Assembly (NCBI GenBank): GCA_000091205.1
Contig: AP006500.2
Source: Cyanidioschyzon merolae
Lineage: Eukaryota
DNA length: 64,000 nucleotides
Strand: one strand, 5' to 3'
The notes below the pieces were generated by a model, which worked only from the letters and a program-made list of their open reading frames with translations, was not told the origin of the DNA and made no database searches. Below are positions 1 through 64,000 of the stretch, piece after piece (position 1 is the stretch's first letter; each line of letters begins with the position of its first letter). A program made the translations under genes and the position numbers.

Positions 1-44
1 TAGCGCGCTGTCGATAGCCGGGGCTGCTCGGGAGGTCTAGACGT

Positions 45-1361
45 GTGGCGAATAGCACAGTGCATTCGTGCGCCATGTCCAATAATGACGATCTTGCATC
101 AGCTGCCGTTGGCCAAGACGACCACTCGAATCTTGTGGAGCGGCTCTGGCAGCACCTTGACGGTGCAGCGGCTGAAGACTTGACGCTGGCATCGCAGCGC
201 GCGCTCACCGGGGAGGACGGGAGCCGTATCGGCAGGGTCGCTTCGGAGATTCTGGGAAAAAGTTCGTTGCCACCGGAGTACATGCAACGAACGCTCGCAA
301 ATTTTGTTGACACAATCTATCTATCCCAACGACGCAAGCGACCTAGGCGCATCAGAGTCGTACGGCCCAAGATAGCACGCTCTTCTGGCGCAAACGAAAC
401 GCCAGCGCCCGCTATGGCCCGAGCGAGCGCCGGCACCAGCTGGCGCATACGTCGACCACAGAACCCCGAGACAGTTGGCGTACCAGCGATGCTCGAGAGC
501 GATGTTGATCTTGACGGAAAGGGCTCCGCGCCTCTGAATGCTGACCGCTCTGTTGCCAACGCGCGACAATCCCGAAACTACCGCTTGCAAGTCCTCCGAA
601 GACGACGTCAGTCCGAGAGCGGAAGTATGAGGAAGAACAGGCAACCTGCACCAACTCGGGCCCAGAATCCGAACAACCACGACAACTGTGCATCCAAGCG
701 CATTGATCCAGAGGAATCTGCAAAGACGCGTTGGACCCCAAAATACGCCGTATCAAACTTAGCTGCTTGTCTGCGCACGCTGCACTCTATCTTGAGTGAG
801 AGCGACTCCAGCCAGAGTCCTCTTCCGGACTTGTCTCCGCCGGACGCTGCACTAAGTTTTGAGAGCTCGACAGATTCCAGCATAGTGTCTGGTACTTTGC
901 AGAGTGCTGTGGAAATCGAGTCTGTGACTCTAATGGACACCGATCGCTGGGATGGGTATACGGCCCGTGCCATGATGCCGCATCGCGATCCGATTGGAGA
1001 ATTCGAATGCAGCCGCGACGCGAAGGATTCATCGAGCTGTCGTCGATCGCAGCACTCATCATCGCCATTGCCGGTTCTATCTGCGCAGGTTTCACCGGTA
1101 ACCGTAGATTCAACGGACTGGAGCAGTTCACAGTCGAAGAGGCAGCTGTCGCGGTGCAATTTAGCGATCGCGCTCGACGCGGTATGCGAATCCAAGGCGA
1201 GAAGCGAATGTTTCACGCATGCAGGCAGACGGAAAGCACCACAATCAGCAAAGAATCGGAGCGGAGCAGAGAACTGCATCGCTTCAGGGCAAGTGTTGAC
1301 TGCTCGCTCTCGTCTGCAGGCCCGACTGAAGAACAGGCGGACCTCCAAGGCATCGTACTGA
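45..1361 (+). CDS. Hypothetical Ser/Arg-rich low-complexity protein. May be 5'-truncated by the window edge; the track start is GTG.
   Basis: Long ORF with low-complexity composition and no recognisable domain. It overlaps the antisense ORF 608..1576, so only one of the two can be real. Confidence 0.25.
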   Translation: MANSTVHSCAMSNNDDLASAAVGQDDHSNLVERLWQHLDGAAAEDLTLASQRALTGEDGSRIGRVASEILGKSSLPPEYMQRTLANFVDTIYLSQRRKRPRRIRVVRPKIARSSGANETPAPAMARASAGTSWRIRRPQNPETVGVPAMLESDVDLDGKGSAPLNADRSVANARQSRNYRLQVLRRRRQSESGSMRKNRQPAPTRAQNPNNHDNCASKRIDPEESAKTRWTPKYAVSNLAACLRTLHSILSESDSSQSPLPDLSPPDAALSFESSTDSSIVSGTLQSAVEIESVTLMDTDRWDGYTARAMMPHRDPIGEFECSRDAKDSSSCRRSQHSSSPLPVLSAQVSPVTVDSTDWSSSQSKRQLSRCNLAIALDAVCESKARSECFTHAGRRKAPQSAKNRSGAENCIASGQVLTARSRLQARLKNRRTSKASY

Positions 1362-2251
1362 TGCATCGTATTATGGATCTGCTGAGTGCGTTGCAGTTGC
1401 TCGCGGCATCCTGTTGCGTTTTCGGGGTCAGGATCAGGGACGCTCCTCCCCGCGACGCAAGGACCGTGCATGATGCTGCGCTTGGTCGCGGCTACTCGTG
1501 ATGATGCTGTGTTTCTCACGGCAGGTGCCGTATTTCGCGGGGACTCTCGCCAATGGTACAAATAGGCGACGGCCACGGCCGTGAATGCTAGCTTTTTACA
1601 GTGCTAAATCAACGCATCTAACCAGACTCGCCAGGATGCGCGAAGGCCACCATTGACCAGGGCAGAGACCGCGTCTCGCCCTCATCGGATGCGATCGTTC
1701 TCAGGTCGCGAGAGTTTCAATACGAATCGAAACACACGTTCACTCTCCATGGGACTTCTGGTGTATTTCGTTTGCAGTGACGAAGCGACGAGCGCGTGTT
1801 CAGTGATGACTGCCGTTCAATTCGCGCATCAAATCTTTTGTTTCCATAACAAAAACACAAAACTATGCCACAACGGGTATCTGTATCGTAGGCGGTGCCA
1901 TTCCTTGACGGCGGGTTCTGACCGCGATGGGCGCTTGCATGTGCAGACCCCCGTCGCCAGGAGATCGTCGACGAGTTTGGATATCTTGCCACCACGCACC
2001 CGACGGCCTCTGCCAGCAGCGTTCCACGGGTACGCGACTGCGCCGCCGTGCAGAGGTTTACACGGTTCAGCGCGGCGTTCGCATTGCCCCCGCCAGTCCC
2101 GCACCGAAACTTGAACTTTTGGCGCTCATTGCTGCAGCCCCCGTGCCAAAACAGGTCGCTTGCGACCTTATACAACAAGTCCTCGGTCGAGTCCAGGGAT
2201 AACCCAGTCCAAACTGCCCTGCTCGGTTCACCGACTGCGTGCGCACAGGCC

Positions 2252-2737
2252 TTAGTTCCCGGTCGCGGCAGTGGCTGCCTGTGTAGCCGACTGACTAACT
2301 TGTTGCGCCTGCTTCTTCTGATAATCAGATACCGCTGCTCTGATAGCGTCTTCGGCCAGCATCGAGCAGTGAAGCTTCACCGGTGGCAGTTTCAGTTCCG
2401 ACGCGATCTGGCGGTTCGTTACCTTGACGGCATCTTCCAGTCGTTTTCCCTTGATAAGCTCCGTCGCGTAAGACGAACTTGCTATCGCGCTCCCACAGCC
2501 GAAAGTCTTGAAAACGGACTCTACAATGGTACCCGTTGTCGGGTCCACACGGATGGCAAGTTTCATGACGTCTCCGCAAGCGGGTGCACCAACGAGGCCG
2601 ACACCAACGTCCGGTGCGTTGCGGTCCAGACTCCCTACATTCTTCGGTTTCTCAAAGTGTTCTATAACCTTTTGGTCATACGAACGCGTAAGTCGCGGAC
2701 GAGCAAAACGTACTTGTTGAGCCAAACGCCAGAACAT
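2252..2737 (-). CDS. ISCU: Iron-sulfur cluster assembly scaffold protein IscU/Isu1 with an N-terminal presequence
   Basis: ATG at 2737. Translation contains YDQKVIEHFEKPKNVGSLD...GAPACGDVMKL...KTFGCGSAIASSS...LPPVKLHCSMLAED, which matches IscU signature motifs including the three conserved Cys and LPPVKLHCSML. The Arg-rich N-terminus is consistent with mitochondrial targeting. Confidence 0.85.
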   Translation of the reverse strand: MFWRLAQQVRFARPRLTRSYDQKVIEHFEKPKNVGSLDRNAPDVGVGLVGAPACGDVMKLAIRVDPTTGTIVESVFKTFGCGSAIASSSYATELIKGKRLEDAVKVTNRQIASELKLPPVKLHCSMLAEDAIRAAVSDYQKKQAQQVSQSATQAATAATGN

Positions 2738-3083
2738 GTCGTTGGTAACGCTTCACGTCCTCGTTATCGATTCCTCCAACACGGAGTCCAACTGGGTACC
2801 GTCTGTGATCTGCAGACGAGAGGTGCGCGTGTCACGGAAGCGCGTGGACGTCGCGTGCCTGACGCATGTCTGCAATGGTGTGCGTATTCTGTATATCATT
2901 GGATATAACGGACTCGAGTACCCACGGCCTGCTTGCGATCCTCGTACGTGAAGCATTCGCGCGCACGCGCTGGTCCGCTACAGCTGCTCCAGCACATGCT
3001 ATCCAACGTCCGGATACACTCGAGTTCGCAGACTTTCAGACTGCAGTGAAAACTTCGTAGACACGAAAGCGAATATTCAGGAA

Positions 3084-3650
3084 TTGTATTTCATGTTTGC
3101 ATATTACACACTAAACGGAAACGTATCCAAGGTGCACGCGAGAAGTCTGTGGTCGCGTGCACGCCGACGCCCTCGTCAGCCGTTTACGCGTTTGCAGGTC
3201 GGCGGGCACAGGCTCGAGTGCGCTGCACACGAGCCCCAGCAGGAAAGTATTGCTATCGTCCAGAGTACTTGGTCTCAAGCTGTGCAACAGCGCGAGCGTC
3301 TTGGACAAGTATTTTACGACCGCCTGTTCGCACTATATCCGGAACTACAGCCCATGTTCCGTTCGGATCCGGCACTTCAACGGATACGCCTCGTCGATAT
3401 GGTGGACGCTGGCGTTAAGCTACTGAATTCGCGGCGCGATTTGGAACAAGCGCTTCGTGATCTTGGGAAGCGCCACGTTAAGTACGGCACCCAGGAGGAG
3501 CAGTATCCCATCGTGGGCGAGAATTTGCTGCACGCCCTCGAGTCCATCCTCGGCAGCAAGCATTTTAGCGAAGATATGCGCAAAGCGTGGCTAGATGTCT
3601 ATGCATATTGGAGCTCGGTCATGTTGGAAGGTGCTCGCGAAGCTCAATGA
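3084..3650 (+). CDS. Single-domain globin (Vitreoscilla / flavohemoglobin-type globin domain). The exact start is uncertain.
   Basis: The C-terminal ~140 aa, IVQSTWSQ...FYDRLFALYPELQPMF...KRHVKYGT...YPIVGENLLHALESILG...AWLDVYAYWSSVML, aligns to bacterial-type SDgb/Vgb (YPIVGQELL, AWGKAYGVI). The only in-frame ATGs (3084, 3093) sit in an AT-rich patch ~50 codons upstream, so the real start may be non-canonical or spliced. Confidence 0.65.
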   Translation: MYFMFAYYTLNGNVSKVHARSLWSRARRRPRQPFTRLQVGGHRLECAAHEPQQESIAIVQSTWSQAVQQRERLGQVFYDRLFALYPELQPMFRSDPALQRIRLVDMVDAGVKLLNSRRDLEQALRDLGKRHVKYGTQEEQYPIVGENLLHALESILGSKHFSEDMRKAWLDVYAYWSSVMLEGAREAQ

Positions 3651-4084
3651 AATAAATGGGCATCAAAGCGCGAAAAGCGAACGAAAAGCTGGTGCCTGGT
3701 AGTACAGTGTGCGCCTGGTGACAGAGCTCCCGAGTCGACGCCTTCGACACCGTACGTTGCGCGATGCGCGCGAGAACGCCAGTGGCGTGGAGCTTGCGAG
3801 CGGTGCTACGTACACCGCTCCAATGAGGGATTTTGACGGTGAAAGCACGAACCTGTCGCTTCATGCGGCGGGTCGTACGCTGGCGGTATGCGGTCGCTGA
3901 AATGAGACTCACAGACAGCATGACGCCTCTCTGCAGGAAGTATCGCTTCCGAAAGCAACACCATGAAGTCTTGGATACGAAAAGAAGCATGTCGGCTTGC
4001 GCTCTAGTCGTAGTCCTTCTTCCTAATGAAGATCGCGCAGTGCTCATATACTTTTTCGTTTCAGTGTTTCTCAACTGTCTGAGA

Positions 4085-4275
4085 ACTGTCGTATAACTGA
4101 TTTGAATGAGGAATACAGTCCCCGGTGCACTATTCTGTAAAGCATATACCCTACAGGCAATTTGTCCATCATCCATACTGTACGTTGAATCATGGTTTCG
4201 ATCTCCTGCTATGCACCGCTGCGCAGGTGAAACAAAACAGAGTGGAACGACTCCAGGAACTAGAGTTTTCGGACA
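4085..4275. repeat. Copy 1 of a ~190-bp dispersed element that could be a structured ncRNA or SINE-like sequence
   Basis: Roughly 75% identical to 12765..12955 in the same orientation. The two copies differ by paired compensatory changes in inverted repeats: cctgc...gcagg vs ccagc...gctgg, and ctgta...tacag vs cagt...actg. Confidence 0.4.
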
Positions 4276-5609
4276 AATCGATACTTACTTCCCCAGCTGA
4301 CCATTGATCTAGGTTCCATGTCGCATGGAGGCACCTACGGAAACACCGAGGTCTGTCCTTGACTGGATGCAGCGCTTATGTTTCTGGAACACGCTCCTCG
4401 CTTGCCGCGTATCCACACCGTGCAGCGGTCTCCATGCATGCGTCCACATTAGAGGCCGTGCAGAGCGCGCGGATCATGGGCCCTGAGCCGCGCTCTGGGC
4501 TCCGCTGTGCGCGCACCCAACGCGCATCGCGCCTCGCGAAGCGCACCAACACCGATGAGCGCGCAGCGGCGCCGTCGCCCGCAGTCGCGTGCGGAAGTCA
4601 GCAACCGCTTTGACCAACATTGACTAGCTTCGTGGTGGCCGAGCGTGCGTCGTCGCAGACGGACGCCCCCAGCGTACGCATACAGCAAATGCACCCGACT
4701 ACGAACTCGCCTAGGACTGCGCCGTTGCACCTGGAACCGTTTGAGGGCACGACTCATGTTTGTGACAGGTTCAATTTGGTGTTGGCGCAAGCAGTGCACG
4801 CAGCTCAGTTGCGCCCGCGTCGCTCCTGAGAAGCCAACGACAGGGTTTGCACGGCGGGGAGCACGCCGCCGGCTCGGTTGCCAAGCGCTCGTCGCAAAGA
4901 GCGACCTGACGGGTTGGAAAGACTGGCTGAGTGGCGGTTGGCCCGGCGGCGAGGCAGGTTTTTTCAAGTGGCTTGACAGCGGTGGTGAGGATGATGTCCC
5001 CTACCTAGAGCCGGATAAGCAGCCCCGGGCCTCCAAGTCCGGAGCTCGTTCGTCGTCGAACAACGCAGCGGCTCGCAGTGACGCAGCTGCACCTCGTTCG
5101 AACTCGACGGCGGCCTCAACGCCACCACAGGGTGGTCGCGTCGTTACCAAGCTCGTGACAAACCCGATTACTGGCAGGATAACTTTGGAGTATGTCGTAG
5201 AAGACGACGAGAACAATACCAAGTGATGATAGAGTTGGTCAAGGCTGTACCTACCACGTCCAAGTGCGCTGGCGGAGTTGGGGACACGATTCAACAGGAA
5301 CACACCATGGAACTGCTTCGTGAATCAGCGAAAGATTGAGTCCGGTTCTGATGGACGTGGCTGGCAATGCCGCCATGCTTCAACAAGTTTCTCGGTGGTG
5401 TAAACGCGTCATGGCTACGTACTTGAACACGGAGACACCTGTCGGTCTAAAGCTCTAGTTTTATTCCAGTGCCGTTGCCAGGGCTCTCTTCGGGGGCAGC
5501 TGCGGCGCCCAGCGCTCCAGGCTATCGAGTCTGGTCATCAGGGGAATGGTAGATGCCTTCCTGCGATGCAAGAGTGCTCTGATGTCAACACCATTCCTCA
5601 TCGCATTTT

Positions 5610-5900
5610 TTTAATTTGACGAAACGTTTCCATAGGCCAGCGTTCTTCGATTGTGCGCTTTTTCTTTTCTTATTTTTTTGTTGTTTTTTTCAGTGCGCGG
5701 TGAAGTATCCATCAAACCCGCTGCCTCCAAGTTACATGACCTGTACTTCTTCTCGGATATTCTAGTCGTTCCATACGTCCTATTGTGTGCCTAGTGCCTG
5801 CCGAAAGCGACAGCAATGGCGCCTATAGCGCCGGTGCAGTCGCTGCACGGAGACAGAACGGCATTGCCGTAGCACAGAGGGCGTCGGCTCGAGGATTTCT
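5610..5900. repeat. Dispersed ~290-bp repeat (family 4), copy 1
   Basis: ggccagcgttcttcgattgtgcgctttttcttttcttatttttttg...ccaagttacatgacctgtacttcttctcggatattctagtcgttccatacgtcctattgtgtgcctagtgcctgcc ... acagagggcgtcggctcgagg is matched at 62880..63160. Confidence 0.5.
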
Positions 5901-7051
5901 CATCGCATGAAACGAGGTTTGCCATTCTTCACATACTGTTCCTATCCGAATGAACCCGCAACGTTTCCGCTGGCGTACACGGTGGTCGCTCTGCGTCAAT
6001 GGGTAGGCAGCGGATGCATCCAAGTCTGTGCTGTCGCGTCCGAGCCTTGACGTTTTCGCATAGGCCGCGCGATACGCTACTTCCAGGTTTCGTCTGAAAA
6101 CACCTTGGATCAAACCGGCTACGTCGCGCAAGACTGTATCTGCGCTTGGACACGAGCGTTGGGTTAGACGACACCGTTGGTGCCAGCTACAAGAAGTTTC
6201 GCCTTACGAGGCGGAAACCGAGGGCAACTCGTGCGGACACCGGTGCAACAGCGTCGCGGACGTAGCCCTGAGCAACTCTTCAGTGCAGGTCACTTAACCA
6301 CCAGGTGACGCATTTTCGCCAACGCATTCGCGATTAGCGACGTGAGCCGGCAATCGACGGGTGTCGGGACAGCAAGTGCTCGACGTGGTTCGAATGCGTC
6401 CACAGACGGGACACACCTGCAACGTACAGCTTTGAACCTCCGGTGCAGCGTACAGCGGAAGCAGAGGCGAACGCGGACGTATATGCCGTCACCGGTTAGG
6501 TCTACGGAGGTCAGGCTCCATTGGGACTCGCGTTCGTCGTCTTCAAGATCTGGTCCAGTCACGGTATATCCAAAACAACGCAAGTGAAACGAGACCTGCG
6601 TTCCGGATATGTAAGTCGCTCTACGGTTTAGGAGTGGAAAGATCAGGCTCTGCCGCCAAAGCTGGTTTCTGAGCGAAATCCCATGAACGCATGAACCGAA
6701 CTACCATCTCGAAACGAAAAGATCATGCTTTACGGACTCCATGGCTTTCCGAGCGAAACCCAATAGCTCCCCATCCACACCCCGAAACGATCAATGTTCG
6801 CAAAGCCCCGCTCCCCTGAATGAGCACCATGCGTGCAACCTCGTCCCAAAAGTAGGACGGAAATACCTAACGAATCTGGTCCAGCTTTTCTATCTTTCCT
6901 CCTCGTTCGCTGTGCCTAGAAAAATGGTGTACAAACACATCAGTGCTATTCAAGACCCTTTCCCGGTTCGCTCTCTGTCTTGATAACTAGTTGCTCTATT
7001 TTCTTGAGCCGAGCTTGCCAACCCCTCGTGCCGGCTTCGTCGCGACACCGC

Positions 7052-7735
7052 TTACCAGTAAGGTTTCTTTTGCTCAGCATAGACTTGCTTTTGCTGATCC
7101 TTGGCACATACCTCCACTTTTTCATACTTCACACAAACGTTTTCCTCCTTAACGCATTTCTTGCCATAGGATTCGCAGTTCTGCACGAAGGAGATGCATT
7201 TGCCCTCTGCGTGCTTTGCACATACTTTCTTGTACTTGGCACATACCTTGACGGTTTCGTATGCGCTACCGTAACGCTTGCATTTGTTGTAGTCCGTCTC
7301 TTCAGCGATGCAGATCTGCACTTTCTTACAGAACTGCTTCGCTTGTTGTTGTTGTTGCTGTGGCGAAGACCAACGCTGGGCCCAATACTTGTCCTGCTGC
7401 TGTTGCTCCTCGACATGTTGGCAGTCTTCCTTGTAGCCGTACTTGGAACACTTCTTTCCATACTCAACGCAAACCTGCACAGGCTTCTTTTCATACTGAT
7501 ATTCAACACACTTTTCCTCGTGCTTCACGCAAAGCAGCTCGTATTCTGCGCAGACGTTCACGGGCTTTAGGCAGACGGCCTCGTACTTGGTGCAGTTGTA
7601 ACCGTACTGGACGCACTGCGTTTCATAATAGCACTTCTGCTTCGCTTCATTGGAGAGTGCCCATTGCGGTGCAACGATGACGAACGCAATCGCCAATAGC
7701 AAAATAGAGAAACGCAAGTGTCCTGGTTTCATCAT
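7052..7735 (-). CDS. Secreted cysteine-module Gln/Lys/Tyr-rich protein, paralog A (family I do not recognise)
   Basis: ATG-ATG at 7735/7732 followed by the signal-peptide-like MMKPGHLRFSILLLAIAFVIVAPQWALS. An N-terminal Cys module (CYYETQCVQYGYNCTKYEAVC...) is followed by YKEDCQH, a W..RW motif, and a second 10-Cys module (CKKVQIC...KC..YG....C..Y..VC...GKC.....C..YG.KC.....VC.Y...VC). The protein ends in W. Confidence 0.7.
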   Translation of the reverse strand: MMKPGHLRFSILLLAIAFVIVAPQWALSNEAKQKCYYETQCVQYGYNCTKYEAVCLKPVNVCAEYELLCVKHEEKCVEYQYEKKPVQVCVEYGKKCSKYGYKEDCQHVEEQQQQDKYWAQRWSSPQQQQQQAKQFCKKVQICIAEETDYNKCKRYGSAYETVKVCAKYKKVCAKHAEGKCISFVQNCESYGKKCVKEENVCVKYEKVEVCAKDQQKQVYAEQKKPYW

Positions 7736-8148
7736 TGCAGCGTACGCTGATGCGGTGGTTTTCAAGCGCTTTCGTCTGAAAAACACCAATTTTTCCTCGA
7801 AATAAATGGTTACATCGGCCAGAGCTCGCAAAATCCCATGAACCGGACGCGCGTTCGATACGGGTGAGGTGAATCCCTGCATCTGCCGCATCTACCGCGA
7901 CCTGATGATGCGATTCCGCTAATCGGCGCAGATGAAGGAGCGGCCATACAAAGCCGTACCGGCGTATCAGCTTGCAGAGAAAACAATGCCCTCAATTCGT
8001 CAGCGTCGCATCTGCTGCGATGACAACGCGTACAGCGCCAGGAAGCTATTGCGGAATGCTCTACCAAGACCTGGTGCCTAGAACGCCGATGTACGACGAT
8101 GCCGCAGCCCCAGCGGGCATCCTTGTCCAGGAAACACGAGCGTCTTTC

Positions 8149-8170
8149 GTGCGTGCGTGCGTGCGTGCGC
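8149..8170. repeat. (GTGC)n microsatellite
   Basis: gtgcgtgcgtgcgtgcgtgcgc. Confidence 0.9.
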
Positions 8171-8249
8171 GGCTCTTTTGTTCTGGCATCATATTTGTGT
8201 ACATTCGTGTATGAGCGAAATGGAACGAGTCCCCGTAAATCGGGCGGAC

Positions 8250-9100
8250 GCACTAAAGTTTAGGTCCCTTCCAGCTGTTATGAACACCAGTTTTTGTGGA
8301 CTTTTTCTGCGACTGCTTCCTCTGCCTTTCTTTTACCCCGGCTTTACATGCGTCGGTCTCTCGTCTCCCTCCACCTGCTTTAACAGGTATCGAAGGTTGT
8401 CGATACCGTCGTCTATCAAGGACAGTCGCTTCTTTCGTTTGTTGACAACGCGTTTCATGGACAGGTGGAAGCTGCGATGCATGCTTCGCTTGCCGGTTTC
8501 ATATCCTTTTTACACAGGCCTGGTACGCAATTCGCAGCGGTGACACTCGGCCGTGGTCAGGTGTTTTCATGAGACCGCAGCATCTACGTTTCCGAGGGTC
8601 GCCCTGTGGCGCGCGAACACTCGCTTCATCCCAAGATGAAAGCACGTTACCGGCACATATCGCTCTCGCCGATGCTCTTCTCCGTTTCCGCACCTGGTGT
8701 CGTGCTCGACGATCATGTGCCTCTTCTGAGCGATCATCTCTACGAGTGCTCTTTCCGCCGTGCATACAAGCGCGTACTTCTCGATTCTATAGAGGAATTG
8801 CGGAACGCGATGTTGTCCGCGATGGAACACTTCCCGGAAAGGGAATCCCGGCTGGAGGCGATGTCGAGAATTCTCCAATCCTTTTCTACACACTCCGTAG
8901 AAAGCGAAAACGCTCTTTCCACTGGATCTGAACGGTGCGATGCCTAAAGTCCAAGACGATTTCCCATGCAAACAGAGGAGACGGGAGCCTCTGGGAGCAT
9001 TTATCATGAGACGCGTTATGCTGCCGTCAAACGCCTTTTCCGCCATCGTCACAATGAGAGGAGGATTTGTCTTTTGAACGGGATAGATCATCTCGCGCCA
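8250..9100 (-). pseudogene. Degenerate relic of a type-2 TnpB/Fanzor-like nuclease gene (copy Y)
   Basis: 8441-8505 is nucleotide-similar to 29945-30010. The minus-strand translation FHLSMKRVVNKRKKRLSLIDDGIDNLRYLL corresponds to the FRLCMKRVDNRCKWLIRDFNAAAEVVRLL tail of copy X, but the Cys residues and the RD/NAA residues are mutated. Confidence 0.35.
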
Positions 9101-10161
9101 CAAGTTCAGTGAACTTTCGGCATGAACGTGTACATAAGCCTTTAAGAGACGACGAGGATAATGTTTATCGTCAATCTGGTGAGACGATGCGCTGCACCCG
9201 CCGTTTGTGTTGGAACAGAATGATCGGTAGCCTAAAAAATGCGCGACTGGAGCATGGAAGCCGTAAGGAAATGAGAATGATAGAGCCTCATACGTGTATA
9301 TCGGGTAATCATATCGTTTATTTTACGAATACTTGTTCGATGGCGTCGCAAATTATCACGATTCCGGTGAGCTTACGAACTCCAGCGGCGGTCGGTCGAA
9401 AGGGCGGCTCCAAAAAGATGTCCAAATATCCTCGAAAGACGTGTCAATCCGTGACCCATTAATGCCGCACTTCGAATATCGAGGCTGCGCGCCTAAAACA
9501 GTTCGAAAGAATCGAAACAGAGGAAGAGAGCGAGCACCACAGTGCTCTATTCTGGTCTGACACCATCGCCTCGCCGTCTCGTGCGAGACACTGCGTTTCG
9601 CGGCATCGCCGGACGACTCGTGAACTGCTTCATTTTGTGCGTTGAAGGCGCCATTCGCGGAGCGATCCACCTCTAAAGTTGGATGCCCAACTCGAAGGCA
9701 TATGATGAAGAGCGTAACGCAGAAGACTGAGTTACAGCCCCTTCGGACTAGTCACCCAATCACGGGCATGGCGAGTGTCCTTCCTAGACAGGGTGTAGCG
9801 GCTTGTTTTCGTTGTACCACATCCATTTTATACTCGAAAGACAGATCCGCCGAGTCTTTCCACCGTTTCCTTTCTCTCTTAACGGCTATCGGCTCTGCTG
9901 TGCTGCGAGACCCCAACTTGCTCGCAGACTTTTGGCCCTTACCAAAGCACGTTCAATGCATGTCAGCTTCTACGAGCACACGCGGCATGCCCACACCTTA
10001 CGCATCCACCATACGAATGAACGCTGACCCATCAGGAACTTCCGTGGCGAATGCCCAGAACTCTACTGCACACGCGGTGTGCAACCTGTCCTTCGATCGT
10101 CGTGTTACGCTCCACCCGTCCCGCCATCTGTTCAGTCCGATAATAATGTTCGATAGGACCT

Positions 10162-11073
10162 TCAGCCCCACCATTGCATGTTGCCACCAGTGTAGTACTG
10201 CTGCTGCTGCTGCTGCTGCTGCCCTTTCTTAACTTGGGCGTACTGCTGCTTCTGTTGTTGTCCTTTCTGAAATTTGGCATACTGCTGCTTCTGTTGTTCT
10301 TGTTGCTGCTGCTGTTGCACGATCTGCGTAGCCTGTACCTGCTCTTGCTGAGCCTGTTGGCAAACCTGGACATTTTGATACTGCTGGCAAACCTGCTGGT
10401 ACCCTGTGCACTTCTGGCCGTACTGTGCGCATCCTTGCTCGTATTGCTCGCATTTGCCTTGTTGATACTGTGTGCACTTGTTCTCGTATTGCGCACACAC
10501 CTGTTCGGTTTGGTACTGCGTGGTATACTTCAGACACTTGTTCTTGTTCTGTTGGTACTTTGCGCACACCTGCTTGCAAACCGGCGTCTGCTGCCATCGG
10601 CGCATTGCGCCGTTCCATCCTTTCTTCTCCTGAACAGCCGCGGAAACCTGCTGCTTCTGAGGTGCTGGGGCAGGCGCAGGCTTCTGTGGTGCGACTTGTT
10701 GTTTTTGTTGCTGCTGCTGCTGCTGCTGCTGCTGAGCAACCGCCGATATTTGCTGCTGCTGCTGCTGCTGCTCGCAGCTAGAAGTGTATTCAACGCACTC
10801 CTGTGCATATTGTGCGCAGACCTGCACCGGCTTTTGCACAGTCTGGTACTGCACGCACTGCTGTTCCTGCTTCACGCACTCCTGCGCATACTGCTTGCAC
10901 TGCTGAATAGGCTGCAGGCATACCTTCTGATAACCAGTGCACTGGTTGCCATACTGAACACACTGCTGCTGCGTACTGCACTGTTGGTTCCAGGCAAACA
11001 CACCGGTTGTTACGGCACAGAAGGCCCAGACCAGAAGCACGACACGAGCAAAACTTGAATATCTAGACGACAT
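10162..11073 (-). CDS. Secreted cysteine-module Gln-rich protein, paralog B
   Basis: ATG at 11073 with signal peptide MSSRYSSFARVVLLVWAFCAVTTGVFA. An N-terminal Cys module (CSTQQQCVQYGNQCTGYQKVCLQPIQQCKQYAQECV...) is followed by polyQ runs and MRRW, then the second conserved 10-Cys module (CKQVCAKYQQNKNKC...GKCEQYEQGCAQYGQKCTGYQQVCQQYQNVQVC). The tail is Q-rich and ends in WWG. Confidence 0.7.
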   Translation of the reverse strand: MSSRYSSFARVVLLVWAFCAVTTGVFAWNQQCSTQQQCVQYGNQCTGYQKVCLQPIQQCKQYAQECVKQEQQCVQYQTVQKPVQVCAQYAQECVEYTSSCEQQQQQQQISAVAQQQQQQQQQQKQQVAPQKPAPAPAPQKQQVSAAVQEKKGWNGAMRRWQQTPVCKQVCAKYQQNKNKCLKYTTQYQTEQVCAQYENKCTQYQQGKCEQYEQGCAQYGQKCTGYQQVCQQYQNVQVCQQAQQEQVQATQIVQQQQQQEQQKQQYAKFQKGQQQKQQYAQVKKGQQQQQQQQYYTGGNMQWWG

Positions 11074-12764
11074 AATATGCTACCAATCTCTAGGAACGTT
11101 CTAAGGAACAAGACCAATAAAGTTTTTACTGTGACCATGCAATCCATCAGCCGGCAAGCCCATCACCCGGCCCCATGGGACACGTGAGCATAAGCCACAA
11201 ATCTGGCTGAACAGAGCCCAGACACGTTTCGCTTCCCCGCTCGATACGATTCTACAGGCCATCCAGACGCGATGCACCGGGAACCTGTGGCGCAGAGGCA
11301 CGCACAGAATGTCCGCATTGAGATCTCGGATCCTGTGACGGTGGTGGCGGGACGTGTCCGCGGCGCTTTCGGGTCCGTGTCCGTGTCCCGATTCATATCG
11401 AAGGGAAAAACAGCGCATCGCGTCGTGTCCCGGGCGTGCGGCGGACGCGACTCGTGAGTTTAGGGACAAAAATGGACATAAATAATCCGCGACCATAGGG
11501 TAAAAAATTTCTACCCACAGCTGGCCTCCAGGCTCTTTCGACTAGACCCCGGTATCGACTCAAGTTTCTCTCTCCACCCTCCAGCTTGCGAGGCTGTATC
11601 ACGAAATTAGATAGGAGGAGCCGCTCGGGTCTCGTACTGAGCACGGCACGTTGTCTGATAGTGATAGCGGCGTTGAAGTCTAGGTTCGCGAACTCCCTGC
11701 GTGGTTTGACGCTGGTCGAACCCACGTATACAAGGATTCCTCGAAGTGGTGCCCTTTGCGCCGCTACAGTCTCTTCATAGTCATGTCGCGCAAACTTTTT
11801 CCCGTCTATCTCACCTCTTCTACACCCGAGATCTGGGGGAGAAGAGGATTTATTGTTCTTTGTCGAACCCGGCGATGAAGGCCCTCTAGAATCCCCGAAT
11901 TCCATGTCCATGCAATCCTTTGGATTTTTCCTTCAACATAAACGAACCTCTATGCACTTAGGTGAGGACCTTCCCGGAGCGAGAAGGACTTGCAGTAGAA
12001 ACACGACATGTGCCTGGGTGTCTCCATGTGCTGAACGCCTGAGCGATTCACCCAGTGGAACGATCGTTACGTTTCACGATTGAAAATACTCGCTCGACGG
12101 AATTGAACCACTGGGAGCACGGAGGAAGGAGAAGCAGCCCTGCACCCCAATTGATTGGGAAAAAATCTCGAATGCAACGGGAATGGTGAAATACTAAGTT
12201 GTCTAACAGACCGACGTGTCCAAACGTCAGGGGAAAGTCTTCAATAGTTCGACAAAGTGATTGGTGCTGTTGTATGAGCCTTCTCTACGAACGAAATTGA
12301 GGCCGACAAATGAATCCGCTGCAGCTAGAATAGATGATAATGTAGTCGTTCTCTTCGAGTTCGATCATATATGCGATGAGCTCCCTCACCGCGAATATCC
12401 ATACATGCGCTGACCGTACCGTTCGAAAGAAGTCTCATCGGATCAAAAAACAAACCGACGTTTCAGTGCTTCTTACCGATCGAGACGTTCGGGGAACTCC
12501 GGGGTTGCGATTTCGATGGAAGATAACCGTGCGTGATGTAGGACTCGCTTCTAGCGACTGTATTCAAGTGTTCTCGGGGCCACACGAATAAGTTGTTGAG
12601 AGGCAGAGACGCCGGTGGCAGCCACTATCTTCGCTTTCGCCTTGCATAAGGTGATGAACAGGTCGCATTCTGCCATGGACCGCAAGCACGCTTTGAAAAC
12701 GTCAGTTTTGGGCGCGGAACGTATATACTTGTTTCTTTCTTTCATTATCCCTCAACAATCTGAG

Positions 12765-12955
12765 TACTATGGTATAACTGACGTGATTGAGGAATGCAGT
12801 CCTGTATGGGATGTTCAGTAAAGAATACATCCCACTGCGATTCATATGCAACATATTCGGTTCATTGCCTCGTGATTTCGATCTCCAGCCCTACACCGCA
12901 GCTGGAGTGAAACAAAACTGAGTTGAACCACTCTAAAAGATCACAAGCACAATCT
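12765..12955. repeat. Copy 2 of the ~190-bp structured element (see 4085..4275)
   Basis: Same orientation as 4085..4275, with compensatory stem changes. It lies in a 4.5-kb stretch that has no long ORF. Confidence 0.4.
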
Positions 12956-15617
12956 TTTAACATCTATTATGTGAAACGCGCCTAATCAAAGGGCAATTAG
13001 CACAGAACTGCGGAGTGTCCTCGTTGGTATATAGACAGGACTGAGGCGTACTTGTATCCACAGCTGCTTTCTGGAGTGTGTTCACCCGCGGCACTTGGGG
13101 CGACACTGTCTCGCCTCCGTGTGCGACGGCGACGACGGCTTCTGTTCGCGTGACCTTTTAGGATCAAGCGCCTGATACCGACACACGTCAACTAGGTGCT
13201 TCCCTCTCCTGGCGTCGCCGTACCTTACAGATGACCCGGATTCAATGACCTATCCGTCCAGCGCGAGATTTCTTTCTTGGCGGCTCTCGAAAAGTGGAGA
13301 CCAGGGCGTGTCAATAGAAAACTTCTTGTTCCGCGGTGATGAGCTCCCACACTCGACGGTTGCATATAACTTAGCCAGCAACAGAGCTGTCATAGCCGCA
13401 CTGGGCATTCCGCAGAAAACCAGCTCCCGCAGTGAATTTGTTGACATAGACGTTGCGGGGCTTTCTCTGCTTTCCCTTCGTCCACGAATGGAGCCCTGCA
13501 GGAATAAAATCGGGGAACGGTCTCCTTTTGCCAAATAGTTTACGAGCTAGGCAAAGCTTCAGTCATAGCACATGCTGGCCAGAGGCTTGGCGTTTTGTCA
13601 AATAGTTCTCGACGCAATTTGCATCGATGGCACTTTCAATTACAGGTCCGCAGCGGCAAATTGCTGTTCGGAGGCGCGAAAGCCATGAACGGCACAGCCG
13701 CGCCAGATCGGAACCGTGAATGACGGCTTCACAATTTCAGTCGAGAAGGATTCGTTCTTCGCAATGCAACATGGATGGATGCGTCAAGTTCTGCGAGGAT
13801 GCCGGCGGTGTACACGGATGCAATGTGTCGGCGCGTGTAAGTCGCCAGGAACGGGCGAACAGAGAACGAGCGAGACAATGCTGTGCATGACACGATGCGG
13901 GTGCATGAGGCGATACCGTGCGCGCTTGACTGCTTTCATCACGACGTAGATTCCGATCTGTTTCGTTCAAACGAAAGCTGTCCACCATCACGGGATGGAT
14001 AAAGGCAGTAGGCACAAAAGCGCTGCTGCTCCATCCTTGTGAATTCGTGTCGCGTCCCTATTGCTGAGCGACGCATACCAGAATAACAGTCTCGGTACGT
14101 TTTACCGAAGGGGCAGCATCACAAGCGCCGGTGATCTAGTTCGGAATCGAAAGCGCTGCGAAACGTGAACCGCTGCGGTCACGCGCGAGCGGGGCCTCCT
14201 CTCGTATTTCAGTTTCGAAACGAACGCGCATCAGAATATCTCATTGAGTCACAAACATGATCACGACAAGCTTTAGAGCGCCGCACAGTCAGAGCTAATC
14301 ATCTCCGCACGGGAGAGGACTAATCTTTCGAGTCAGAATGCATCCATACACGGTCTTCTGTCCGATATTGAGTGAATCTGGACATGCTTTCACAAAAATT
14401 GTCTGCAATCGGAAGGCCATCTCTGGTGAGTCAATGAATATTTTGAAGCGAAACGAGGGAGTGTATGTTGTCCTTCGTTCGCCCGGCGAGTAGGGCTCGA
14501 AACCTCCCAGCACCACGCGCCGCTCTGATCGCTGTACAGTTATCGTACCGCCAGCTGGTCGATGCAACTGCGCTGGTGCGCGTATCGTAGCACCTTGCCG
14601 TTCAAAGCGTCCGAGGAAAGCCAGTCAAGTATCAAAGGTGGAATGCGGGTCGCTAGACCGAGCACTCAGTTACGCGAACAAGTTACTTTAGGCCAATCCT
14701 CTTCTTCACATTTCCAGAGCGTTTTCGGACACTCCGCTTGCCGGTGCCCTTTACCCGGGGCCGTATGGAGATAGGCTTTCGCTGTCGCTGGATAGACTTT
14801 GATGTGCTTTTCGAGCAGGCGCGTAGAACCGGGTGCACAAGTGACCAACGAAGGCGACGTGGCCTACCGGAGTTTCCTTCCCGGGTCAGCGGCGCGAGGA
14901 AGATCTTCTGCGCAAGACCGTACTTTGACATACAGTCGTATGGTCCTTGGAACAAAGGCGTCGTGCAAGTACTCATGATCTTGCTTACTAAGCCAATGAA
15001 AGTCCGACGAAGCTGACAGAAACTGTGCGTGCAGGGCAACCAACCGAAATAAAAAGTGCTATACCAGCAGCAGCACTCTTGCTCCGGAACGCCGGAATCT
15101 ATTCTGTCACCCGAGCAGTAAAGCAGCTCCTGCTATGGGTATTTCCGAGAATACCGAAATAGCTTCCCAAGCGGTTGTTCAGCTCCGCCCTAGCCTAGAA
15201 CTACAAGGAAAGCCCCCCTTTCTGTGAAGAAACGTTTCTGCTCCAGCCAGCCAACATTTGACTCACAAGCGCGCGCATTCAGTGCGCTGCAGCTCCGATG
15301 AGACCAATATCTTACCATTTATGACATTTTCCGCCTAGAATTGCAGCAAGCGGAGTGCTCGCCCGGCGCGGCGCAGCGCGCCGTGTGTGGAGGCGTTTGG
15401 CGCCAAAGCGCTGCACAGCGCGCGACCGCCTTCGCAAGGGTAGCGTGCAACGCTTCTCTAAACGCTCGGGCGTTGCGTCCGCTGTTTGTACTGGATGACG
15501 ATCACCGAGTGCCAAACCTAGTGGCAGGCGATCAATCTGTACAGTAAGAACTCGCAACTGCTTTGCAAGTATCCATAAAAACCGAGTGGTTCTGATTCTG
15601 TGCAGACTCCTTGTGGT

Positions 15618-16676
15618 ATGGAGGTTCAGGCACCAGAAAGTGCGCGCGAACAACCTGCGGAAACTCGCCCTTCGCAGCGATTAGCTGTACTCTTTAATAG
15701 CTTTGCAACTCGAGACAAACAGAAAGTTGTCAACGACCGGGTAAACGCTGCTGCTCTGCTCAGCGCTTTGGAATCAGGGAACGAGTCGGCAGCAGCTGTT
15801 GTGCCCGCCATAGTTGAGCAGTTAACCGGTGGAGCGATACGAACTACGCCACTGGAACACGGCCATGGTTGGCTCGTTAGACCATCGAAACCCATTCTGC
15901 CCCAAAGTGTGTACGTGCCTCTGCGATCTTTTTCTTCCAAATATCGCTCGCGTAGTTCGGTATCACCCAATGGTCAACTGCCTGAAACATTAAAATTCTT
16001 TTTCAGCATTGGAGTTGTCGTGTACTGTGAACGCTGTACCGTTCGCGTCACGGAACCTACGACTGGTGCACCCGTCAAACATGAACCCGTGGAATATATA
16101 GGCCTGGCTGCTTTCGAAGCCGCGACACCTGATCGGCATGATTCGATCCCGGACGATGCGGGGCGCTCAGGCACCGAAGTGTGTCTTCAGATTGCACGGC
16201 ATTGTGAGCGGCACGCGGCGAACGAGATTCCAGTAGCTCCGAGGGATGTCGTGCTTTTCGCTGGCACGTACGACAGCAGTATCTGGAAGAGAGAAACGCA
16301 TGGGCCGAAGGAGCATCTGTCCCGGCCTGTACGAAGAGTTCCATGCATAACTAACCCAATTTTATGCTTACTCGGGAGAGATATCGATGCCGTAATCTGC
16401 TCTGGACTAGACGGCGAGAACGAGCCCACGCGGTGCGCAGCGAGGCATCTTTGCGAGCGCGTCTTTGATAGACGTCTCTCGTCGCAAAGGTGGAGCGACA
16501 CTCGTTGCCGCTACTGTACTCGTAGACTTTTTGAGAAAAGTTCCAGAACTCGCCGGCCAGAACTTAACGCTGGGATCGTCCCCCGGGCAGGATCTCAGCT
16601 TCGGCGCCTCGAGAGATGCCACATAAGAAAGATCGCTCAGGAGCGCGATAGAACGCTCTCGACATCTCGCCGTTGA
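15618..16676 (+). CDS. Hypothetical protein with no recognisable domain
   Basis: ORF of 352 codons from the first ATG (the track start 15600 is GTG). Composition is ordinary. No motif that I can assign. Confidence 0.3.
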   Translation: MEVQAPESAREQPAETRPSQRLAVLFNSFATRDKQKVVNDRVNAAALLSALESGNESAAAVVPAIVEQLTGGAIRTTPLEHGHGWLVRPSKPILPQSVYVPLRSFSSKYRSRSSVSPNGQLPETLKFFFSIGVVVYCERCTVRVTEPTTGAPVKHEPVEYIGLAAFEAATPDRHDSIPDDAGRSGTEVCLQIARHCERHAANEIPVAPRDVVLFAGTYDSSIWKRETHGPKEHLSRPVRRVPCITNPILCLLGRDIDAVICSGLDGENEPTRCAARHLCERVFDRRLSSQRWSDTRCRYCTRRLFEKSSRTRRPELNAGIVPRAGSQLRRLERCHIRKIAQERDRTLSTSRR

Positions 16677-19120
16677 GATTAGCGTTCTCTGGTCTCAGGT
16701 TAACATTCGGGGCGCAGGCAGACTGTCGACAATTTACAAACGCTTCGAGACACCTCACCAGCGATCGCACAGAGCTCCTCTGTGCTCGATGCGGTGGCAG
16801 GTTTGAGCGTCTCGCATGTCTAGCGCGCATGCGAAGAACTGATGGCACGTGAGCGACGGCAGCAGCAGCAGCAGCATCCCTGATGATAAATTCCGAACAA
16901 GTCCGCGCGAATATCTGCACGAGTGGCAGAGAGGCTTTTCCTAGTCCGGCGATATCCTTAGCGGCTGCGATCATACGTTTTACTCTACGAGTCCTGTCGC
17001 GGTTCCTTTTGCAAAAGTCTCGTACACTTCGAGAAGCACGAGATGCCACTGCCTCGCGTCTGTGGCAGCAAACGCTGTGCAAAACGGCCGAGCCGCATGA
17101 TATGCTGCCAACCGAATCGCTCCGAGTTGTATATTGCGAGGATACGAGATCCAATGAAGTGGCTCTCGGAGTTTCCCGAGAACGACGCCGCAGCGACCGT
17201 GGCGCTGTGCACCTTTTTCTGAGTCACTGAGAAGGAGCGTTATGGCCTGGGCCTTGCAAGAAACACTCGCCCAAGCCAGCATGCTCCGAAGCGCCTGCGA
17301 GTCTTTGCGGTACTTTGGTAGGCATTCCGATCTGCAGAGCTGATCTCACGGCTTTCTGCGACCTCGATTGAGGATACCGCTGGCGGGATGCGCCATCCGA
17401 ACGACCCTGGGCCAAAAGCGAGCGTGCAGTTTTCAGAAGAAACTTCTAGGTCTCTAGTACGAAAATCCTCCCACGGAATGGACGAGCTCTATTAAGAGAC
17501 GCTGCAGCGAGCAAGCAGCAACGCCAGTGGGAGTCGCAGTTCCTGTAGGTACGAGACATACGCCTCAACACGCTCTCGGCTTGCAAGCGAGTTCTGTAAA
17601 CGGTACAGGAATGACATTGACATGGCCTCCGCAATCTGTATTCAATCTACTGGGAAGAGGCGCTCATGCTGGATATCTTTTCGCAATATCTCGGGTATGT
17701 AGGCGAATAGCATCATCTTTGCCAGTTGCGCGATAAATAATAACGCTTGCTTATGGGGTTTATGATCAATTTGCTGGGAAGACTCGTCGATGCGTTACTC
17801 ACAAGCCGATGGACGTGCGGACAACATGTTCGAATCATCGATCGTATACCCTGCAAAAGTAATATGTACCGTCTCCCGTGCTCATGGATGTAGGAAAATT
17901 AGTTTTGATATTCCGACACCGTCGCATGAAAAGCAGAATGATCCCCAATTGCGCAGCTGCAACTTTTTGTTCGACAGAAGGTTTACCTGGACCAGCTATC
18001 CCAGAATGGAGGATGGGTACTGGAAATCTAAAATGCGTTCATCATACTGCACCCTACCTTCGAGCTCTATTACCCATGCTTCCTCTTGGATGTACTGGTC
18101 TTTTTGTACTTTCTATCGTGCATCGATTGTCTGCTGTGAGCATCCGCAATAGCACCTATGCAATTGGTACGGATGTGACACAGAGACAGAGTGGCTTTGC
18201 TATACCACTGACAGCATCAGCTCGAGGAGTGCTGCGCTCGACACGGTGTCAAAGTACATAATCATTCTGGGAGCCCGCAGGCTGCGCAGACAGACCTGCT
18301 GTCTGCGGCAGCGCGAAGCGGTATTCTGGGAGATAACTGCAACAAGGGCGACGCATAGACACATTCTACCCGCTCCGAGTGACAGAATAAACTGCGTTGC
18401 GGACGAGTTGCGCAGATCTCACTATAGTGCCCGCCACTGGGAGGAGCATGAAGCGTATGCGGGGCAGATTCGTCCCGCTCGCGGGACCTTTCGCCAAGAA
18501 GGTAAACATTTGACGATATGGAGAGCTTTCCCCTTTTAATGTTTATCGTAGAGGGGGAATGGATTTTTTATATCGTTGGTAGTTCATGGTTAGTCTCTGT
18601 TCTTTTTTCTGTATGGAGCAGTCGATACAATCACCTCTATATCTGGCAGGCACGAGACAGGATGGGCATCTCGCCGTTGAAGCGAAACGCGTTCCTGAAG
18701 AGTATCATGTTGATCTAACAAGATGTATTTGCATTGAAGACGGAGCAATCTATAGTTCAGTCTAATTATGTTCCAACTTTCAAGTGAGTACATTCAAGTG
18801 ATTCTTCGCACTATGTAACGGAGGCGTTCGAAGAGCGTCCTTTTTCAAAAAAGACACTAAAACAGGAAAGTTATGGGAAAGCGAGTCGACGAGCCCTGAG
18901 GCCCAGTGTCGCCGGCTGCCTGAAAAAACAAAAAACAGTGCCGAGTCAAGAAGAAAAGGAAAAGAAAAAGAAGCGAAATGGAGAGGCCCTACGTCGAAGG
19001 CTGCAATAAAGACGACAGTGCGACGAAATCGTAGTAAAACCCTGTCTTCGTAGACATATCAAGGGTCCGCACAAGGAAAAGTCGCAAGACGCCATCAGAA
19101 TCCATATCGCGTCTTACTCC

Positions 19121-19786
19121 ATGAGTATTATAAAGGCGCCGTTAGGACTAATGCATTTGGAGAAGGATACGTGTCGCAACGTGACGGACATCAAAACAAT
19201 TGACGTTCTGGAAGAATTTTTCAACAAGACCTTCACCCGCCACCTGATGCTTGGCACCGGGGAAACGTCGAGTGGAAATGAGCGAGCGCATGCCCTCCAC
19301 GAAAATCACGCCGAATACCGCATCAGCGGTACTCGATCCAGGGGCGACTTGTGTATTGACACCTGCGGGGCAGTCAGGTACTTCACGAACCTAAAGATCC
19401 ATTTGACCGTGAAACTCGAATGCTTCACGATACGCGTCCTGTTTGCGCTGTACTCGGGCCTCTCGCGCACAGGAATATGGGTCATTATCGATGGCATCAC
19501 GAATGATCGCCAGCACGAACAGGAGACTGAGCTCGTCGAAGAGAAGATATCACACAGGAGAACGAATGAGGCTTCTGTCATCCGTGCGGCTATGCAAGAG
19601 CATCGTGCGGACTTGGTGCTCGCGCATCCAGCAGAAAAGGTATCAGATATGAAAAAAGATGAAGAAAGATGCTGTTCCCGAGCCCTGCGCTATTTTACGC
19701 TTTTGGGCCGGGATCTGGAACGCATGGCCGAAAAGCAGCTGAGTCGCGGAAAAATGAAGATTCGGAGGAATGGAAGGCTTTCCTAA
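19121..19786 (+). CDS. Conserved ORF1 of the duplicated module (221 aa, unknown function). It could be the N-terminal WED/REC-like part of the type-1 Fanzor-like gene.
   Basis: ATG-initiated ORF that is intact in both copies (37034..37699) with ~5 aa differences. No motif recognised. It lies immediately upstream of the RuvC-bearing frames and in the same orientation. Confidence 0.4.
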   Translation: MSIIKAPLGLMHLEKDTCRNVTDIKTIDVLEEFFNKTFTRHLMLGTGETSSGNERAHALHENHAEYRISGTRSRGDLCIDTCGAVRYFTNLKIHLTVKLECFTIRVLFALYSGLSRTGIWVIIDGITNDRQHEQETELVEEKISHRRTNEASVIRAAMQEHRADLVLAHPAEKVSDMKKDEERCCSRALRYFTLLGRDLERMAEKQLSRGKMKIRRNGRLS

Positions 19787-21200
19787 TGGGTACGCGCCTC
19801 AACGTCGTTCCGATATGCAGCGCCAACTCATATTTCGTGGCAGTCTGCTCCAGCGTCCCTCATGGCATCGTGAGGGATATCTGTCCGGAGTTCGATGCAG
19901 GCAAGAAGGAGTTCATGGGCCAAAACCGGGAAACTCATTGGAAGAATATCTTCGATTTCAAACGTCTCAATACGGGCAAGAAAGGGTATTCACGGGGACC
20001 ATCGGAAGCGATGGGGCAGCCATGTGTGTACATTACCGGCGGCTGGGGGCGGATCGTCCTATCGTGCCTTCGGCTTCGCCCTCGCCGAAGCATGAAGAAA
20101 AGAAGGAGGCAGATCCTGCGACTCAGGAGGTGCAGGATAACGAGCTTGTCGCTGGCTCGGCGAAGCATGAAGAAAACAACAAGGCGGATCCTGCGACACA
20201 GGAGGTGCAGGATAACGAGCTTGTCGCTGGCTCGGCGAAGCATGAAGAAAACAACAAGGCGGATCCTGCGACACAGGAGGTGCAGGATAACGAGCTTGTC
20301 GCTGGCTCGGCGAAGCATGAAGAAAACAACAAGGCAGATCCTGCGACTCAGAAAGTGCAGGATAACGAGCTTGTCGTTGGCACCGACCCGGGGAACACAA
20401 ATATCGTTACCATCGCTGCACCCAAGCGTGCGGAAGATGGTCCTGACGTTAGCTCACGTCAGAAAGACATGCTTCTTTTAAAGTTCTAAACATAGAAATA
20501 CCATCGAGAATCGGGAATACTGAATACGAGGAAGAAAATCGAGACGTGGAATGCCGCAGTGCAAGAGCATCTGGAAGCTTTGAGCGAGCTGACGAGCCGA
20601 GGAGCGGACTTTCAGGCTTCTCGGAAATCCATGAAAGTTCGTGTTGCTCATTGGGAGGCGCTGTGGGATGAGTATCCAAAGCCCCGGTGGGCTCGTCAGC
20701 GACTGATCTTGTGCTGTGGGAAACAGGGAGCGTTCGCCAACTTTTTCAATGCGTTCGGCGCCCTCAAAGAGGACGAGAGTCAGAGGCTCGCAATAGCGTA
20801 TGGAGCAGGGCGCTGGATGACCCAAAAAGGGTGTACACAGCTCCATCGACAAGAGCGTACAAGAAGTGTGCACATCGTTTTGTCACAATACCTATCGATG
20901 AGTTCCTAACGTCCTATATGCACCATGAGCTGGGGTGCACACTTCCGAGCGTCGAGACGGAAAAGCGTCAGCGGGGCCCTGAGGATATAGCAAAGTACGG
21001 AGCGCTGACAGAGCAGCAAGTAGAAAGTAGGGCGAAAGTTCCTGGGCTACGTGCACTGGTGCGTACAACCAGTGATGGCAAGAAACGTATAGCGTTTGTC
21101 AATCGTGACTCGAACGCCGCTATCAATACCAGGAGATGTACGGTGATGGAGACGAGACCCCCGGAGTTGATACGATCCAACTTTACGCGGCAGCCTCTCA
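19770..21200 (+). pseudogene. Type-1 TnpB/Fanzor-like RNA-guided-nuclease-family gene (OrfB_IS605 / OMEGA superfamily). It is frame-disrupted and probably a pseudogene.
   Basis: RuvC-I-like NELVVGTDPGNTNIVTIA at 20367-20414 (compare the TnpB GIDLG..n.ATLS motif). The frame then breaks (stop at 20489). Further downstream are ...AIAYGAGRW / VYTAPSTRAYKKCAHRF....MHHELGC (a YTSQ.C..C-like zinc-finger region, 20830-20950) and RuvC-III NRDSNAAIN at 21101-21127 (compare dRDvNAAiNI). These motifs lie in at least three frames. Confidence 0.55.
20082..20381 (+). repeat. 75-bp in-frame tandem repeat, 4 units, encoding AKHEENNKADPATQEVQDNELVAGS
   Basis: Units start at 20082, 20157, 20232 and 20307. The last unit runs into the RuvC-I motif, so the repeat duplicates the approach to GTDPG. 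Copy B (37995..38219) has only 3 units. Confidence 0.9.
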
Positions 21201-21364
21201 AGGTGAACTTACCCAGGGACAAGTTGGAACCAGTAGTAGGTGGCCGGTCCAAAAAGACCGGGAGGCGTCTGCACGTCAGCGTACCGACATCCACACTATC
21301 GGCGTCGTGTATATGCGTCGGTATACCTGTTTGGTCTGTGGTAGCTGAGAAGCATGGCCCGTGG

Positions 21365-21964
21365 ATGCCTTTTTCGAGTCGTTTCTTTCGGCAGCTGGTT
21401 CGCGGTGTCAGCTATGTGCCGGTCGTGTACGTTGTCCACGATCTTGTCGGTACGATTGTTCCCGTGAGGGGTGCGTCTATGCAACCAACCCTGAACCCAG
21501 GTGCGGCTGCAGGGGAGCTACCTCCCGGACAAGTTAGCGGCAGTCAGGATGTCGTGTTGGTTAGCCGGCTTCTCCGCGCTGTTTGGAACGTAAGGCGTGG
21601 GGATATCGTCGTTTTGCGGTCTCCCGACGCGGGACCGCAGAAGCGACTCGTGAAAAGGGTGGCCGCTCTAGAGGGGGATCGCGTTTACAACCACCGCACT
21701 GGGAAGTTTGTGGAGGTTCCACCTGGCCACTGCTGGCTCGTAGGTGACAACCGTACGGTGTCCCGTGACTCGGCTAGCCACTACGGGCCGGTTCCGCTGG
21801 GACTCCTCGAAGGACGCGCAGTGGCGGTTATCTGGCCACCACGTCGCTGGCAGGTGCTCGCGACGTCACCAAGCACAGGTTTGTGGCTCGACACTCGGAA
21901 CAGCGAGGGAGACCAACTGCCAGCCAAGAAGCAAGTGCTGGCCAAGTCGGCAACTACGAAGTGA
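21365..21964 (+). CDS. IMP1: Mitochondrial inner membrane protease subunit, an IMP1/IMP2-type S26 signal peptidase
   Basis: ATG at 21365. Motifs: VRGASMQPTL (GxSMxPTL nucleophile Ser), RGDIVVLRSP, KRVAALEGD, GHCWLVGDNRTVSRDSASHYGPVPLGL (GDN...S.DSR.YG box D/E). The protein is about 199 aa. Confidence 0.8.
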   Translation: MPFSSRFFRQLVRGVSYVPVVYVVHDLVGTIVPVRGASMQPTLNPGAAAGELPPGQVSGSQDVVLVSRLLRAVWNVRRGDIVVLRSPDAGPQKRLVKRVAALEGDRVYNHRTGKFVEVPPGHCWLVGDNRTVSRDSASHYGPVPLGLLEGRAVAVIWPPRRWQVLATSPSTGLWLDTRNSEGDQLPAKKQVLAKSATTK

Positions 21965-22199
21965 ATGGCTGTACGTCCGGATGGTGAGCAGAGAACGGCG
22001 CTATGGAGCAGCACCCATTTCAGAATACCATACAACGGATCCGCTCAGCGAACTCGGGCGTAGACGCTCAAGTCTGGACCGCTTCGCATTGTCATCTACA
22101 AGAGGTTTTGTGGGCGTTTTCTTCGAGTACGTCCTTTTCCTCGCTCTTGTCTCCGGTATTGTATACGTCGAACGATGCATGTTGTCTTGTTGGGTTGCC

Positions 22200-23813
22200 A
22201 GTAACCGAGGCATGTCGACGGCAGCGGTAGAGTCGCGGTATCGCCTCTTCGGGCAGTTGTGGACGCGTTTCATGCCCAGGCAAAAGTTGCCATCGATGGG
22301 TCCTCTGTATGTGTATGCAACGTCGGTGCTGCGTTTGCAGCGGTGACAAACTTGGGTGTGTTCCGGCGTTCCCATGCGTCCCCAACGTACGTTCTCCCTC
22401 TCGGAAGGGCGCTTTGTGGTACCTGTACGCCAGCTCCATCACCCACCATATGGTATCGACGGGTGCAGAGGGCTTGCCCCGAGATCGTCCTCCGTTTCGG
22501 CGCCTGGTGCCGTAAACTGCGATGACGGGCTCGTTCTGGTCGATCGCCTCGGCGAGCACCAGACGCGCTGCAAACACAAGTGCAAACGCCTCCTCTCGAT
22601 GACTCAACATGCGCTGGCTTGCGCGCTCTTCGCTCCCTGAGTACGCTTTTGGCGAAACATGGCGATGATCGTGACGAGCATCGCGTTGCCGTACCTACTC
22701 GTGGGCATTGTGTGTCCACGTGCTTCACTTGTGTGCGAGCGTGCAGTCACGGCTTCTGGGACTCGCTGCTGCTTCCGTCGCTTGCTTGCTGGACGGACGT
22801 TTTTCGCGTTCATTATCTTCCGCTGATACGAAGAGTACAGGCGCGCTGGCAGAATGCACGGCTGCTGGTCCAAGTCAAGTATGCGGGCACAAAACCCGAG
22901 CAGCCATAGCTTCGCCTGTTGCCACCAGGGGTATTGGGTCTCTGTTTGGGTAAAAGAGGAGCGCAGGTGCAGGGGTCCGCACTGCATGCTCCAGGCTGGT
23001 GCAGAGTGCATTGGAGAGCATCCTCGCGAGGCGATGCATTTGTACGGGTCGTTGCTCGTCTGCGTAGTAGCTCGTCTGTGCTGTATAGGTCGTTGCTTGT
23101 CTGCGTAGTAGCTCGTCTGGGCTGTACGGGTCGTTGCTTGTCTGCGTAGTTGCTCGTCTGGGCTGCACGGGTCGTTGCTCGTCTGCGTAGTAGCTCGTCT
23201 GGGCTGTACGGGTCGTTGCTGGTCTGCGCAGTAGCTCGTCTGGGCTGTACGGGTCGTTGCTGGTCTGCGCAGTAGCTCGTCTGGGCTGTATAGGTCATTG
23301 CTCCTCTTCGTAGTAGCTCGTCTGGGCTGTACGGGTCGTTGCTCGTCTGCATAGTAGCTCGTCTGGGCAGGGGTGCTTTTCAGCTCTGACGGTGTCATGA
23401 ATCGTATGGGAGGTTCGCTGTTGTCCTTGTTGATAATGGCGATATTGGCCGATACGCTTACGCAGTCGGTCTCGACGAAAGACGCAACCTCTCCTGGTCG
23501 TATTGCGAAGCTGGTATTCCCGCAGTTTTTCCTTCCCGCTTGCATCTATTGCTTGCGAGGCATGGTGTCGCCACTGCCGAGCGGTGTTTCCTCGATGACC
23601 GTGAAGAAAAGCGGATTCGACTTGAGCACCGAATCGATTATTTGACGTGACAAATCCAGTCGACTTTCGGAACGGGCCTGCGAACAAGGCATCAAGGGGT
23701 GACGTCGAGGCTGTCTGCTCGTCAACCCAACAGAGCGCATTGCTGCGTCCACGAGTTGCCCTGAATCGGAAAGATCGAAAACTTGAAGCATGTGAGATTC
23801 GGGTATGCCACAC
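22200..23813 (-). pseudogene. Type-2 TnpB/Fanzor-like gene relic, convergent with the type-1 gene. It carries frameshifts and a 41-bp repeat insertion.
   Basis: Minus-strand frames give RuvC-I-like ARILDLDQQP (~22875), RuvC-II-like LVLAEAIDQNEPVIAVYG (~22553), zinc finger TPEHTQVCHRC...FCLGMKRVHNC (22348-22260) and RuvC-III-like YRDSTAAVDM (22237-22211). These lie in three different frames. The tail is clearly homologous to copy X (29850-30083): TCRHCEW...FRLCMKRVDNRCKWLIRDFNAAAEVV. Confidence 0.45.
23035..23375. repeat. 41-bp tandem repeat (~8 units) inside the type-2 relic
   Basis: Unit gggtcgttgctcgtctgcgtagtagctcgtctgggctgtac. A 41-bp period is not a multiple of 3, so the minus-strand ORF shows a 41-aa periodicity (QRPVQPRRATTQTSNDPYSPDELLRRRATTRAAQTSNYADK). 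Copy B has fewer units (about 40860-41100). Confidence 0.85.
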
Positions 23814-25213
23814 ATAAGGAGAGAAGAAGCGAAGCAGCTTGCAAATATGAGTTGGATATCGATTTCTGTTTTTTTACGGACCCGTGTTCGGGGGTATCGC
23901 GAATCATTCTGACTCCGATGAAGGAACGCATTCCAGCGGTAAATCGTTCAAGGTAACGCTCCGAAAACACGACCAAGAATCCTAAAACTACGCGTGAACC
24001 CGTATGCCCATAGTGCTGCACTTGGAATCTTGATGCCGCAGATCCAGAGAAAAACGTTTGGATGTATCGCAAGCTAGGAAGAGCGCAAGCAGCTCAAAAC
24101 TCCATGATAACGTAATACGGTTCTAGAGACCTGCTCTGGGGCCGCGCTCCCATCCGCAGAGGCAGCGCACGAAAGCAACAGCACTAGCCAAAAAAATGAG
24201 CTCGAACGGGTTCACATATCGGCATACATTGCATTACCGATTTCGCATGGCGTGGAACTGGGGAGAGAGCATCCCAATATGGAAACGTACTCAGCCGGGC
24301 ACGCGTCTGCATCCGCAGCATATGCGCAGGTCCCGTGAAAGGACCACCTGCGGCGCCGTGCGGCCCGCGCTGCACCAGGCCAGCTTCTCTGACAGCCTAA
24401 ACAGCGCCAATGCTCCCGTGACCTGGACTACGCTCAAGGTCTAGCTCCGCAGCAAACGACGTACCTGCTGTCGCTCGCCGCCCTGAACTAAACGCACGCA
24501 CGCGTACGCGTCCTCGAGTTGGGCGCTTCACGAAAGCGACCCGAGCAGCCGCAGGCTGCAAAACGTGCTCCCTTGTTGCCTAGCGCTTTCTCACGAGAAT
24601 AACCTCGAACCGGTACGCCTTCGAAGCAAAGAAAAGCGCCTGCGAGCTCGACCTCGTATGCAGCCTATAAACGAGGCTCCTGGGGTGCTCGTTATCGAGC
24701 TTCAGTGCACGCATCGATACAGCCCCCGCCACGTTTCCCACCGAACAAAGCACCGTGATCTCTGTTGCATCGTCATGCACCAGTCACGTATCAACCTCTG
24801 CGAAAAGCAAGCTCGATGCATACAACCAACAACAACCGTACGCATCAGCAAGCAAGCATCGAAGCAGATGGCAACAAACAGTGCCCTTGGCGCGTGCTGC
24901 TGCCTCCTTCGGGAGATTGTTTTCGGACAACGCAGCAGCGATCGCGCGCGCGCGCCTCGAAGGCCATCAGCTGCAATTCGACGCTGCCTCGAAAGTGTGC
25001 GTTCGATCCGCACTACGGCGGCGCGAGCTGTCACGACTCCGGTGACCCCCAGCGAACAGTTCGCATCGAGATAGAAGTCGAAGTTTGCAACGTGGCAGTG
25101 CCAGCTTGCGCTATAGCATGGCCCCGGAGGAGGCGCCAGTCCAATGCTTCCAAAGCAATTTGTGTTTGGACTTGTTCTAGCTCGAACAACATCTGTAATC
25201 CGATTGTATCTCA

Positions 25214-27091
25214 TTGAAAGCCATGAACATGAGGCTGCTCTATCTGGCCGCTATTGTAGTGGTCCTGGCGGCGACGCTGCTGCAAAGTGCGGCCGCCATG
25301 GACTACTATCAGAAGGATATGAAACAGAAGAAGCAGTGCTACACAGTCGAGAAGTGTGTGAAGCAGGAGCGCAAATGTATCCAATATGAGAAGGTTTGCA
25401 CGCAGCCGCAGAAGAAGTGCATCCAGCACGAACTTATCTGTGTGCAGCAAGAGAACCAGTGCAAGCAGTACGAGCCCGAATACCAGAATGTTAAAGTCTG
25501 TGTTGCGTACGAGAAAGAATGCGTGCAATGGAACTATAAGGATGAGTGCCAGCAGGAGTACGTCCAACAGAACAATTACTTCTGGGGCATGAGATGGTCC
25601 AATGAGAAGAAGAAGGAGCCTGTCAAGAAACAGTGCAAGAAAGTTCAGAACGGCTGCGCACAGTGGCAGGAGAACAAGAACAAGTGCGCACAGTATGGCG
25701 AACAACAACAGAAGATCGGACAAAAGTGCTCCGACTATGTCCAGGTGTGCACGAAGACGAAACCCGGGAAATGCATCCAGTATCAGGAGACCTGCAACAA
25801 CTATCAGCAGCAGTGTGCACAATGGGCTAACGTGTGCCAGCAGTACAAGAAGGAGATCGTCTGTCCTGAACCCAAGAAGGAGCCGCAGAAGAAAGTTAAG
25901 CAAGAGCAGTACGTGAAGAAGGACAACTACGTGTGGCGAATGTACGATCAAAAGAAAAAGTATGATCAGAAAAACGTAGAGCAGCAACAGAAGAATGAAT
26001 GGTTCCAGCAGCAGAATGAGAAGAAGCAGTACTATTGGCAGCCACAGAAGACCCAGTACTACAAGAAGAATGATTACAAGAAGAATGTTTACAACGACCA
26101 GAAACAGTACTACTGGGAGCCACAGAAGACCCAGTACTACAAGAAGAATGATTACAAGAAGAATGTTTACAACGACCAGAAACAGTACTACTGGGAGCCG
26201 CAGAAGACCCAGTACTACAAGAAGAATGACTACAAGAAGAATGTTTACAACGATCAGAAGCAGTACTACTGGGAGCCGCAGAAGACCCAGTACTACAAGA
26301 AGAATGACTACTACCAAAAGAAGGACAACTACGTGTGGCGAATGTACGATCAAAAGAAAAAGTATGATCAGAAAAACGTAGAGCAGCAACAGAAGAATGA
26401 ATGGTTCCAGCAGCAGAATGAGAAGAAGCAGTACTATTGGCAGCCACAGAAGACCCAGTACTACAAGAAGAATGATTACAAGCAGAATGTTTACAACGAC
26501 CAGAAACAGTACTACTGGGAGCCGCAGAAGACCCAGTACTACAAGAAGAATGACTACAAGAAGAATGTTTACAACGACCAGAAACAGTACTACTGGGAGC
26601 CGCAGAAGACCCAGTACTACAAGAAGAATGACTACAAGAAGAATGTTTACAACGATCAGAAGCAGTACTACTGGGAGCCGCAGAAGACCCAGTACTACAA
26701 GAAGAATGACTACTACCAAAAGAAGGACAACTACGTGTGGCGAATGTACGATCAAAAGAAAAAGTATGATCAGAAAAACGTAGAGCAGCAACAGAAGAAT
26801 GAATGGTTCCAGCAGCAGAATGAGAAGAAGCAGTACTATTGGCAGCCACAGAAGACCCAGTACTACAAGAAGAATGACTACAAGAAGAACGTTTACAACG
26901 ACCAGAAACAGTACTACTGGGAGCCGCAGAAGACCCAGTACTACAAGAAAAATGACTACAAGAAGAATGTTTACAACGACCAGAAACAGTACTACTGGGA
27001 GCCGCAGAAGACCCAGTACTACAAGAAGAATTACAATCTATACGGAAAGAAAGAAAATCCATACGTTCCGCAGTATTACTACTGGGAGTGA
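25214..27091 (+). CDS. Secreted cysteine-module Gln/Lys/Tyr-rich repeat protein, paralog C (625 aa)
   Basis: ATG at 25214 with signal peptide MKAMNMRLLYLAAIVVVLAATLLQSAAA. An N-terminal Cys module is followed by WNYKDECQQ, MRW and CKKVQNGCAQWQENKNKC...GKCIQYQETCNNYQQQCAQWANVCQQYKKEIVC. After that come 2.9 copies of a 134-aa repeat rich in K/Q/Y/N/W. Confidence 0.75.
   Translation: MKAMNMRLLYLAAIVVVLAATLLQSAAAMDYYQKDMKQKKQCYTVEKCVKQERKCIQYEKVCTQPQKKCIQHELICVQQENQCKQYEPEYQNVKVCVAYEKECVQWNYKDECQQEYVQQNNYFWGMRWSNEKKKEPVKKQCKKVQNGCAQWQENKNKCAQYGEQQQKIGQKCSDYVQVCTKTKPGKCIQYQETCNNYQQQCAQWANVCQQYKKEIVCPEPKKEPQKKVKQEQYVKKDNYVWRMYDQKKKYDQKNVEQQQKNEWFQQQNEKKQYYWQPQKTQYYKKNDYKKNVYNDQKQYYWEPQKTQYYKKNDYKKNVYNDQKQYYWEPQKTQYYKKNDYKKNVYNDQKQYYWEPQKTQYYKKNDYYQKKDNYVWRMYDQKKKYDQKNVEQQQKNEWFQQQNEKKQYYWQPQKTQYYKKNDYKQNVYNDQKQYYWEPQKTQYYKKNDYKKNVYNDQKQYYWEPQKTQYYKKNDYKKNVYNDQKQYYWEPQKTQYYKKNDYYQKKDNYVWRMYDQKKKYDQKNVEQQQKNEWFQQQNEKKQYYWQPQKTQYYKKNDYKKNVYNDQKQYYWEPQKTQYYKKNDYKKNVYNDQKQYYWEPQKTQYYKKNYNLYGKKENPYVPQYYYWE
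25916..27088 (+). repeat. 402-bp coding tandem repeat (2.9 copies), each unit containing four 78-bp subrepeats
   Basis: Units start at 25916, 26318 and 26720. The subrepeat encodes KQYYWEPQKTQYYKKNDYKKNVYNDQ (26 aa). Confidence 0.9.
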
Positions 27092-27479
27092 AAATCAGCA
27101 GGGAGCCACCGAACATCTGGGAGCGTCTGAAACGGTGGGGGCACGGGAAAGTTTACGGATTGGCGATTGCGCCGCTACGTACAGGTTAGACTCTTGCCAG
27201 TAAACCGATAGAGTACACCAGAATGCAGTTTGCGCTTATGGCGGGTACCTCGATCGTGTCAGGTGAGTTGCAAGGCATAGGCGCCGTGGTCTATATCGAC
27301 ACAGCATGCATGCTGTGTCTCTGCGAAGATCACCGGATCCGGCGGACGTTGCGGGCACCATAACTTAAACCACGACGGCAACATGTTACCGATATGAACT
27401 GTCATCGGTGCCAGCCCGTGACCCCCCAATAGCAGCCGCATTCAAAACAGTTCCTCATTGCAGCGACCGTGCCGCACGC

Positions 27480-28010
27480 ATTACAAGCACCGTCAGTGAT
27501 CGTATATGCCTGCTCACGAACCCGTCGATGACTAGATTTTTTTCTACTTTCCATATACCTAACGAAACTCCTGCTCACTAGTGTGAGGCATACCTCATCG
27601 GCCCACGCGTGCGACGCCGCGAACGCTCCCCGTGTGCTACAAACATCGCGGGGTTTTGCGCCTGCCCTGTACACACGCCGGGTACGGTCGGAATGGTGCA
27701 CAGCAGAGGGCAGCAGCGTCGCGGCCAGCGCCGGCGCGTAACGCGGGAGATCATTCGACGTGAGCTCCGCAACCCCCCGATACCTGATCCCCTGCCGCAC
27801 GCTGCAATGCACATCGGCTCGTCAGCGCGCGGCAGGGCACGCTTGCGTCAACGCGGCGTCGGACACGTGTCCTTCATCGATCGGCGGCGGTCTGCGACGT
27901 GTACGCACCGCGGTCGATACGCGCGCAAACAGATTTTGCAGGCATGGGACACGACGCCGACGCCGTCGTCGAAGGGAAACGCGTTCCTGACCATTCGTCG
28001 ACTTTGCCGG
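27480..28010. repeat. Dispersed ~500-bp element (family 3) immediately upstream of paralog D
   Basis: Shares cctaacgaaactcct..., cggcgtcggacacgtgtcc... and gcaggcatgggacacgacgcc...gaagggaaacgcgttcctga with 36165..36640. A ~70-bp fragment of the same element lies at 18640..18710, just left of module copy A. Confidence 0.5.
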
Positions 28011-28203
28011 GAAACATGCGATGCCGCATTCGGAGCATGCACTGCTGCCGGTGACGTGTCCCATGCACGCCGACGGCATGGCACGGCGACATCAAGGATG
28101 CAGCCTCTCCGAGCGTGCGACATTGGTGTTGAAGGCGTAGCATTCGAGTAGCGAGCGGTATTCATTCACGCGTAGAGCAATACAACTGCAACCTTAGGAA
28201 AAA

Positions 28204-29133
28204 ATGATCAAGAAAACTGTTTTGTGTTTTGCAGTAGCGCTGGTGCTTTGCATCGTAGCACCGATGAAGGGTGCGCAGGCCTGGTACAACACCGTAGCAC
28301 AGCAGGAGCAGTGCTATCAGAAGCAGGTGTGCACTCAGTATGACAACCAGTGCACAGGATATAGCAACGTATGTTTGCAGTGGGGCGAGCAGTGCAAGCA
28401 ATACGAGCAGGTGTGCACAAGCTGGGAAACCAAGTGCCTTGCCTATGAGGATGTTTACAAGACCACTCAGGTCTGCGCCCAGTACGCCCAGACGTGCGCA
28501 CAGTGGAACTACAAGGAGGACTGCCAACAGGTCAAGCAGGAGCAGAAGCAATACTATACTGCCGTGGAGACGCCAGTTGCAAAACAGGACTACAAGAAGA
28601 AGCAAGACTATGTCAAGAAGCAGGAGGATCAGCAGAAGAAGGACCAGTACATCTGGGGCCAAAACGGCTGGCGCTGGTACAACCAGGAGCAGCAGCAGAA
28701 GCAGCAGGTTCAGGTGAAGAAGGTCATCGAGACTCCGATCGCCACCCAGACCTGCAAGAAGGTGCAAGCTGGATGTGCTCGCTGGCAGCAGGACACCTCC
28801 AAGTGCGAGCAGTGGACTACAAACAAACAGAAGATCGGCGTTCGGTGCGCAAACAGCGCTCAGGTATGCTCCAACTACACACAGGGCAAGTGCGCTCAGA
28901 GCGAGCAGGTCTGCCTGAGTTATGGCCAGAAATGCACGGGCTACCAGCAAGTGTGCAAGTCGTACGGCTGGCAATGGGTCTGCCAGCAGGTTCAGGCCAC
29001 TGAACAGTACCAGCAGAAGCAGGTTTACGGCCAGAAGGAAGTATACGGCCAGCAACAGAAGCAAAAGTACCAGAAGGACCAAAAGCAGTACCAGGATCAG
29101 CAGAACTACTGGCAGAAGCAGTACATGTGGTGA
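28204..29133 (+). CDS. Secreted cysteine-module Gln/Lys/Tyr-rich protein, paralog D
   Basis: ATG at 28204 with signal peptide MIKKTVLCFAVALVLCIVAPMKGAQA. Modules: CYQKQVCTQYDNQCTGYSNVCLQWGEQCKQYEQVCTSWETKC, WNYKEDCQQ, WRW and CKKVQAGCARWQQDTSKC...GKCAQSEQVCLSYGQKCTGYQQVCKSYGWQWVC. The tail is Q/Y/K-rich and ends QYMW. Confidence 0.75.
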   Translation: MIKKTVLCFAVALVLCIVAPMKGAQAWYNTVAQQEQCYQKQVCTQYDNQCTGYSNVCLQWGEQCKQYEQVCTSWETKCLAYEDVYKTTQVCAQYAQTCAQWNYKEDCQQVKQEQKQYYTAVETPVAKQDYKKKQDYVKKQEDQQKKDQYIWGQNGWRWYNQEQQQKQQVQVKKVIETPIATQTCKKVQAGCARWQQDTSKCEQWTTNKQKIGVRCANSAQVCSNYTQGKCAQSEQVCLSYGQKCTGYQQVCKSYGWQWVCQQVQATEQYQQKQVYGQKEVYGQQQKQKYQKDQKQYQDQQNYWQKQYMW

Positions 29134-29849
29134 AAAACGCTGCTCTAGAAGCTGCTGGCGGTTTTCATTGCTCGAAATGAAGTGAACAAGGAATGTGGGT
29201 CAAGGTTTGGCGAATCCGAACCAGGGAAGAGGGCGGTGCTCTGCGAAGCGGAACAGCAATAGAAATGGAGCGACGGCGTGAGAGAGACAAGCCATTGAGT
29301 CATATGCTCAACCGGGTATAGACACATTCATTAAGTAAAGGAACGTTGGGATTCTGCACCCTGCATTCGCACACGACGCCAAAGGAGTAGCGCTCACGGA
29401 CGCCTGCGCCCGCAGGTGAACATGCACTGGGATACTTGATGTGACGTGCCGGCTGTCGGGCAAGAAGCTCTACGCCAATATACCGCCACAGAATCGGGTG
29501 CGCGTTTACGTCAGACTTTATCATTGGTGTAGGTTAGAGATTTTAATGAGTTGTATCCGCGCGACCAGGATTCAGTGCGAAAAAATCACTCAAACACTAG
29601 CCTCCGCCTTCGTTCGAAGAACGTCAGCCTTTCGGCGAATGCTGCCCTGTGTTCTCTGGGAATGCTACACGTGCACCGTAATGGGTTCCGTGTCCCAGAC
29701 ACATCAATGGCAGCATACTATGAAACAGGTCCATTGAGCTAACACGCACGTACACGCCAAAGGTCTGCTTCGTACCCATTGTCATCAACATCGGCCTATG
29801 CGGGCTTGTACTGCGAACGTTTCGATTTCCCCGCCCGTATCTCCCGCTT

Positions 29850-30420
29850 TCAAAACGCCTGTCTCCGCTGTCCATCTAGAATCGTTGTCAGCAGCCGAAC
29901 GACTTCTGCGGCAGCGTTAAAGTCCCGAATCAGCCACTTGCAGCGATTGTCAACACGTTTCATGCAGAGGCGGAAGTTGCGGTATACGCTTCGCTTGTAA
30001 TTGTCGCCGTATTTGAGCGCAGCCTCGGTGCGCCATTCGCAGTGGCGACAGGTGATTGTGGTCAAATGTTGTCGCATGTACACGAAATCTACTCGTCACT
30101 CGAGCGCCGCCCAGTGACGCGTGAGCGCTTGCGTCACCGCTTGGTGCATGAACTTGATGGGCACAAAAGGATGCATTCGATGCCGGCCTCGGTTTCCGCG
30201 CCCGGGAGCGTACCCTAGGACGACGGGCCTGTTCTAGGTGATCCCCCGACGAGAGCTCTGTGCGCTGCATGCGTCCATGCGAGATGTCTCGTTCGATCAC
30301 GGATTTGTGGAGCGCGATGTTGTCCATGACGAAACAAGTACCCGAGGAAATATCTCCGCATGAGAACGAGTCGAGAACTTTCGATTGGATCACGCTCGTG
30401 TCATGCGAAGAACACCGCAT
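29850..30420 (-). pseudogene. Type-2 TnpB/Fanzor-like relic (copy X), carrying RuvC-II-like, zinc-finger and RuvC-III tail segments
   Basis: Minus frames give CFVMDNIALHKSVIERD, which is homologous to LVLAEAIDQNEPVI of module copy A with the catalytic Glu replaced, followed by TCRHCEW...FRLCMKRVDNRCKWLIRDFNAAAEVVRLL (CxxC...C......C zinc finger plus RDxNAA). 30860..30960 matches the right-terminal region of the module (23900..24020): cacgacc.ag.atcctaaaactacgc. Confidence 0.45.
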
Positions 30421-31608
30421 GCTTCACTGGAAATGATTTCTATGATGATGCAAGCCTGAGTTAAAGGCGCTTTTTGCATGCAAACAAAAGGGACGCGAGC
30501 CTCCGGGTGCTGATCACGTGACAGGTATCGTGTTGTTGTCGAATGCCCTTTCGTCAATGACCGCACATATCGGACGATTCCTCTTTCGAACGAAATCCTT
30601 TATTTTACAGGACACCTGCATTGATATATCGGCATGGGGTTGTGCACAGGTCGTCAAGCAACGACATCGAGCTTTATTTACTCGCCAATCCGGTGGCACG
30701 AATCGCATCGCCTGCGAGTCGTCATGAAAAAATCCGAATATTTCAAGAAAGCGTGATTTGGGCATGCTCCACGAAAAGAACGGACACCAATCGAGTCCTA
30801 TACCTATGAACTGGATAAAGTAATCGGCGATTTTACGAGCGCTTGTTCGAAGGCTTCGCTAATCATCCTCAGTCCAGTCACGTAAAGTACGCCAGCGGCA
30901 AAGCGTCCAAGCAGCCTATCCAAATCCACGACCGAGCATCCTAAAACTACGCCCTGTTCCATAAACCTCGATTGCTGCTCTCTGAATATCGAGCATATCC
31001 AGCTACACCAAGTCTGAAACAAAATATAAAAGCAGGTATCATGCAAGCAGTCCGGGGTTCCATTTTCATTTGACGCGCGCGTCACGCCTCTGCCCACGTC
31101 CGATACTGCCATTTCGGACACGCTGACCCGCACCCGCCGCTAGTCCGTCGACATGAACCACGATCCTCTACATCTCGCGTACGGTATCCTGCTTGGTGAC
31201 GCTCGACAGACCCATACCCCAATGTCTGTTTCTCCGACGCGGATAGCTCTTTGCGATCACGCGTGCGCGCGCTCTGCCTTCGAAATGCCGCTCGCGCTGG
31301 ACAGCACGGCACCTGCCAGCACGTACGCCAGACGCATGTGTATGCGTGCCGCCACAAGATCGCCAGCACGCAAACGCAGCAGTGACACGCATCGACACGA
31401 GATCGGCATCCGAGCTGCGGATCCGTGCGCAACACGTGTCCGCGCGAATGTCGCCAGCGCCTGGATGCAACGATCGCCGCAATGCGCCGCTCGACACGGA
31501 AGCACGCCCCAGCGCTTCTTTACCGAAGAGCGAAGCCTTGTTCGATGTCCGTGGCGTCAAACAGGTGCGGAGGACAGCAGCGATGTGCACGCAACGCCGT
31601 GCTCTTGT

Positions 31609-33309
31609 CTAGTCGAGCGCAACCTTTGCCAAGGACGCACGTGTCTGCGTCTTGGCTCGGGACCCGATCAGGACGCGCCTCAAAGCGTCTCGATGCGAAC
31701 TCAGTACCGCCCAAATCCAGAGCATCGACATGAGAAGCGTCCAGAGGCTCAACGAACCCGAAGGGATCCATGTCCTGGCACCGACCAGCGTCCGAGATAC
31801 CAGGAGATGGGCGGTGCTCGCCCATATGGTCGTAGCGAGCAGCACCTTGCCACTGGGCCATGGCGCACACGATGCTCGTGTCGTATCCCGGCCATCGGCG
31901 TGATGCAGGGCGATTCGGACCATAGCGGTGGCGAGTGCAGCTCGCACTAGTAAGGTGATAGCATTGTTTGCAATCAAAAGCAGCGGATCTCCAGTGTGGA
32001 TGGCAGCCCAGCGCACGCCGGCGACAAAGCCGATGGAAACCACGGCATTGCACACGGTATGCGTTAGGAGCATACCCGATGAGAGTAGCGGTAAAACTGC
32101 TGTAGTGAGCAATGCGTCTGTCGTTCCAAACAGTGCTGCGGCAACGAGTGAGCGTAGATGCCAGGCCAGGAGCCTCGCGACCGGCGCTCCATGAATCGCT
32201 GCTGTTCGCAGCCATCGTTTTCCGTAGACAATCTCCAAAAACAGCGGAACGTAGACAGGGCCGACCACCGAAAGTAGAATCGCCAGGAGAATCGCACAAA
32301 GCCGTGCGTCTTGCGCGAAACGATATGCCTCGACGAGCTGAGCTGGATCATTCTCGCTGGCGGTGCGGGCTGCCAGGACGCAGACGCTCTCCTCCAGCGG
32401 AAAAAAGAAGAGCCGCAGCACCATCGACGCCAAATTTCCAGTTATCTTATAAGCTCCAATCTGCTCTGCTGTGAGGCGCGTGGAGAAAGCCAAAAACACG
32501 TTCTCTGCATCGGACGCCAAAAACTTGAGCGCAGCATGGAACGACGCATGTAGCCATAGCCGTCGGCTGTCCGTATCCCGCCTCTGATCCGCTTGGCGTC
32601 GTCTCTTTCGCGACCCGAGACGCCTCTGAAAACTTAGCCAGGAATGCGCCAGCACAACTACCCGGACGAAACTCTGTGCAAACCACCCCAATGCAGCGCC
32701 CAGTGCATCATCGCCAGTCACATAGGCAATCGATACCGCAGATAGATGCTGCGCAAGCGCCGCAAGGCCGTCCGCTCGTGCACGCCCTGCGAGTGCCCCA
32801 GCGTCGCCGTGCAACAAACACTGTACATGGAGCCATTCGCCTATGGATGCCTCTAACAGGGCTCCGGCTCCGACGAATGCGTACGCCATGTCCACGGGTC
32901 CGGAGCTGATTTTCGCTGAAGCTCTCTTCCGAAACGCAGCATCATTGCCAACAAAGACGATGACACACCAGAAGATATTCATCCAAAACCAGAAGCGTCG
33001 TTGAGCGAACTCGGGGCGCTGCAACACGACGCGCCGTACTACCTCCCGGGCAGGCCAGAGTGCAACTGCGACCGACAAGCCCAGGTACACGTCCGAGAAC
33101 GCTATCGCAGCTGGCCCAAACCGGCGCGCTAAAAGCGTACGCAGTGCAAAGCTGATCACTTTGCTCAACAGGGACCAGAGGATCGTGGACCTCACGTTCG
33201 CGCTAGCCGTCTCTATGGCGACCTGGGAACCGCTCATCCGGTCAGCGCTCGCGTGCCGTCTCGAGCGCTGCAACGGCTTCGGCTCTCCAGTCGTTCCCGC
33301 TTTTTCCAT
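31609..33309 (-). CDS. RFT1: Multi-pass membrane protein resembling RFT1 (the Man5GlcNAc2-PP-Dol flippase family protein)
   Basis: ATG at 33309. Translation is 566 aa with at least 10 predicted hydrophobic helices. The N-terminal segment STILWSLLSKVISFALRTLLARRFGPAAIAFSDVYLGLSV resembles the Rft1 N-terminus (LL.R.LTF.LNQ...R.....FG.A.I.FEL). The assignment is by resemblance only. Confidence 0.55.
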   Translation of the reverse strand: MEKAGTTGEPKPLQRSRRHASADRMSGSQVAIETASANVRSTILWSLLSKVISFALRTLLARRFGPAAIAFSDVYLGLSVAVALWPAREVVRRVVLQRPEFAQRRFWFWMNIFWCVIVFVGNDAAFRKRASAKISSGPVDMAYAFVGAGALLEASIGEWLHVQCLLHGDAGALAGRARADGLAALAQHLSAVSIAYVTGDDALGAALGWFAQSFVRVVVLAHSWLSFQRRLGSRKRRRQADQRRDTDSRRLWLHASFHAALKFLASDAENVFLAFSTRLTAEQIGAYKITGNLASMVLRLFFFPLEESVCVLAARTASENDPAQLVEAYRFAQDARLCAILLAILLSVVGPVYVPLFLEIVYGKRWLRTAAIHGAPVARLLAWHLRSLVAAALFGTTDALLTTAVLPLLSSGMLLTHTVCNAVVSIGFVAGVRWAAIHTGDPLLLIANNAITLLVRAALATAMVRIALHHADGRDTTRASCAPWPSGKVLLATTIWASTAHLLVSRTLVGARTWIPSGSLSLWTLLMSMLWIWAVLSSHRDALRRVLIGSRAKTQTRASLAKVALD

Positions 33310-33863
33310 GGAGTACTCGCGGAAGTGGTCCTAGCGGCGACGGAAACAACGCGCGAACGATAATTCTTTCGTCTTGTCGCACTTGACGCAACAAGCTCGC
33401 TACAACCCCGCTCACGCAGTGCAAGAGACCGCTGCAGCCCGCTGCGGAACGACTCGAGAGGCTGCCAAGCCGGTGCAAAACGTCCGACCTCCAAAGCGTT
33501 CCGCCAGTGCGGAGCATCCGTTACGTTGGGTGCCTCTTCTACAGCGCAACCGGCAGAGAGACGGCTACGATGGAGGCTCCAGTGCACGTACCGCGCAACG
33601 AGGAGTGTTCCACTTTACAACGGCAGCAAGCTGCAGGATACAACACGAGAATCACAGACTGTTGCTTATGGAGCTTCAAGCGTACCGATTGTACTGGACG
33701 CTGGCCTGAATCCGCGGAGGTATTCGTGTGGGATCCGGATGCGCAACGTCGTGAATCGTTTTTCTGTGCAGACGTCCTTGCTGAGGAACAACTGGACGTA
33801 TCTACTTTCATACGTAGTGTGTCTGTATAGTCGGTACACCTCGCTCGCTGGCGTCGAAACGGT

Positions 33864-34268
33864 ATGCAGCAGTGCGAACTTGACCACGTTGCACTGAACG
33901 CCACAGACGTTGATCGACTCTTAAAGTTTTACGCTGGGCTTTTCGGCTGGTGCACTGAACGAGTGGACGAGTGGCGCGAGGGCAAGGTGCCTTTCCCGTC
34001 GCTGCGCGTGAACGCCCGCACGATCATTGACCTGTTCCCGTCTTCAGAATCAATGACGCTGAAACAGAGCTCCGACACGCATCTGAACCACTTTTGCATA
34101 GCTGTAGATCTTTCGACTTTCCGTGCTGTACAAAGCAAAGCGCAAGAACTGGGTGCTGAGGCGGCCGGCGGGCCGCGGCAACTCTGGGGAGCCCGTGGTA
34201 TGGCAGTTTCCCAGTATTACAAGGATCCCGAAGGCAACTTGTTCGAAGTTCGTTGCTATGAAGCATAA
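33864..34268 (+). CDS. Glyoxalase / bleomycin-resistance / VOC-family protein
   Basis: ATG at 33864. The 134-aa protein contains LDHVALNATDVDRLLKFYAGLFGW...HFCIAVD...YKDPEGNLFEV, a typical VOC beta-alpha-beta-beta-beta module. Confidence 0.65.
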   Translation: MQQCELDHVALNATDVDRLLKFYAGLFGWCTERVDEWREGKVPFPSLRVNARTIIDLFPSSESMTLKQSSDTHLNHFCIAVDLSTFRAVQSKAQELGAEAAGGPRQLWGARGMAVSQYYKDPEGNLFEVRCYEA

Positions 34269-35125
34269 GCTTTGGAAAGCGGGTTATGAAAGGTCACTCG
34301 CGCGGCGGCATACCGTTTCCGGGCGAGCGAAGCGCACGTCGGCAGCGCGCGACAGCCTAGCACGCTGCACAGCGCCGAGCGCGTGCCTGGAAGAGCGTCC
34401 ACTGCGCTCGGGCGTCGCTACCCAGCAATAACGTCGTAGAGGAGGCCAGCACGTGCTGCATAGTGACCGGAGCCCGTTTCCAGCAATTCTTTGCGCGAAT
34501 CGCAGCCCATGATTCATCGACTGGAGGTAGGCTTGCGTCAGCGGTCTTCCCGTTCGCAGGCGAAACTGCACTGAGCTGCTCGTTCACCTCGAACGGTCGC
34601 GTTTGGCAAGCACGGTACAATGCAGAATATTGAGGGGGACCGGTCCCGCATCCGTAAAGTGCTCACATCGATCAGCGTGCGGAACGATATTTACATCCAA
34701 TTTCACGCGATACATATCGACCACCATCATGGTTTGGCTTCTGATGCCTCCAGACCAAATCCCGTGTTCAGAGGATCGCGCTTCTTTCGACGCATGCTGG
34801 TGCACTCGCCCGAGGACAGCGGGAACAGCAAACGCATGTCGCCGCAGTGCATATACACTGGATGGACGACCACTCGCTTTCGAGCAGTCGACGCTCGCGA
34901 GTATTCAGCAAACGTCTTCATCATGACGATGTCGCAGTTCCTAGGAATACGCTGTGACACAGCGGCCGGTGTCGCGTTGGTGGCATCCCGCTCCCTTGTT
35001 GTCGCTCGTGCGTCCGCATGTGCACCGATGGACGCACCAGTGGGCGTCAACGCATTCGGGGTACCAACTGCGTAGCGACGTCACCGAAAACTTGCGAGTA
35101 GCCGAACCTTTGCTTGACGCATAGC

Positions 35126-35833
35126 CTAATATCGCTCAAAACGAGCACCAAGTAGACCAGCACCTGCCCATGGAGTCGGTACGACAACAATATCGTGCGT
35201 GGTAATCGAGCAGTCAGCTTCTGAAGTGCGCAAACCCCTCACAATCGAAAACACCACAGGTTGAGCGCGATGCTCGGACACCGTCACCGCAAGCGTCTCC
35301 CAGTCAGTACAGGAGGCGACGCGTACAACTAGGTCGCCTTCTTGGAGGCCTCCCTGGGCCGCTGGTGACCCAGCCTCTACCTGCACCACCTTTGCGAACG
35401 GTCTCAGGTTCGACTGACCCAGACTCGTCCCAGTCCATTCTGAGCGTTGTGCTGGCTGGTTGTCTCCGGGGCGGTGTTCCCGGCTCGAGGCAGTCCGCAC
35501 TGCTGGTGCGCTCTCAACAACTCGTGACACAGACGCGGTAGACCGTGCGGTTTGCGCGTGTGTTGGCCCGCTCGTCAGCACCTCCGGAAGCAGCCTTTCA
35601 ATTTCTCTCATTATCAGACGATAATCGGTTTGCAGGCACACGAGACGTTGACGATACTGGCGGATCTGGTACACATCGCAGTCCGAACGGGGGAAGCCGT
35701 CCTCGTCAACGAGTGGACCTCGCACCCCGGCAGGCGTGACTTCTAGACAGGATACCAAGCGTTCAATCTCACGCTCGATTTCTTCTTTCTGTAAAGCTAG
35801 CGCTCGTAGGCGCTGTACGCTGTCGGAGGTCAT
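35126..35833 (-). CDS. PSMD9: 26S proteasome non-ATPase regulatory subunit 9 (Nas2/p27 proteasome assembly chaperone), with a PDZ domain
   Basis: ATG at 35833. Motifs: LVDEDGFPRSDCDVYQIRQYRQRLVCLQTDYRLIM (Nas2 N-domain), RPFAKVVQVEAGSPAAQGGLQEGDLVVRV (PDZ) and VVVPTPWAGAGLLGARF, compared with human PSMD9 LVPTRWAGKGLLGCNI. Confidence 0.85.
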   Translation of the reverse strand: MTSDSVQRLRALALQKEEIEREIERLVSCLEVTPAGVRGPLVDEDGFPRSDCDVYQIRQYRQRLVCLQTDYRLIMREIERLLPEVLTSGPTHAQTARSTASVSRVVESAPAVRTASSREHRPGDNQPAQRSEWTGTSLGQSNLRPFAKVVQVEAGSPAAQGGLQEGDLVVRVASCTDWETLAVTVSEHRAQPVVFSIVRGLRTSEADCSITTHDIVVVPTPWAGAGLLGARFERY

Positions 35834-36164
35834 TTTTTCGACGTCTCAGACAGGCGAACGACGGCGCGTAGCTCCAGGCGTTGCCCGGGAACCTTTACGG
35901 ACGAGGTCGTTTACGACGCTCAAAAGGTCCAAAGATCACAATCCGAAAAAAACATCGGAACTTGGTCTGAAAGAAATCTGAATAGAGCGCTGACGCTCTA
36001 TCCGACTTTTGATTAACAATAGCAACAACAACCGACCTCACGACATTGTCAAAGTCGAAACTGTCGAGCAACGGAACGCACGAAAACCGCACAACTCATC
36101 ACAGTACCTCATTCCGGCGTCTGTGCAGCATTCATAACAAGCATAGGGGATCAACGTATATTCG

Positions 36165-36640
36165 TACTCGATACACTACTATGCCTAGTTTGTTTACCAT
36201 CAGTAAACCTAACGAAACTCCTACTGAGTAGAGAGATGCATACCTCACCCGCACAAGCGTAACACCCTACGATGGCTACGCTTTCGACAGAAGCATCGCG
36301 AGGTATCTTGCCAGGCCCCAACATCCCCATGTATGTCAGGGCGGTACTGCGATAGGCTGTAGTCTCGGCACCAGGGAAATATCCTATCGCAGGGGATTAT
36401 TCCGTGTGAGTTTCCGATTTACGATACCTGATTTCCGCTGCAGAGCGATGCGTGCTGGTGAGAACACGCATGCGCCAATGCGGCATCGGACACGTGTCTC
36501 CTTTATGGATCGGTGTGAGCACTGCGGTCGGGCAGCGCTTCACGGGACCTGGCAGGCATGAGATACGACGCGCATGCCGCCGCCGTTGAAGAGAAACTTG
36601 ATCTTGATTTCCAGCGTATAGCCGAAATGTAAGAGTTGTA
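36165..36640. repeat. Family-3 dispersed element, second full copy, immediately left of module copy B
   Basis: See 27480..28010. Same orientation. Confidence 0.5.
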
Positions 36641-37033
36641 TTTTCGTTAACTTCATAGCCAAGCACAGTTTTTCAGTTCATTTGTGTTTCACACCTCAAC
36701 TAAAAAATTCGATTGATATTTCGCAGTATATAACGGAGGCTTTCGAATAGCGTGCTTTTTCGAAAAAGACGCTAAAAAAGGAAAGTTATGGGAAAGCGAG
36801 TCGACGAGCCTTGAGGCCCAGTGTCGCCGGCTGCCTGAAAAACAAAAAACAGTGCCGAGTCAAGAAGAAAAGAAAAGAAAAAGAAGCAAAAGGGAGAGGC
36901 CCTACGTCGAAGGCTGCAATAAAGACGACAGTGCGACGAAATCGTAGTAAAACCCTGTCTTCGTAGACATATCAAGGGTCCGCACAAGGAAAAGTCGCAA
37001 GACGCCATCAGAATCCATATCGCGTCTTACTCC

Positions 37034-37699
37034 ATGAGTATTATAAAGGCGTCGTTAGGACTAATGCATTTGGAGAAGGATACGTGTCGCAACGTGACGG
37101 ACATCAAAACAATTGACGTTCTGGAAGAATTTTTCAACAAGACCTTCACCCGCCACCTGATGCTTGGCACCGGGGAAACGTCGAGTGGAAGTGAGCGAGC
37201 GCATGCCCTCCACGAAAATCACGCCGAATACCGCTTCAGCGGTACTCGATACAGGGGCGACTTGTGTATTGACACCTGCGGGGCGGTCAGGTACTTCACG
37301 AACCTGAAGATCCATTTGACCGTGAAACTCGAATGCTTCACGATACGCGTCCTGTTTGCGCTGTACTCGGGCCTCTCGCGCACAGGAATATGGGTCATTA
37401 TCGATGGCATCACGAATGATCGCCAGCACGAACAGGAGACTGAGCTCGTCGAAGAGAAGATATCACACAGGAGAACGAATGAGGCTTCTGTCATCCGTGC
37501 GGCTATGCAAGAGCATCGTGCGGACTTGGTGCTCGCGCATCCAGCAGAAAAGGTATCAGATATGAAAAAAGATGAAGAAAGATGCTGTTCCCGAGCCCTG
37601 CGCTATTTTATGTTTTTGGGCCGGGATCTGGAACGCATGGCCGAAAAGCAGCTGAGTCGCGGAAAAATGAAGATTCGGAGAAATGGAAGGCTTTCCTAA
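37034..37699 (+). CDS. ORF1 copy B (221 aa, unknown function)
   Basis: Intact paralog of 19121..19786. Confidence 0.4.
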   Translation: MSIIKASLGLMHLEKDTCRNVTDIKTIDVLEEFFNKTFTRHLMLGTGETSSGSERAHALHENHAEYRFSGTRYRGDLCIDTCGAVRYFTNLKIHLTVKLECFTIRVLFALYSGLSRTGIWVIIDGITNDRQHEQETELVEEKISHRRTNEASVIRAAMQEHRADLVLAHPAEKVSDMKKDEERCCSRALRYFMFLGRDLERMAEKQLSRGKMKIRRNGRLS

Positions 37700-39038
37700 T
37701 GGGTACGCGCTTCAACGTCGTTCCGATATGCAGCATCAACTCACATTTCGTGGCAGTCTGCTCCAGCGTCCCTCATGGCATCATGAGGGATATCTGTCAG
37801 GAGTTCGATGCAGGCAAGAAGGAGTTCATGGGCCAAAACCGGGAAACTCATTGGAAGAATATCTTCGATTTCAAACGTCTCAATACGGGCAAGAAAGGGT
37901 ATTCACGGGGACCATCGGAAGCGATGGGGCAGCCATGTGTGTCCACTACCGGCGGCTGAGGGCGGATCGACCTATCGTGCCTTCGGCTTCGCCCTCGCCG
38001 AAGCATGAAGAAAAGAAGGAGGCAGATCCTGCGACACAGGAGGTGCAGGATAACGAGCTTGTCGTTGGCTCGGCGAAGCATGAAGAAAACAACAAGGTAG
38101 ATCCTGCGACTCAGAAAGTGCAGGATAACGAGCTTGTCGTTGGCTCGGCGAAGCATGAAGAAAACAACAAGGCAGATCCTGCGACACAGGAGGTGCAGGA
38201 TAACGAGCTTGTCGTTGGCACCGACCCGGGGAACACAAATATCGTTACCATCGCTGTACCCAAGCGTGCGGAAGATGGTCCTGACGTTAGCTCACGTCAG
38301 AAAGACATGCTTCTTTTAAAGTTCTAAACATAGAAATACCATCGAGAATCGGGAATACTGAATACGAGGAAGAAAATCGAGACGTGGAATGCCGGAGTGC
38401 AAGAGCATCTGGAAGCTTTGAGCGAGCTGACGAGCCGAGGAGCGGACTTTCAGGCTTTTCGGAAATCCATGAAAGTTCGTGTTGCTCATTGGGAGGCGCT
38501 GTGGGAGGAGTATCCAAAGCCCCGGTGGGCTCGTCAGCGACTGATCTTGTGTTGTGGGAAATAGGGAGCGTTCGCCAACTTTTTCAATGCGTTCGGCGCC
38601 CTCAAAGAGGACGAGAGTCAGAGGCTCGCAATAGCGTATGGAGCAGGGCGCTGGATGACCCAAAAAGGGTGTACACAGCTCCATCGACAAGAGCGTACAA
38701 GAAGTGTGCACATCGTTTTGTCACAATACCTATAGATGAGTTCCTAACGTCCTATATGCACCATGAGCTGGGGTGCACACTTCCGAGCGTCGAGACGGAA
38801 AAGCGTCAGCGGGGCCCTGAGGATATAGCAAAGTACGGAGCGCTGACAGAGCAGCAAGTAGAAAGTAGGGCGAAAGTTCCTGGGCTACGTGCACTGGTGC
38901 GTACAACCAGTGATGGCAAGAAACGTATAGCGTTTGTCAATCGTGACTCGAACGCCGCTATCAATACCAGGAGATGTACGGTGATGGAGACGAGACCCCC
39001 GGAGTTGATACGATCCAACTTTACGGGGCAGCCTCTCA
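37683..39038 (+). pseudogene. Type-1 TnpB/Fanzor-like pseudogene, copy B
   Basis: RuvC-I-like LVVGTDPGNTNIVTIA at 38205-38252. The zinc finger and NRDSNAAIN (38939-38965) are in the frame of ORF 38384..39802. The same frame disruptions as copy A are present, plus one extra stop. Confidence 0.55.
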
Positions 39039-39202
39039 AGGTGGACTTACCCAGGGACAAGTTGGAACCAGTAGTAGGTGGCCGGTCCAAAAAGACCGGG
39101 AGGCGTCTGCACGTCAGCGTACCGACATCCACACTATCGGCGTCGTGTATATGCGTCGGTATACCTGTTTTGTCTGTGGTAGCTGAGAAGCATGGCCCGT
39201 GG

Positions 39203-39802
39203 ATGACTTTTTCGAGTCGTTTCTTTCGGCAGCTGATTCGCGGTGTCAGCTATGTGCCGGTCGTGTACGTTGTCCACGATCTTGTCGGTACGATTGTTCC
39301 CGTGAGGGGTGCGTCTATGCAACCAACCCTGAACCCAGGTGCGGCTGCAGGGGAGCTACCTCCCGGACAAGTTAGCGGCAGTCAGGATGTCGTGTTGGTT
39401 AGCCGGCTTCTCCGCGCTGTTTGGAACGTAAGGCGTGGGGATATCGTCGTTTTGCGGTCTCCCGACGCGGGACCGCAGAAGCGACTCGTGAAAAGGGTGG
39501 CCGCTCTAGAGGGGGATCGCGTTTACAACCACCGCACTGGGAAGTTTGTGGAGGTTCCACCTGGCCACTGCTGGCTCGTAGGTGACAACCGTACGGTGTC
39601 CCGTGACTCGGCTAGCCACTACGGGCCGGTTCCGCTGGGACTCCTCGAAGGACGCGCAGTGGCGGTTATCTGGCCACCACGTCGCTGGCAGGTGCTCGCG
39701 ACGTCACCAAGCACAGGTTTGTGGCTCGACACTCGGAACAGCGAGGGAGACCAACTGCCAGCCAAGAAGCAAGTGCTGGCCAAGTCGGCAACTACGAAGT
39801 GA
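39203..39802 (+). CDS. IMP1: IMP1/IMP2-type S26 mitochondrial inner membrane peptidase, paralog B
   Basis: ATG at 39203. All catalytic boxes match copy A. There are 2 aa differences (P/T, V/I) in the N-terminal segment. Confidence 0.8.
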   Translation: MTFSSRFFRQLIRGVSYVPVVYVVHDLVGTIVPVRGASMQPTLNPGAAAGELPPGQVSGSQDVVLVSRLLRAVWNVRRGDIVVLRSPDAGPQKRLVKRVAALEGDRVYNHRTGKFVEVPPGHCWLVGDNRTVSRDSASHYGPVPLGLLEGRAVAVIWPPRRWQVLATSPSTGLWLDTRNSEGDQLPAKKQVLAKSATTK

Positions 39803-40037
39803 ATGGCTGAACGTCCGGATGGTGAGCAGAGAACGGCGCTATGGAGCAGCACCCATTTCAGAATACCATACAACGGATCCGCTCAGCGAACTCGGGCGTA
39901 GACGCTCAAGTCTGGACCGCTTCGCATTGTCATCTACAAGAGGTTTTGTGGGCGTTTTCTTCGAGTACGTCCTTTTCCTCGCTCTTGTCTCCGGTATTGT
40001 ATACGTCGAACGATGCATGTTTTCTTGTTGGGTTGCC

Positions 40038-41546
40038 AGTAACCGAGGCATGTCGACGGCAGCGGTAGAGTCGCGGTATCGCCTCTTCGGGCAGTTGTGG
40101 ACGCATTTCATGCCCAGGCAAAAGTTGCCATCGATGGGTCCTCTGTATTTGTATGCAACGTCGGTGCTCCGTTTGCAGCGGTGACAAACTTGGGCGTGTT
40201 CTGGCGTTCCCATGCGTCCCCAACGTACGTTCTCCCTCTCGGAAGGGCGCTTTGTGGTACCTGTACGCCAGCTCCATCACCCACCATATGGTATCGACGG
40301 GTGCAGAGGGCTTGCCCCGAGATCGTCCTCCGTTTCGGCGCCTGGTGCCGTAAACTGCGATGACGGGCTCGTTCTGGTCGATCGCCTCGGCGAGCACCAG
40401 ACGCGCTGCAAACACAAGTGCAAACGCCTCCTCTCGATGACTCAACATGCGCTGGCTTGCGCGCTCTTCGCTCCCTGAGTACGCTTTTGGCGAAACATGG
40501 CGATGATCGTGACGCGCATCGCGTTGCCGTACCTACTCGTGGGCATTGTGTGTCCACGTGCTTCACTTGTATGCGAGCGTGCAGTCACGGCTTCTGGGAC
40601 TCGCTGCTGCTTCCGTCGCTTGCTCGCTGGACGGACGTTTTTCGCGTTCATTATCTTCCGCTGATACGAAGAGTACAGGCGCGCTAGCAGAATGCACGGC
40701 TGCTGGTCCAAGTCAAGTATGCGGGCACAAAACCCGAGCAGCCATAGCTTCGCCTGTTGCCACCAGGGGTATTGGGTCTCTGTTTGGGTAAAAGAGGAGC
40801 GCAGGTGCAGGGGTCCGCACTGCATGCTCCAGGCTGGTGCAGAGTGCATTGGAGAGCATCCTCGCGAGGCGATGCATTTGTACGGGTCGTTGCTCGTCTG
40901 CGTAGTAGCTCGTCTGCATAGTAGCTCGTCTGGGCTGTACGGGTCGTTGCTGGTCTGCGCAGTAGCTCGTCTGGGCTGTATAGGTCATTGCTCCTCTTCG
41001 TAGTAGCTCGTCTGGGCTGTACGGGTCGTTGCTCGTCTGCATAGTAGCTCGTCTGGGCTGTTCGGGTCGTTGCTGGTCTGCGCAGTAGCTCGTCTGGGCA
41101 GGGGTGCGTTTCAGCTCTGACGGTGTCATGAATCGTATGGGAGGTTCGCTGTTGTCCTTGTTGATAATGGCGATATTGGCCGATACGCTTACGCAGTCGG
41201 TCTCGACGAAAGACGCAACCTCTCCTGGTCGTATTGCGAAGCTGGTATTCCCGCAGTTTTTCCTTCCCGCTTGCATCTATTGCTTGCGAGGCATGGTGTT
41301 GCCACTGCCGAGCGGTGTTTCCTCGATGACCGTGAAGAAAAGCGGATTCGACTTGAGCACCGAATCGATTATTTGACGTGACAAATCCAGTCGACTTTCG
41401 GAACGGGCCTGCGAACAAGGCATCAAGGGGTGACGTCGAGGCTGTCTGCTCGTCAACCCAACAGAGCGCATTGCTGCGTCCACGAGTTGCCCTGAATCGG
41501 AAAGATCGAAAACTTGAAGCATGTGAGATTCGGGTATGCCACACAT
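40038..41546 (-). pseudogene. Type-2 TnpB/Fanzor-like relic, copy B
   Basis: ORF 39839..40213(-) carries the CHRC...FCLGMKCVHNC...YRDSTAAVDM tail. RuvC-II-like LVLAEAIDQN is in ORF 39930..40448(-). Confidence 0.45.
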
Positions 41547-42783
41547 AAGGAGAGAAGAAGCGAAGCAGCTTGCAAATATGAGTTGGATATCGATTTCTGT
41601 TTTTTTACGGACCCGTGTTCGGGGGTATCGCGAATCATTCTGACTCCGATGAAAGAACGCATTCCAGCGGTAAATCGTTCAAGGTAACGCTCCGAAAACA
41701 CGACCAAGAATCCTAAAACTACGCGTGAACCCGTATGCCCATAGTGCTGCACTTGGAATCTTGATGCCGCAGATCCAGAGAAAAACGTTTGGATGTATCG
41801 CAAGCTAGGAAGAGCGCAAGCAGCTCAAAACTCCATGATAACGTAATACGGTTCTAGAGACCTGCTCTGGGGCCGCGCTCCCATCCGCAGAGGCAGCGCA
41901 CGAAAGCAAAAGCACAGGACGACTGCACCAGACACCAGCGAGACCGCGGCTCACGACCCGCTCGACAGACACCTGCGTTTGCTCCTTCATCGCACCGCTG
42001 CTTGCACTGCCTCAGACTCGTTCATAACCCAGCATACAAAAGCGTAGAGCGAGATTGTATCCCCCTTCACCGGCTGATCTGACAGGTGTCTTGCGCTGTT
42101 GCTGCTGTTGCTGCTGTTGCCGGTTCTGCAGGCCTCAACTCAAGCGCTCTGAAGTGCAGCAAGCGCATCGCCGGTTCCCCAGCACGTCTGCATGCGCTTT
42201 ACAGGCAACGGAAAGCCAGCGCGTGCGAGAGACGCTCGTATCCCGCCAACGCACTTGCCACGACTTTAACTCGACCAGGAGGCACAAACCTTCCTGCCCA
42301 GCCGAACCGAAGGTTGAACACGCTCTCGTAGCAGCGACGAATAACCGTCTGCGACAATCTTCAGGGACAAGAGGTCAGTCTCATACGAGTGCCTGACCAG
42401 AAAACCGTTATTCCCAGGTACCTAAACCCGAGCGTCTATCCCAGGTCACTAGAGCTGCACCTAGCGCCAGCACAGTGCACTCGGAGACGCAGCACTTACT
42501 CCAAAGTCGTAGCTTTCTCAAGTCGATATCGAACAGTGCTGGAACCGGTTCCCGGCATACTTGCGTCCATTCACGCTAGACTCTATGTGCAGTTCGAACA
42601 AGTGCCTACAAAACCTTGTGCAGTTTCCCGCATCCAGGATGCATATCGCACGCGCTGGTGACTGCTGAACCGCATCATCGACCGATCCACCAGGTGTTGT
42701 ACTGCTTCTTTCACTATCGATCCACCTGGCGCGTTCGCGTTGGTTCAGGATATGCACAGGCTGCCCGACGACAACCAGGACTC

Positions 42784-45700
42784 ATGTCCCAATTGCGTGA
42801 AAGTTCACCCGTGCACTATCTCGTGCCCCGACAACCGGCTTTCGTTGAAGCGGAGCTTAGAGCCGAGGGCACGCGTCTGCTGTTTCTGTTGCATCGCTCG
42901 CGCCAGCAACTGGAAACGCTTTGGAGTGAACGTTCCACCGAGTTACTTTCCGGATCTAGTCCAAAACATGAAATTGAACGTCTAGACCGTCGCTTTTATA
43001 CCGAGTTGAGAAAGCTTGATCGCCTTGTTTCCCGCTTCCACCTCCTCGGGGGGCTTCTCCCGGCAGCGTTGCACCGCGAATTGACCTGGCTCTTTCTCAA
43101 CCTCTGCTTGGGTGACGCGGCTATCACGCTACGTGACTTGGATGTTCGTAGCGTCTGCGCCGAACGACTCTCGGCAACTTTGTTGCAGCGGGATCGGTAC
43201 GAGGCCCAGGTCGTCCGGCTTGCTCAGGAGGCTGCAGGCGTATCGGCGCCGTGGTCAGGTTCAACCAGTGGCGAACGTTGGCGGAAGCTCACGCAACCGC
43301 TGGCAGCTTTCGAGGGAATCTTCTGTGCACTTGACCGCATACTGCGAGCGTATCACTTTGATGATGACGTGTCCAGTGCGAGTGTGGACTTGGTTCCGCC
43401 CTGCTCCAATGATATCGAAGCGGATGCCTTGTCGTTGCATGGTGCCGTCCATAGTCCTCAAAGCCGCTCGATTCACGTGAGAGCGCTACTCGGGCTTGTG
43501 GAAGTGATTCGACCCTTGTTTGCGAGCTGTGCGGAGCGCATCTGGTGGGATCACTATCGGCCTCGTATCGTGGCAGCCGCTGAGCAGCACGCTCCCGAAG
43601 CCAGACGCCAGCTCTATCTGGAAGCCATCCTGTGTACGAAGCTACTGCCCACAGAGCTGGAGAGTGACGCAGACACCTCCGGATGCACCTGGGTGCGCGA
43701 TGCCTTCGAACACGGCTACAACGCGGGCGCATTCTCCGACGCACAGTGGAGCGGCAGCACGTTCACGGAGTGGGATACGCTGTGGTTAGAGCTGTGGTCA
43801 CGCGTAGCCCGGGATTTGTTGCCTATGACCCAGCGTCATGCATGGCAGGAGAGTCTGTCCAAGCAACCGCAAGAGAGGCAACAGAGCGCAAGAGAGAAGG
43901 AGCAGCTTCTGCTGCCCAGCATCGCGTCACTTTCTCAGAAAATTTTCGAGTCTCTAGGGATGCCTCTGGCTGACTTTGCGTACGCTCGTCCCGAAGATCA
44001 TGGATTTCCTGAGAGCATGCGCTTTGCAGTTGGCTCCAACGTCCCGGAACGAAGGATTCGTGCCTGCACCGAGCTCATGGTGCGCTACATCGGCAGCGGA
44101 GTGGATCCGTATGCGACCAACGAGTGCATCCTTACGGGGCTCAGGCGGCTGCTTGCCCTGACGGACATTGCGATCCATCCCAACCGCGGTGGTGTCTGGG
44201 CACCGCGTTTCGGCGCCTTTGTCGAGACACTAGCCACAGCGATGTTCGAGCGCGTCTCCCAGCAACAGATACACGGAGATTCAGCGCTATACGATCGAAT
44301 CGCGGATTGTCCCCAGGAATCCGAGCACCAACTCAGCACTGCTTGCGTATCGCGCATTGTGGAGATGCTGTCGGAGACTCTGGAGCGGGCGCTCTTATCC
44401 GCGAACAGAGCGCTGGCGAGTCGAGCGCAACACTCTCTGCGGTTGATGCTGCGGATGCTGGCCCCGACGTCGGACTCGGCGAGCTCGGCACCGCATCTAT
44501 CCCTGAGTTGCACGCGTTGGGCTCGAGCGCTCTTCGAGAGCGTCGTCCTTGATACGTTCGAACAGGAATCCAAGGCGTCGAGACGTGCCACGGCTGTAGG
44601 CGTGGCGATGATCCTGTTACCGTACCTGCTGCCGCCTCAGGATGGAGCGCCTGACGGGCGCGATGACGAGCTCGAGTCACAAGTCGCATCGCGGGAGTCA
44701 GTGGAAAATCGCCTTGTGCTTCTCCTGGACTATATCCTGGAAGGCACTTCAGCGAGCGACGCACCGTTTGCCGAGGCCGCCTACCACTTCTGCCTGCGCC
44801 TGCTGGATCTGGTTCATCCATTCATGCAGACGGAGCAGCACGCTTCGGTCGAAGTGGGTGTGTTTCTCTCACGCTCTGCATACACATTCTTGATCGAGGA
44901 GTGGCTCTACCGGTTCGCCGAGCGCATCTTCGACGTCCTGGATGCACTGGAGGATCGCGATGCCTCCTCGCCAGCGCCGTCCCTACAAGTGTTCGAAAAC
45001 CTCATCATGAGAATGAGTGAAGTACTGCAGAGCTATGAAGGCGACACTGACGCAGCGGACTCGCTATGGCATCGCCTCTTCATCGAAAAGGTCCTGGAGG
45101 AGCGACTCACTGGCCACCGAGCACTCGACAACGCCACGAAAGAGTGGTCTGCTGTCGTTCGTGCCCTGGTTGCTTCGACAGACAAGGCACCGGTGCGTCG
45201 TCGCCACGCGCTGATGGATCGCCTCTTGGCGGCTGCAGCTGCAGATGCAGATGCGGCTGCTGCACTGACGACGACATCATCAACAACAACAACAACGCCG
45301 CCGACGCTCCAGGCATGGCGACTTGGCCTGCTGGGTCAGGCGTGTCGACGCTATGCAGACGCTTCGGAGCTTGCGCTTCGCTACGGAGATCGCATTGCGG
45401 TGCTAATACAACGTGCCTGTTGCGCTGTTGCTGAGCGCTCGGTCTACAAAGCGGGCGGCAAACTGCTCCGTGGCTTGATGCAAGGACTGACCGATTCGTG
45501 GCCTGTAGCTGTGCGAGCAAAACAGGTACCAGTTGCCGAGCGCTGGCAGCGTGTGCGCACGCTCTGGCATCAAGGCTGCTCCTTGAGTCTCTGCATTCAG
45601 CAGATCAGCTGGCAGCACATCGAGATTCAGTGGCATGAACCTTGCCCTGATGCGGTTCAGTATGCGTGGTCCTTGTTTGCGCAGAATCTGCGAGCGATAG

Positions 45701-48700
45701 AAGCATTCCTCGGTGACGCTTCCGCATCCATCGATACCAATAAGGCCAAAGCAGCTGCTCGCTGGCTCTTTGCGCTTCGTCGCGGAGCACGCTGGTTGCT
45801 CTCCGGGAAGCGCATGCGCTCTGGTCTGGATTCCATCGGTGACGAAATGATCGACAATGCTTTCAATGCAGAGGACGCGTTTGATACACTAGACGAGGAT
45901 CTCCCGGGCGCGTTTACCGACTCGAATGACGCTGAGCCCGTATCCGACTCGCCCCGCAAATCACCCGACTGGACTGCCTTGAATGGCAATGCTTCGGGCT
46001 TTCTCGACTTGCTTCCATCGAATGCAACGCAACTGCTCGAGCAGTGGCAAGCGCTGGTGCTGCGCATCGTCCTCGCTGCAGATCCGGATACGCTTCAACG
46101 CGATGCCCTGCGACCGTTGGAGATCGGGCACCAGGGCTTTTCCATCGATGACGCTGGGGCACAACGCGCCGGACGAGGTCGTGCTCGTCGACGCTTTGCG
46201 CTGCGGGCGGTTAACGAGTCCGCAGTGGATGTGAGCGGGTGGGCGCTGCTGGAGGCACCGCCCTGGAGCTTGCAGGCGTTTGCGTTGGCGGCACTGGAGA
46301 GCCGGCGCTCGCTCGCCGCTCGTGCCGGGAGCTTTGCGATATGCTGCGGCAGCATAGCAGCCGCACACGATGATGCATTCCCCAAGCCGCTCCTCAAAGT
46401 CTTGCTCTCGGAGCGCGGCGTCTTGAGTGACTTTCCGGGCGTCGGGCGTCGAGCACGGGCACTGCTGCTTCCCGCGTGTCGATTCCTGTCGCTGTATTCG
46501 CTCAGAGCGCTCGTTCTGAGACCCATTCTTCACGAACTCGACGCAGCGGCTGCAATCGACGACAAAGTTCTGCTTCGACAACAACGTACCCGTTTGGAAA
46601 GCGTTTTTCTTCTGCTCGATGCGCTGTCACCGCGACTCGCCAGCGAAGCACGACTCTTCCGGGAGCTCGTGGCGACGGTGTTACGCACTGCCTGTCGCGG
46701 TACCTGGATGACCAATCTAGCCAGCGTATATGCGTTTGCAATGAGGCTCTTGTTCAAGGTTGCGCTTCGTGTGCGCAGACTCGCGATGCTGAGCTCGACG
46801 CCACCTCGTGATGAGCGCTGTGCGACGCTGCCCAGCATCGACGCCGGACACCAGCTATCCGAGGGAGCATTTGCGTCGATGCTCCTCTGCGTCGCACAGC
46901 GGGGTGCGTATCCGGAGCCTTGCGCGAACGTCGCAGCGTTGACAGGCGCGACGCAGCAGCTGGCGTGGCCCACACGCGCAGTTGCTGCCTGGCTTCTGAT
47001 CCAATATGATCTCGTTCGTGAAGCGCACTGGCGGGCACTCGGTGTGCGGGACTCGTTCAGCGACTCCGTGGCGGTGAGCTGGCGACGAGCCCTGGACGCT
47101 GCCATGTCGCTCGCAAACGATGCCCATCATGCGGCACTGCGACGACTCGGTACGTTGCTGGTCTGCCGACTCAGCGCGTGCAGTATCGCGCGATCGAATG
47201 CTCTCGATGCTTCGTGGCGCTCCGCGGAGCAAGTCCAGGCCCTGTTGTACGCCATGTATCTGGATGCCAAGGGCCCGTTGTCGCTCTTCATATCGTCGGC
47301 ATCGAGTCCGACGGATGCTGCAGCAGCTGCAGCGGCAAACGAAGGCGATGTGTTGTCGAGTCTGACTGCTGCGGTCGCTCAGCAGTGGACGGGAGCAGCA
47401 GCTGCAGCGGGGTCGATCGCTGCCGGCGCCCTGGCGGATGTCATCCTCGATGCGGCGGCGGCATCGTGGGAGCTGCTCAGCGGTGGCCCTGTGTGGCCGT
47501 CCATTCGCGACGGCTGCCTGGGCTCTTCTCTCATGGTTAGTCGACAACCCGGTGAACACTGGACATTCGCCATGCTGACGCGAGTGCGATGCCTTGAGCG
47601 CCTCCATGGACTGATGGATGCATCGGAACGACAACGCGTCCAGTGGTACCGCGAGTCGGCGCCTGACCTCTCGATGCTCCACGGTACGCAGGTTGTCGAT
47701 GGCGACGGTGCCGCGGACGACCGCCTGCGCAAACTCGAGCACGAGATCCTGGTAGCCACCGCGAGTCGCGATCTGGACAGACTAGCGCAATGCATCGAAA
47801 AATGTCCGTCGCAGCTGGTATGGCGGAGTCTGATCGTGCCAGCGCTGCGATATCTGGCCGACCAGCCGCTGTATTCGGAAGCGGAGCTTGCCGACAAACA
47901 CCCGCTCATCGATATGGTGATGAGGTTAGCGAGTGCTCGTGTGCGACGGGCGCCCAATGCCTGGAATGCGCTCCTGGATGAGACTGTACCACACACCGAC
48001 GCGACAGCGGTCGTGCGTACGCTGCATTGCCTCGAAGCGCTGGGTCGAGTAGCGCCACCAGCTTCGTTGCGCTACGAGCTTCTCATGGGGCGCCTCTCTG
48101 GCGTCGAGCGGGATGCTGCTGCATCGCTCCTGGCTGTCTGGGTCGCGAATCATCGCTCGCTACTGACCGAGATGCTGGAGCGATGGCGGTTGTATGTCGC
48201 GGGACTGGAGGCGGCTTTCACGTCTGGGGGCGTGCCGGCTCAGGGCGCCTTGCCTGACCGTCTGTTCGCAGCCCGGGATACACTGATAAGCTTCCTGGAG
48301 CGACTTTGTAGCTGGCGACTGCACGATGTTGCAGCGTTCTTCCAGCAACAGCCGATCTCGGTGATCGACTGGTGCCTGGCGCAGCTGGGTACCGCGCTTG
48401 TGTTCAGCGACGACCTCCGTGGCGACGTTTCCGGAATGCCCGGGAGCACGGGCTCAGCGGCGACGCTCGGGCAACGCGAATCCTTAGCGCAGCATGCGCG
48501 CAACACCTGGTATCTCTTGGCACAGACGCGAGCGCTGGTCCTTTTCCAGCGTACGTTATACGCAGTCGCTGAAGCGCGTCGAGACCCTCGCTTGTGGCCG
48601 TTCCGCGAAGCCGCCCTGCAAGCTGTTCGCCTTGCGATGAATGACCACCCGTTTGCATTGGTTGAGGGCGCCACAGCCACAGCCGCAGGCACTTCAGCCA

Positions 48701-49203
48701 GCACACCAGCATTGCAATGGATCGACGAGCTACTACCCTTTCTGAACGACACCGAAGTTGCCGTTCGCAAAGTCGCTGCCCAAGCGCTGGCGGCATGGAG
48801 CCGCTGGTTCGTACCCCATGCCTCTGATCACGATGATGAACGCATGCTCCACGAACCTGTTATTCGGACGTACTGGTGCGAGGCCAATGATCGAATCGAC
48901 GACCAGGGCCGAGCGCTGGTGCTCGCCGCACTCATCCAGTACCATCCGTACAACGTCCGCCCGCGTTGGATGTCGGATGTGCTCCATGCACTGGTGCGCC
49001 TCACTGAAGTACGATCCTCGAATCGAGCGTCGCTTCATCATTCGACGGCTCGCCGACGCGAAGCAGCGCAGGTCGCGCGCCAGTGCCTGCAGGCGTTTCG
49101 CCATATGCACCACGCACAGTGGACTCGCGAACAGCAACAACTTGAACCGAGCGTTCGCGAGCAACTTGCGGACTTGTGGCTCGGAAGTGCGTACGTCGTC
49201 TAA
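42784..49203 (+). CDS. PSME4: Proteasome activator Blm10/PA200 (PSME4) homolog, a large HEAT-like repeat protein
   Basis: ORF of 2195 codons (the track start is TTG at 42616; the first ATG is at 42784). The C-terminus FRHMHHAQWTREQQQLEPSVREQLADLWLGSAYVV parallels the human PA200 end [35 protein letters not shown]. The rest is alpha-helical repeat sequence throughout. Confidence 0.7.
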   Translation: MSQLRESSPVHYLVPRQPAFVEAELRAEGTRLLFLLHRSRQQLETLWSERSTELLSGSSPKHEIERLDRRFYTELRKLDRLVSRFHLLGGLLPAALHRELTWLFLNLCLGDAAITLRDLDVRSVCAERLSATLLQRDRYEAQVVRLAQEAAGVSAPWSGSTSGERWRKLTQPLAAFEGIFCALDRILRAYHFDDDVSSASVDLVPPCSNDIEADALSLHGAVHSPQSRSIHVRALLGLVEVIRPLFASCAERIWWDHYRPRIVAAAEQHAPEARRQLYLEAILCTKLLPTELESDADTSGCTWVRDAFEHGYNAGAFSDAQWSGSTFTEWDTLWLELWSRVARDLLPMTQRHAWQESLSKQPQERQQSAREKEQLLLPSIASLSQKIFESLGMPLADFAYARPEDHGFPESMRFAVGSNVPERRIRACTELMVRYIGSGVDPYATNECILTGLRRLLALTDIAIHPNRGGVWAPRFGAFVETLATAMFERVSQQQIHGDSALYDRIADCPQESEHQLSTACVSRIVEMLSETLERALLSANRALASRAQHSLRLMLRMLAPTSDSASSAPHLSLSCTRWARALFESVVLDTFEQESKASRRATAVGVAMILLPYLLPPQDGAPDGRDDELESQVASRESVENRLVLLLDYILEGTSASDAPFAEAAYHFCLRLLDLVHPFMQTEQHASVEVGVFLSRSAYTFLIEEWLYRFAERIFDVLDALEDRDASSPAPSLQVFENLIMRMSEVLQSYEGDTDAADSLWHRLFIEKVLEERLTGHRALDNATKEWSAVVRALVASTDKAPVRRRHALMDRLLAAAAADADAAAALTTTSSTTTTTPPTLQAWRLGLLGQACRRYADASELALRYGDRIAVLIQRACCAVAERSVYKAGGKLLRGLMQGLTDSWPVAVRAKQVPVAERWQRVRTLWHQGCSLSLCIQQISWQHIEIQWHEPCPDAVQYAWSLFAQNLRAIEAFLGDASASIDTNKAKAAARWLFALRRGARWLLSGKRMRSGLDSIGDEMIDNAFNAEDAFDTLDEDLPGAFTDSNDAEPVSDSPRKSPDWTALNGNASGFLDLLPSNATQLLEQWQALVLRIVLAADPDTLQRDALRPLEIGHQGFSIDDAGAQRAGRGRARRRFALRAVNESAVDVSGWALLEAPPWSLQAFALAALESRRSLAARAGSFAICCGSIAAAHDDAFPKPLLKVLLSERGVLSDFPGVGRRARALLLPACRFLSLYSLRALVLRPILHELDAAAAIDDKVLLRQQRTRLESVFLLLDALSPRLASEARLFRELVATVLRTACRGTWMTNLASVYAFAMRLLFKVALRVRRLAMLSSTPPRDERCATLPSIDAGHQLSEGAFASMLLCVAQRGAYPEPCANVAALTGATQQLAWPTRAVAAWLLIQYDLVREAHWRALGVRDSFSDSVAVSWRRALDAAMSLANDAHHAALRRLGTLLVCRLSACSIARSNALDASWRSAEQVQALLYAMYLDAKGPLSLFISSASSPTDAAAAAAANEGDVLSSLTAAVAQQWTGAAAAAGSIAAGALADVILDAAAASWELLSGGPVWPSIRDGCLGSSLMVSRQPGEHWTFAMLTRVRCLERLHGLMDASERQRVQWYRESAPDLSMLHGTQVVDGDGAADDRLRKLEHEILVATASRDLDRLAQCIEKCPSQLVWRSLIVPALRYLADQPLYSEAELADKHPLIDMVMRLASARVRRAPNAWNALLDETVPHTDATAVVRTLHCLEALGRVAPPASLRYELLMGRLSGVERDAAASLLAVWVANHRSLLTEMLERWRLYVAGLEAAFTSGGVPAQGALPDRLFAARDTLISFLERLCSWRLHDVAAFFQQQPISVIDWCLAQLGTALVFSDDLRGDVSGMPGSTGSAATLGQRESLAQHARNTWYLLAQTRALVLFQRTLYAVAEARRDPRLWPFREAALQAVRLAMNDHPFALVEGATATAAGTSASTPALQWIDELLPFLNDTEVAVRKVAAQALAAWSRWFVPHASDHDDERMLHEPVIRTYWCEANDRIDDQGRALVLAALIQYHPYNVRPRWMSDVLHALVRLTEVRSSNRASLHHSTARRREAAQVARQCLQAFRHMHHAQWTREQQQLEPSVREQLADLWLGSAYVV

Positions 49204-50192
49204 GGACACGGCACACGTGATAAGGTATCTTGGAAAAAAACTGGACACGTACGAATCACATTTAAACATCCACGCCCATCGTGGCGCTACCAGGACAACG
49301 GGACACGTATCTCCTACGAAACGCGCGATCTGCAATGCAAACTTGCAATCTTAGATACAACTAGGCAGAAATCGGTACTTGATTCGATGCCTCACTGCAT
49401 CCAGCGCGCCGATCGGACACCGCATGTATGCCAAGCGGCTGGCAAGTAGCGGGAAAACGCATCCGCTGTTGTTCTTGTTGTAGTTGCTGTTGTTGTTCGC
49501 GATCCGTAGATTCGCAAGCGTGCGTGCGTGCGCGCACCCGAACGTAGCGACGCTCATTGCAAGTGATCGACAAGCATAGGATGCCTGCAATATCAACCGG
49601 TGATCACAGGGGCTTGTTTGCGCACACTGTGCTTCCAGAGCATGACGAGAACGATACACTTGCAATGGGGTGGACGCACGTGCCCTGTAAGGGCACATAC
49701 ACATACACACACATGAATGCAAGCATGCACGCACCCTATCGTCCAAGGAGCGGTCGACGAGCGGCACCGATAATGCGGTAACCTGGATCGTTTGCGCGAC
49801 TCCTTTGACGGGATCTTTTACGCGGCATACATCTTGAAAGGATGGAAAGTGATTCGCACGCCTCGTGTCTTGATTGGACACGCCACCAACTATGATCATC
49901 TCCATACGAAATGGCAAAGAGCGCATCTCTCCGTCTGTAAACTTTCCTGCAACGTATTGTTTTTTTCCATGAAAATTCTGCATACTCTGAACTGGACACG
50001 GTTCCTTTGGATTTTTTGAATTGAAACTGTTATGAATGATCATCCCGAATCAGAACTGTTAAGCAAACGGCCACGCCATGTAACGGGTGCCTGTACACGA
50101 GCCGCGCCCACACACCGAAGCGTGGAAGCGGCGAACTTATCGGACACTCGTATAGACAGGCATCCACCTCATGCGTCGCACATGGCAGCACA

Positions 50193-52397
50193 TTATGCAG
50201 TGGAGGATGCAGGCGCCTCCTCATCATTCGATGTCGATACAGGTAATGTGCTTTCGGTTGAGGCATCGGCGTTGGCGGCCGACGCTGGCTGTACTGGGGC
50301 AGTAGGCGAGCCCGGCGGCGGGCAGGTCGGCACCGTAGACGACGAAGACAACGATAACGATAACGATGATGATCGTGATGGTGATGATGACTCGGTCTCC
50401 TCTTCGCTCAGGTGATCCGATCCCAGAGCTGCTGAGGTAGCTGCTTTTTTTCTGCTTTGGAGGAGTTGCTCCGCTTTGCGAATATGCCGCAGGGACTGTT
50501 GGCTGATCACTGATTCGTCGGCTCCAAGTGCACGCAGTTGCGCCTTGGTAAACGCCATGTCGCACACGTTCTTGAGCTGCGCGAGTGCAGCACCGCCGTC
50601 CACTTTTTCCATGCGGCGAGCTTCGCGCAGGAGCTTGAGTTGGTACTTTTGTAAATGCGTGCGCACCTGCTTCGGACTGCGGCTCTTCACGATACCAGCG
50701 ATGGCAGCGAAATTCTTCGGACCGAACTTTTTGCAGCCTAGCAGAAAGAGCTCGTGTTCCACGTCTGCCCAATACCGTGTAGTGCCCAGCGGCCGTGCAT
50801 GACGTTCACCCCGCCTCGAGCGGCGCTTCGTAGTTAGGTTCAGCTCGCTTCCTGCAGATTGTGCGAGTGAAGGCGCCCCATTCGTGCCGACACTGGAGGA
50901 TCCCTCTGGGCCAGTCATCTCTGAGAATTCTCTGCGAGACCTTTGCCGTGCTGCGGCTGCCATTTGCTGACGATAATTCATCTTCTCGAGCGCCTCAGCT
51001 GCCGGACCAAATACTTCGCGTGCTGCAGAACAGGCCTCAGCCGCCTGGCGTGAAGGAAAGAGGAAAGTTCCATCGTGGAATGGTGCAAAAGCGCATTGAT
51101 TCCCTAGGCGTGTCTCGGGAACGTTACCGGTAGTTCCACTCGCGAACGACGCGGCTTTCCCAGTTTGGTGCTTATCCGAGTCAGTGATTTGCGCTCCTTC
51201 GTCGAGGGCAACCAAATTCCGGGCGCTGCTGCTCCTCGATACGACTGCATCCACAATGCCGGGAAGAAGACGCCGGTCGCACACGCCGAACCCCTGGCTA
51301 TCCTCGAATACAGAGCAATCCTCCCCGTCGATCGCCGCAGTGGGGGCACTTATCAGGTTCTGGGTGCCGCTTTGACCAACACCAGCGGTGAAACCGCTAC
51401 CGGATACGATGTGGCGAAGCTTCTCGGCCTGAGTGCGCTCCTTGTCCAAGAACTTCCTACTCGGCTCAAAGGTCGCAACGTATGCGGGTGTAAGCGGGGA
51501 GAATACACCAGCAATATGATGATGCACGTCCGGAGTTGAAGCGGACTCTCCTCTCAGATACTTCTCAAGCATGCGCTGCAGAGCAGCTACTTCCGAACGG
51601 GACTTCTCAAGCTCGCATTCGAGCCGGCGAATGCGATCCGACTGCTGCTCAATCATCGTCAACAAATCCGAATCTTCTGTGGCTTCACTCGATTTGTGTG
51701 CGGACTTGATTCCACGGTCCCACGTCTGCATAAAACGATCGTCACAGCCAAGCGCCTCGTCTCCAATGCCAATGTGCAGCATAGGCAGCGCATCCATCTG
51801 GGCCGTCTCATGGATAGAATGCATGTCCGAGGCGGAACTCACGGAGAATGCTACTTCACTAATCTGTCCAAAGTTTGAAGCATCAGCGCTTATCTCTGTC
51901 CCCGGTGAGCTGTAATCTGGATCAAGCGCATCGACAAGCACACCCAAAACGTCGTTCAAATCGATGTCCTCCGTAGCGCTCTCGCAAAAGCGTCCGGGTG
52001 CGCGCCCTGTCATGCGAGATGTCTGCAACGCTGTTTCCGTCAGTTTCACAGCTCTACCGCCGCTCACGCTCTGCTTCGTCTTCGATACTTCCACACAAGG
52101 TTGCAGCAACGACGCCGTGGGGCTCTCGTCTCTTCCACTCCACGCACACGTTTTGTCCTCTGCGTCTCTGAGCCAGCCCACTTCACGATCCGCGCTCGCG
52201 GCGTCAGGGCTCAACCGAGAAATTGCGCTTGCGCTCCTCGAAATGTTCCCACCGGCTTCGTTATACTCGCCTCTTTCGCACCTGCCCTTCCAGGCTTTCG
52301 AAAACGAACCGGCAAAGTCACACTCGGTTGAAGTAGGTGTAACACAGGTTGCAACGCCAACACCAGTTCCCGTATGGAGTGTTCCCAACGTCGCCAT
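50193..52397 (-). CDS. SHAQKYF-class Myb/SANT-domain protein with a coiled coil and a Ser-rich acidic tail
   Basis: ATG at 52397. Motifs: RYWADVEHELFLLGCKKFGPKNFAAIAGIVKSRSPKQVRTHLQKYQLKL (Myb_DNA-binding, SHAQKYF type); a coiled coil IRRLECELEKSRSEVAALQRMLEKYL; C-terminal SSSPSRSSSLSLSLSSSS. Confidence 0.55.
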   Translation of the reverse strand: MATLGTLHTGTGVGVATCVTPTSTECDFAGSFSKAWKGRCERGEYNEAGGNISRSASAISRLSPDAASADREVGWLRDAEDKTCAWSGRDESPTASLLQPCVEVSKTKQSVSGGRAVKLTETALQTSRMTGRAPGRFCESATEDIDLNDVLGVLVDALDPDYSSPGTEISADASNFGQISEVAFSVSSASDMHSIHETAQMDALPMLHIGIGDEALGCDDRFMQTWDRGIKSAHKSSEATEDSDLLTMIEQQSDRIRRLECELEKSRSEVAALQRMLEKYLRGESASTPDVHHHIAGVFSPLTPAYVATFEPSRKFLDKERTQAEKLRHIVSGSGFTAGVGQSGTQNLISAPTAAIDGEDCSVFEDSQGFGVCDRRLLPGIVDAVVSRSSSARNLVALDEGAQITDSDKHQTGKAASFASGTTGNVPETRLGNQCAFAPFHDGTFLFPSRQAAEACSAAREVFGPAAEALEKMNYRQQMAAAARQRSRREFSEMTGPEGSSSVGTNGAPSLAQSAGSELNLTTKRRSRRGERHARPLGTTRYWADVEHELFLLGCKKFGPKNFAAIAGIVKSRSPKQVRTHLQKYQLKLLREARRMEKVDGGAALAQLKNVCDMAFTKAQLRALGADESVISQQSLRHIRKAEQLLQSRKKAATSAALGSDHLSEEETESSSPSRSSSLSLSLSSSSTVPTCPPPGSPTAPVQPASAANADASTESTLPVSTSNDEEAPASSTA

Positions 52398-52441
52398 CTC
52401 TCCGCGCCTTTTTCGACAAACTTGTACCGGACTTGATTAGT

Positions 52442-52467
52442 CACACGCACACAAACACACACACACC
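52442..52467. repeat. (CA)n-type microsatellite
   Basis: cacacgcacacaaacacacacacacc. Confidence 0.9.
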
Positions 52468-54128
52468 TTCGTCAGTAATAGGGTCCCCGTCCTTTGAGCC
52501 AGTTAGAGCCTGCAGTTGCCGCCGCGGCGTCGTGCTTCTTCGCGCTTAAACGCAGTCAAACCTGTCGTATACGGAGCATCCGCACGTTACGCTATCGTCG
52601 CCGATCCTTCGTCGAAATCGCGAGACCCCGCGGCGGTGTCGCGCGATCGTCGAAGCGCGCACGAACACCACGAACACGAGGGCTTGTGAGAGGCCGCACG
52701 AATGGCTTGGTTCAAAGCGTGTCCGTTATATCCAGATAAGTTCGTTATCTGAGATTTTTTCGATGCGTCGCTATGTCACGCGCTCAGTCGTTATATGTGA
52801 CACGTGTTTGGCACGCGCTTCCTCCAGCGGCGATGCGGGCGGCGATCCTACCTGGCGGGCGCTAGGGCGCCGAGACGCGCTCAGTCGTGCGTTTCATCAG
52901 CGTTTTAAGATCGTTTCTTGAGCGTCTTGGGCGACAATCGCGCGCTGCTCGATGGTGCGCGGTTAGCGGCTCATCCAGACGCGGGACCTGCACAGAAGAT
53001 GGTACGAGCGGCGATCCACATGGCACACACGCCTGCAACCCGCGTACATATGTGGGGCATCGTTGTTGTCGGTATGCTGAACGCGTGATCCATGCGTCCA
53101 CGAGCTTGAGGCCATGCTTTTAGGGGAAGCGAAATATATTCAGAAATGAGTTAGAGAAGCGTTCGTCCGCGTATCCGGGACTATCGATTCTGAAAGCTAC
53201 GCGCTTTCCTGCACGCCGGTGTGTCTGCTGGGACCCGTCCGAGGCGTTCACAACACGGTACTCCACCGCGAGACGTCTGCGGAGACTGTCTCTTCACGGG
53301 ATCGAGGCGCGTTCCATCAGTGCCAGAAGCGTTCTACGGCGACACAGAAGATTTGTGAACTCCTCGGGTGTCCGTTCGAGACGTTAGTGACCTGCGCTGG
53401 AACCAGGGGCTTGTTGCCGGTCTTGAATAGACCCGCAGCGCAGACAAGGCCACTAACACCACGGATGACGCGCTGGCGGAACGTGGCGACGAAGGCAATC
53501 TCTGAGCACTTGCCGCAGCAGCGTGATGCGCCCCAGTGCGACTGAACTGCAACGAAGCCATGCTTACTGTAGACGAGCCCGAAGGAACGACGGAAGGAGC
53601 CCGTTCGGCTCCTTCCTTAATTCAGCGTTCTGGAACAGGAACAGGAACGTGTCCGTAAACGAGGCGGAGCATGTCGCCTGGCAATCAGCAAGCTCCGCCC
53701 ACCCGGTGGATCCTCGCGCGCCACTCTTGAGCGAATCGCGATTGGCACAGGCCCCACAACACCCACGTGCATGGAAGAAACACAATTCTTGAATCTGGTG
53801 CCAAATTGCTGAACATGCGAACAAAAGACTCGAGACTTTGATGCCATAGCATGCCAAGCGCTCTTTCGCCACCGCAAACCTCCATGGCATAGTTGGTATC
53901 CACAAGGTCGCCAGATCAACGTTACCGCTGTGTCTAACTCGGACACGCTTCCGAAGCATTTGGAGTGTTTTACCGTTCATAGAGAAGCTGTGCTGTCTCT
54001 CATGGTCGCCAGCCTGCCGCATCTGCGCACACGATAGGGAACGTGATTCAATGAACTGATCGCCGCACTGGCAGCACCCCAGGCGTGGTAGCGAACCGGC
54101 AAGGCAGGCTAGGCACCGAGAGGCTCGT

Positions 54129-54565
54129 ACACTCGCACCGTGATTCCCAAAAGACGCGTACAGATGCTCTTGATCCATCGACTCTGAATCCACCGTGTCG
54201 CAGTTCAACGCTTTCCGGGATATCGAGCAGTATCGTATACGCCTTTATGGAGGCGTGTAGGATCTTTTATAGGATGCTAGAATCACCGTGATTCCCAAAG
54301 ACGCGTACAGATGCTCTTGATCCATCGACTCTGAATCCACCGTGTCGCAGTTCAACGCTTTCCGGGATATCGAGCAGTATCGTATACGCCTTTATGGAGG
54401 CGTGTAGGATCTTTTATAGGATGCTAGAATCACCGTGATTCCCAAAGACGCGTACAGATGCTCTTGATCCATCGACTCTGAATCCACCGTGTCGCAGTTC
54501 AACGCTTTCCGGGATATCGAGCAGTATCGTATACGCCTTTATGGAGGCGTGTAGGATCTTCTAAA
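54129..54565. repeat. ~143-150-bp non-coding tandem repeat, ~3 copies, upstream of threonine synthase
   Basis: Unit caccgtgattcccaaagacgcgtacagatgctcttgatccatcgactctgaatccaccgtgtcgcagttcaacgctttccgggatatcgagcagtatcgtatacgcctttatggaggcgtgtaggatcttttataggatgctagaat. Copies begin at ~54138, 54288 and 54431. Confidence 0.9.
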
Positions 54566-54836
54566 CAACCCTTCAGTACCACCGCCGATCGACGCATCGA
54601 TCATCCGCCCTGTGCAAGTCATCGGCGGGGCAGGCGTCACGGATCGCGCCGCCGGCGAGCGCAGCGGCGCCTCGGACGGCCGTTGCTTCGCCAGCGTCGC
54701 TGCGCACGCTCTCCAGCCACAGGTACCGTTGTTGGAGCCGAACGTTACCTATCACGAACTCCGTCATGTTTGTATTCTGGTGGCCGTCACATTCAAGAAA
54801 TTTTCTTGCCTCACCTGTCAATAATTGTTACAGTGA

Positions 54837-56420
<1,584 letters not shown>

Positions 56421-59400
56421 GGGTGCGCTTCGCTCCAACGAATACAATTCACTGGACGAAATCCTTTTGCTTTCCGCATAAACGCTTGTTCTTGGACGCG
56501 GGACGCATAAATAGATGTAGCTTTGGATGCAATGAACGCGGCGTTCACGCTGCGGTACCGATGGAAACAACACGCAAAGTGAAGCGGGGACTATGCACCC
56601 GCCGTCGAGGGCGCTTCGCAGAATCCGCTGACCATTACCCTCCGCAGAGGTATGCTTCGCAACACGCGCGAGCGTCTCCAAGCAAAGCGCTTCCCGTCAC
56701 GCACCCTGTACCTTGAGGCATATTGGCGGATGTTGCGCACCACGTCACGTGCATGCCGTCGTGCGGCTCGCCGGATTCACACATCTAGGCGCGAATGTCA
56801 AAACAGACGCCTACTGTAGGATAGCGATACTGTGCTACTGAGATGCTGTGTCCGCATCGCTACTTCAGACGCTATGGCGGACGCTGACGGCACACTCGGT
56901 GCACGGTGGACCGTCATCGATGACCATGGCCCCCGAAAGCAAGCACGGGCATTGGCAGCTGAATCACAGGGGTAGGGCGTGGCATGATGAACGCTTTCCC
57001 GGATGCCGATGTACATTGCGCAGTCGGGAATCCCCAGTCAGTGCCGATATCTTGTTGATCCAACACCAATGCATTCCACGCGCCGGTGTTGCAAATTGTC
57101 AGGTATCGAACTTTTCAGAGGATAGATGGACACGGTCTGTGTTGTCGTGCATATTTTCGGTAGTATCGAATCATGGAAGATCATAAATGTTTACGAATTG
57201 TAGAGCTAAATTGTTCCCGGTGCATATATGCAACGCCGCAGCCGGTCAAGGTACCCAAACTGCACCACACCAGTGCCTCTGTCGTGGCAAGAATCCAGCG
57301 CCGCCTCTCCTGAACACTGATTTTTTTCAACGCAAGTCTTTCGCGTTTTAGCACAATGCACGCACAGACTACGAAACGGTTCCATCTAGATTTCGCTCGA
57401 CACAGAGCAGGTGTACACGACCAGGGCTTTAGGCTTTACCGAGTGTTGATCGATGTGCTCAATGCTCAGTCAAGAAAGGCCATGTGCGCATTGTTCATGG
57501 TGCAGAAAGACATACGACGGCGACGCTTCTCGCATTCGATTGCCTAGCCGTCCAAGGCTCCGGCAGCTTACCGGACACCAAGGATTGCATCCAGCTCTCT
57601 TTCTTCTTGTACCATTCTCAGCGGGCACCCATGCTCGTGATGCGAGTACGCCGTCGAGACCGCATCGAGTGCGGGAATCGAGTCAGAACGATTCCCGCAC
57701 TCGATGCACGCTCTCGACCATGGAACAGGCTGGCAGCCGTTGTGCACAAAAACACGTGCAGCGCCATAGACTGCTGCCGAACGACGCGACTTATCGGTCA
57801 TTTGCTTTTCCAATGCATTGATCAAGTGGTCGGATGCACGTTCCTTGTCACCGTGCAGAAAAAAAGAAATCCACGGCGACTCCAGGTGCGGTCCCGTGTG
57901 CTCGTGCCCGAAGTCATCCGCGTGATCCATTCGTGCGCCCAACGACGCTCTGAATGAAGCGTTCTGTGTATCATTCTCTGCTCGATACGGTGCACAGCGC
58001 GTCCAGCTGGGTCCCGGGGCTTACCTTGCCGAGTGGCATGGATGCGGTGGGTGCAGTGCGTATTCCTTTTTTCCATGGGATTCGCACACACGTGAGGTAC
58101 ACCTTGGGACGTAACCTTGCCCTTTCCTATGTATCTAGCTACAGTTCGTTACGTACCTTTTCGTCACCTTGTCTTCCGCAAGCACGCACGCGGACCGAAG
58201 GGCGCGGTGTCGCTCCCTCCCGCTCACCAGCGGAGAAGCAGCAGAGCAGTTCGGTGCGCGGTGAGCCTGGGAACGAATTGTCGAAGAATGGTGACGCGGA
58301 TGCGAACGACTCGTCTATAGATCTGTGAGCATAAGAGTGGCGTTCGAAAACAGACAAAGCGTCATAGACTGGATCGAGTCAGATCGGAGGCCATGCCACA
58401 AAGCGAAGCGCGATGTTGATTACTGCTGCATGCTCCATGACCGCTTTTGAGTGGTAGAAATCGAAGTCATCTAACAGCAGGGCAGACCAATTCGGGAAGT
58501 AGAAGCTACAGAGTGATTTTACGAAGGATGAAGTGTTGAGCGACACTGTCCATTTGGCGATTTGTAGGCGACGAACGACAGAATCGACACTGGGACTGAT
58601 CGTGCCCTCGTATTCGCTTGGTTCTTCTTTATGGAGACCGGGTTGCCGCACTTTGCGAACCCACATCCAGATGTACTACATTTCCTCAATAGTGTAATCG
58701 AGTGAGACTGACTTTGGTCCTTCCTCTTGAAACCTTTCGCGTTTCGGTTCGAAATCGATCGTGTTTTGCCGAATGCACGACGATATCTCGGCGAAGCGTT
58801 CTCCTTGCCTTGTCCAAGCGTGTCTCCTCATCATCGTACGTAATTACGGTACAGAAACTTCATGACCTGTCGCTTCTTAAGTACTATTTCTTTGAGCGGG
58901 TATCAAATGCAACGAATTCACTATGAGACAGTGATTGATGCAGAGTTTGGGTAGCACTATGTTGTTTGCATGTCGCTCAAGATACGGACTACGAGAAAGG
59001 CGGTTCATCCACCTGCCGTCCGTAAAATGACTGACTTGGACAATAAAGTTCCTCTTTCGCAGTGAACCACCGACAGCGTAAATAGTTTCCGCCAGCTTTC
59101 TCCAATCTACACGGTACATTCCTGCCAAAGAATATCCACGATGAAAACAACCAAATACGAAAACGACATGCCCGTGAACTTGTTCCGGAATGCACTGCTC
59201 TGTGTGTAACGCTGCGGGCGACGATGTGCATCCATGGCGAGGCTGCGGTGGTATCCGCAGTGTGAAGACCGCCACGAATAACACCGCAAGTTGCTCGTAT
59301 TCCATTAGATTCGCATCCTCAATGGACGCCCGCCCAGTTGAAAGCGCATACACCAATGCACAACCATGCATATGAAATGAGACTCGCAAGTGCAGCAAGC

Positions 59401-60067
59401 ACCTCTTTCGAATAGATTGCCCATCAACTCCAGACGGTGTCGCGAAACACCGATTCCGGGATCGTACCGAACAATTCCACCAAGTGCCGTCACGATATGG
59501 TGCCGTTTTGGAGCGCCAAGTACGCTCAACACATATCGGATGTGGTGGTGCACTCGCCGCAGACGTTCGCACGCTGCATCCGCAGCACCATTCCATGCGC
59601 GATGCAACGCCTCCTGCCTCGCCATACACTGCAGCCAGATGCCCAGAAGCCCGTAGGCTTCACACAACGTCTCTGGTGCACGTTCTCGGGTCGTGAGCGT
59701 TCCAGGACAACCTGGAATTCCATCACTGCAAAACAAAATTGGCAATAACGGTATCGCTGCTCGGGTTGTTGTTCAGATATCGGCTCTAGCGGCGCCGTCG
59801 GCAGGCGATTCAGGGAGTGCCTCGGCGGCAATGGGGGCCACCAGCGTCGCGCCTCAGCCCGCCGCCGCGCTGCCGTTACACCAGCACACACACACCTGCC
59901 TCGCTGTGGACAGCGCCAGCTTCGGTGCTGTCTCCGGCACGGCAGCCGCGGCACGCAACATAGCGCGCGCGTACCGCCTACCTGCTGGACGTTCCCGGGG
60001 GCGGGGATTCTTCGCACCTCTTCGTGCGGCTAGTCGTACGAGAACTCCAGAACCTGTTCTACGGAAC

Positions 60068-60733
60068 ATGGGCGGATCACTTTCTGGAATGCAGAAAATA
60101 GACCGAAAGGTCTTCGATATGCGGTTGACAGCAAAGAGGCTTGGTCGTCTTGCAGTCAAGCACCAACGTCTCGCTGAACAGGAAAAGGAACGGACGCGGA
60201 AAGCGCTTTCGAGCGGAAACCTGGAAGCGGCACGCACGCACGCCGAATCATCTATCCGCAACAACAAACAATCCAACGCATACTTAAAACTACAAGCTCG
60301 GATGGACGCTGTTGCGGCACGAATAGAGTCGAGTCAGAACTTGCGTCTCGCCACGGGGAATATCACGGCGGTGTCGACGCACCTGAGTCGAGCTGTAGAG
60401 CGAATGGACTTGGAAGAAATCGCGAGCCGTTTAGCGCAGTTCGAGCGCATTATGGAGGATATGGACGTGCGTTCCACATATGTGGACGAGACCATGCGTA
60501 CTGTGGCCGACGTCGGGGCGCCACGCGAAGAGGTGGACCGCTTGATTCAGAGAGTCGCCGATGAGTACGGTCTCGAGCTTGCCGATGCTTTGGCTTCACC
60601 AGGGTTGACTGCGCTCGATGCCACACGTGTTCGGCGAGCAGACGAAGAGCGCCGGAGGCAACGTCGTCTAGACGAGGAAGAGCGCGCACGACTAGAGGCA
60701 CGGTTCGCGAAGCTATCTGCGCCGGCACCCTGA
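60068..60733 (+). CDS. CHMP1: ESCRT-III subunit CHMP1/Did2 (Snf7 family)
   Basis: ATG at 60068 (or at 60089). MQKIDRKVFDMRLTAKRLGRLAVKHQRLAEQEKERTRKALSSGNLEAARTHAESSIRNNKQSNAYLKLQARMDAVAARIES aligns closely with human CHMP1 ([39 protein letters not shown]). The C-terminal part is acidic and helical. The track ORF extends upstream from 59693 without homology. Confidence 0.85.
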   Translation: MGGSLSGMQKIDRKVFDMRLTAKRLGRLAVKHQRLAEQEKERTRKALSSGNLEAARTHAESSIRNNKQSNAYLKLQARMDAVAARIESSQNLRLATGNITAVSTHLSRAVERMDLEEIASRLAQFERIMEDMDVRSTYVDETMRTVADVGAPREEVDRLIQRVADEYGLELADALASPGLTALDATRVRRADEERRRQRRLDEEERARLEARFAKLSAPAP

Positions 60734-60800
60734 TGTCGCCATCGCAACACCATGCACGGGAGATGTGCTGGTTATGCAATGCTCCGCGAATACATGGGCA

Positions 60801-60820
60801 GTGTGTGTGTGTGTGTATGT
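60801..60820. repeat. (GT)n microsatellite
   Basis: gtgtgtgtgtgtgtgtatgt. Confidence 0.9.
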
Positions 60821-61483
60821 CAACACCTAGTCATTCGTGTTCTCTGAATAAACCATCAGTGCCGCAGCGACTGCAGAGCGAAGAAGCTGAACGGCAGCAC
60901 AAAGCAAGATGGATTGGCGTTGACGCAACAGCTCCGCGTACGTGGAGTGTGCCTGACAACTAGCGCCCAGAGATACCGCATCTATGGAAAATGTTGAGCG
61001 AACACTTCCTACCAATACCTATCAACTGATTCTGTCCAGTTCGAATAGATCGGCCTCGTCGTGCCGCGCTGTGTATTCGTCATGAAACTGAATAAAATGC
61101 GTTTCAATTGGAGACGACATTTGATATCCCATCGCTTCTGCCAAGCGTCAAGCAAAGGGTTTTCCGCATGGCGCGTGCAAATCGTTGGAAACCCTGACCT
61201 CAAACCATTCTGATCGCGCTCGCTCATGCCGGTGACAAGCGTTTCAGCGTGCATTACATATTCGTCAAGACGCACGCGATCTGTTGCTGCGACTCGTTGC
61301 TGCTGACCAGCGCACCTATGCAAGCATCTACTCGATGCGTTCGCTCGGCAGGTTCCGCAACCCACAACGTTAACCGTCACCTCCGTGCCGTCCGCCAAAC
61401 AGACGATGGCGCAGGACCTTGCTCGTGCTCTTGCAGCGAGCTGGTCACCCGAGCAAACATACCGATGCGGGGAGTACCGGTGC

Positions 61484-62620
61484 TCAAATCTCCCGCTGTT
61501 GCTGGTCGAAAGAGAGCGCACCAGGCCCTTCGAAGACGAGCATGAGCACCCCCGCCATGATGCTGATCGTCTGTACGAATTCATACTGTTTGACATCTCG
61601 CGCATACTGACCAAAAGGTGAACGATCATTGACCTTCCAGAAAGCCGACATCAGCAGATTGTGTGCCGCATAAAACGCAATCAGAATGGACCCGCTGATG
61701 CGTGTCCGGTACCCAGCCAAAACCGCAACCATGACCGGTACTGCAAGCAGCGTTCCTAAAAATCCCAAGGACGATAGAAAATCGATGGGTAACAGCACCA
61801 GCATGATGCGTGCAGTCAGTTGCATGTATTCGAAAACTTTCTGGGAGCTCAGCAAGGCGGATCCTGAAGCGGTACCACTGCTAGCTGGGCGGCTGAATCC
61901 GCCCAGAAGTCCACCGGGAAGTGCGCTGAGGCCTTTTTTAATACGTGCATTCGCCGCAACCATGAGGAACGAGCCAGCCAGGCAAATATTCCGAACCAGA
62001 AACGACACGTTGCCCCCAGTTGCCGGAGCGTCCCTGCCGTACAATGCCTGTTGCACGAGGATATGGACGATGAGCACGTATGACGCTCGCTCCTGCAGTG
62101 AGAGCAAGGCCCGATCGCGCTGGAAAGCTTTCCCAGTGGTGCGTGCCCGCCCTGCTGCGATAATGGCCAGCGACGCCGACACCGAGAGGCACACCATACC
62201 CAGTAGGAAGAGGGTGCCGGCCCAAACGGGGACCCCGTAAAAGTGCCGCAGAAAGCGCGCTTGGCCACCAAGATCTGAAAGCACCCGCAAAGCGTCCTCC
62301 AAAAACGTAGCAACCAAGAGCACGCGAGTAATCATGGAAATGCTACCTTTCCCGATTCGCCCCGAGCGACCGAAGTGCGTCGACAGGTTTTGGACGGCAG
62401 CGGCAGCAGCGCCTCGTAGTGGCGAGCCACTGGTAGCGCTGGTTACCGGACCGGCAGCACCAGTCCAGCCAGGCCCCGAACTCGATTGCACAGGACTTGG
62501 TCCAACAGCCGCGTCTCCAGCGTACATAGGCTGTTGTTCCGCACTTGGAACAGCGCCGTGCGGCGCTCCGTAGCGCGGACCTCCATAAACGCCCCCCTGG
62601 GTGGGATAAATGCCTTCCAT
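61484..62620 (-). CDS. SURF4: SURF4/Erv29 cargo-receptor homolog with an extra Gly/Pro/Tyr-rich N-terminal extension
   Basis: The first ATG is at 62620 (the track start 62653 is TTG). The core VATFLEDALRVL...YMQLTARIMLVLL...YEFVQTISIMAGVLMLVFEGPGALSFDQQQREI matches human SURF4 (ISTFLEDGIRMW...YMQLGGRVLLVLMF...[33 protein letters not shown]). About 90 residues of G/P/Y/A-rich sequence precede the core. Confidence 0.8.
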   Translation of the reverse strand: MEGIYPTQGGVYGGPRYGAPHGAVPSAEQQPMYAGDAAVGPSPVQSSSGPGWTGAAGPVTSATSGSPLRGAAAAAVQNLSTHFGRSGRIGKGSISMITRVLLVATFLEDALRVLSDLGGQARFLRHFYGVPVWAGTLFLLGMVCLSVSASLAIIAAGRARTTGKAFQRDRALLSLQERASYVLIVHILVQQALYGRDAPATGGNVSFLVRNICLAGSFLMVAANARIKKGLSALPGGLLGGFSRPASSGTASGSALLSSQKVFEYMQLTARIMLVLLPIDFLSSLGFLGTLLAVPVMVAVLAGYRTRISGSILIAFYAAHNLLMSAFWKVNDRSPFGQYARDVKQYEFVQTISIMAGVLMLVFEGPGALSFDQQQREI

Positions 62621-62879
62621 GTCGCAGCTCACGTTTCTGAGAAACCGGTACAACCTTTGAGGCGACGGGAAACTATTCTCGAGTCCAAAGTGCGAACAGA
62701 GGTCGTCGACTCGCCGAACAGATCGTGTTGCAGAAAAAGGTCACCGTGCGCCGAGAACAAACGCCTTTCAAAAGAGAAACGTTGTCGTCGCCAGCGGTGT
62801 AATGGCGGCGAACAGCGTCCTAGACAAAACGTCTCCATCTGACGTGCAGACGCCTCCCAGTTTTTTTCCATTGACAAAG

Positions 62880-63160
62880 CGTTTACTTAGGCCAGCGTTC
62901 TCCAATTGTACGCTTTTTCTTCTCTTACTTTTTTTGTGTTATTTTCAGTACCCTGTAAAGGATCCATCAATCCCCTGCTCCCAAGTTACATTACCTATAC
63001 GTCTTCTCGGATATTCTGGTCGTTTCATACGTCCTATCGTGTGTGCCTAGTGCCTGCCTTTCCGTATCCGCCTTTGCACCTTAACCGCTGGAGTAGATAC
63101 TTCATAGAGTTAGACCAGCTTTTCTATATCACAGAGGGCATCGGCTCGAGGCGTGGTTCA
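62880..63160. repeat. Family-4 dispersed repeat, copy 2
   Basis: Matches 5610..5900 in the same orientation. Confidence 0.5.
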
Positions 63161-64000
63161 CCCGACGTAGAATCGGATCTCGTCTTCAGTTTGTGCTTGG
63201 ACAGTCTGCGGATGCAGGCTTGCCTTCGCTGCACGACACGCTGGAGACACTTGGCTGTTAGGATATATCCTGGGAGCCGCCCCTCCACTTCGTGATCATG
63301 CATCGAATGCGTTGTTGTCGGTTGGCTATGCGGGTTTGTGCTTGACACCCACCACAGTGGGTAAGCGCAGAAAGCGCAATGTGCCCGTGTGCGTATCCGA
63401 TTCGCTGGACCTTCCGACTAGAAGTTCGATTTAGATGCACCCTCCACGGGGTGTGTGAACGCACACGCCACCATTGCCTCCTGCATTCCAGTCGTTCATT
63501 GCGTATCTGCCACAGCGCTAGCATAGAATCAAAAGTACATTAGTCAAGGTCGATTCGAATGCGACCTTTATCTTGCCGGACGCGTGAAGCCACCCTAAAC
63601 CACAGGGGAAACTCTACGAACCACCCTTTCAGCGGCTTCGTATCCGCTCCCCAAATACATAGGCGGGCAAGTCGCTTATTCCAGCTTCGACGGCGAACAT
63701 ACTGCCAGCCGTCTTCCAAAGTATCCGCCGAGATTGTTTCCAAAGTTTAGGTAGGTACCCAAGGTAGAAGGTAAAACGGAGCCCGAGTTCGAGGATTGAA
63801 CCAGGATTTGCGCCGGAGCCTGCAGCGTTGATTCGGGAGGGGCGGATAACTGCTCAGAATTTTCGTCAGCTTTTTCTGCTGCTGCTGCCTCCGCCCCTCC
63901 GTTCGTTGCGGTCAAGGTCCCTGGCGTGGGCTTCCTTCGCCGTCGCCCAAGCACCCCGCGTTCGCCCACTTTCAGAGCTTCTCCGGAAAAACTAGACCTC

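Follow-up and report, generated by a model that had tools for sequence, protein, structure and literature searches.

A hierarchically built, lysine- and tyrosine-rich repeat tail in a predicted secreted, cysteine-rich protein family of Cyanidioschyzon and its relatives

What kind of protein ends in an array of nearly identical 402-bp repeats, how was such an array built, and is it kept for a function or only carried along in frame? The question is raised by an open reading frame in a 64,000-nucleotide stretch of the genome of Cyanidioschyzon merolae, a red alga of hot springs (contig AP006500.2; the window). A first-pass annotation of this DNA drew attention to the repeat; seen more widely, the gene is one of four clustered paralogs (A to D below) of a family found in three genera, in a species whose diploid phase is now known to be walled. 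The complete coding sequence of paralog C (25223..27091, + strand) runs from an ATG at 25223 through 622 codons to a stop. It lies between CMR326C and CMR328C on chromosome 18 of strain 10D, and its neighbors in the window are exact protein matches to 10D CMR328C, Rft1, threonine synthase and a proteasome subunit; judging from the numbering of these neighbors, it is probably locus CMR327C. CMR326C and CMR333C form an S26 peptidase pair. A full-text literature search for CMR323C-CMR328C returned no paper.

The array is in frame, and the gene that encodes it as a C-terminal tail is intact. At the other end is a predicted signal peptide, MNMRLLYLAAIVVVLAATLLQSAAA (25223..25297, +), read from the sequence by eye: it has a basic n-region, a 16-residue hydrophobic core and Ala at -3 and -1, with cleavage expected before MDYY, and its layout is common to all paralogs and orthologs. 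Two cysteine-heptad domains follow, each with 10 invariant cysteines: domain 1 (25337..25549, +; residues 39-109, cysteine spacings 6,7,7,7,7,7,13,7,9) and domain 2 (25634..25864, +; residues 138-214), which are weakly similar to one another (BLASTP E = 3e-5). The linker between them (25550..25633, +) carries a W..RW motif (NYFWGMRWSNEKKK) that is conserved in alignments of the paralogs and orthologs. The tail opens with a unique stretch, PEPKKEPQKKVKQEQYV (25865..25915, +), ahead of the first repeat unit, and closes directly after the last with a unique C-terminal end, NYNLYGKKENPYVPQYYYWE, and a TGA stop (27032..27091, +). No membrane anchor or C-terminal hydrophobic signal was seen on inspection of the sequence. 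AlphaFold models the cysteine region as helical with low confidence (pLDDT 53) and the tail with almost no secondary structure (pLDDT 38).

Tandem Repeats Finder bears out the nested periodicity described in the first-pass annotation: a 402-bp period (2.8 copies at 25916-27031, 99% matches, no indels, score 2190) and, within it, a 78-bp period (12.6 copies at 26022-27031, 75% matches). In a self-BLAST, 714 bp align at 99.0% identity. Repeat unit 1 (25916..26317, +; 134 aa) consists of a 36-aa spacer, KKDNYVWRMYDQKKKYDQKNVEQQQKNEWFQQQNEK, and subrepeats starting at 26024, 26102, 26180 and 26258, the last truncated; unit 2 (26318..26719, +; 134 aa) repeats this arrangement with subrepeat starts at 26426, 26504, 26582 and 26660, the last again truncated; unit 3 (26720..27031, +; 104 aa) is cut off after 312 bp, with subrepeats starting at 26828, 26906 and 26984, the last partial. 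The earlier description, of three near-identical 134-aa units each holding four subrepeats and a spacer, is thus right as to the near-identity and the presence of a spacer, but only two units are complete, and a full unit contains three full 26-aa subrepeats (KQYYWEPQKTQYYKKNDYKKNVYNDQ) and one truncated to 20 aa; the spacer as quoted there overruns into the first subrepeat. The array as a whole holds 11 KQYYW subrepeats (eight full).

Assembly of the tail began with amplification of a 78-bp (26-aa) motif; in a second step, a 402-bp block of spacer and about four motifs was multiplied to 2.8 copies. The order of subrepeat variants is identical in every 402-bp unit, so the 78-bp amplification is the older event. 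Units 1 and 2 differ at three nucleotides, one of them nonsynonymous (K>Q), and unit 3 differs from unit 1 at five and from unit 2 at four. This divergence (0.75-1.6%) is similar to that between strain 10D and metagenome haplotypes in the flanks (0.5-1.2%), and therefore the 402-bp duplication is either very recent or its units are under ongoing homogenization. The very recent expansion proposed at first pass is supported in the form of either a recent expansion or a recent homogenization. Changes in array size may come about through unequal recombination or replication slippage.

The extreme K/Q/Y/N/W composition noted earlier is plain from the counts: the 391-aa array is 21.7% K, 20.2% Y, 18.4% Q, 10.5% N, 6.9% D and 4.6% W, has no Cys, Ser, Ala or His, and has Pro (3%) in a single context, the one P of WEPQ/WQPQ. 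It contains 85 lysines and about 79 tyrosines. The whole 408-aa tail is 22% K, 20% Y and 18% Q, with a charge of about +92 at pH 2. Together with the predicted signal peptide, these values support the earlier picture of a low-complexity, structural-looking tail on a secreted protein.

The other three paralogs share this architecture with shorter tails: paralog D, CMR328C (BAM82536.1; 28204..29133, +; 309 aa), has a 49-aa Q/K/Y tail; paralog B (10162..11073, -; 303 aa) has a poly-Q linker and a 65-aa Q-rich tail with a 39-bp repeat; and paralog A (7052..7735, -; about 227 aa from MMKPG) has a tail of 17 aa. In all four, 20 cysteines are invariant, the W..RW linker is present and the Q/K/Y tail ends in W; the same 20 cysteines align in Cyanidium and Cyanidiococcus proteins (E = 1e-42 to 1e-84). 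Across eight compared proteins, K+Y+Q makes up 47-69% of every tail and the terminus is always W/Y-rich; in two of the eight a charged or polar residue comes right after the final aromatic. Gene order (S26 peptidase, C, D, Rft1, Nas2/glyoxalase, PSME4) is the same in the window, in Cyanidium caldarium and in a Cyanidiococcus-like contig. Named members of the family, all annotated "hypothetical protein", are CMR328C (M1UWF1), CDCA14G3890 and CDCA14G3897 (Cyanidium caldarium) and CCYA15G3913 (Cyanidiococcus yangmingshanensis). They resemble paralog C in signal peptide, 10+10 invariant cysteines, W..RW linker, aromatic-ended Q/K/Y tail and clustered syntenic loci, and differ from it in having tails of 17-65 aa, mostly Q-rich: the long, hierarchical K/Y-rich array is confined to the "C" ortholog line, where tails are 22-27% K, 8-20% Y and 14-18% Q, with a pI of 9.5-9.7.

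When 1.84 billion representative proteins were searched with a profile, full-length relatives turned up solely in Cyanidioschyzon, Cyanidiococcus and Cyanidium. Pfam gave no family for paralogs A, C and D, and only sub-threshold noise for paralog B and for the orthologs and relatives scanned; NCBIfam gave none for paralogs C and D; and the best E in a PDB profile search was 0.14, the repeat unit having no match at E <= 10. Sub-threshold matches to Toxin_30, PLA2_inh, MSG and Paramecium_SA were dismissed as cysteine-periodicity noise. A homolog search with the full 622-aa protein yielded 8000 low-complexity candidates, none significant. Distant bacterial proteins with the same C.QY... heptads (E = 1e-6 to 1e-8) were not counted as homologs or as signs of horizontal transfer: at that level, likeness between periodic low-complexity sequences could reflect shared ancestry or convergence, with no way to tell the two apart.

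As judged from the ortholog sequences, array length changes between lineages, with tails that differ in both period and copy number. The Cyanidium caldarium ortholog of paralog C (464 aa) has two large units 384 bp apart, 96% identical, with 81-bp subrepeats, and the Cyanidiococcus-like ortholog (368 aa) has one spacer and 3.8 copies of a 66-bp subrepeat. The idea of a length-variable region therefore stands across the three genera (tails of 156, 255 and 408 aa), but among isolates of the same species the variation is confounded by assembly collapse: C. merolae metagenome contigs give protein lengths of 328, 354, 462, 488 and 622 aa, lengths to be read with possible collapse in mind, and four of ten contigs break inside the array. 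Because these short-read assemblies may have collapsed there, the length classes are not claimed as polymorphism. In complete metagenome contigs the same ORF stays in frame, keeps its N- and C-termini, and contains two to seven subrepeats and one or two spacers; a scan of metagenome DNA for a unique 30-mer found two contigs, both already in the set.

Is the tail itself under selection, or does the function of the gene lie in the cysteine domains, with a slippage-prone minisatellite behind them that is in frame by chance, a neutral and functionless low-complexity expansion? The units are 99% identical and hence young, the gene is kept in paralogs and orthologs whatever the length of its tail (17 to 408 aa), and nearby non-coding or transposon arrays in the window also vary in copy number between duplicates, all as such an expansion would predict. 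The pattern of substitution argues the other way. Nine variable sites among the 26-aa subrepeats comprise seven synonymous and two nonsynonymous (binomial p = 2e-5, for an expected synonymous share of 13% of sites), and the codon-level comparison between 402-bp units that had been suggested at first pass gave five synonymous differences to one nonsynonymous. Comparison with the Cyanidiococcus-like ortholog gives a dN/dS of about 0.05 for the cysteine region and about 0.08 for the part of the tail that aligns (pS about 0.7), and the motifs YVWRMYD.KKKYD, NVEQQQKNEWFQ, KQYYWQP and LYGKK.NPYVP..YYW have outlasted the saturation of synonymous sites. In that ortholog YVWRMYD.KKKYD is carried by the inter-domain linker and also heads the tail, and the C-terminal LYGKK.NPYVP..YYW is conserved as well. 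A K-rich repeat tail is kept in the positional ortholog of all three genera. These comparisons indicate that the tail is translated and its reading frame under purifying selection, as the first-pass suggestion of a selected region would have it, and a purely neutral expansion appears rather improbable. Far less probable still are an origin of the array in faulty assembly and a gene decaying into a pseudogene in the wall-less laboratory strain. Short-read assemblies do mishandle the array, as the contigs ending inside it attest, and the exact 622-aa protein is missing from the protein collection searched; but the collection has no match to alternative starts or to any of the metagenome length variants either, so that a database gap rather than a gene defect is indicated, and the ORF is uninterrupted over 1,869 bp in the window, stays in frame with the same termini in independent metagenome assemblies, and is under the purifying selection just described.

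What might such a protein do? Strain 10D is a wall-less haploid of a species whose diploid is walled (PMC13353863). The wall is reported to be 50-55% protein, with cellulose absent, and the literature surveyed names no structural wall protein for these algae. Between phases, 35-50% of secretory-protein genes differ in expression, RBOH genes are diploid-biased, and a secreted lysyl oxidase is diploid-specific and present in Cyanidioschyzon, Cyanidiococcus and Cyanidium and not in Galdieria (PMC13353863); published work has suggested its acquisition to be horizontal. A lysyl oxidase-like enzyme has been proposed to cross-link wall proteins, with no substrate named (PMC6508830). The reading we favor, with about even confidence, places paralog C in the extracellular matrix or cell wall of walled diploids, as a structural protein whose tail would supply lysine and tyrosine to be cross-linked by enzymes such as the secreted lysyl oxidase. 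The assignment to the wall draws on published context, on lineage distribution and on two features of the protein itself, its signal peptide and its composition; the link to lysyl oxidase draws on lysine content and on co-distribution, the secreted enzyme and the double cysteine-heptad family occurring in the same three genera. If this is correct, the disulfide-rich N-terminal half could be an acid-stable core or a polymerizing module and the tail a length-tunable cohesive and cross-linking one, its roughly 85 lysines serving as substrates of the diploid-specific enzyme and its roughly 79 tyrosines allowing oxidative (dityrosine-type) coupling and cation-pi cohesion.

The same features could also belong to a secreted protein of the haploid or gamete phase, acting in isogamous mating adhesion or as a coat of wall-less cells. 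Fast-evolving, repeat-rich surface proteins are typical of mating systems. Wall-less haploid 10D keeps all four genes intact, and many secretory genes are haploid-biased (PMC13353863); but 10D mates to give walled diploids, so an intact gene suits either phase, and the missing membrane anchor or C-terminal hydrophobic signal is awkward for a surface adhesin. Natural populations are reported as exclusively diploid (PMC13353863), the metagenome gene is intact with flanks about 99% identical, and the dN/dS of about 0.05-0.08 against the Cyanidiococcus-like ortholog also speaks against a haploid role, which we consider unlikely. A template for biomineralization, seeding silica or some other mineral at the cell surface in the manner of silaffins or cingulins, is a very improbable alternative. 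In its favor are a polycationic tail with much lysine and stretches rich in Y and W, and a habitat in geothermal waters, which typically carry high levels of dissolved silica. Silaffin- and cingulin-type proteins, however, have Ser-rich (phosphorylated) domains, and the complete lack of Ser in the 391-aa array makes silaffin phosphoserine/lysine chemistry impossible; no mineralized wall is described for these algae in the literature surveyed, and no curated family matches. The resemblance to biomineralization proteins drawn at first pass is disfavored on these grounds.

Other known systems offer partial likenesses to a cross-linked wall protein. Mussel foot proteins (Mfp-1, -3 and -5) share with the tail secretion, polycationic character, probable disorder, short tandem repeats and very high Lys and Tyr, and their recognized design principle is that aromatic residues and the Lys flanking them work in synergy (PMC7403305). 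They differ in a Gly/Ser/Pro richness that the tail does not have and in lacking the double cysteine-heptad domain, and the alga is unicellular and lives at pH 1-3; searches of Pfam, NCBIfam and PDB, libraries that may hold no Mfp models, gave no match pointing to Mfp-type relatedness. An "adhesive" reading would be one of analogy in K/Y composition. In the coccidian oocyst wall, Tyr-rich proteins occur together with Cys-rich ones. GAM56 and GAM82 of Eimeria, and sporocyst-wall proteins, are secreted Tyr-rich precursors that, cross-linked through dityrosine, harden the protective protein wall of a resistant stage (PMC2726925, PMC4776368), and the tail is likewise Tyr-rich and predicted to be secreted; there is no homology, however, and in the alga the Cys-rich and Tyr-rich parts lie in one polypeptide with much higher Lys. 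Like paralog C, animal lysyl oxidase substrates (elastin, collagen telopeptides) are lysine-bearing and, as proposed here, extracellular and structural, but their KAAK/KxxK-in-polyalanine or Gly-X-Y context is absent from the tail, whose candidacy as a substrate is pure inference. Extensin/HRGP-type wall proteins have Ser-Pro(3-5) repeats with Tyr cross-link motifs, unlike an array with no Ser and little Pro.

A three-genus family with disulfide-rich domains and a Lys/Tyr tail provides concrete candidates, both for the scaffold of the wall and for the substrate of the lysyl oxidase. Since the discovery in 2026 that 10D is a wall-less haploid whose diploid phase has a wall, the question can be put to a direct test in a genetically tractable alga. 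A bolder and doubtful extension is that the four-gene cluster, above all its long-tailed member, is the protein scaffold of the Cyanidioschyzon/Cyanidiococcus/Cyanidium wall, with the tail as lysyl oxidase substrate and the cross-linked tail as a layer of fixed positive charge (about +0.23 per residue at pH 2), from which protons would be kept out by Donnan exclusion. If so, this layer would help to explain how the walled diploid tolerates pH 0.5-2, and repeat number might tune wall thickness or charge density. Should the wall role prove wrong, the locus would still document a constrained, hierarchically built coding minisatellite, and a natural example in which tail length is reset separately in each lineage with its chemistry conserved.

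Such arrays also call for caution in annotation, as they collapse in short-read assemblies and create long spurious antisense ORFs. Two of these, pointed out at first pass as artefacts, indeed exist opposite paralog C: a 526-aa, L/V-rich ORF (25211..26791, -) and a 406-aa, S-rich one (25896..27116, -). The coding strand of the gene is 43% A and 23% G, and at the offset of the longer ORF just one antisense-stop trinucleotide occurs over the whole CDS. Both ORFs are compositional artefacts, since codon shuffles of the CDS yield comparable lengths and composition alone thus predicts them: the open antisense stretch averages 466 aa, and reaches at least 400 aa in 73% of shuffles.

The array at the 3' end of paralog C is a genuine coding minisatellite with a two-level architecture, translated and selectively constrained. 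Tandem Repeats Finder detects a 402-bp period at 25916-27031 (2.8 copies, 99% matches, no indels, score 2190) and, nested within it at 26022-27031, a 78-bp period of 12.6 copies; self-BLAST of the 402-bp array aligns 714 bp at 99.0% identity. The array is in frame with a 1,869-bp ORF, encoding 622 aa from the first ATG (25223-27091, +). The first-pass annotation described three near-identical 134-aa units, and the near-identity stands while the count does not: units 1 (25916-26317, +) and 2 (26318-26719, +) are complete at 134 aa and differ at 3 nt, one changing K to Q, and unit 3 stops at 312 bp, followed by a unique end, NYNLYGKKENPYVPQYYYWE. The four subrepeats proposed for each unit are likewise present, the fourth only in part: a full unit comprises a 36-aa spacer, three full 26-aa subrepeats and a fourth shortened to 20 aa. 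The 11 subrepeats of the array have the consensus KQYYW[EQ]PQKTQYYKKNDYKKNVYNDQ, and their variants keep the same order in every unit, the first always with Q6 and TAT/CCA codons; because this order recurs, the 78-bp amplification is placed before the 402-bp duplication. Residue counts in the 391-aa array bear out the extreme composition reported earlier (K 21.7%, Y 20.2%, Q 18.4%, N 10.5%, W 4.6%), and Cys, Ser, Ala and His are all absent; A makes up 43% and G 23% of the coding strand.

Sequence comparisons show that the tail, the repeat-built C-terminal part, is constrained in sequence, beyond composition alone, as would suit the selected, length-variable structural region first suggested. 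The eight full subrepeats vary at 9 sites, 7 of them synonymous, although synonymous sites make up only 10.3 of 78 (binomial p = 2e-5); at codon level, the units differ by 5 synonymous and 1 nonsynonymous changes. Against the ortholog from a Cyanidiococcus-like metagenome contig, dN/dS is about 0.05 in the Cys region and about 0.08 in the alignable tail, with synonymous sites saturated (pS about 0.7), and the motifs YVWRMYD.KKKYD, NVEQQQKNEWFQ, KQYYWQP and LYGKK.NPYVP..YYW are retained. The minus-strand ORFs of 526 and 406 aa opposite the CDS are, as suspected, a by-product of composition: antisense-stop trinucleotides (TTA, CTA, TCA) number only 1 and 6 in two of the three offsets, and codon-shuffled versions of the CDS contain open antisense stretches averaging 466 aa.

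Paralog C has the same architecture as three other genes of the window, paralogs A (7052-7735, -), B (10162-11073, -) and D (28204-29133, +): a signal peptide, a pair of 10-Cys domains at heptad spacing, separated by a Q-rich linker that carries a W..RW motif, and a Q/K/Y-rich tail with W at its end. All 20 Cys columns are invariant across the four, and the two Cys domains show weak mutual similarity (E = 3e-5). Since the tails of A, B, C and D measure 17, 65, 408 and 49 aa, the array takes a family-wide feature to an extreme. In-frame tandem repeats also occur in the short tails of B (10204-10298, 39 bp x 2.4) and D (29014-29052, 18 bp x 2.2), and tail repeat formation is therefore a tendency of the whole family. 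By its canonical signal peptide the paralog C protein is secreted; it lacks an anchor, and its N-terminal half is disulfide-capable. AlphaFold models the Cys region as helical, at low confidence (pLDDT 53), and the tail with hardly any secondary structure (pLDDT 38), which is compatible with, though not proof of, a tail that is probably intrinsically disordered; the tail is polycationic, with a charge of about +92 at pH 2 and about +44 at pH 7.

By exact protein matches, the window belongs to chromosome 18 (1.25 Mb) of Cyanidioschyzon merolae 10D. Paralog D is CMR328C (BAM82536.1; exact match), followed by Rft1, a proteasome subunit and threonine synthase, and the duplicated S26 peptidase genes are CMR326C and CMR333C. 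Paralog C is most likely CMR327C, as judged from its neighbors CMR326C and CMR328C, the protein and its length variants having no exact match in the protein collection. The family matches nothing in Pfam, NCBIfam or PDB, and its other members are annotated “hypothetical protein.” In a profile search covering 1.84 billion representative proteins, the full-length relatives outside C. merolae were confined to Cyanidium caldarium (CDCA14G3890, CDCA14G3897) and Cyanidiococcus yangmingshanensis (the CCYA15G3913 cluster); paralog C belongs to an unnamed family so far found only in Cyanidioschyzon, Cyanidiococcus and Cyanidium. Gene order is kept (S26 peptidase, “C,” “D,” Rft1, Nas2/glyoxalase, PSME4, with “C” and “D” the syntenic counterparts of the paralogs). 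The 2,195-aa intron-less ORF at 42616-49203, a PSME4/Blm10-type proteasome activator from Pfam matches of syntenic orthologs, is an ordinary gene that confirms synteny across the entire block.

The positional ortholog in Cyanidium caldarium, a 464-aa ORF, has a tail with two large units, 96% identical and offset by 384 bp, each containing 81-bp subrepeats, KVETKKPKYYVQQTKKVEATKEVQVTK; the Cyanidiococcus-like “C,” a 368-aa ORF on a 200-kb contig, has one spacer and a 66-bp subrepeat, KQYYWQPKKQDNKKNYYDQKDQ, in 3.8 copies. The tail type is common to all three genera (K 22-27%, Y 8-20%, Q 14-18%, pI 9.5-9.7); period, copy number and higher-order duplication differ by lineage, a pattern suggesting that the arrays expanded independently or evolved in concert. 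In the Cyanidiococcus-like ortholog (L019:14620-15726, -), one copy of YVWRMYD.KKKYD stands at the tail's head and another in the linker joining the Cys domains; the spacer may derive from a duplicated linker. Weaker profile matches come from short proteins that share the C.QY... heptads, including small secreted metagenome proteins (P0004, P0070, P0073-P0075; loci L020, L022-L024; E = 1e-6 to 1e-9). The two clusters examined for gene neighborhood, those of P0004 and P0075, are bacterial, adjoining cobalamin-biosynthesis or radical-SAM genes; these proteins were not counted as homologs, the evidence fitting convergence and ancient transfer alike. In P0067, from a 2.6-kb JGI metagenome contig, paralog B's N-terminal 110 residues run into sequence that looks like a CSL/DPH3-type zinc finger; assembly or gene calling probably produced this chimera, though a rearranged allele is conceivable.

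C. merolae 10D is the wall-less haploid phase of a walled diploid, whose wall is made without cellulose synthases and has a reported protein share of 50-55%; 35-50% of secretory-protein genes change expression with phase, and a secreted lysyl oxidase, present in Cyanidioschyzon, Cyanidiococcus and Cyanidium but not Galdieria, is diploid-specific, with RBOH genes likewise diploid-biased (PMC13353863). Close relatives of 10D from Yellowstone have walls (PMC13062707), and a lysyl oxidase-like enzyme was earlier proposed to cross-link wall proteins, none of them named (PMC6508830). So far, the family has been found in the same three genera as the lysyl oxidase. The most likely reading, to which we give roughly even chances, is that the paralog C protein contributes to the extracellular matrix or wall of the diploid phase; that its tail is a lysyl-oxidase substrate is a more tentative proposal. 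The Cys domains would then form an acid-stable or polymerising core, Lys and Tyr in the tail would provide covalent cross-linking and cation-pi cohesion, and array length would set the amount of cross-linkable, positively charged material per molecule. In composition and architecture the tail resembles the Lys/Tyr-rich, cohesive mussel foot proteins (PMC7403305), and it may also be likened to Eimeria GAM56/GAM82, Tyr-rich wall precursors that are oxidatively cross-linked (PMC2726925, PMC4776368); it was assigned to neither family, searches of PDB sequences and of curated libraries, which may lack mussel foot protein models, yielding no match.

Other explanations appear less probable than a wall or matrix role. 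Neutral expansion, against which the constraint on the tail speaks, is unlikely; an adhesion or coat protein of the haploid or gamete phase is slightly less likely still. The resemblance to biomineralisation proteins raised at first pass is disfavored, since the tail has no Ser, the defining feature of silaffins (it also fails the Ser-Pro feature of extensins), and a biomineralisation template is highly improbable. Equally improbable is an artefact or pseudogene, in a gene with the synonymous bias described here. Repetitive cross-linkable extracellular proteins are already known as a kind; this family, its Cys-heptad domains and the possible link to the newly discovered walled diploid are undescribed in the literature covered.

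The suggestion that the expansion is very recent holds, with recent homogenisation as the alternative: units diverge by 0.75-1.6%, the same order as flanking DNA between 10D and environmental haplotypes (0.5-1.2%) and less than the 2-3% of an adjoining segmental duplication. The locus was found on ten metagenome contigs, and complete copies are always in frame, at 328, 354 (three contigs), 462 and 488 aa, with steps between these lengths, and to the 622 aa of 10D, in multiples of 26 or 134 aa. With four of the ten contigs ending within the array, collapse of short reads could fully account for these differences, and polymorphism within the species is not claimed; between genera, length change is secure.

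The segmental duplication (18792-24184 and 36707-41915; about 5.3 kb, 97-98% identity), whose first copy ends about 1 kb upstream of paralog C, carries transposon-like ORFs beside, or fused with, the S26 signal-peptidase gene (CMR326C, CMR333C). These ORFs have no Pfam match; their motifs GTDPGNTNIV and FVNRDSNAAINTRRC resemble the RuvC-I and RuvC-III motifs of TnpB/Fanzor nucleases. Between the duplicates, a 75-bp coding repeat has 4.0 (20081-20381) versus 3.0 copies (37994-38219) and a 41-bp repeat 8.0 (23041-23368) versus 4.7 (40908-41099), so tandem arrays here change copy number within the time taken for 2-3% sequence divergence. A 147-bp tandem repeat (54136-54560; 2.9 copies, 99% identity) lies some hundreds of bp upstream of the threonine synthase gene (54993-56420) and overlaps an ORF at 53564-54208 (-).
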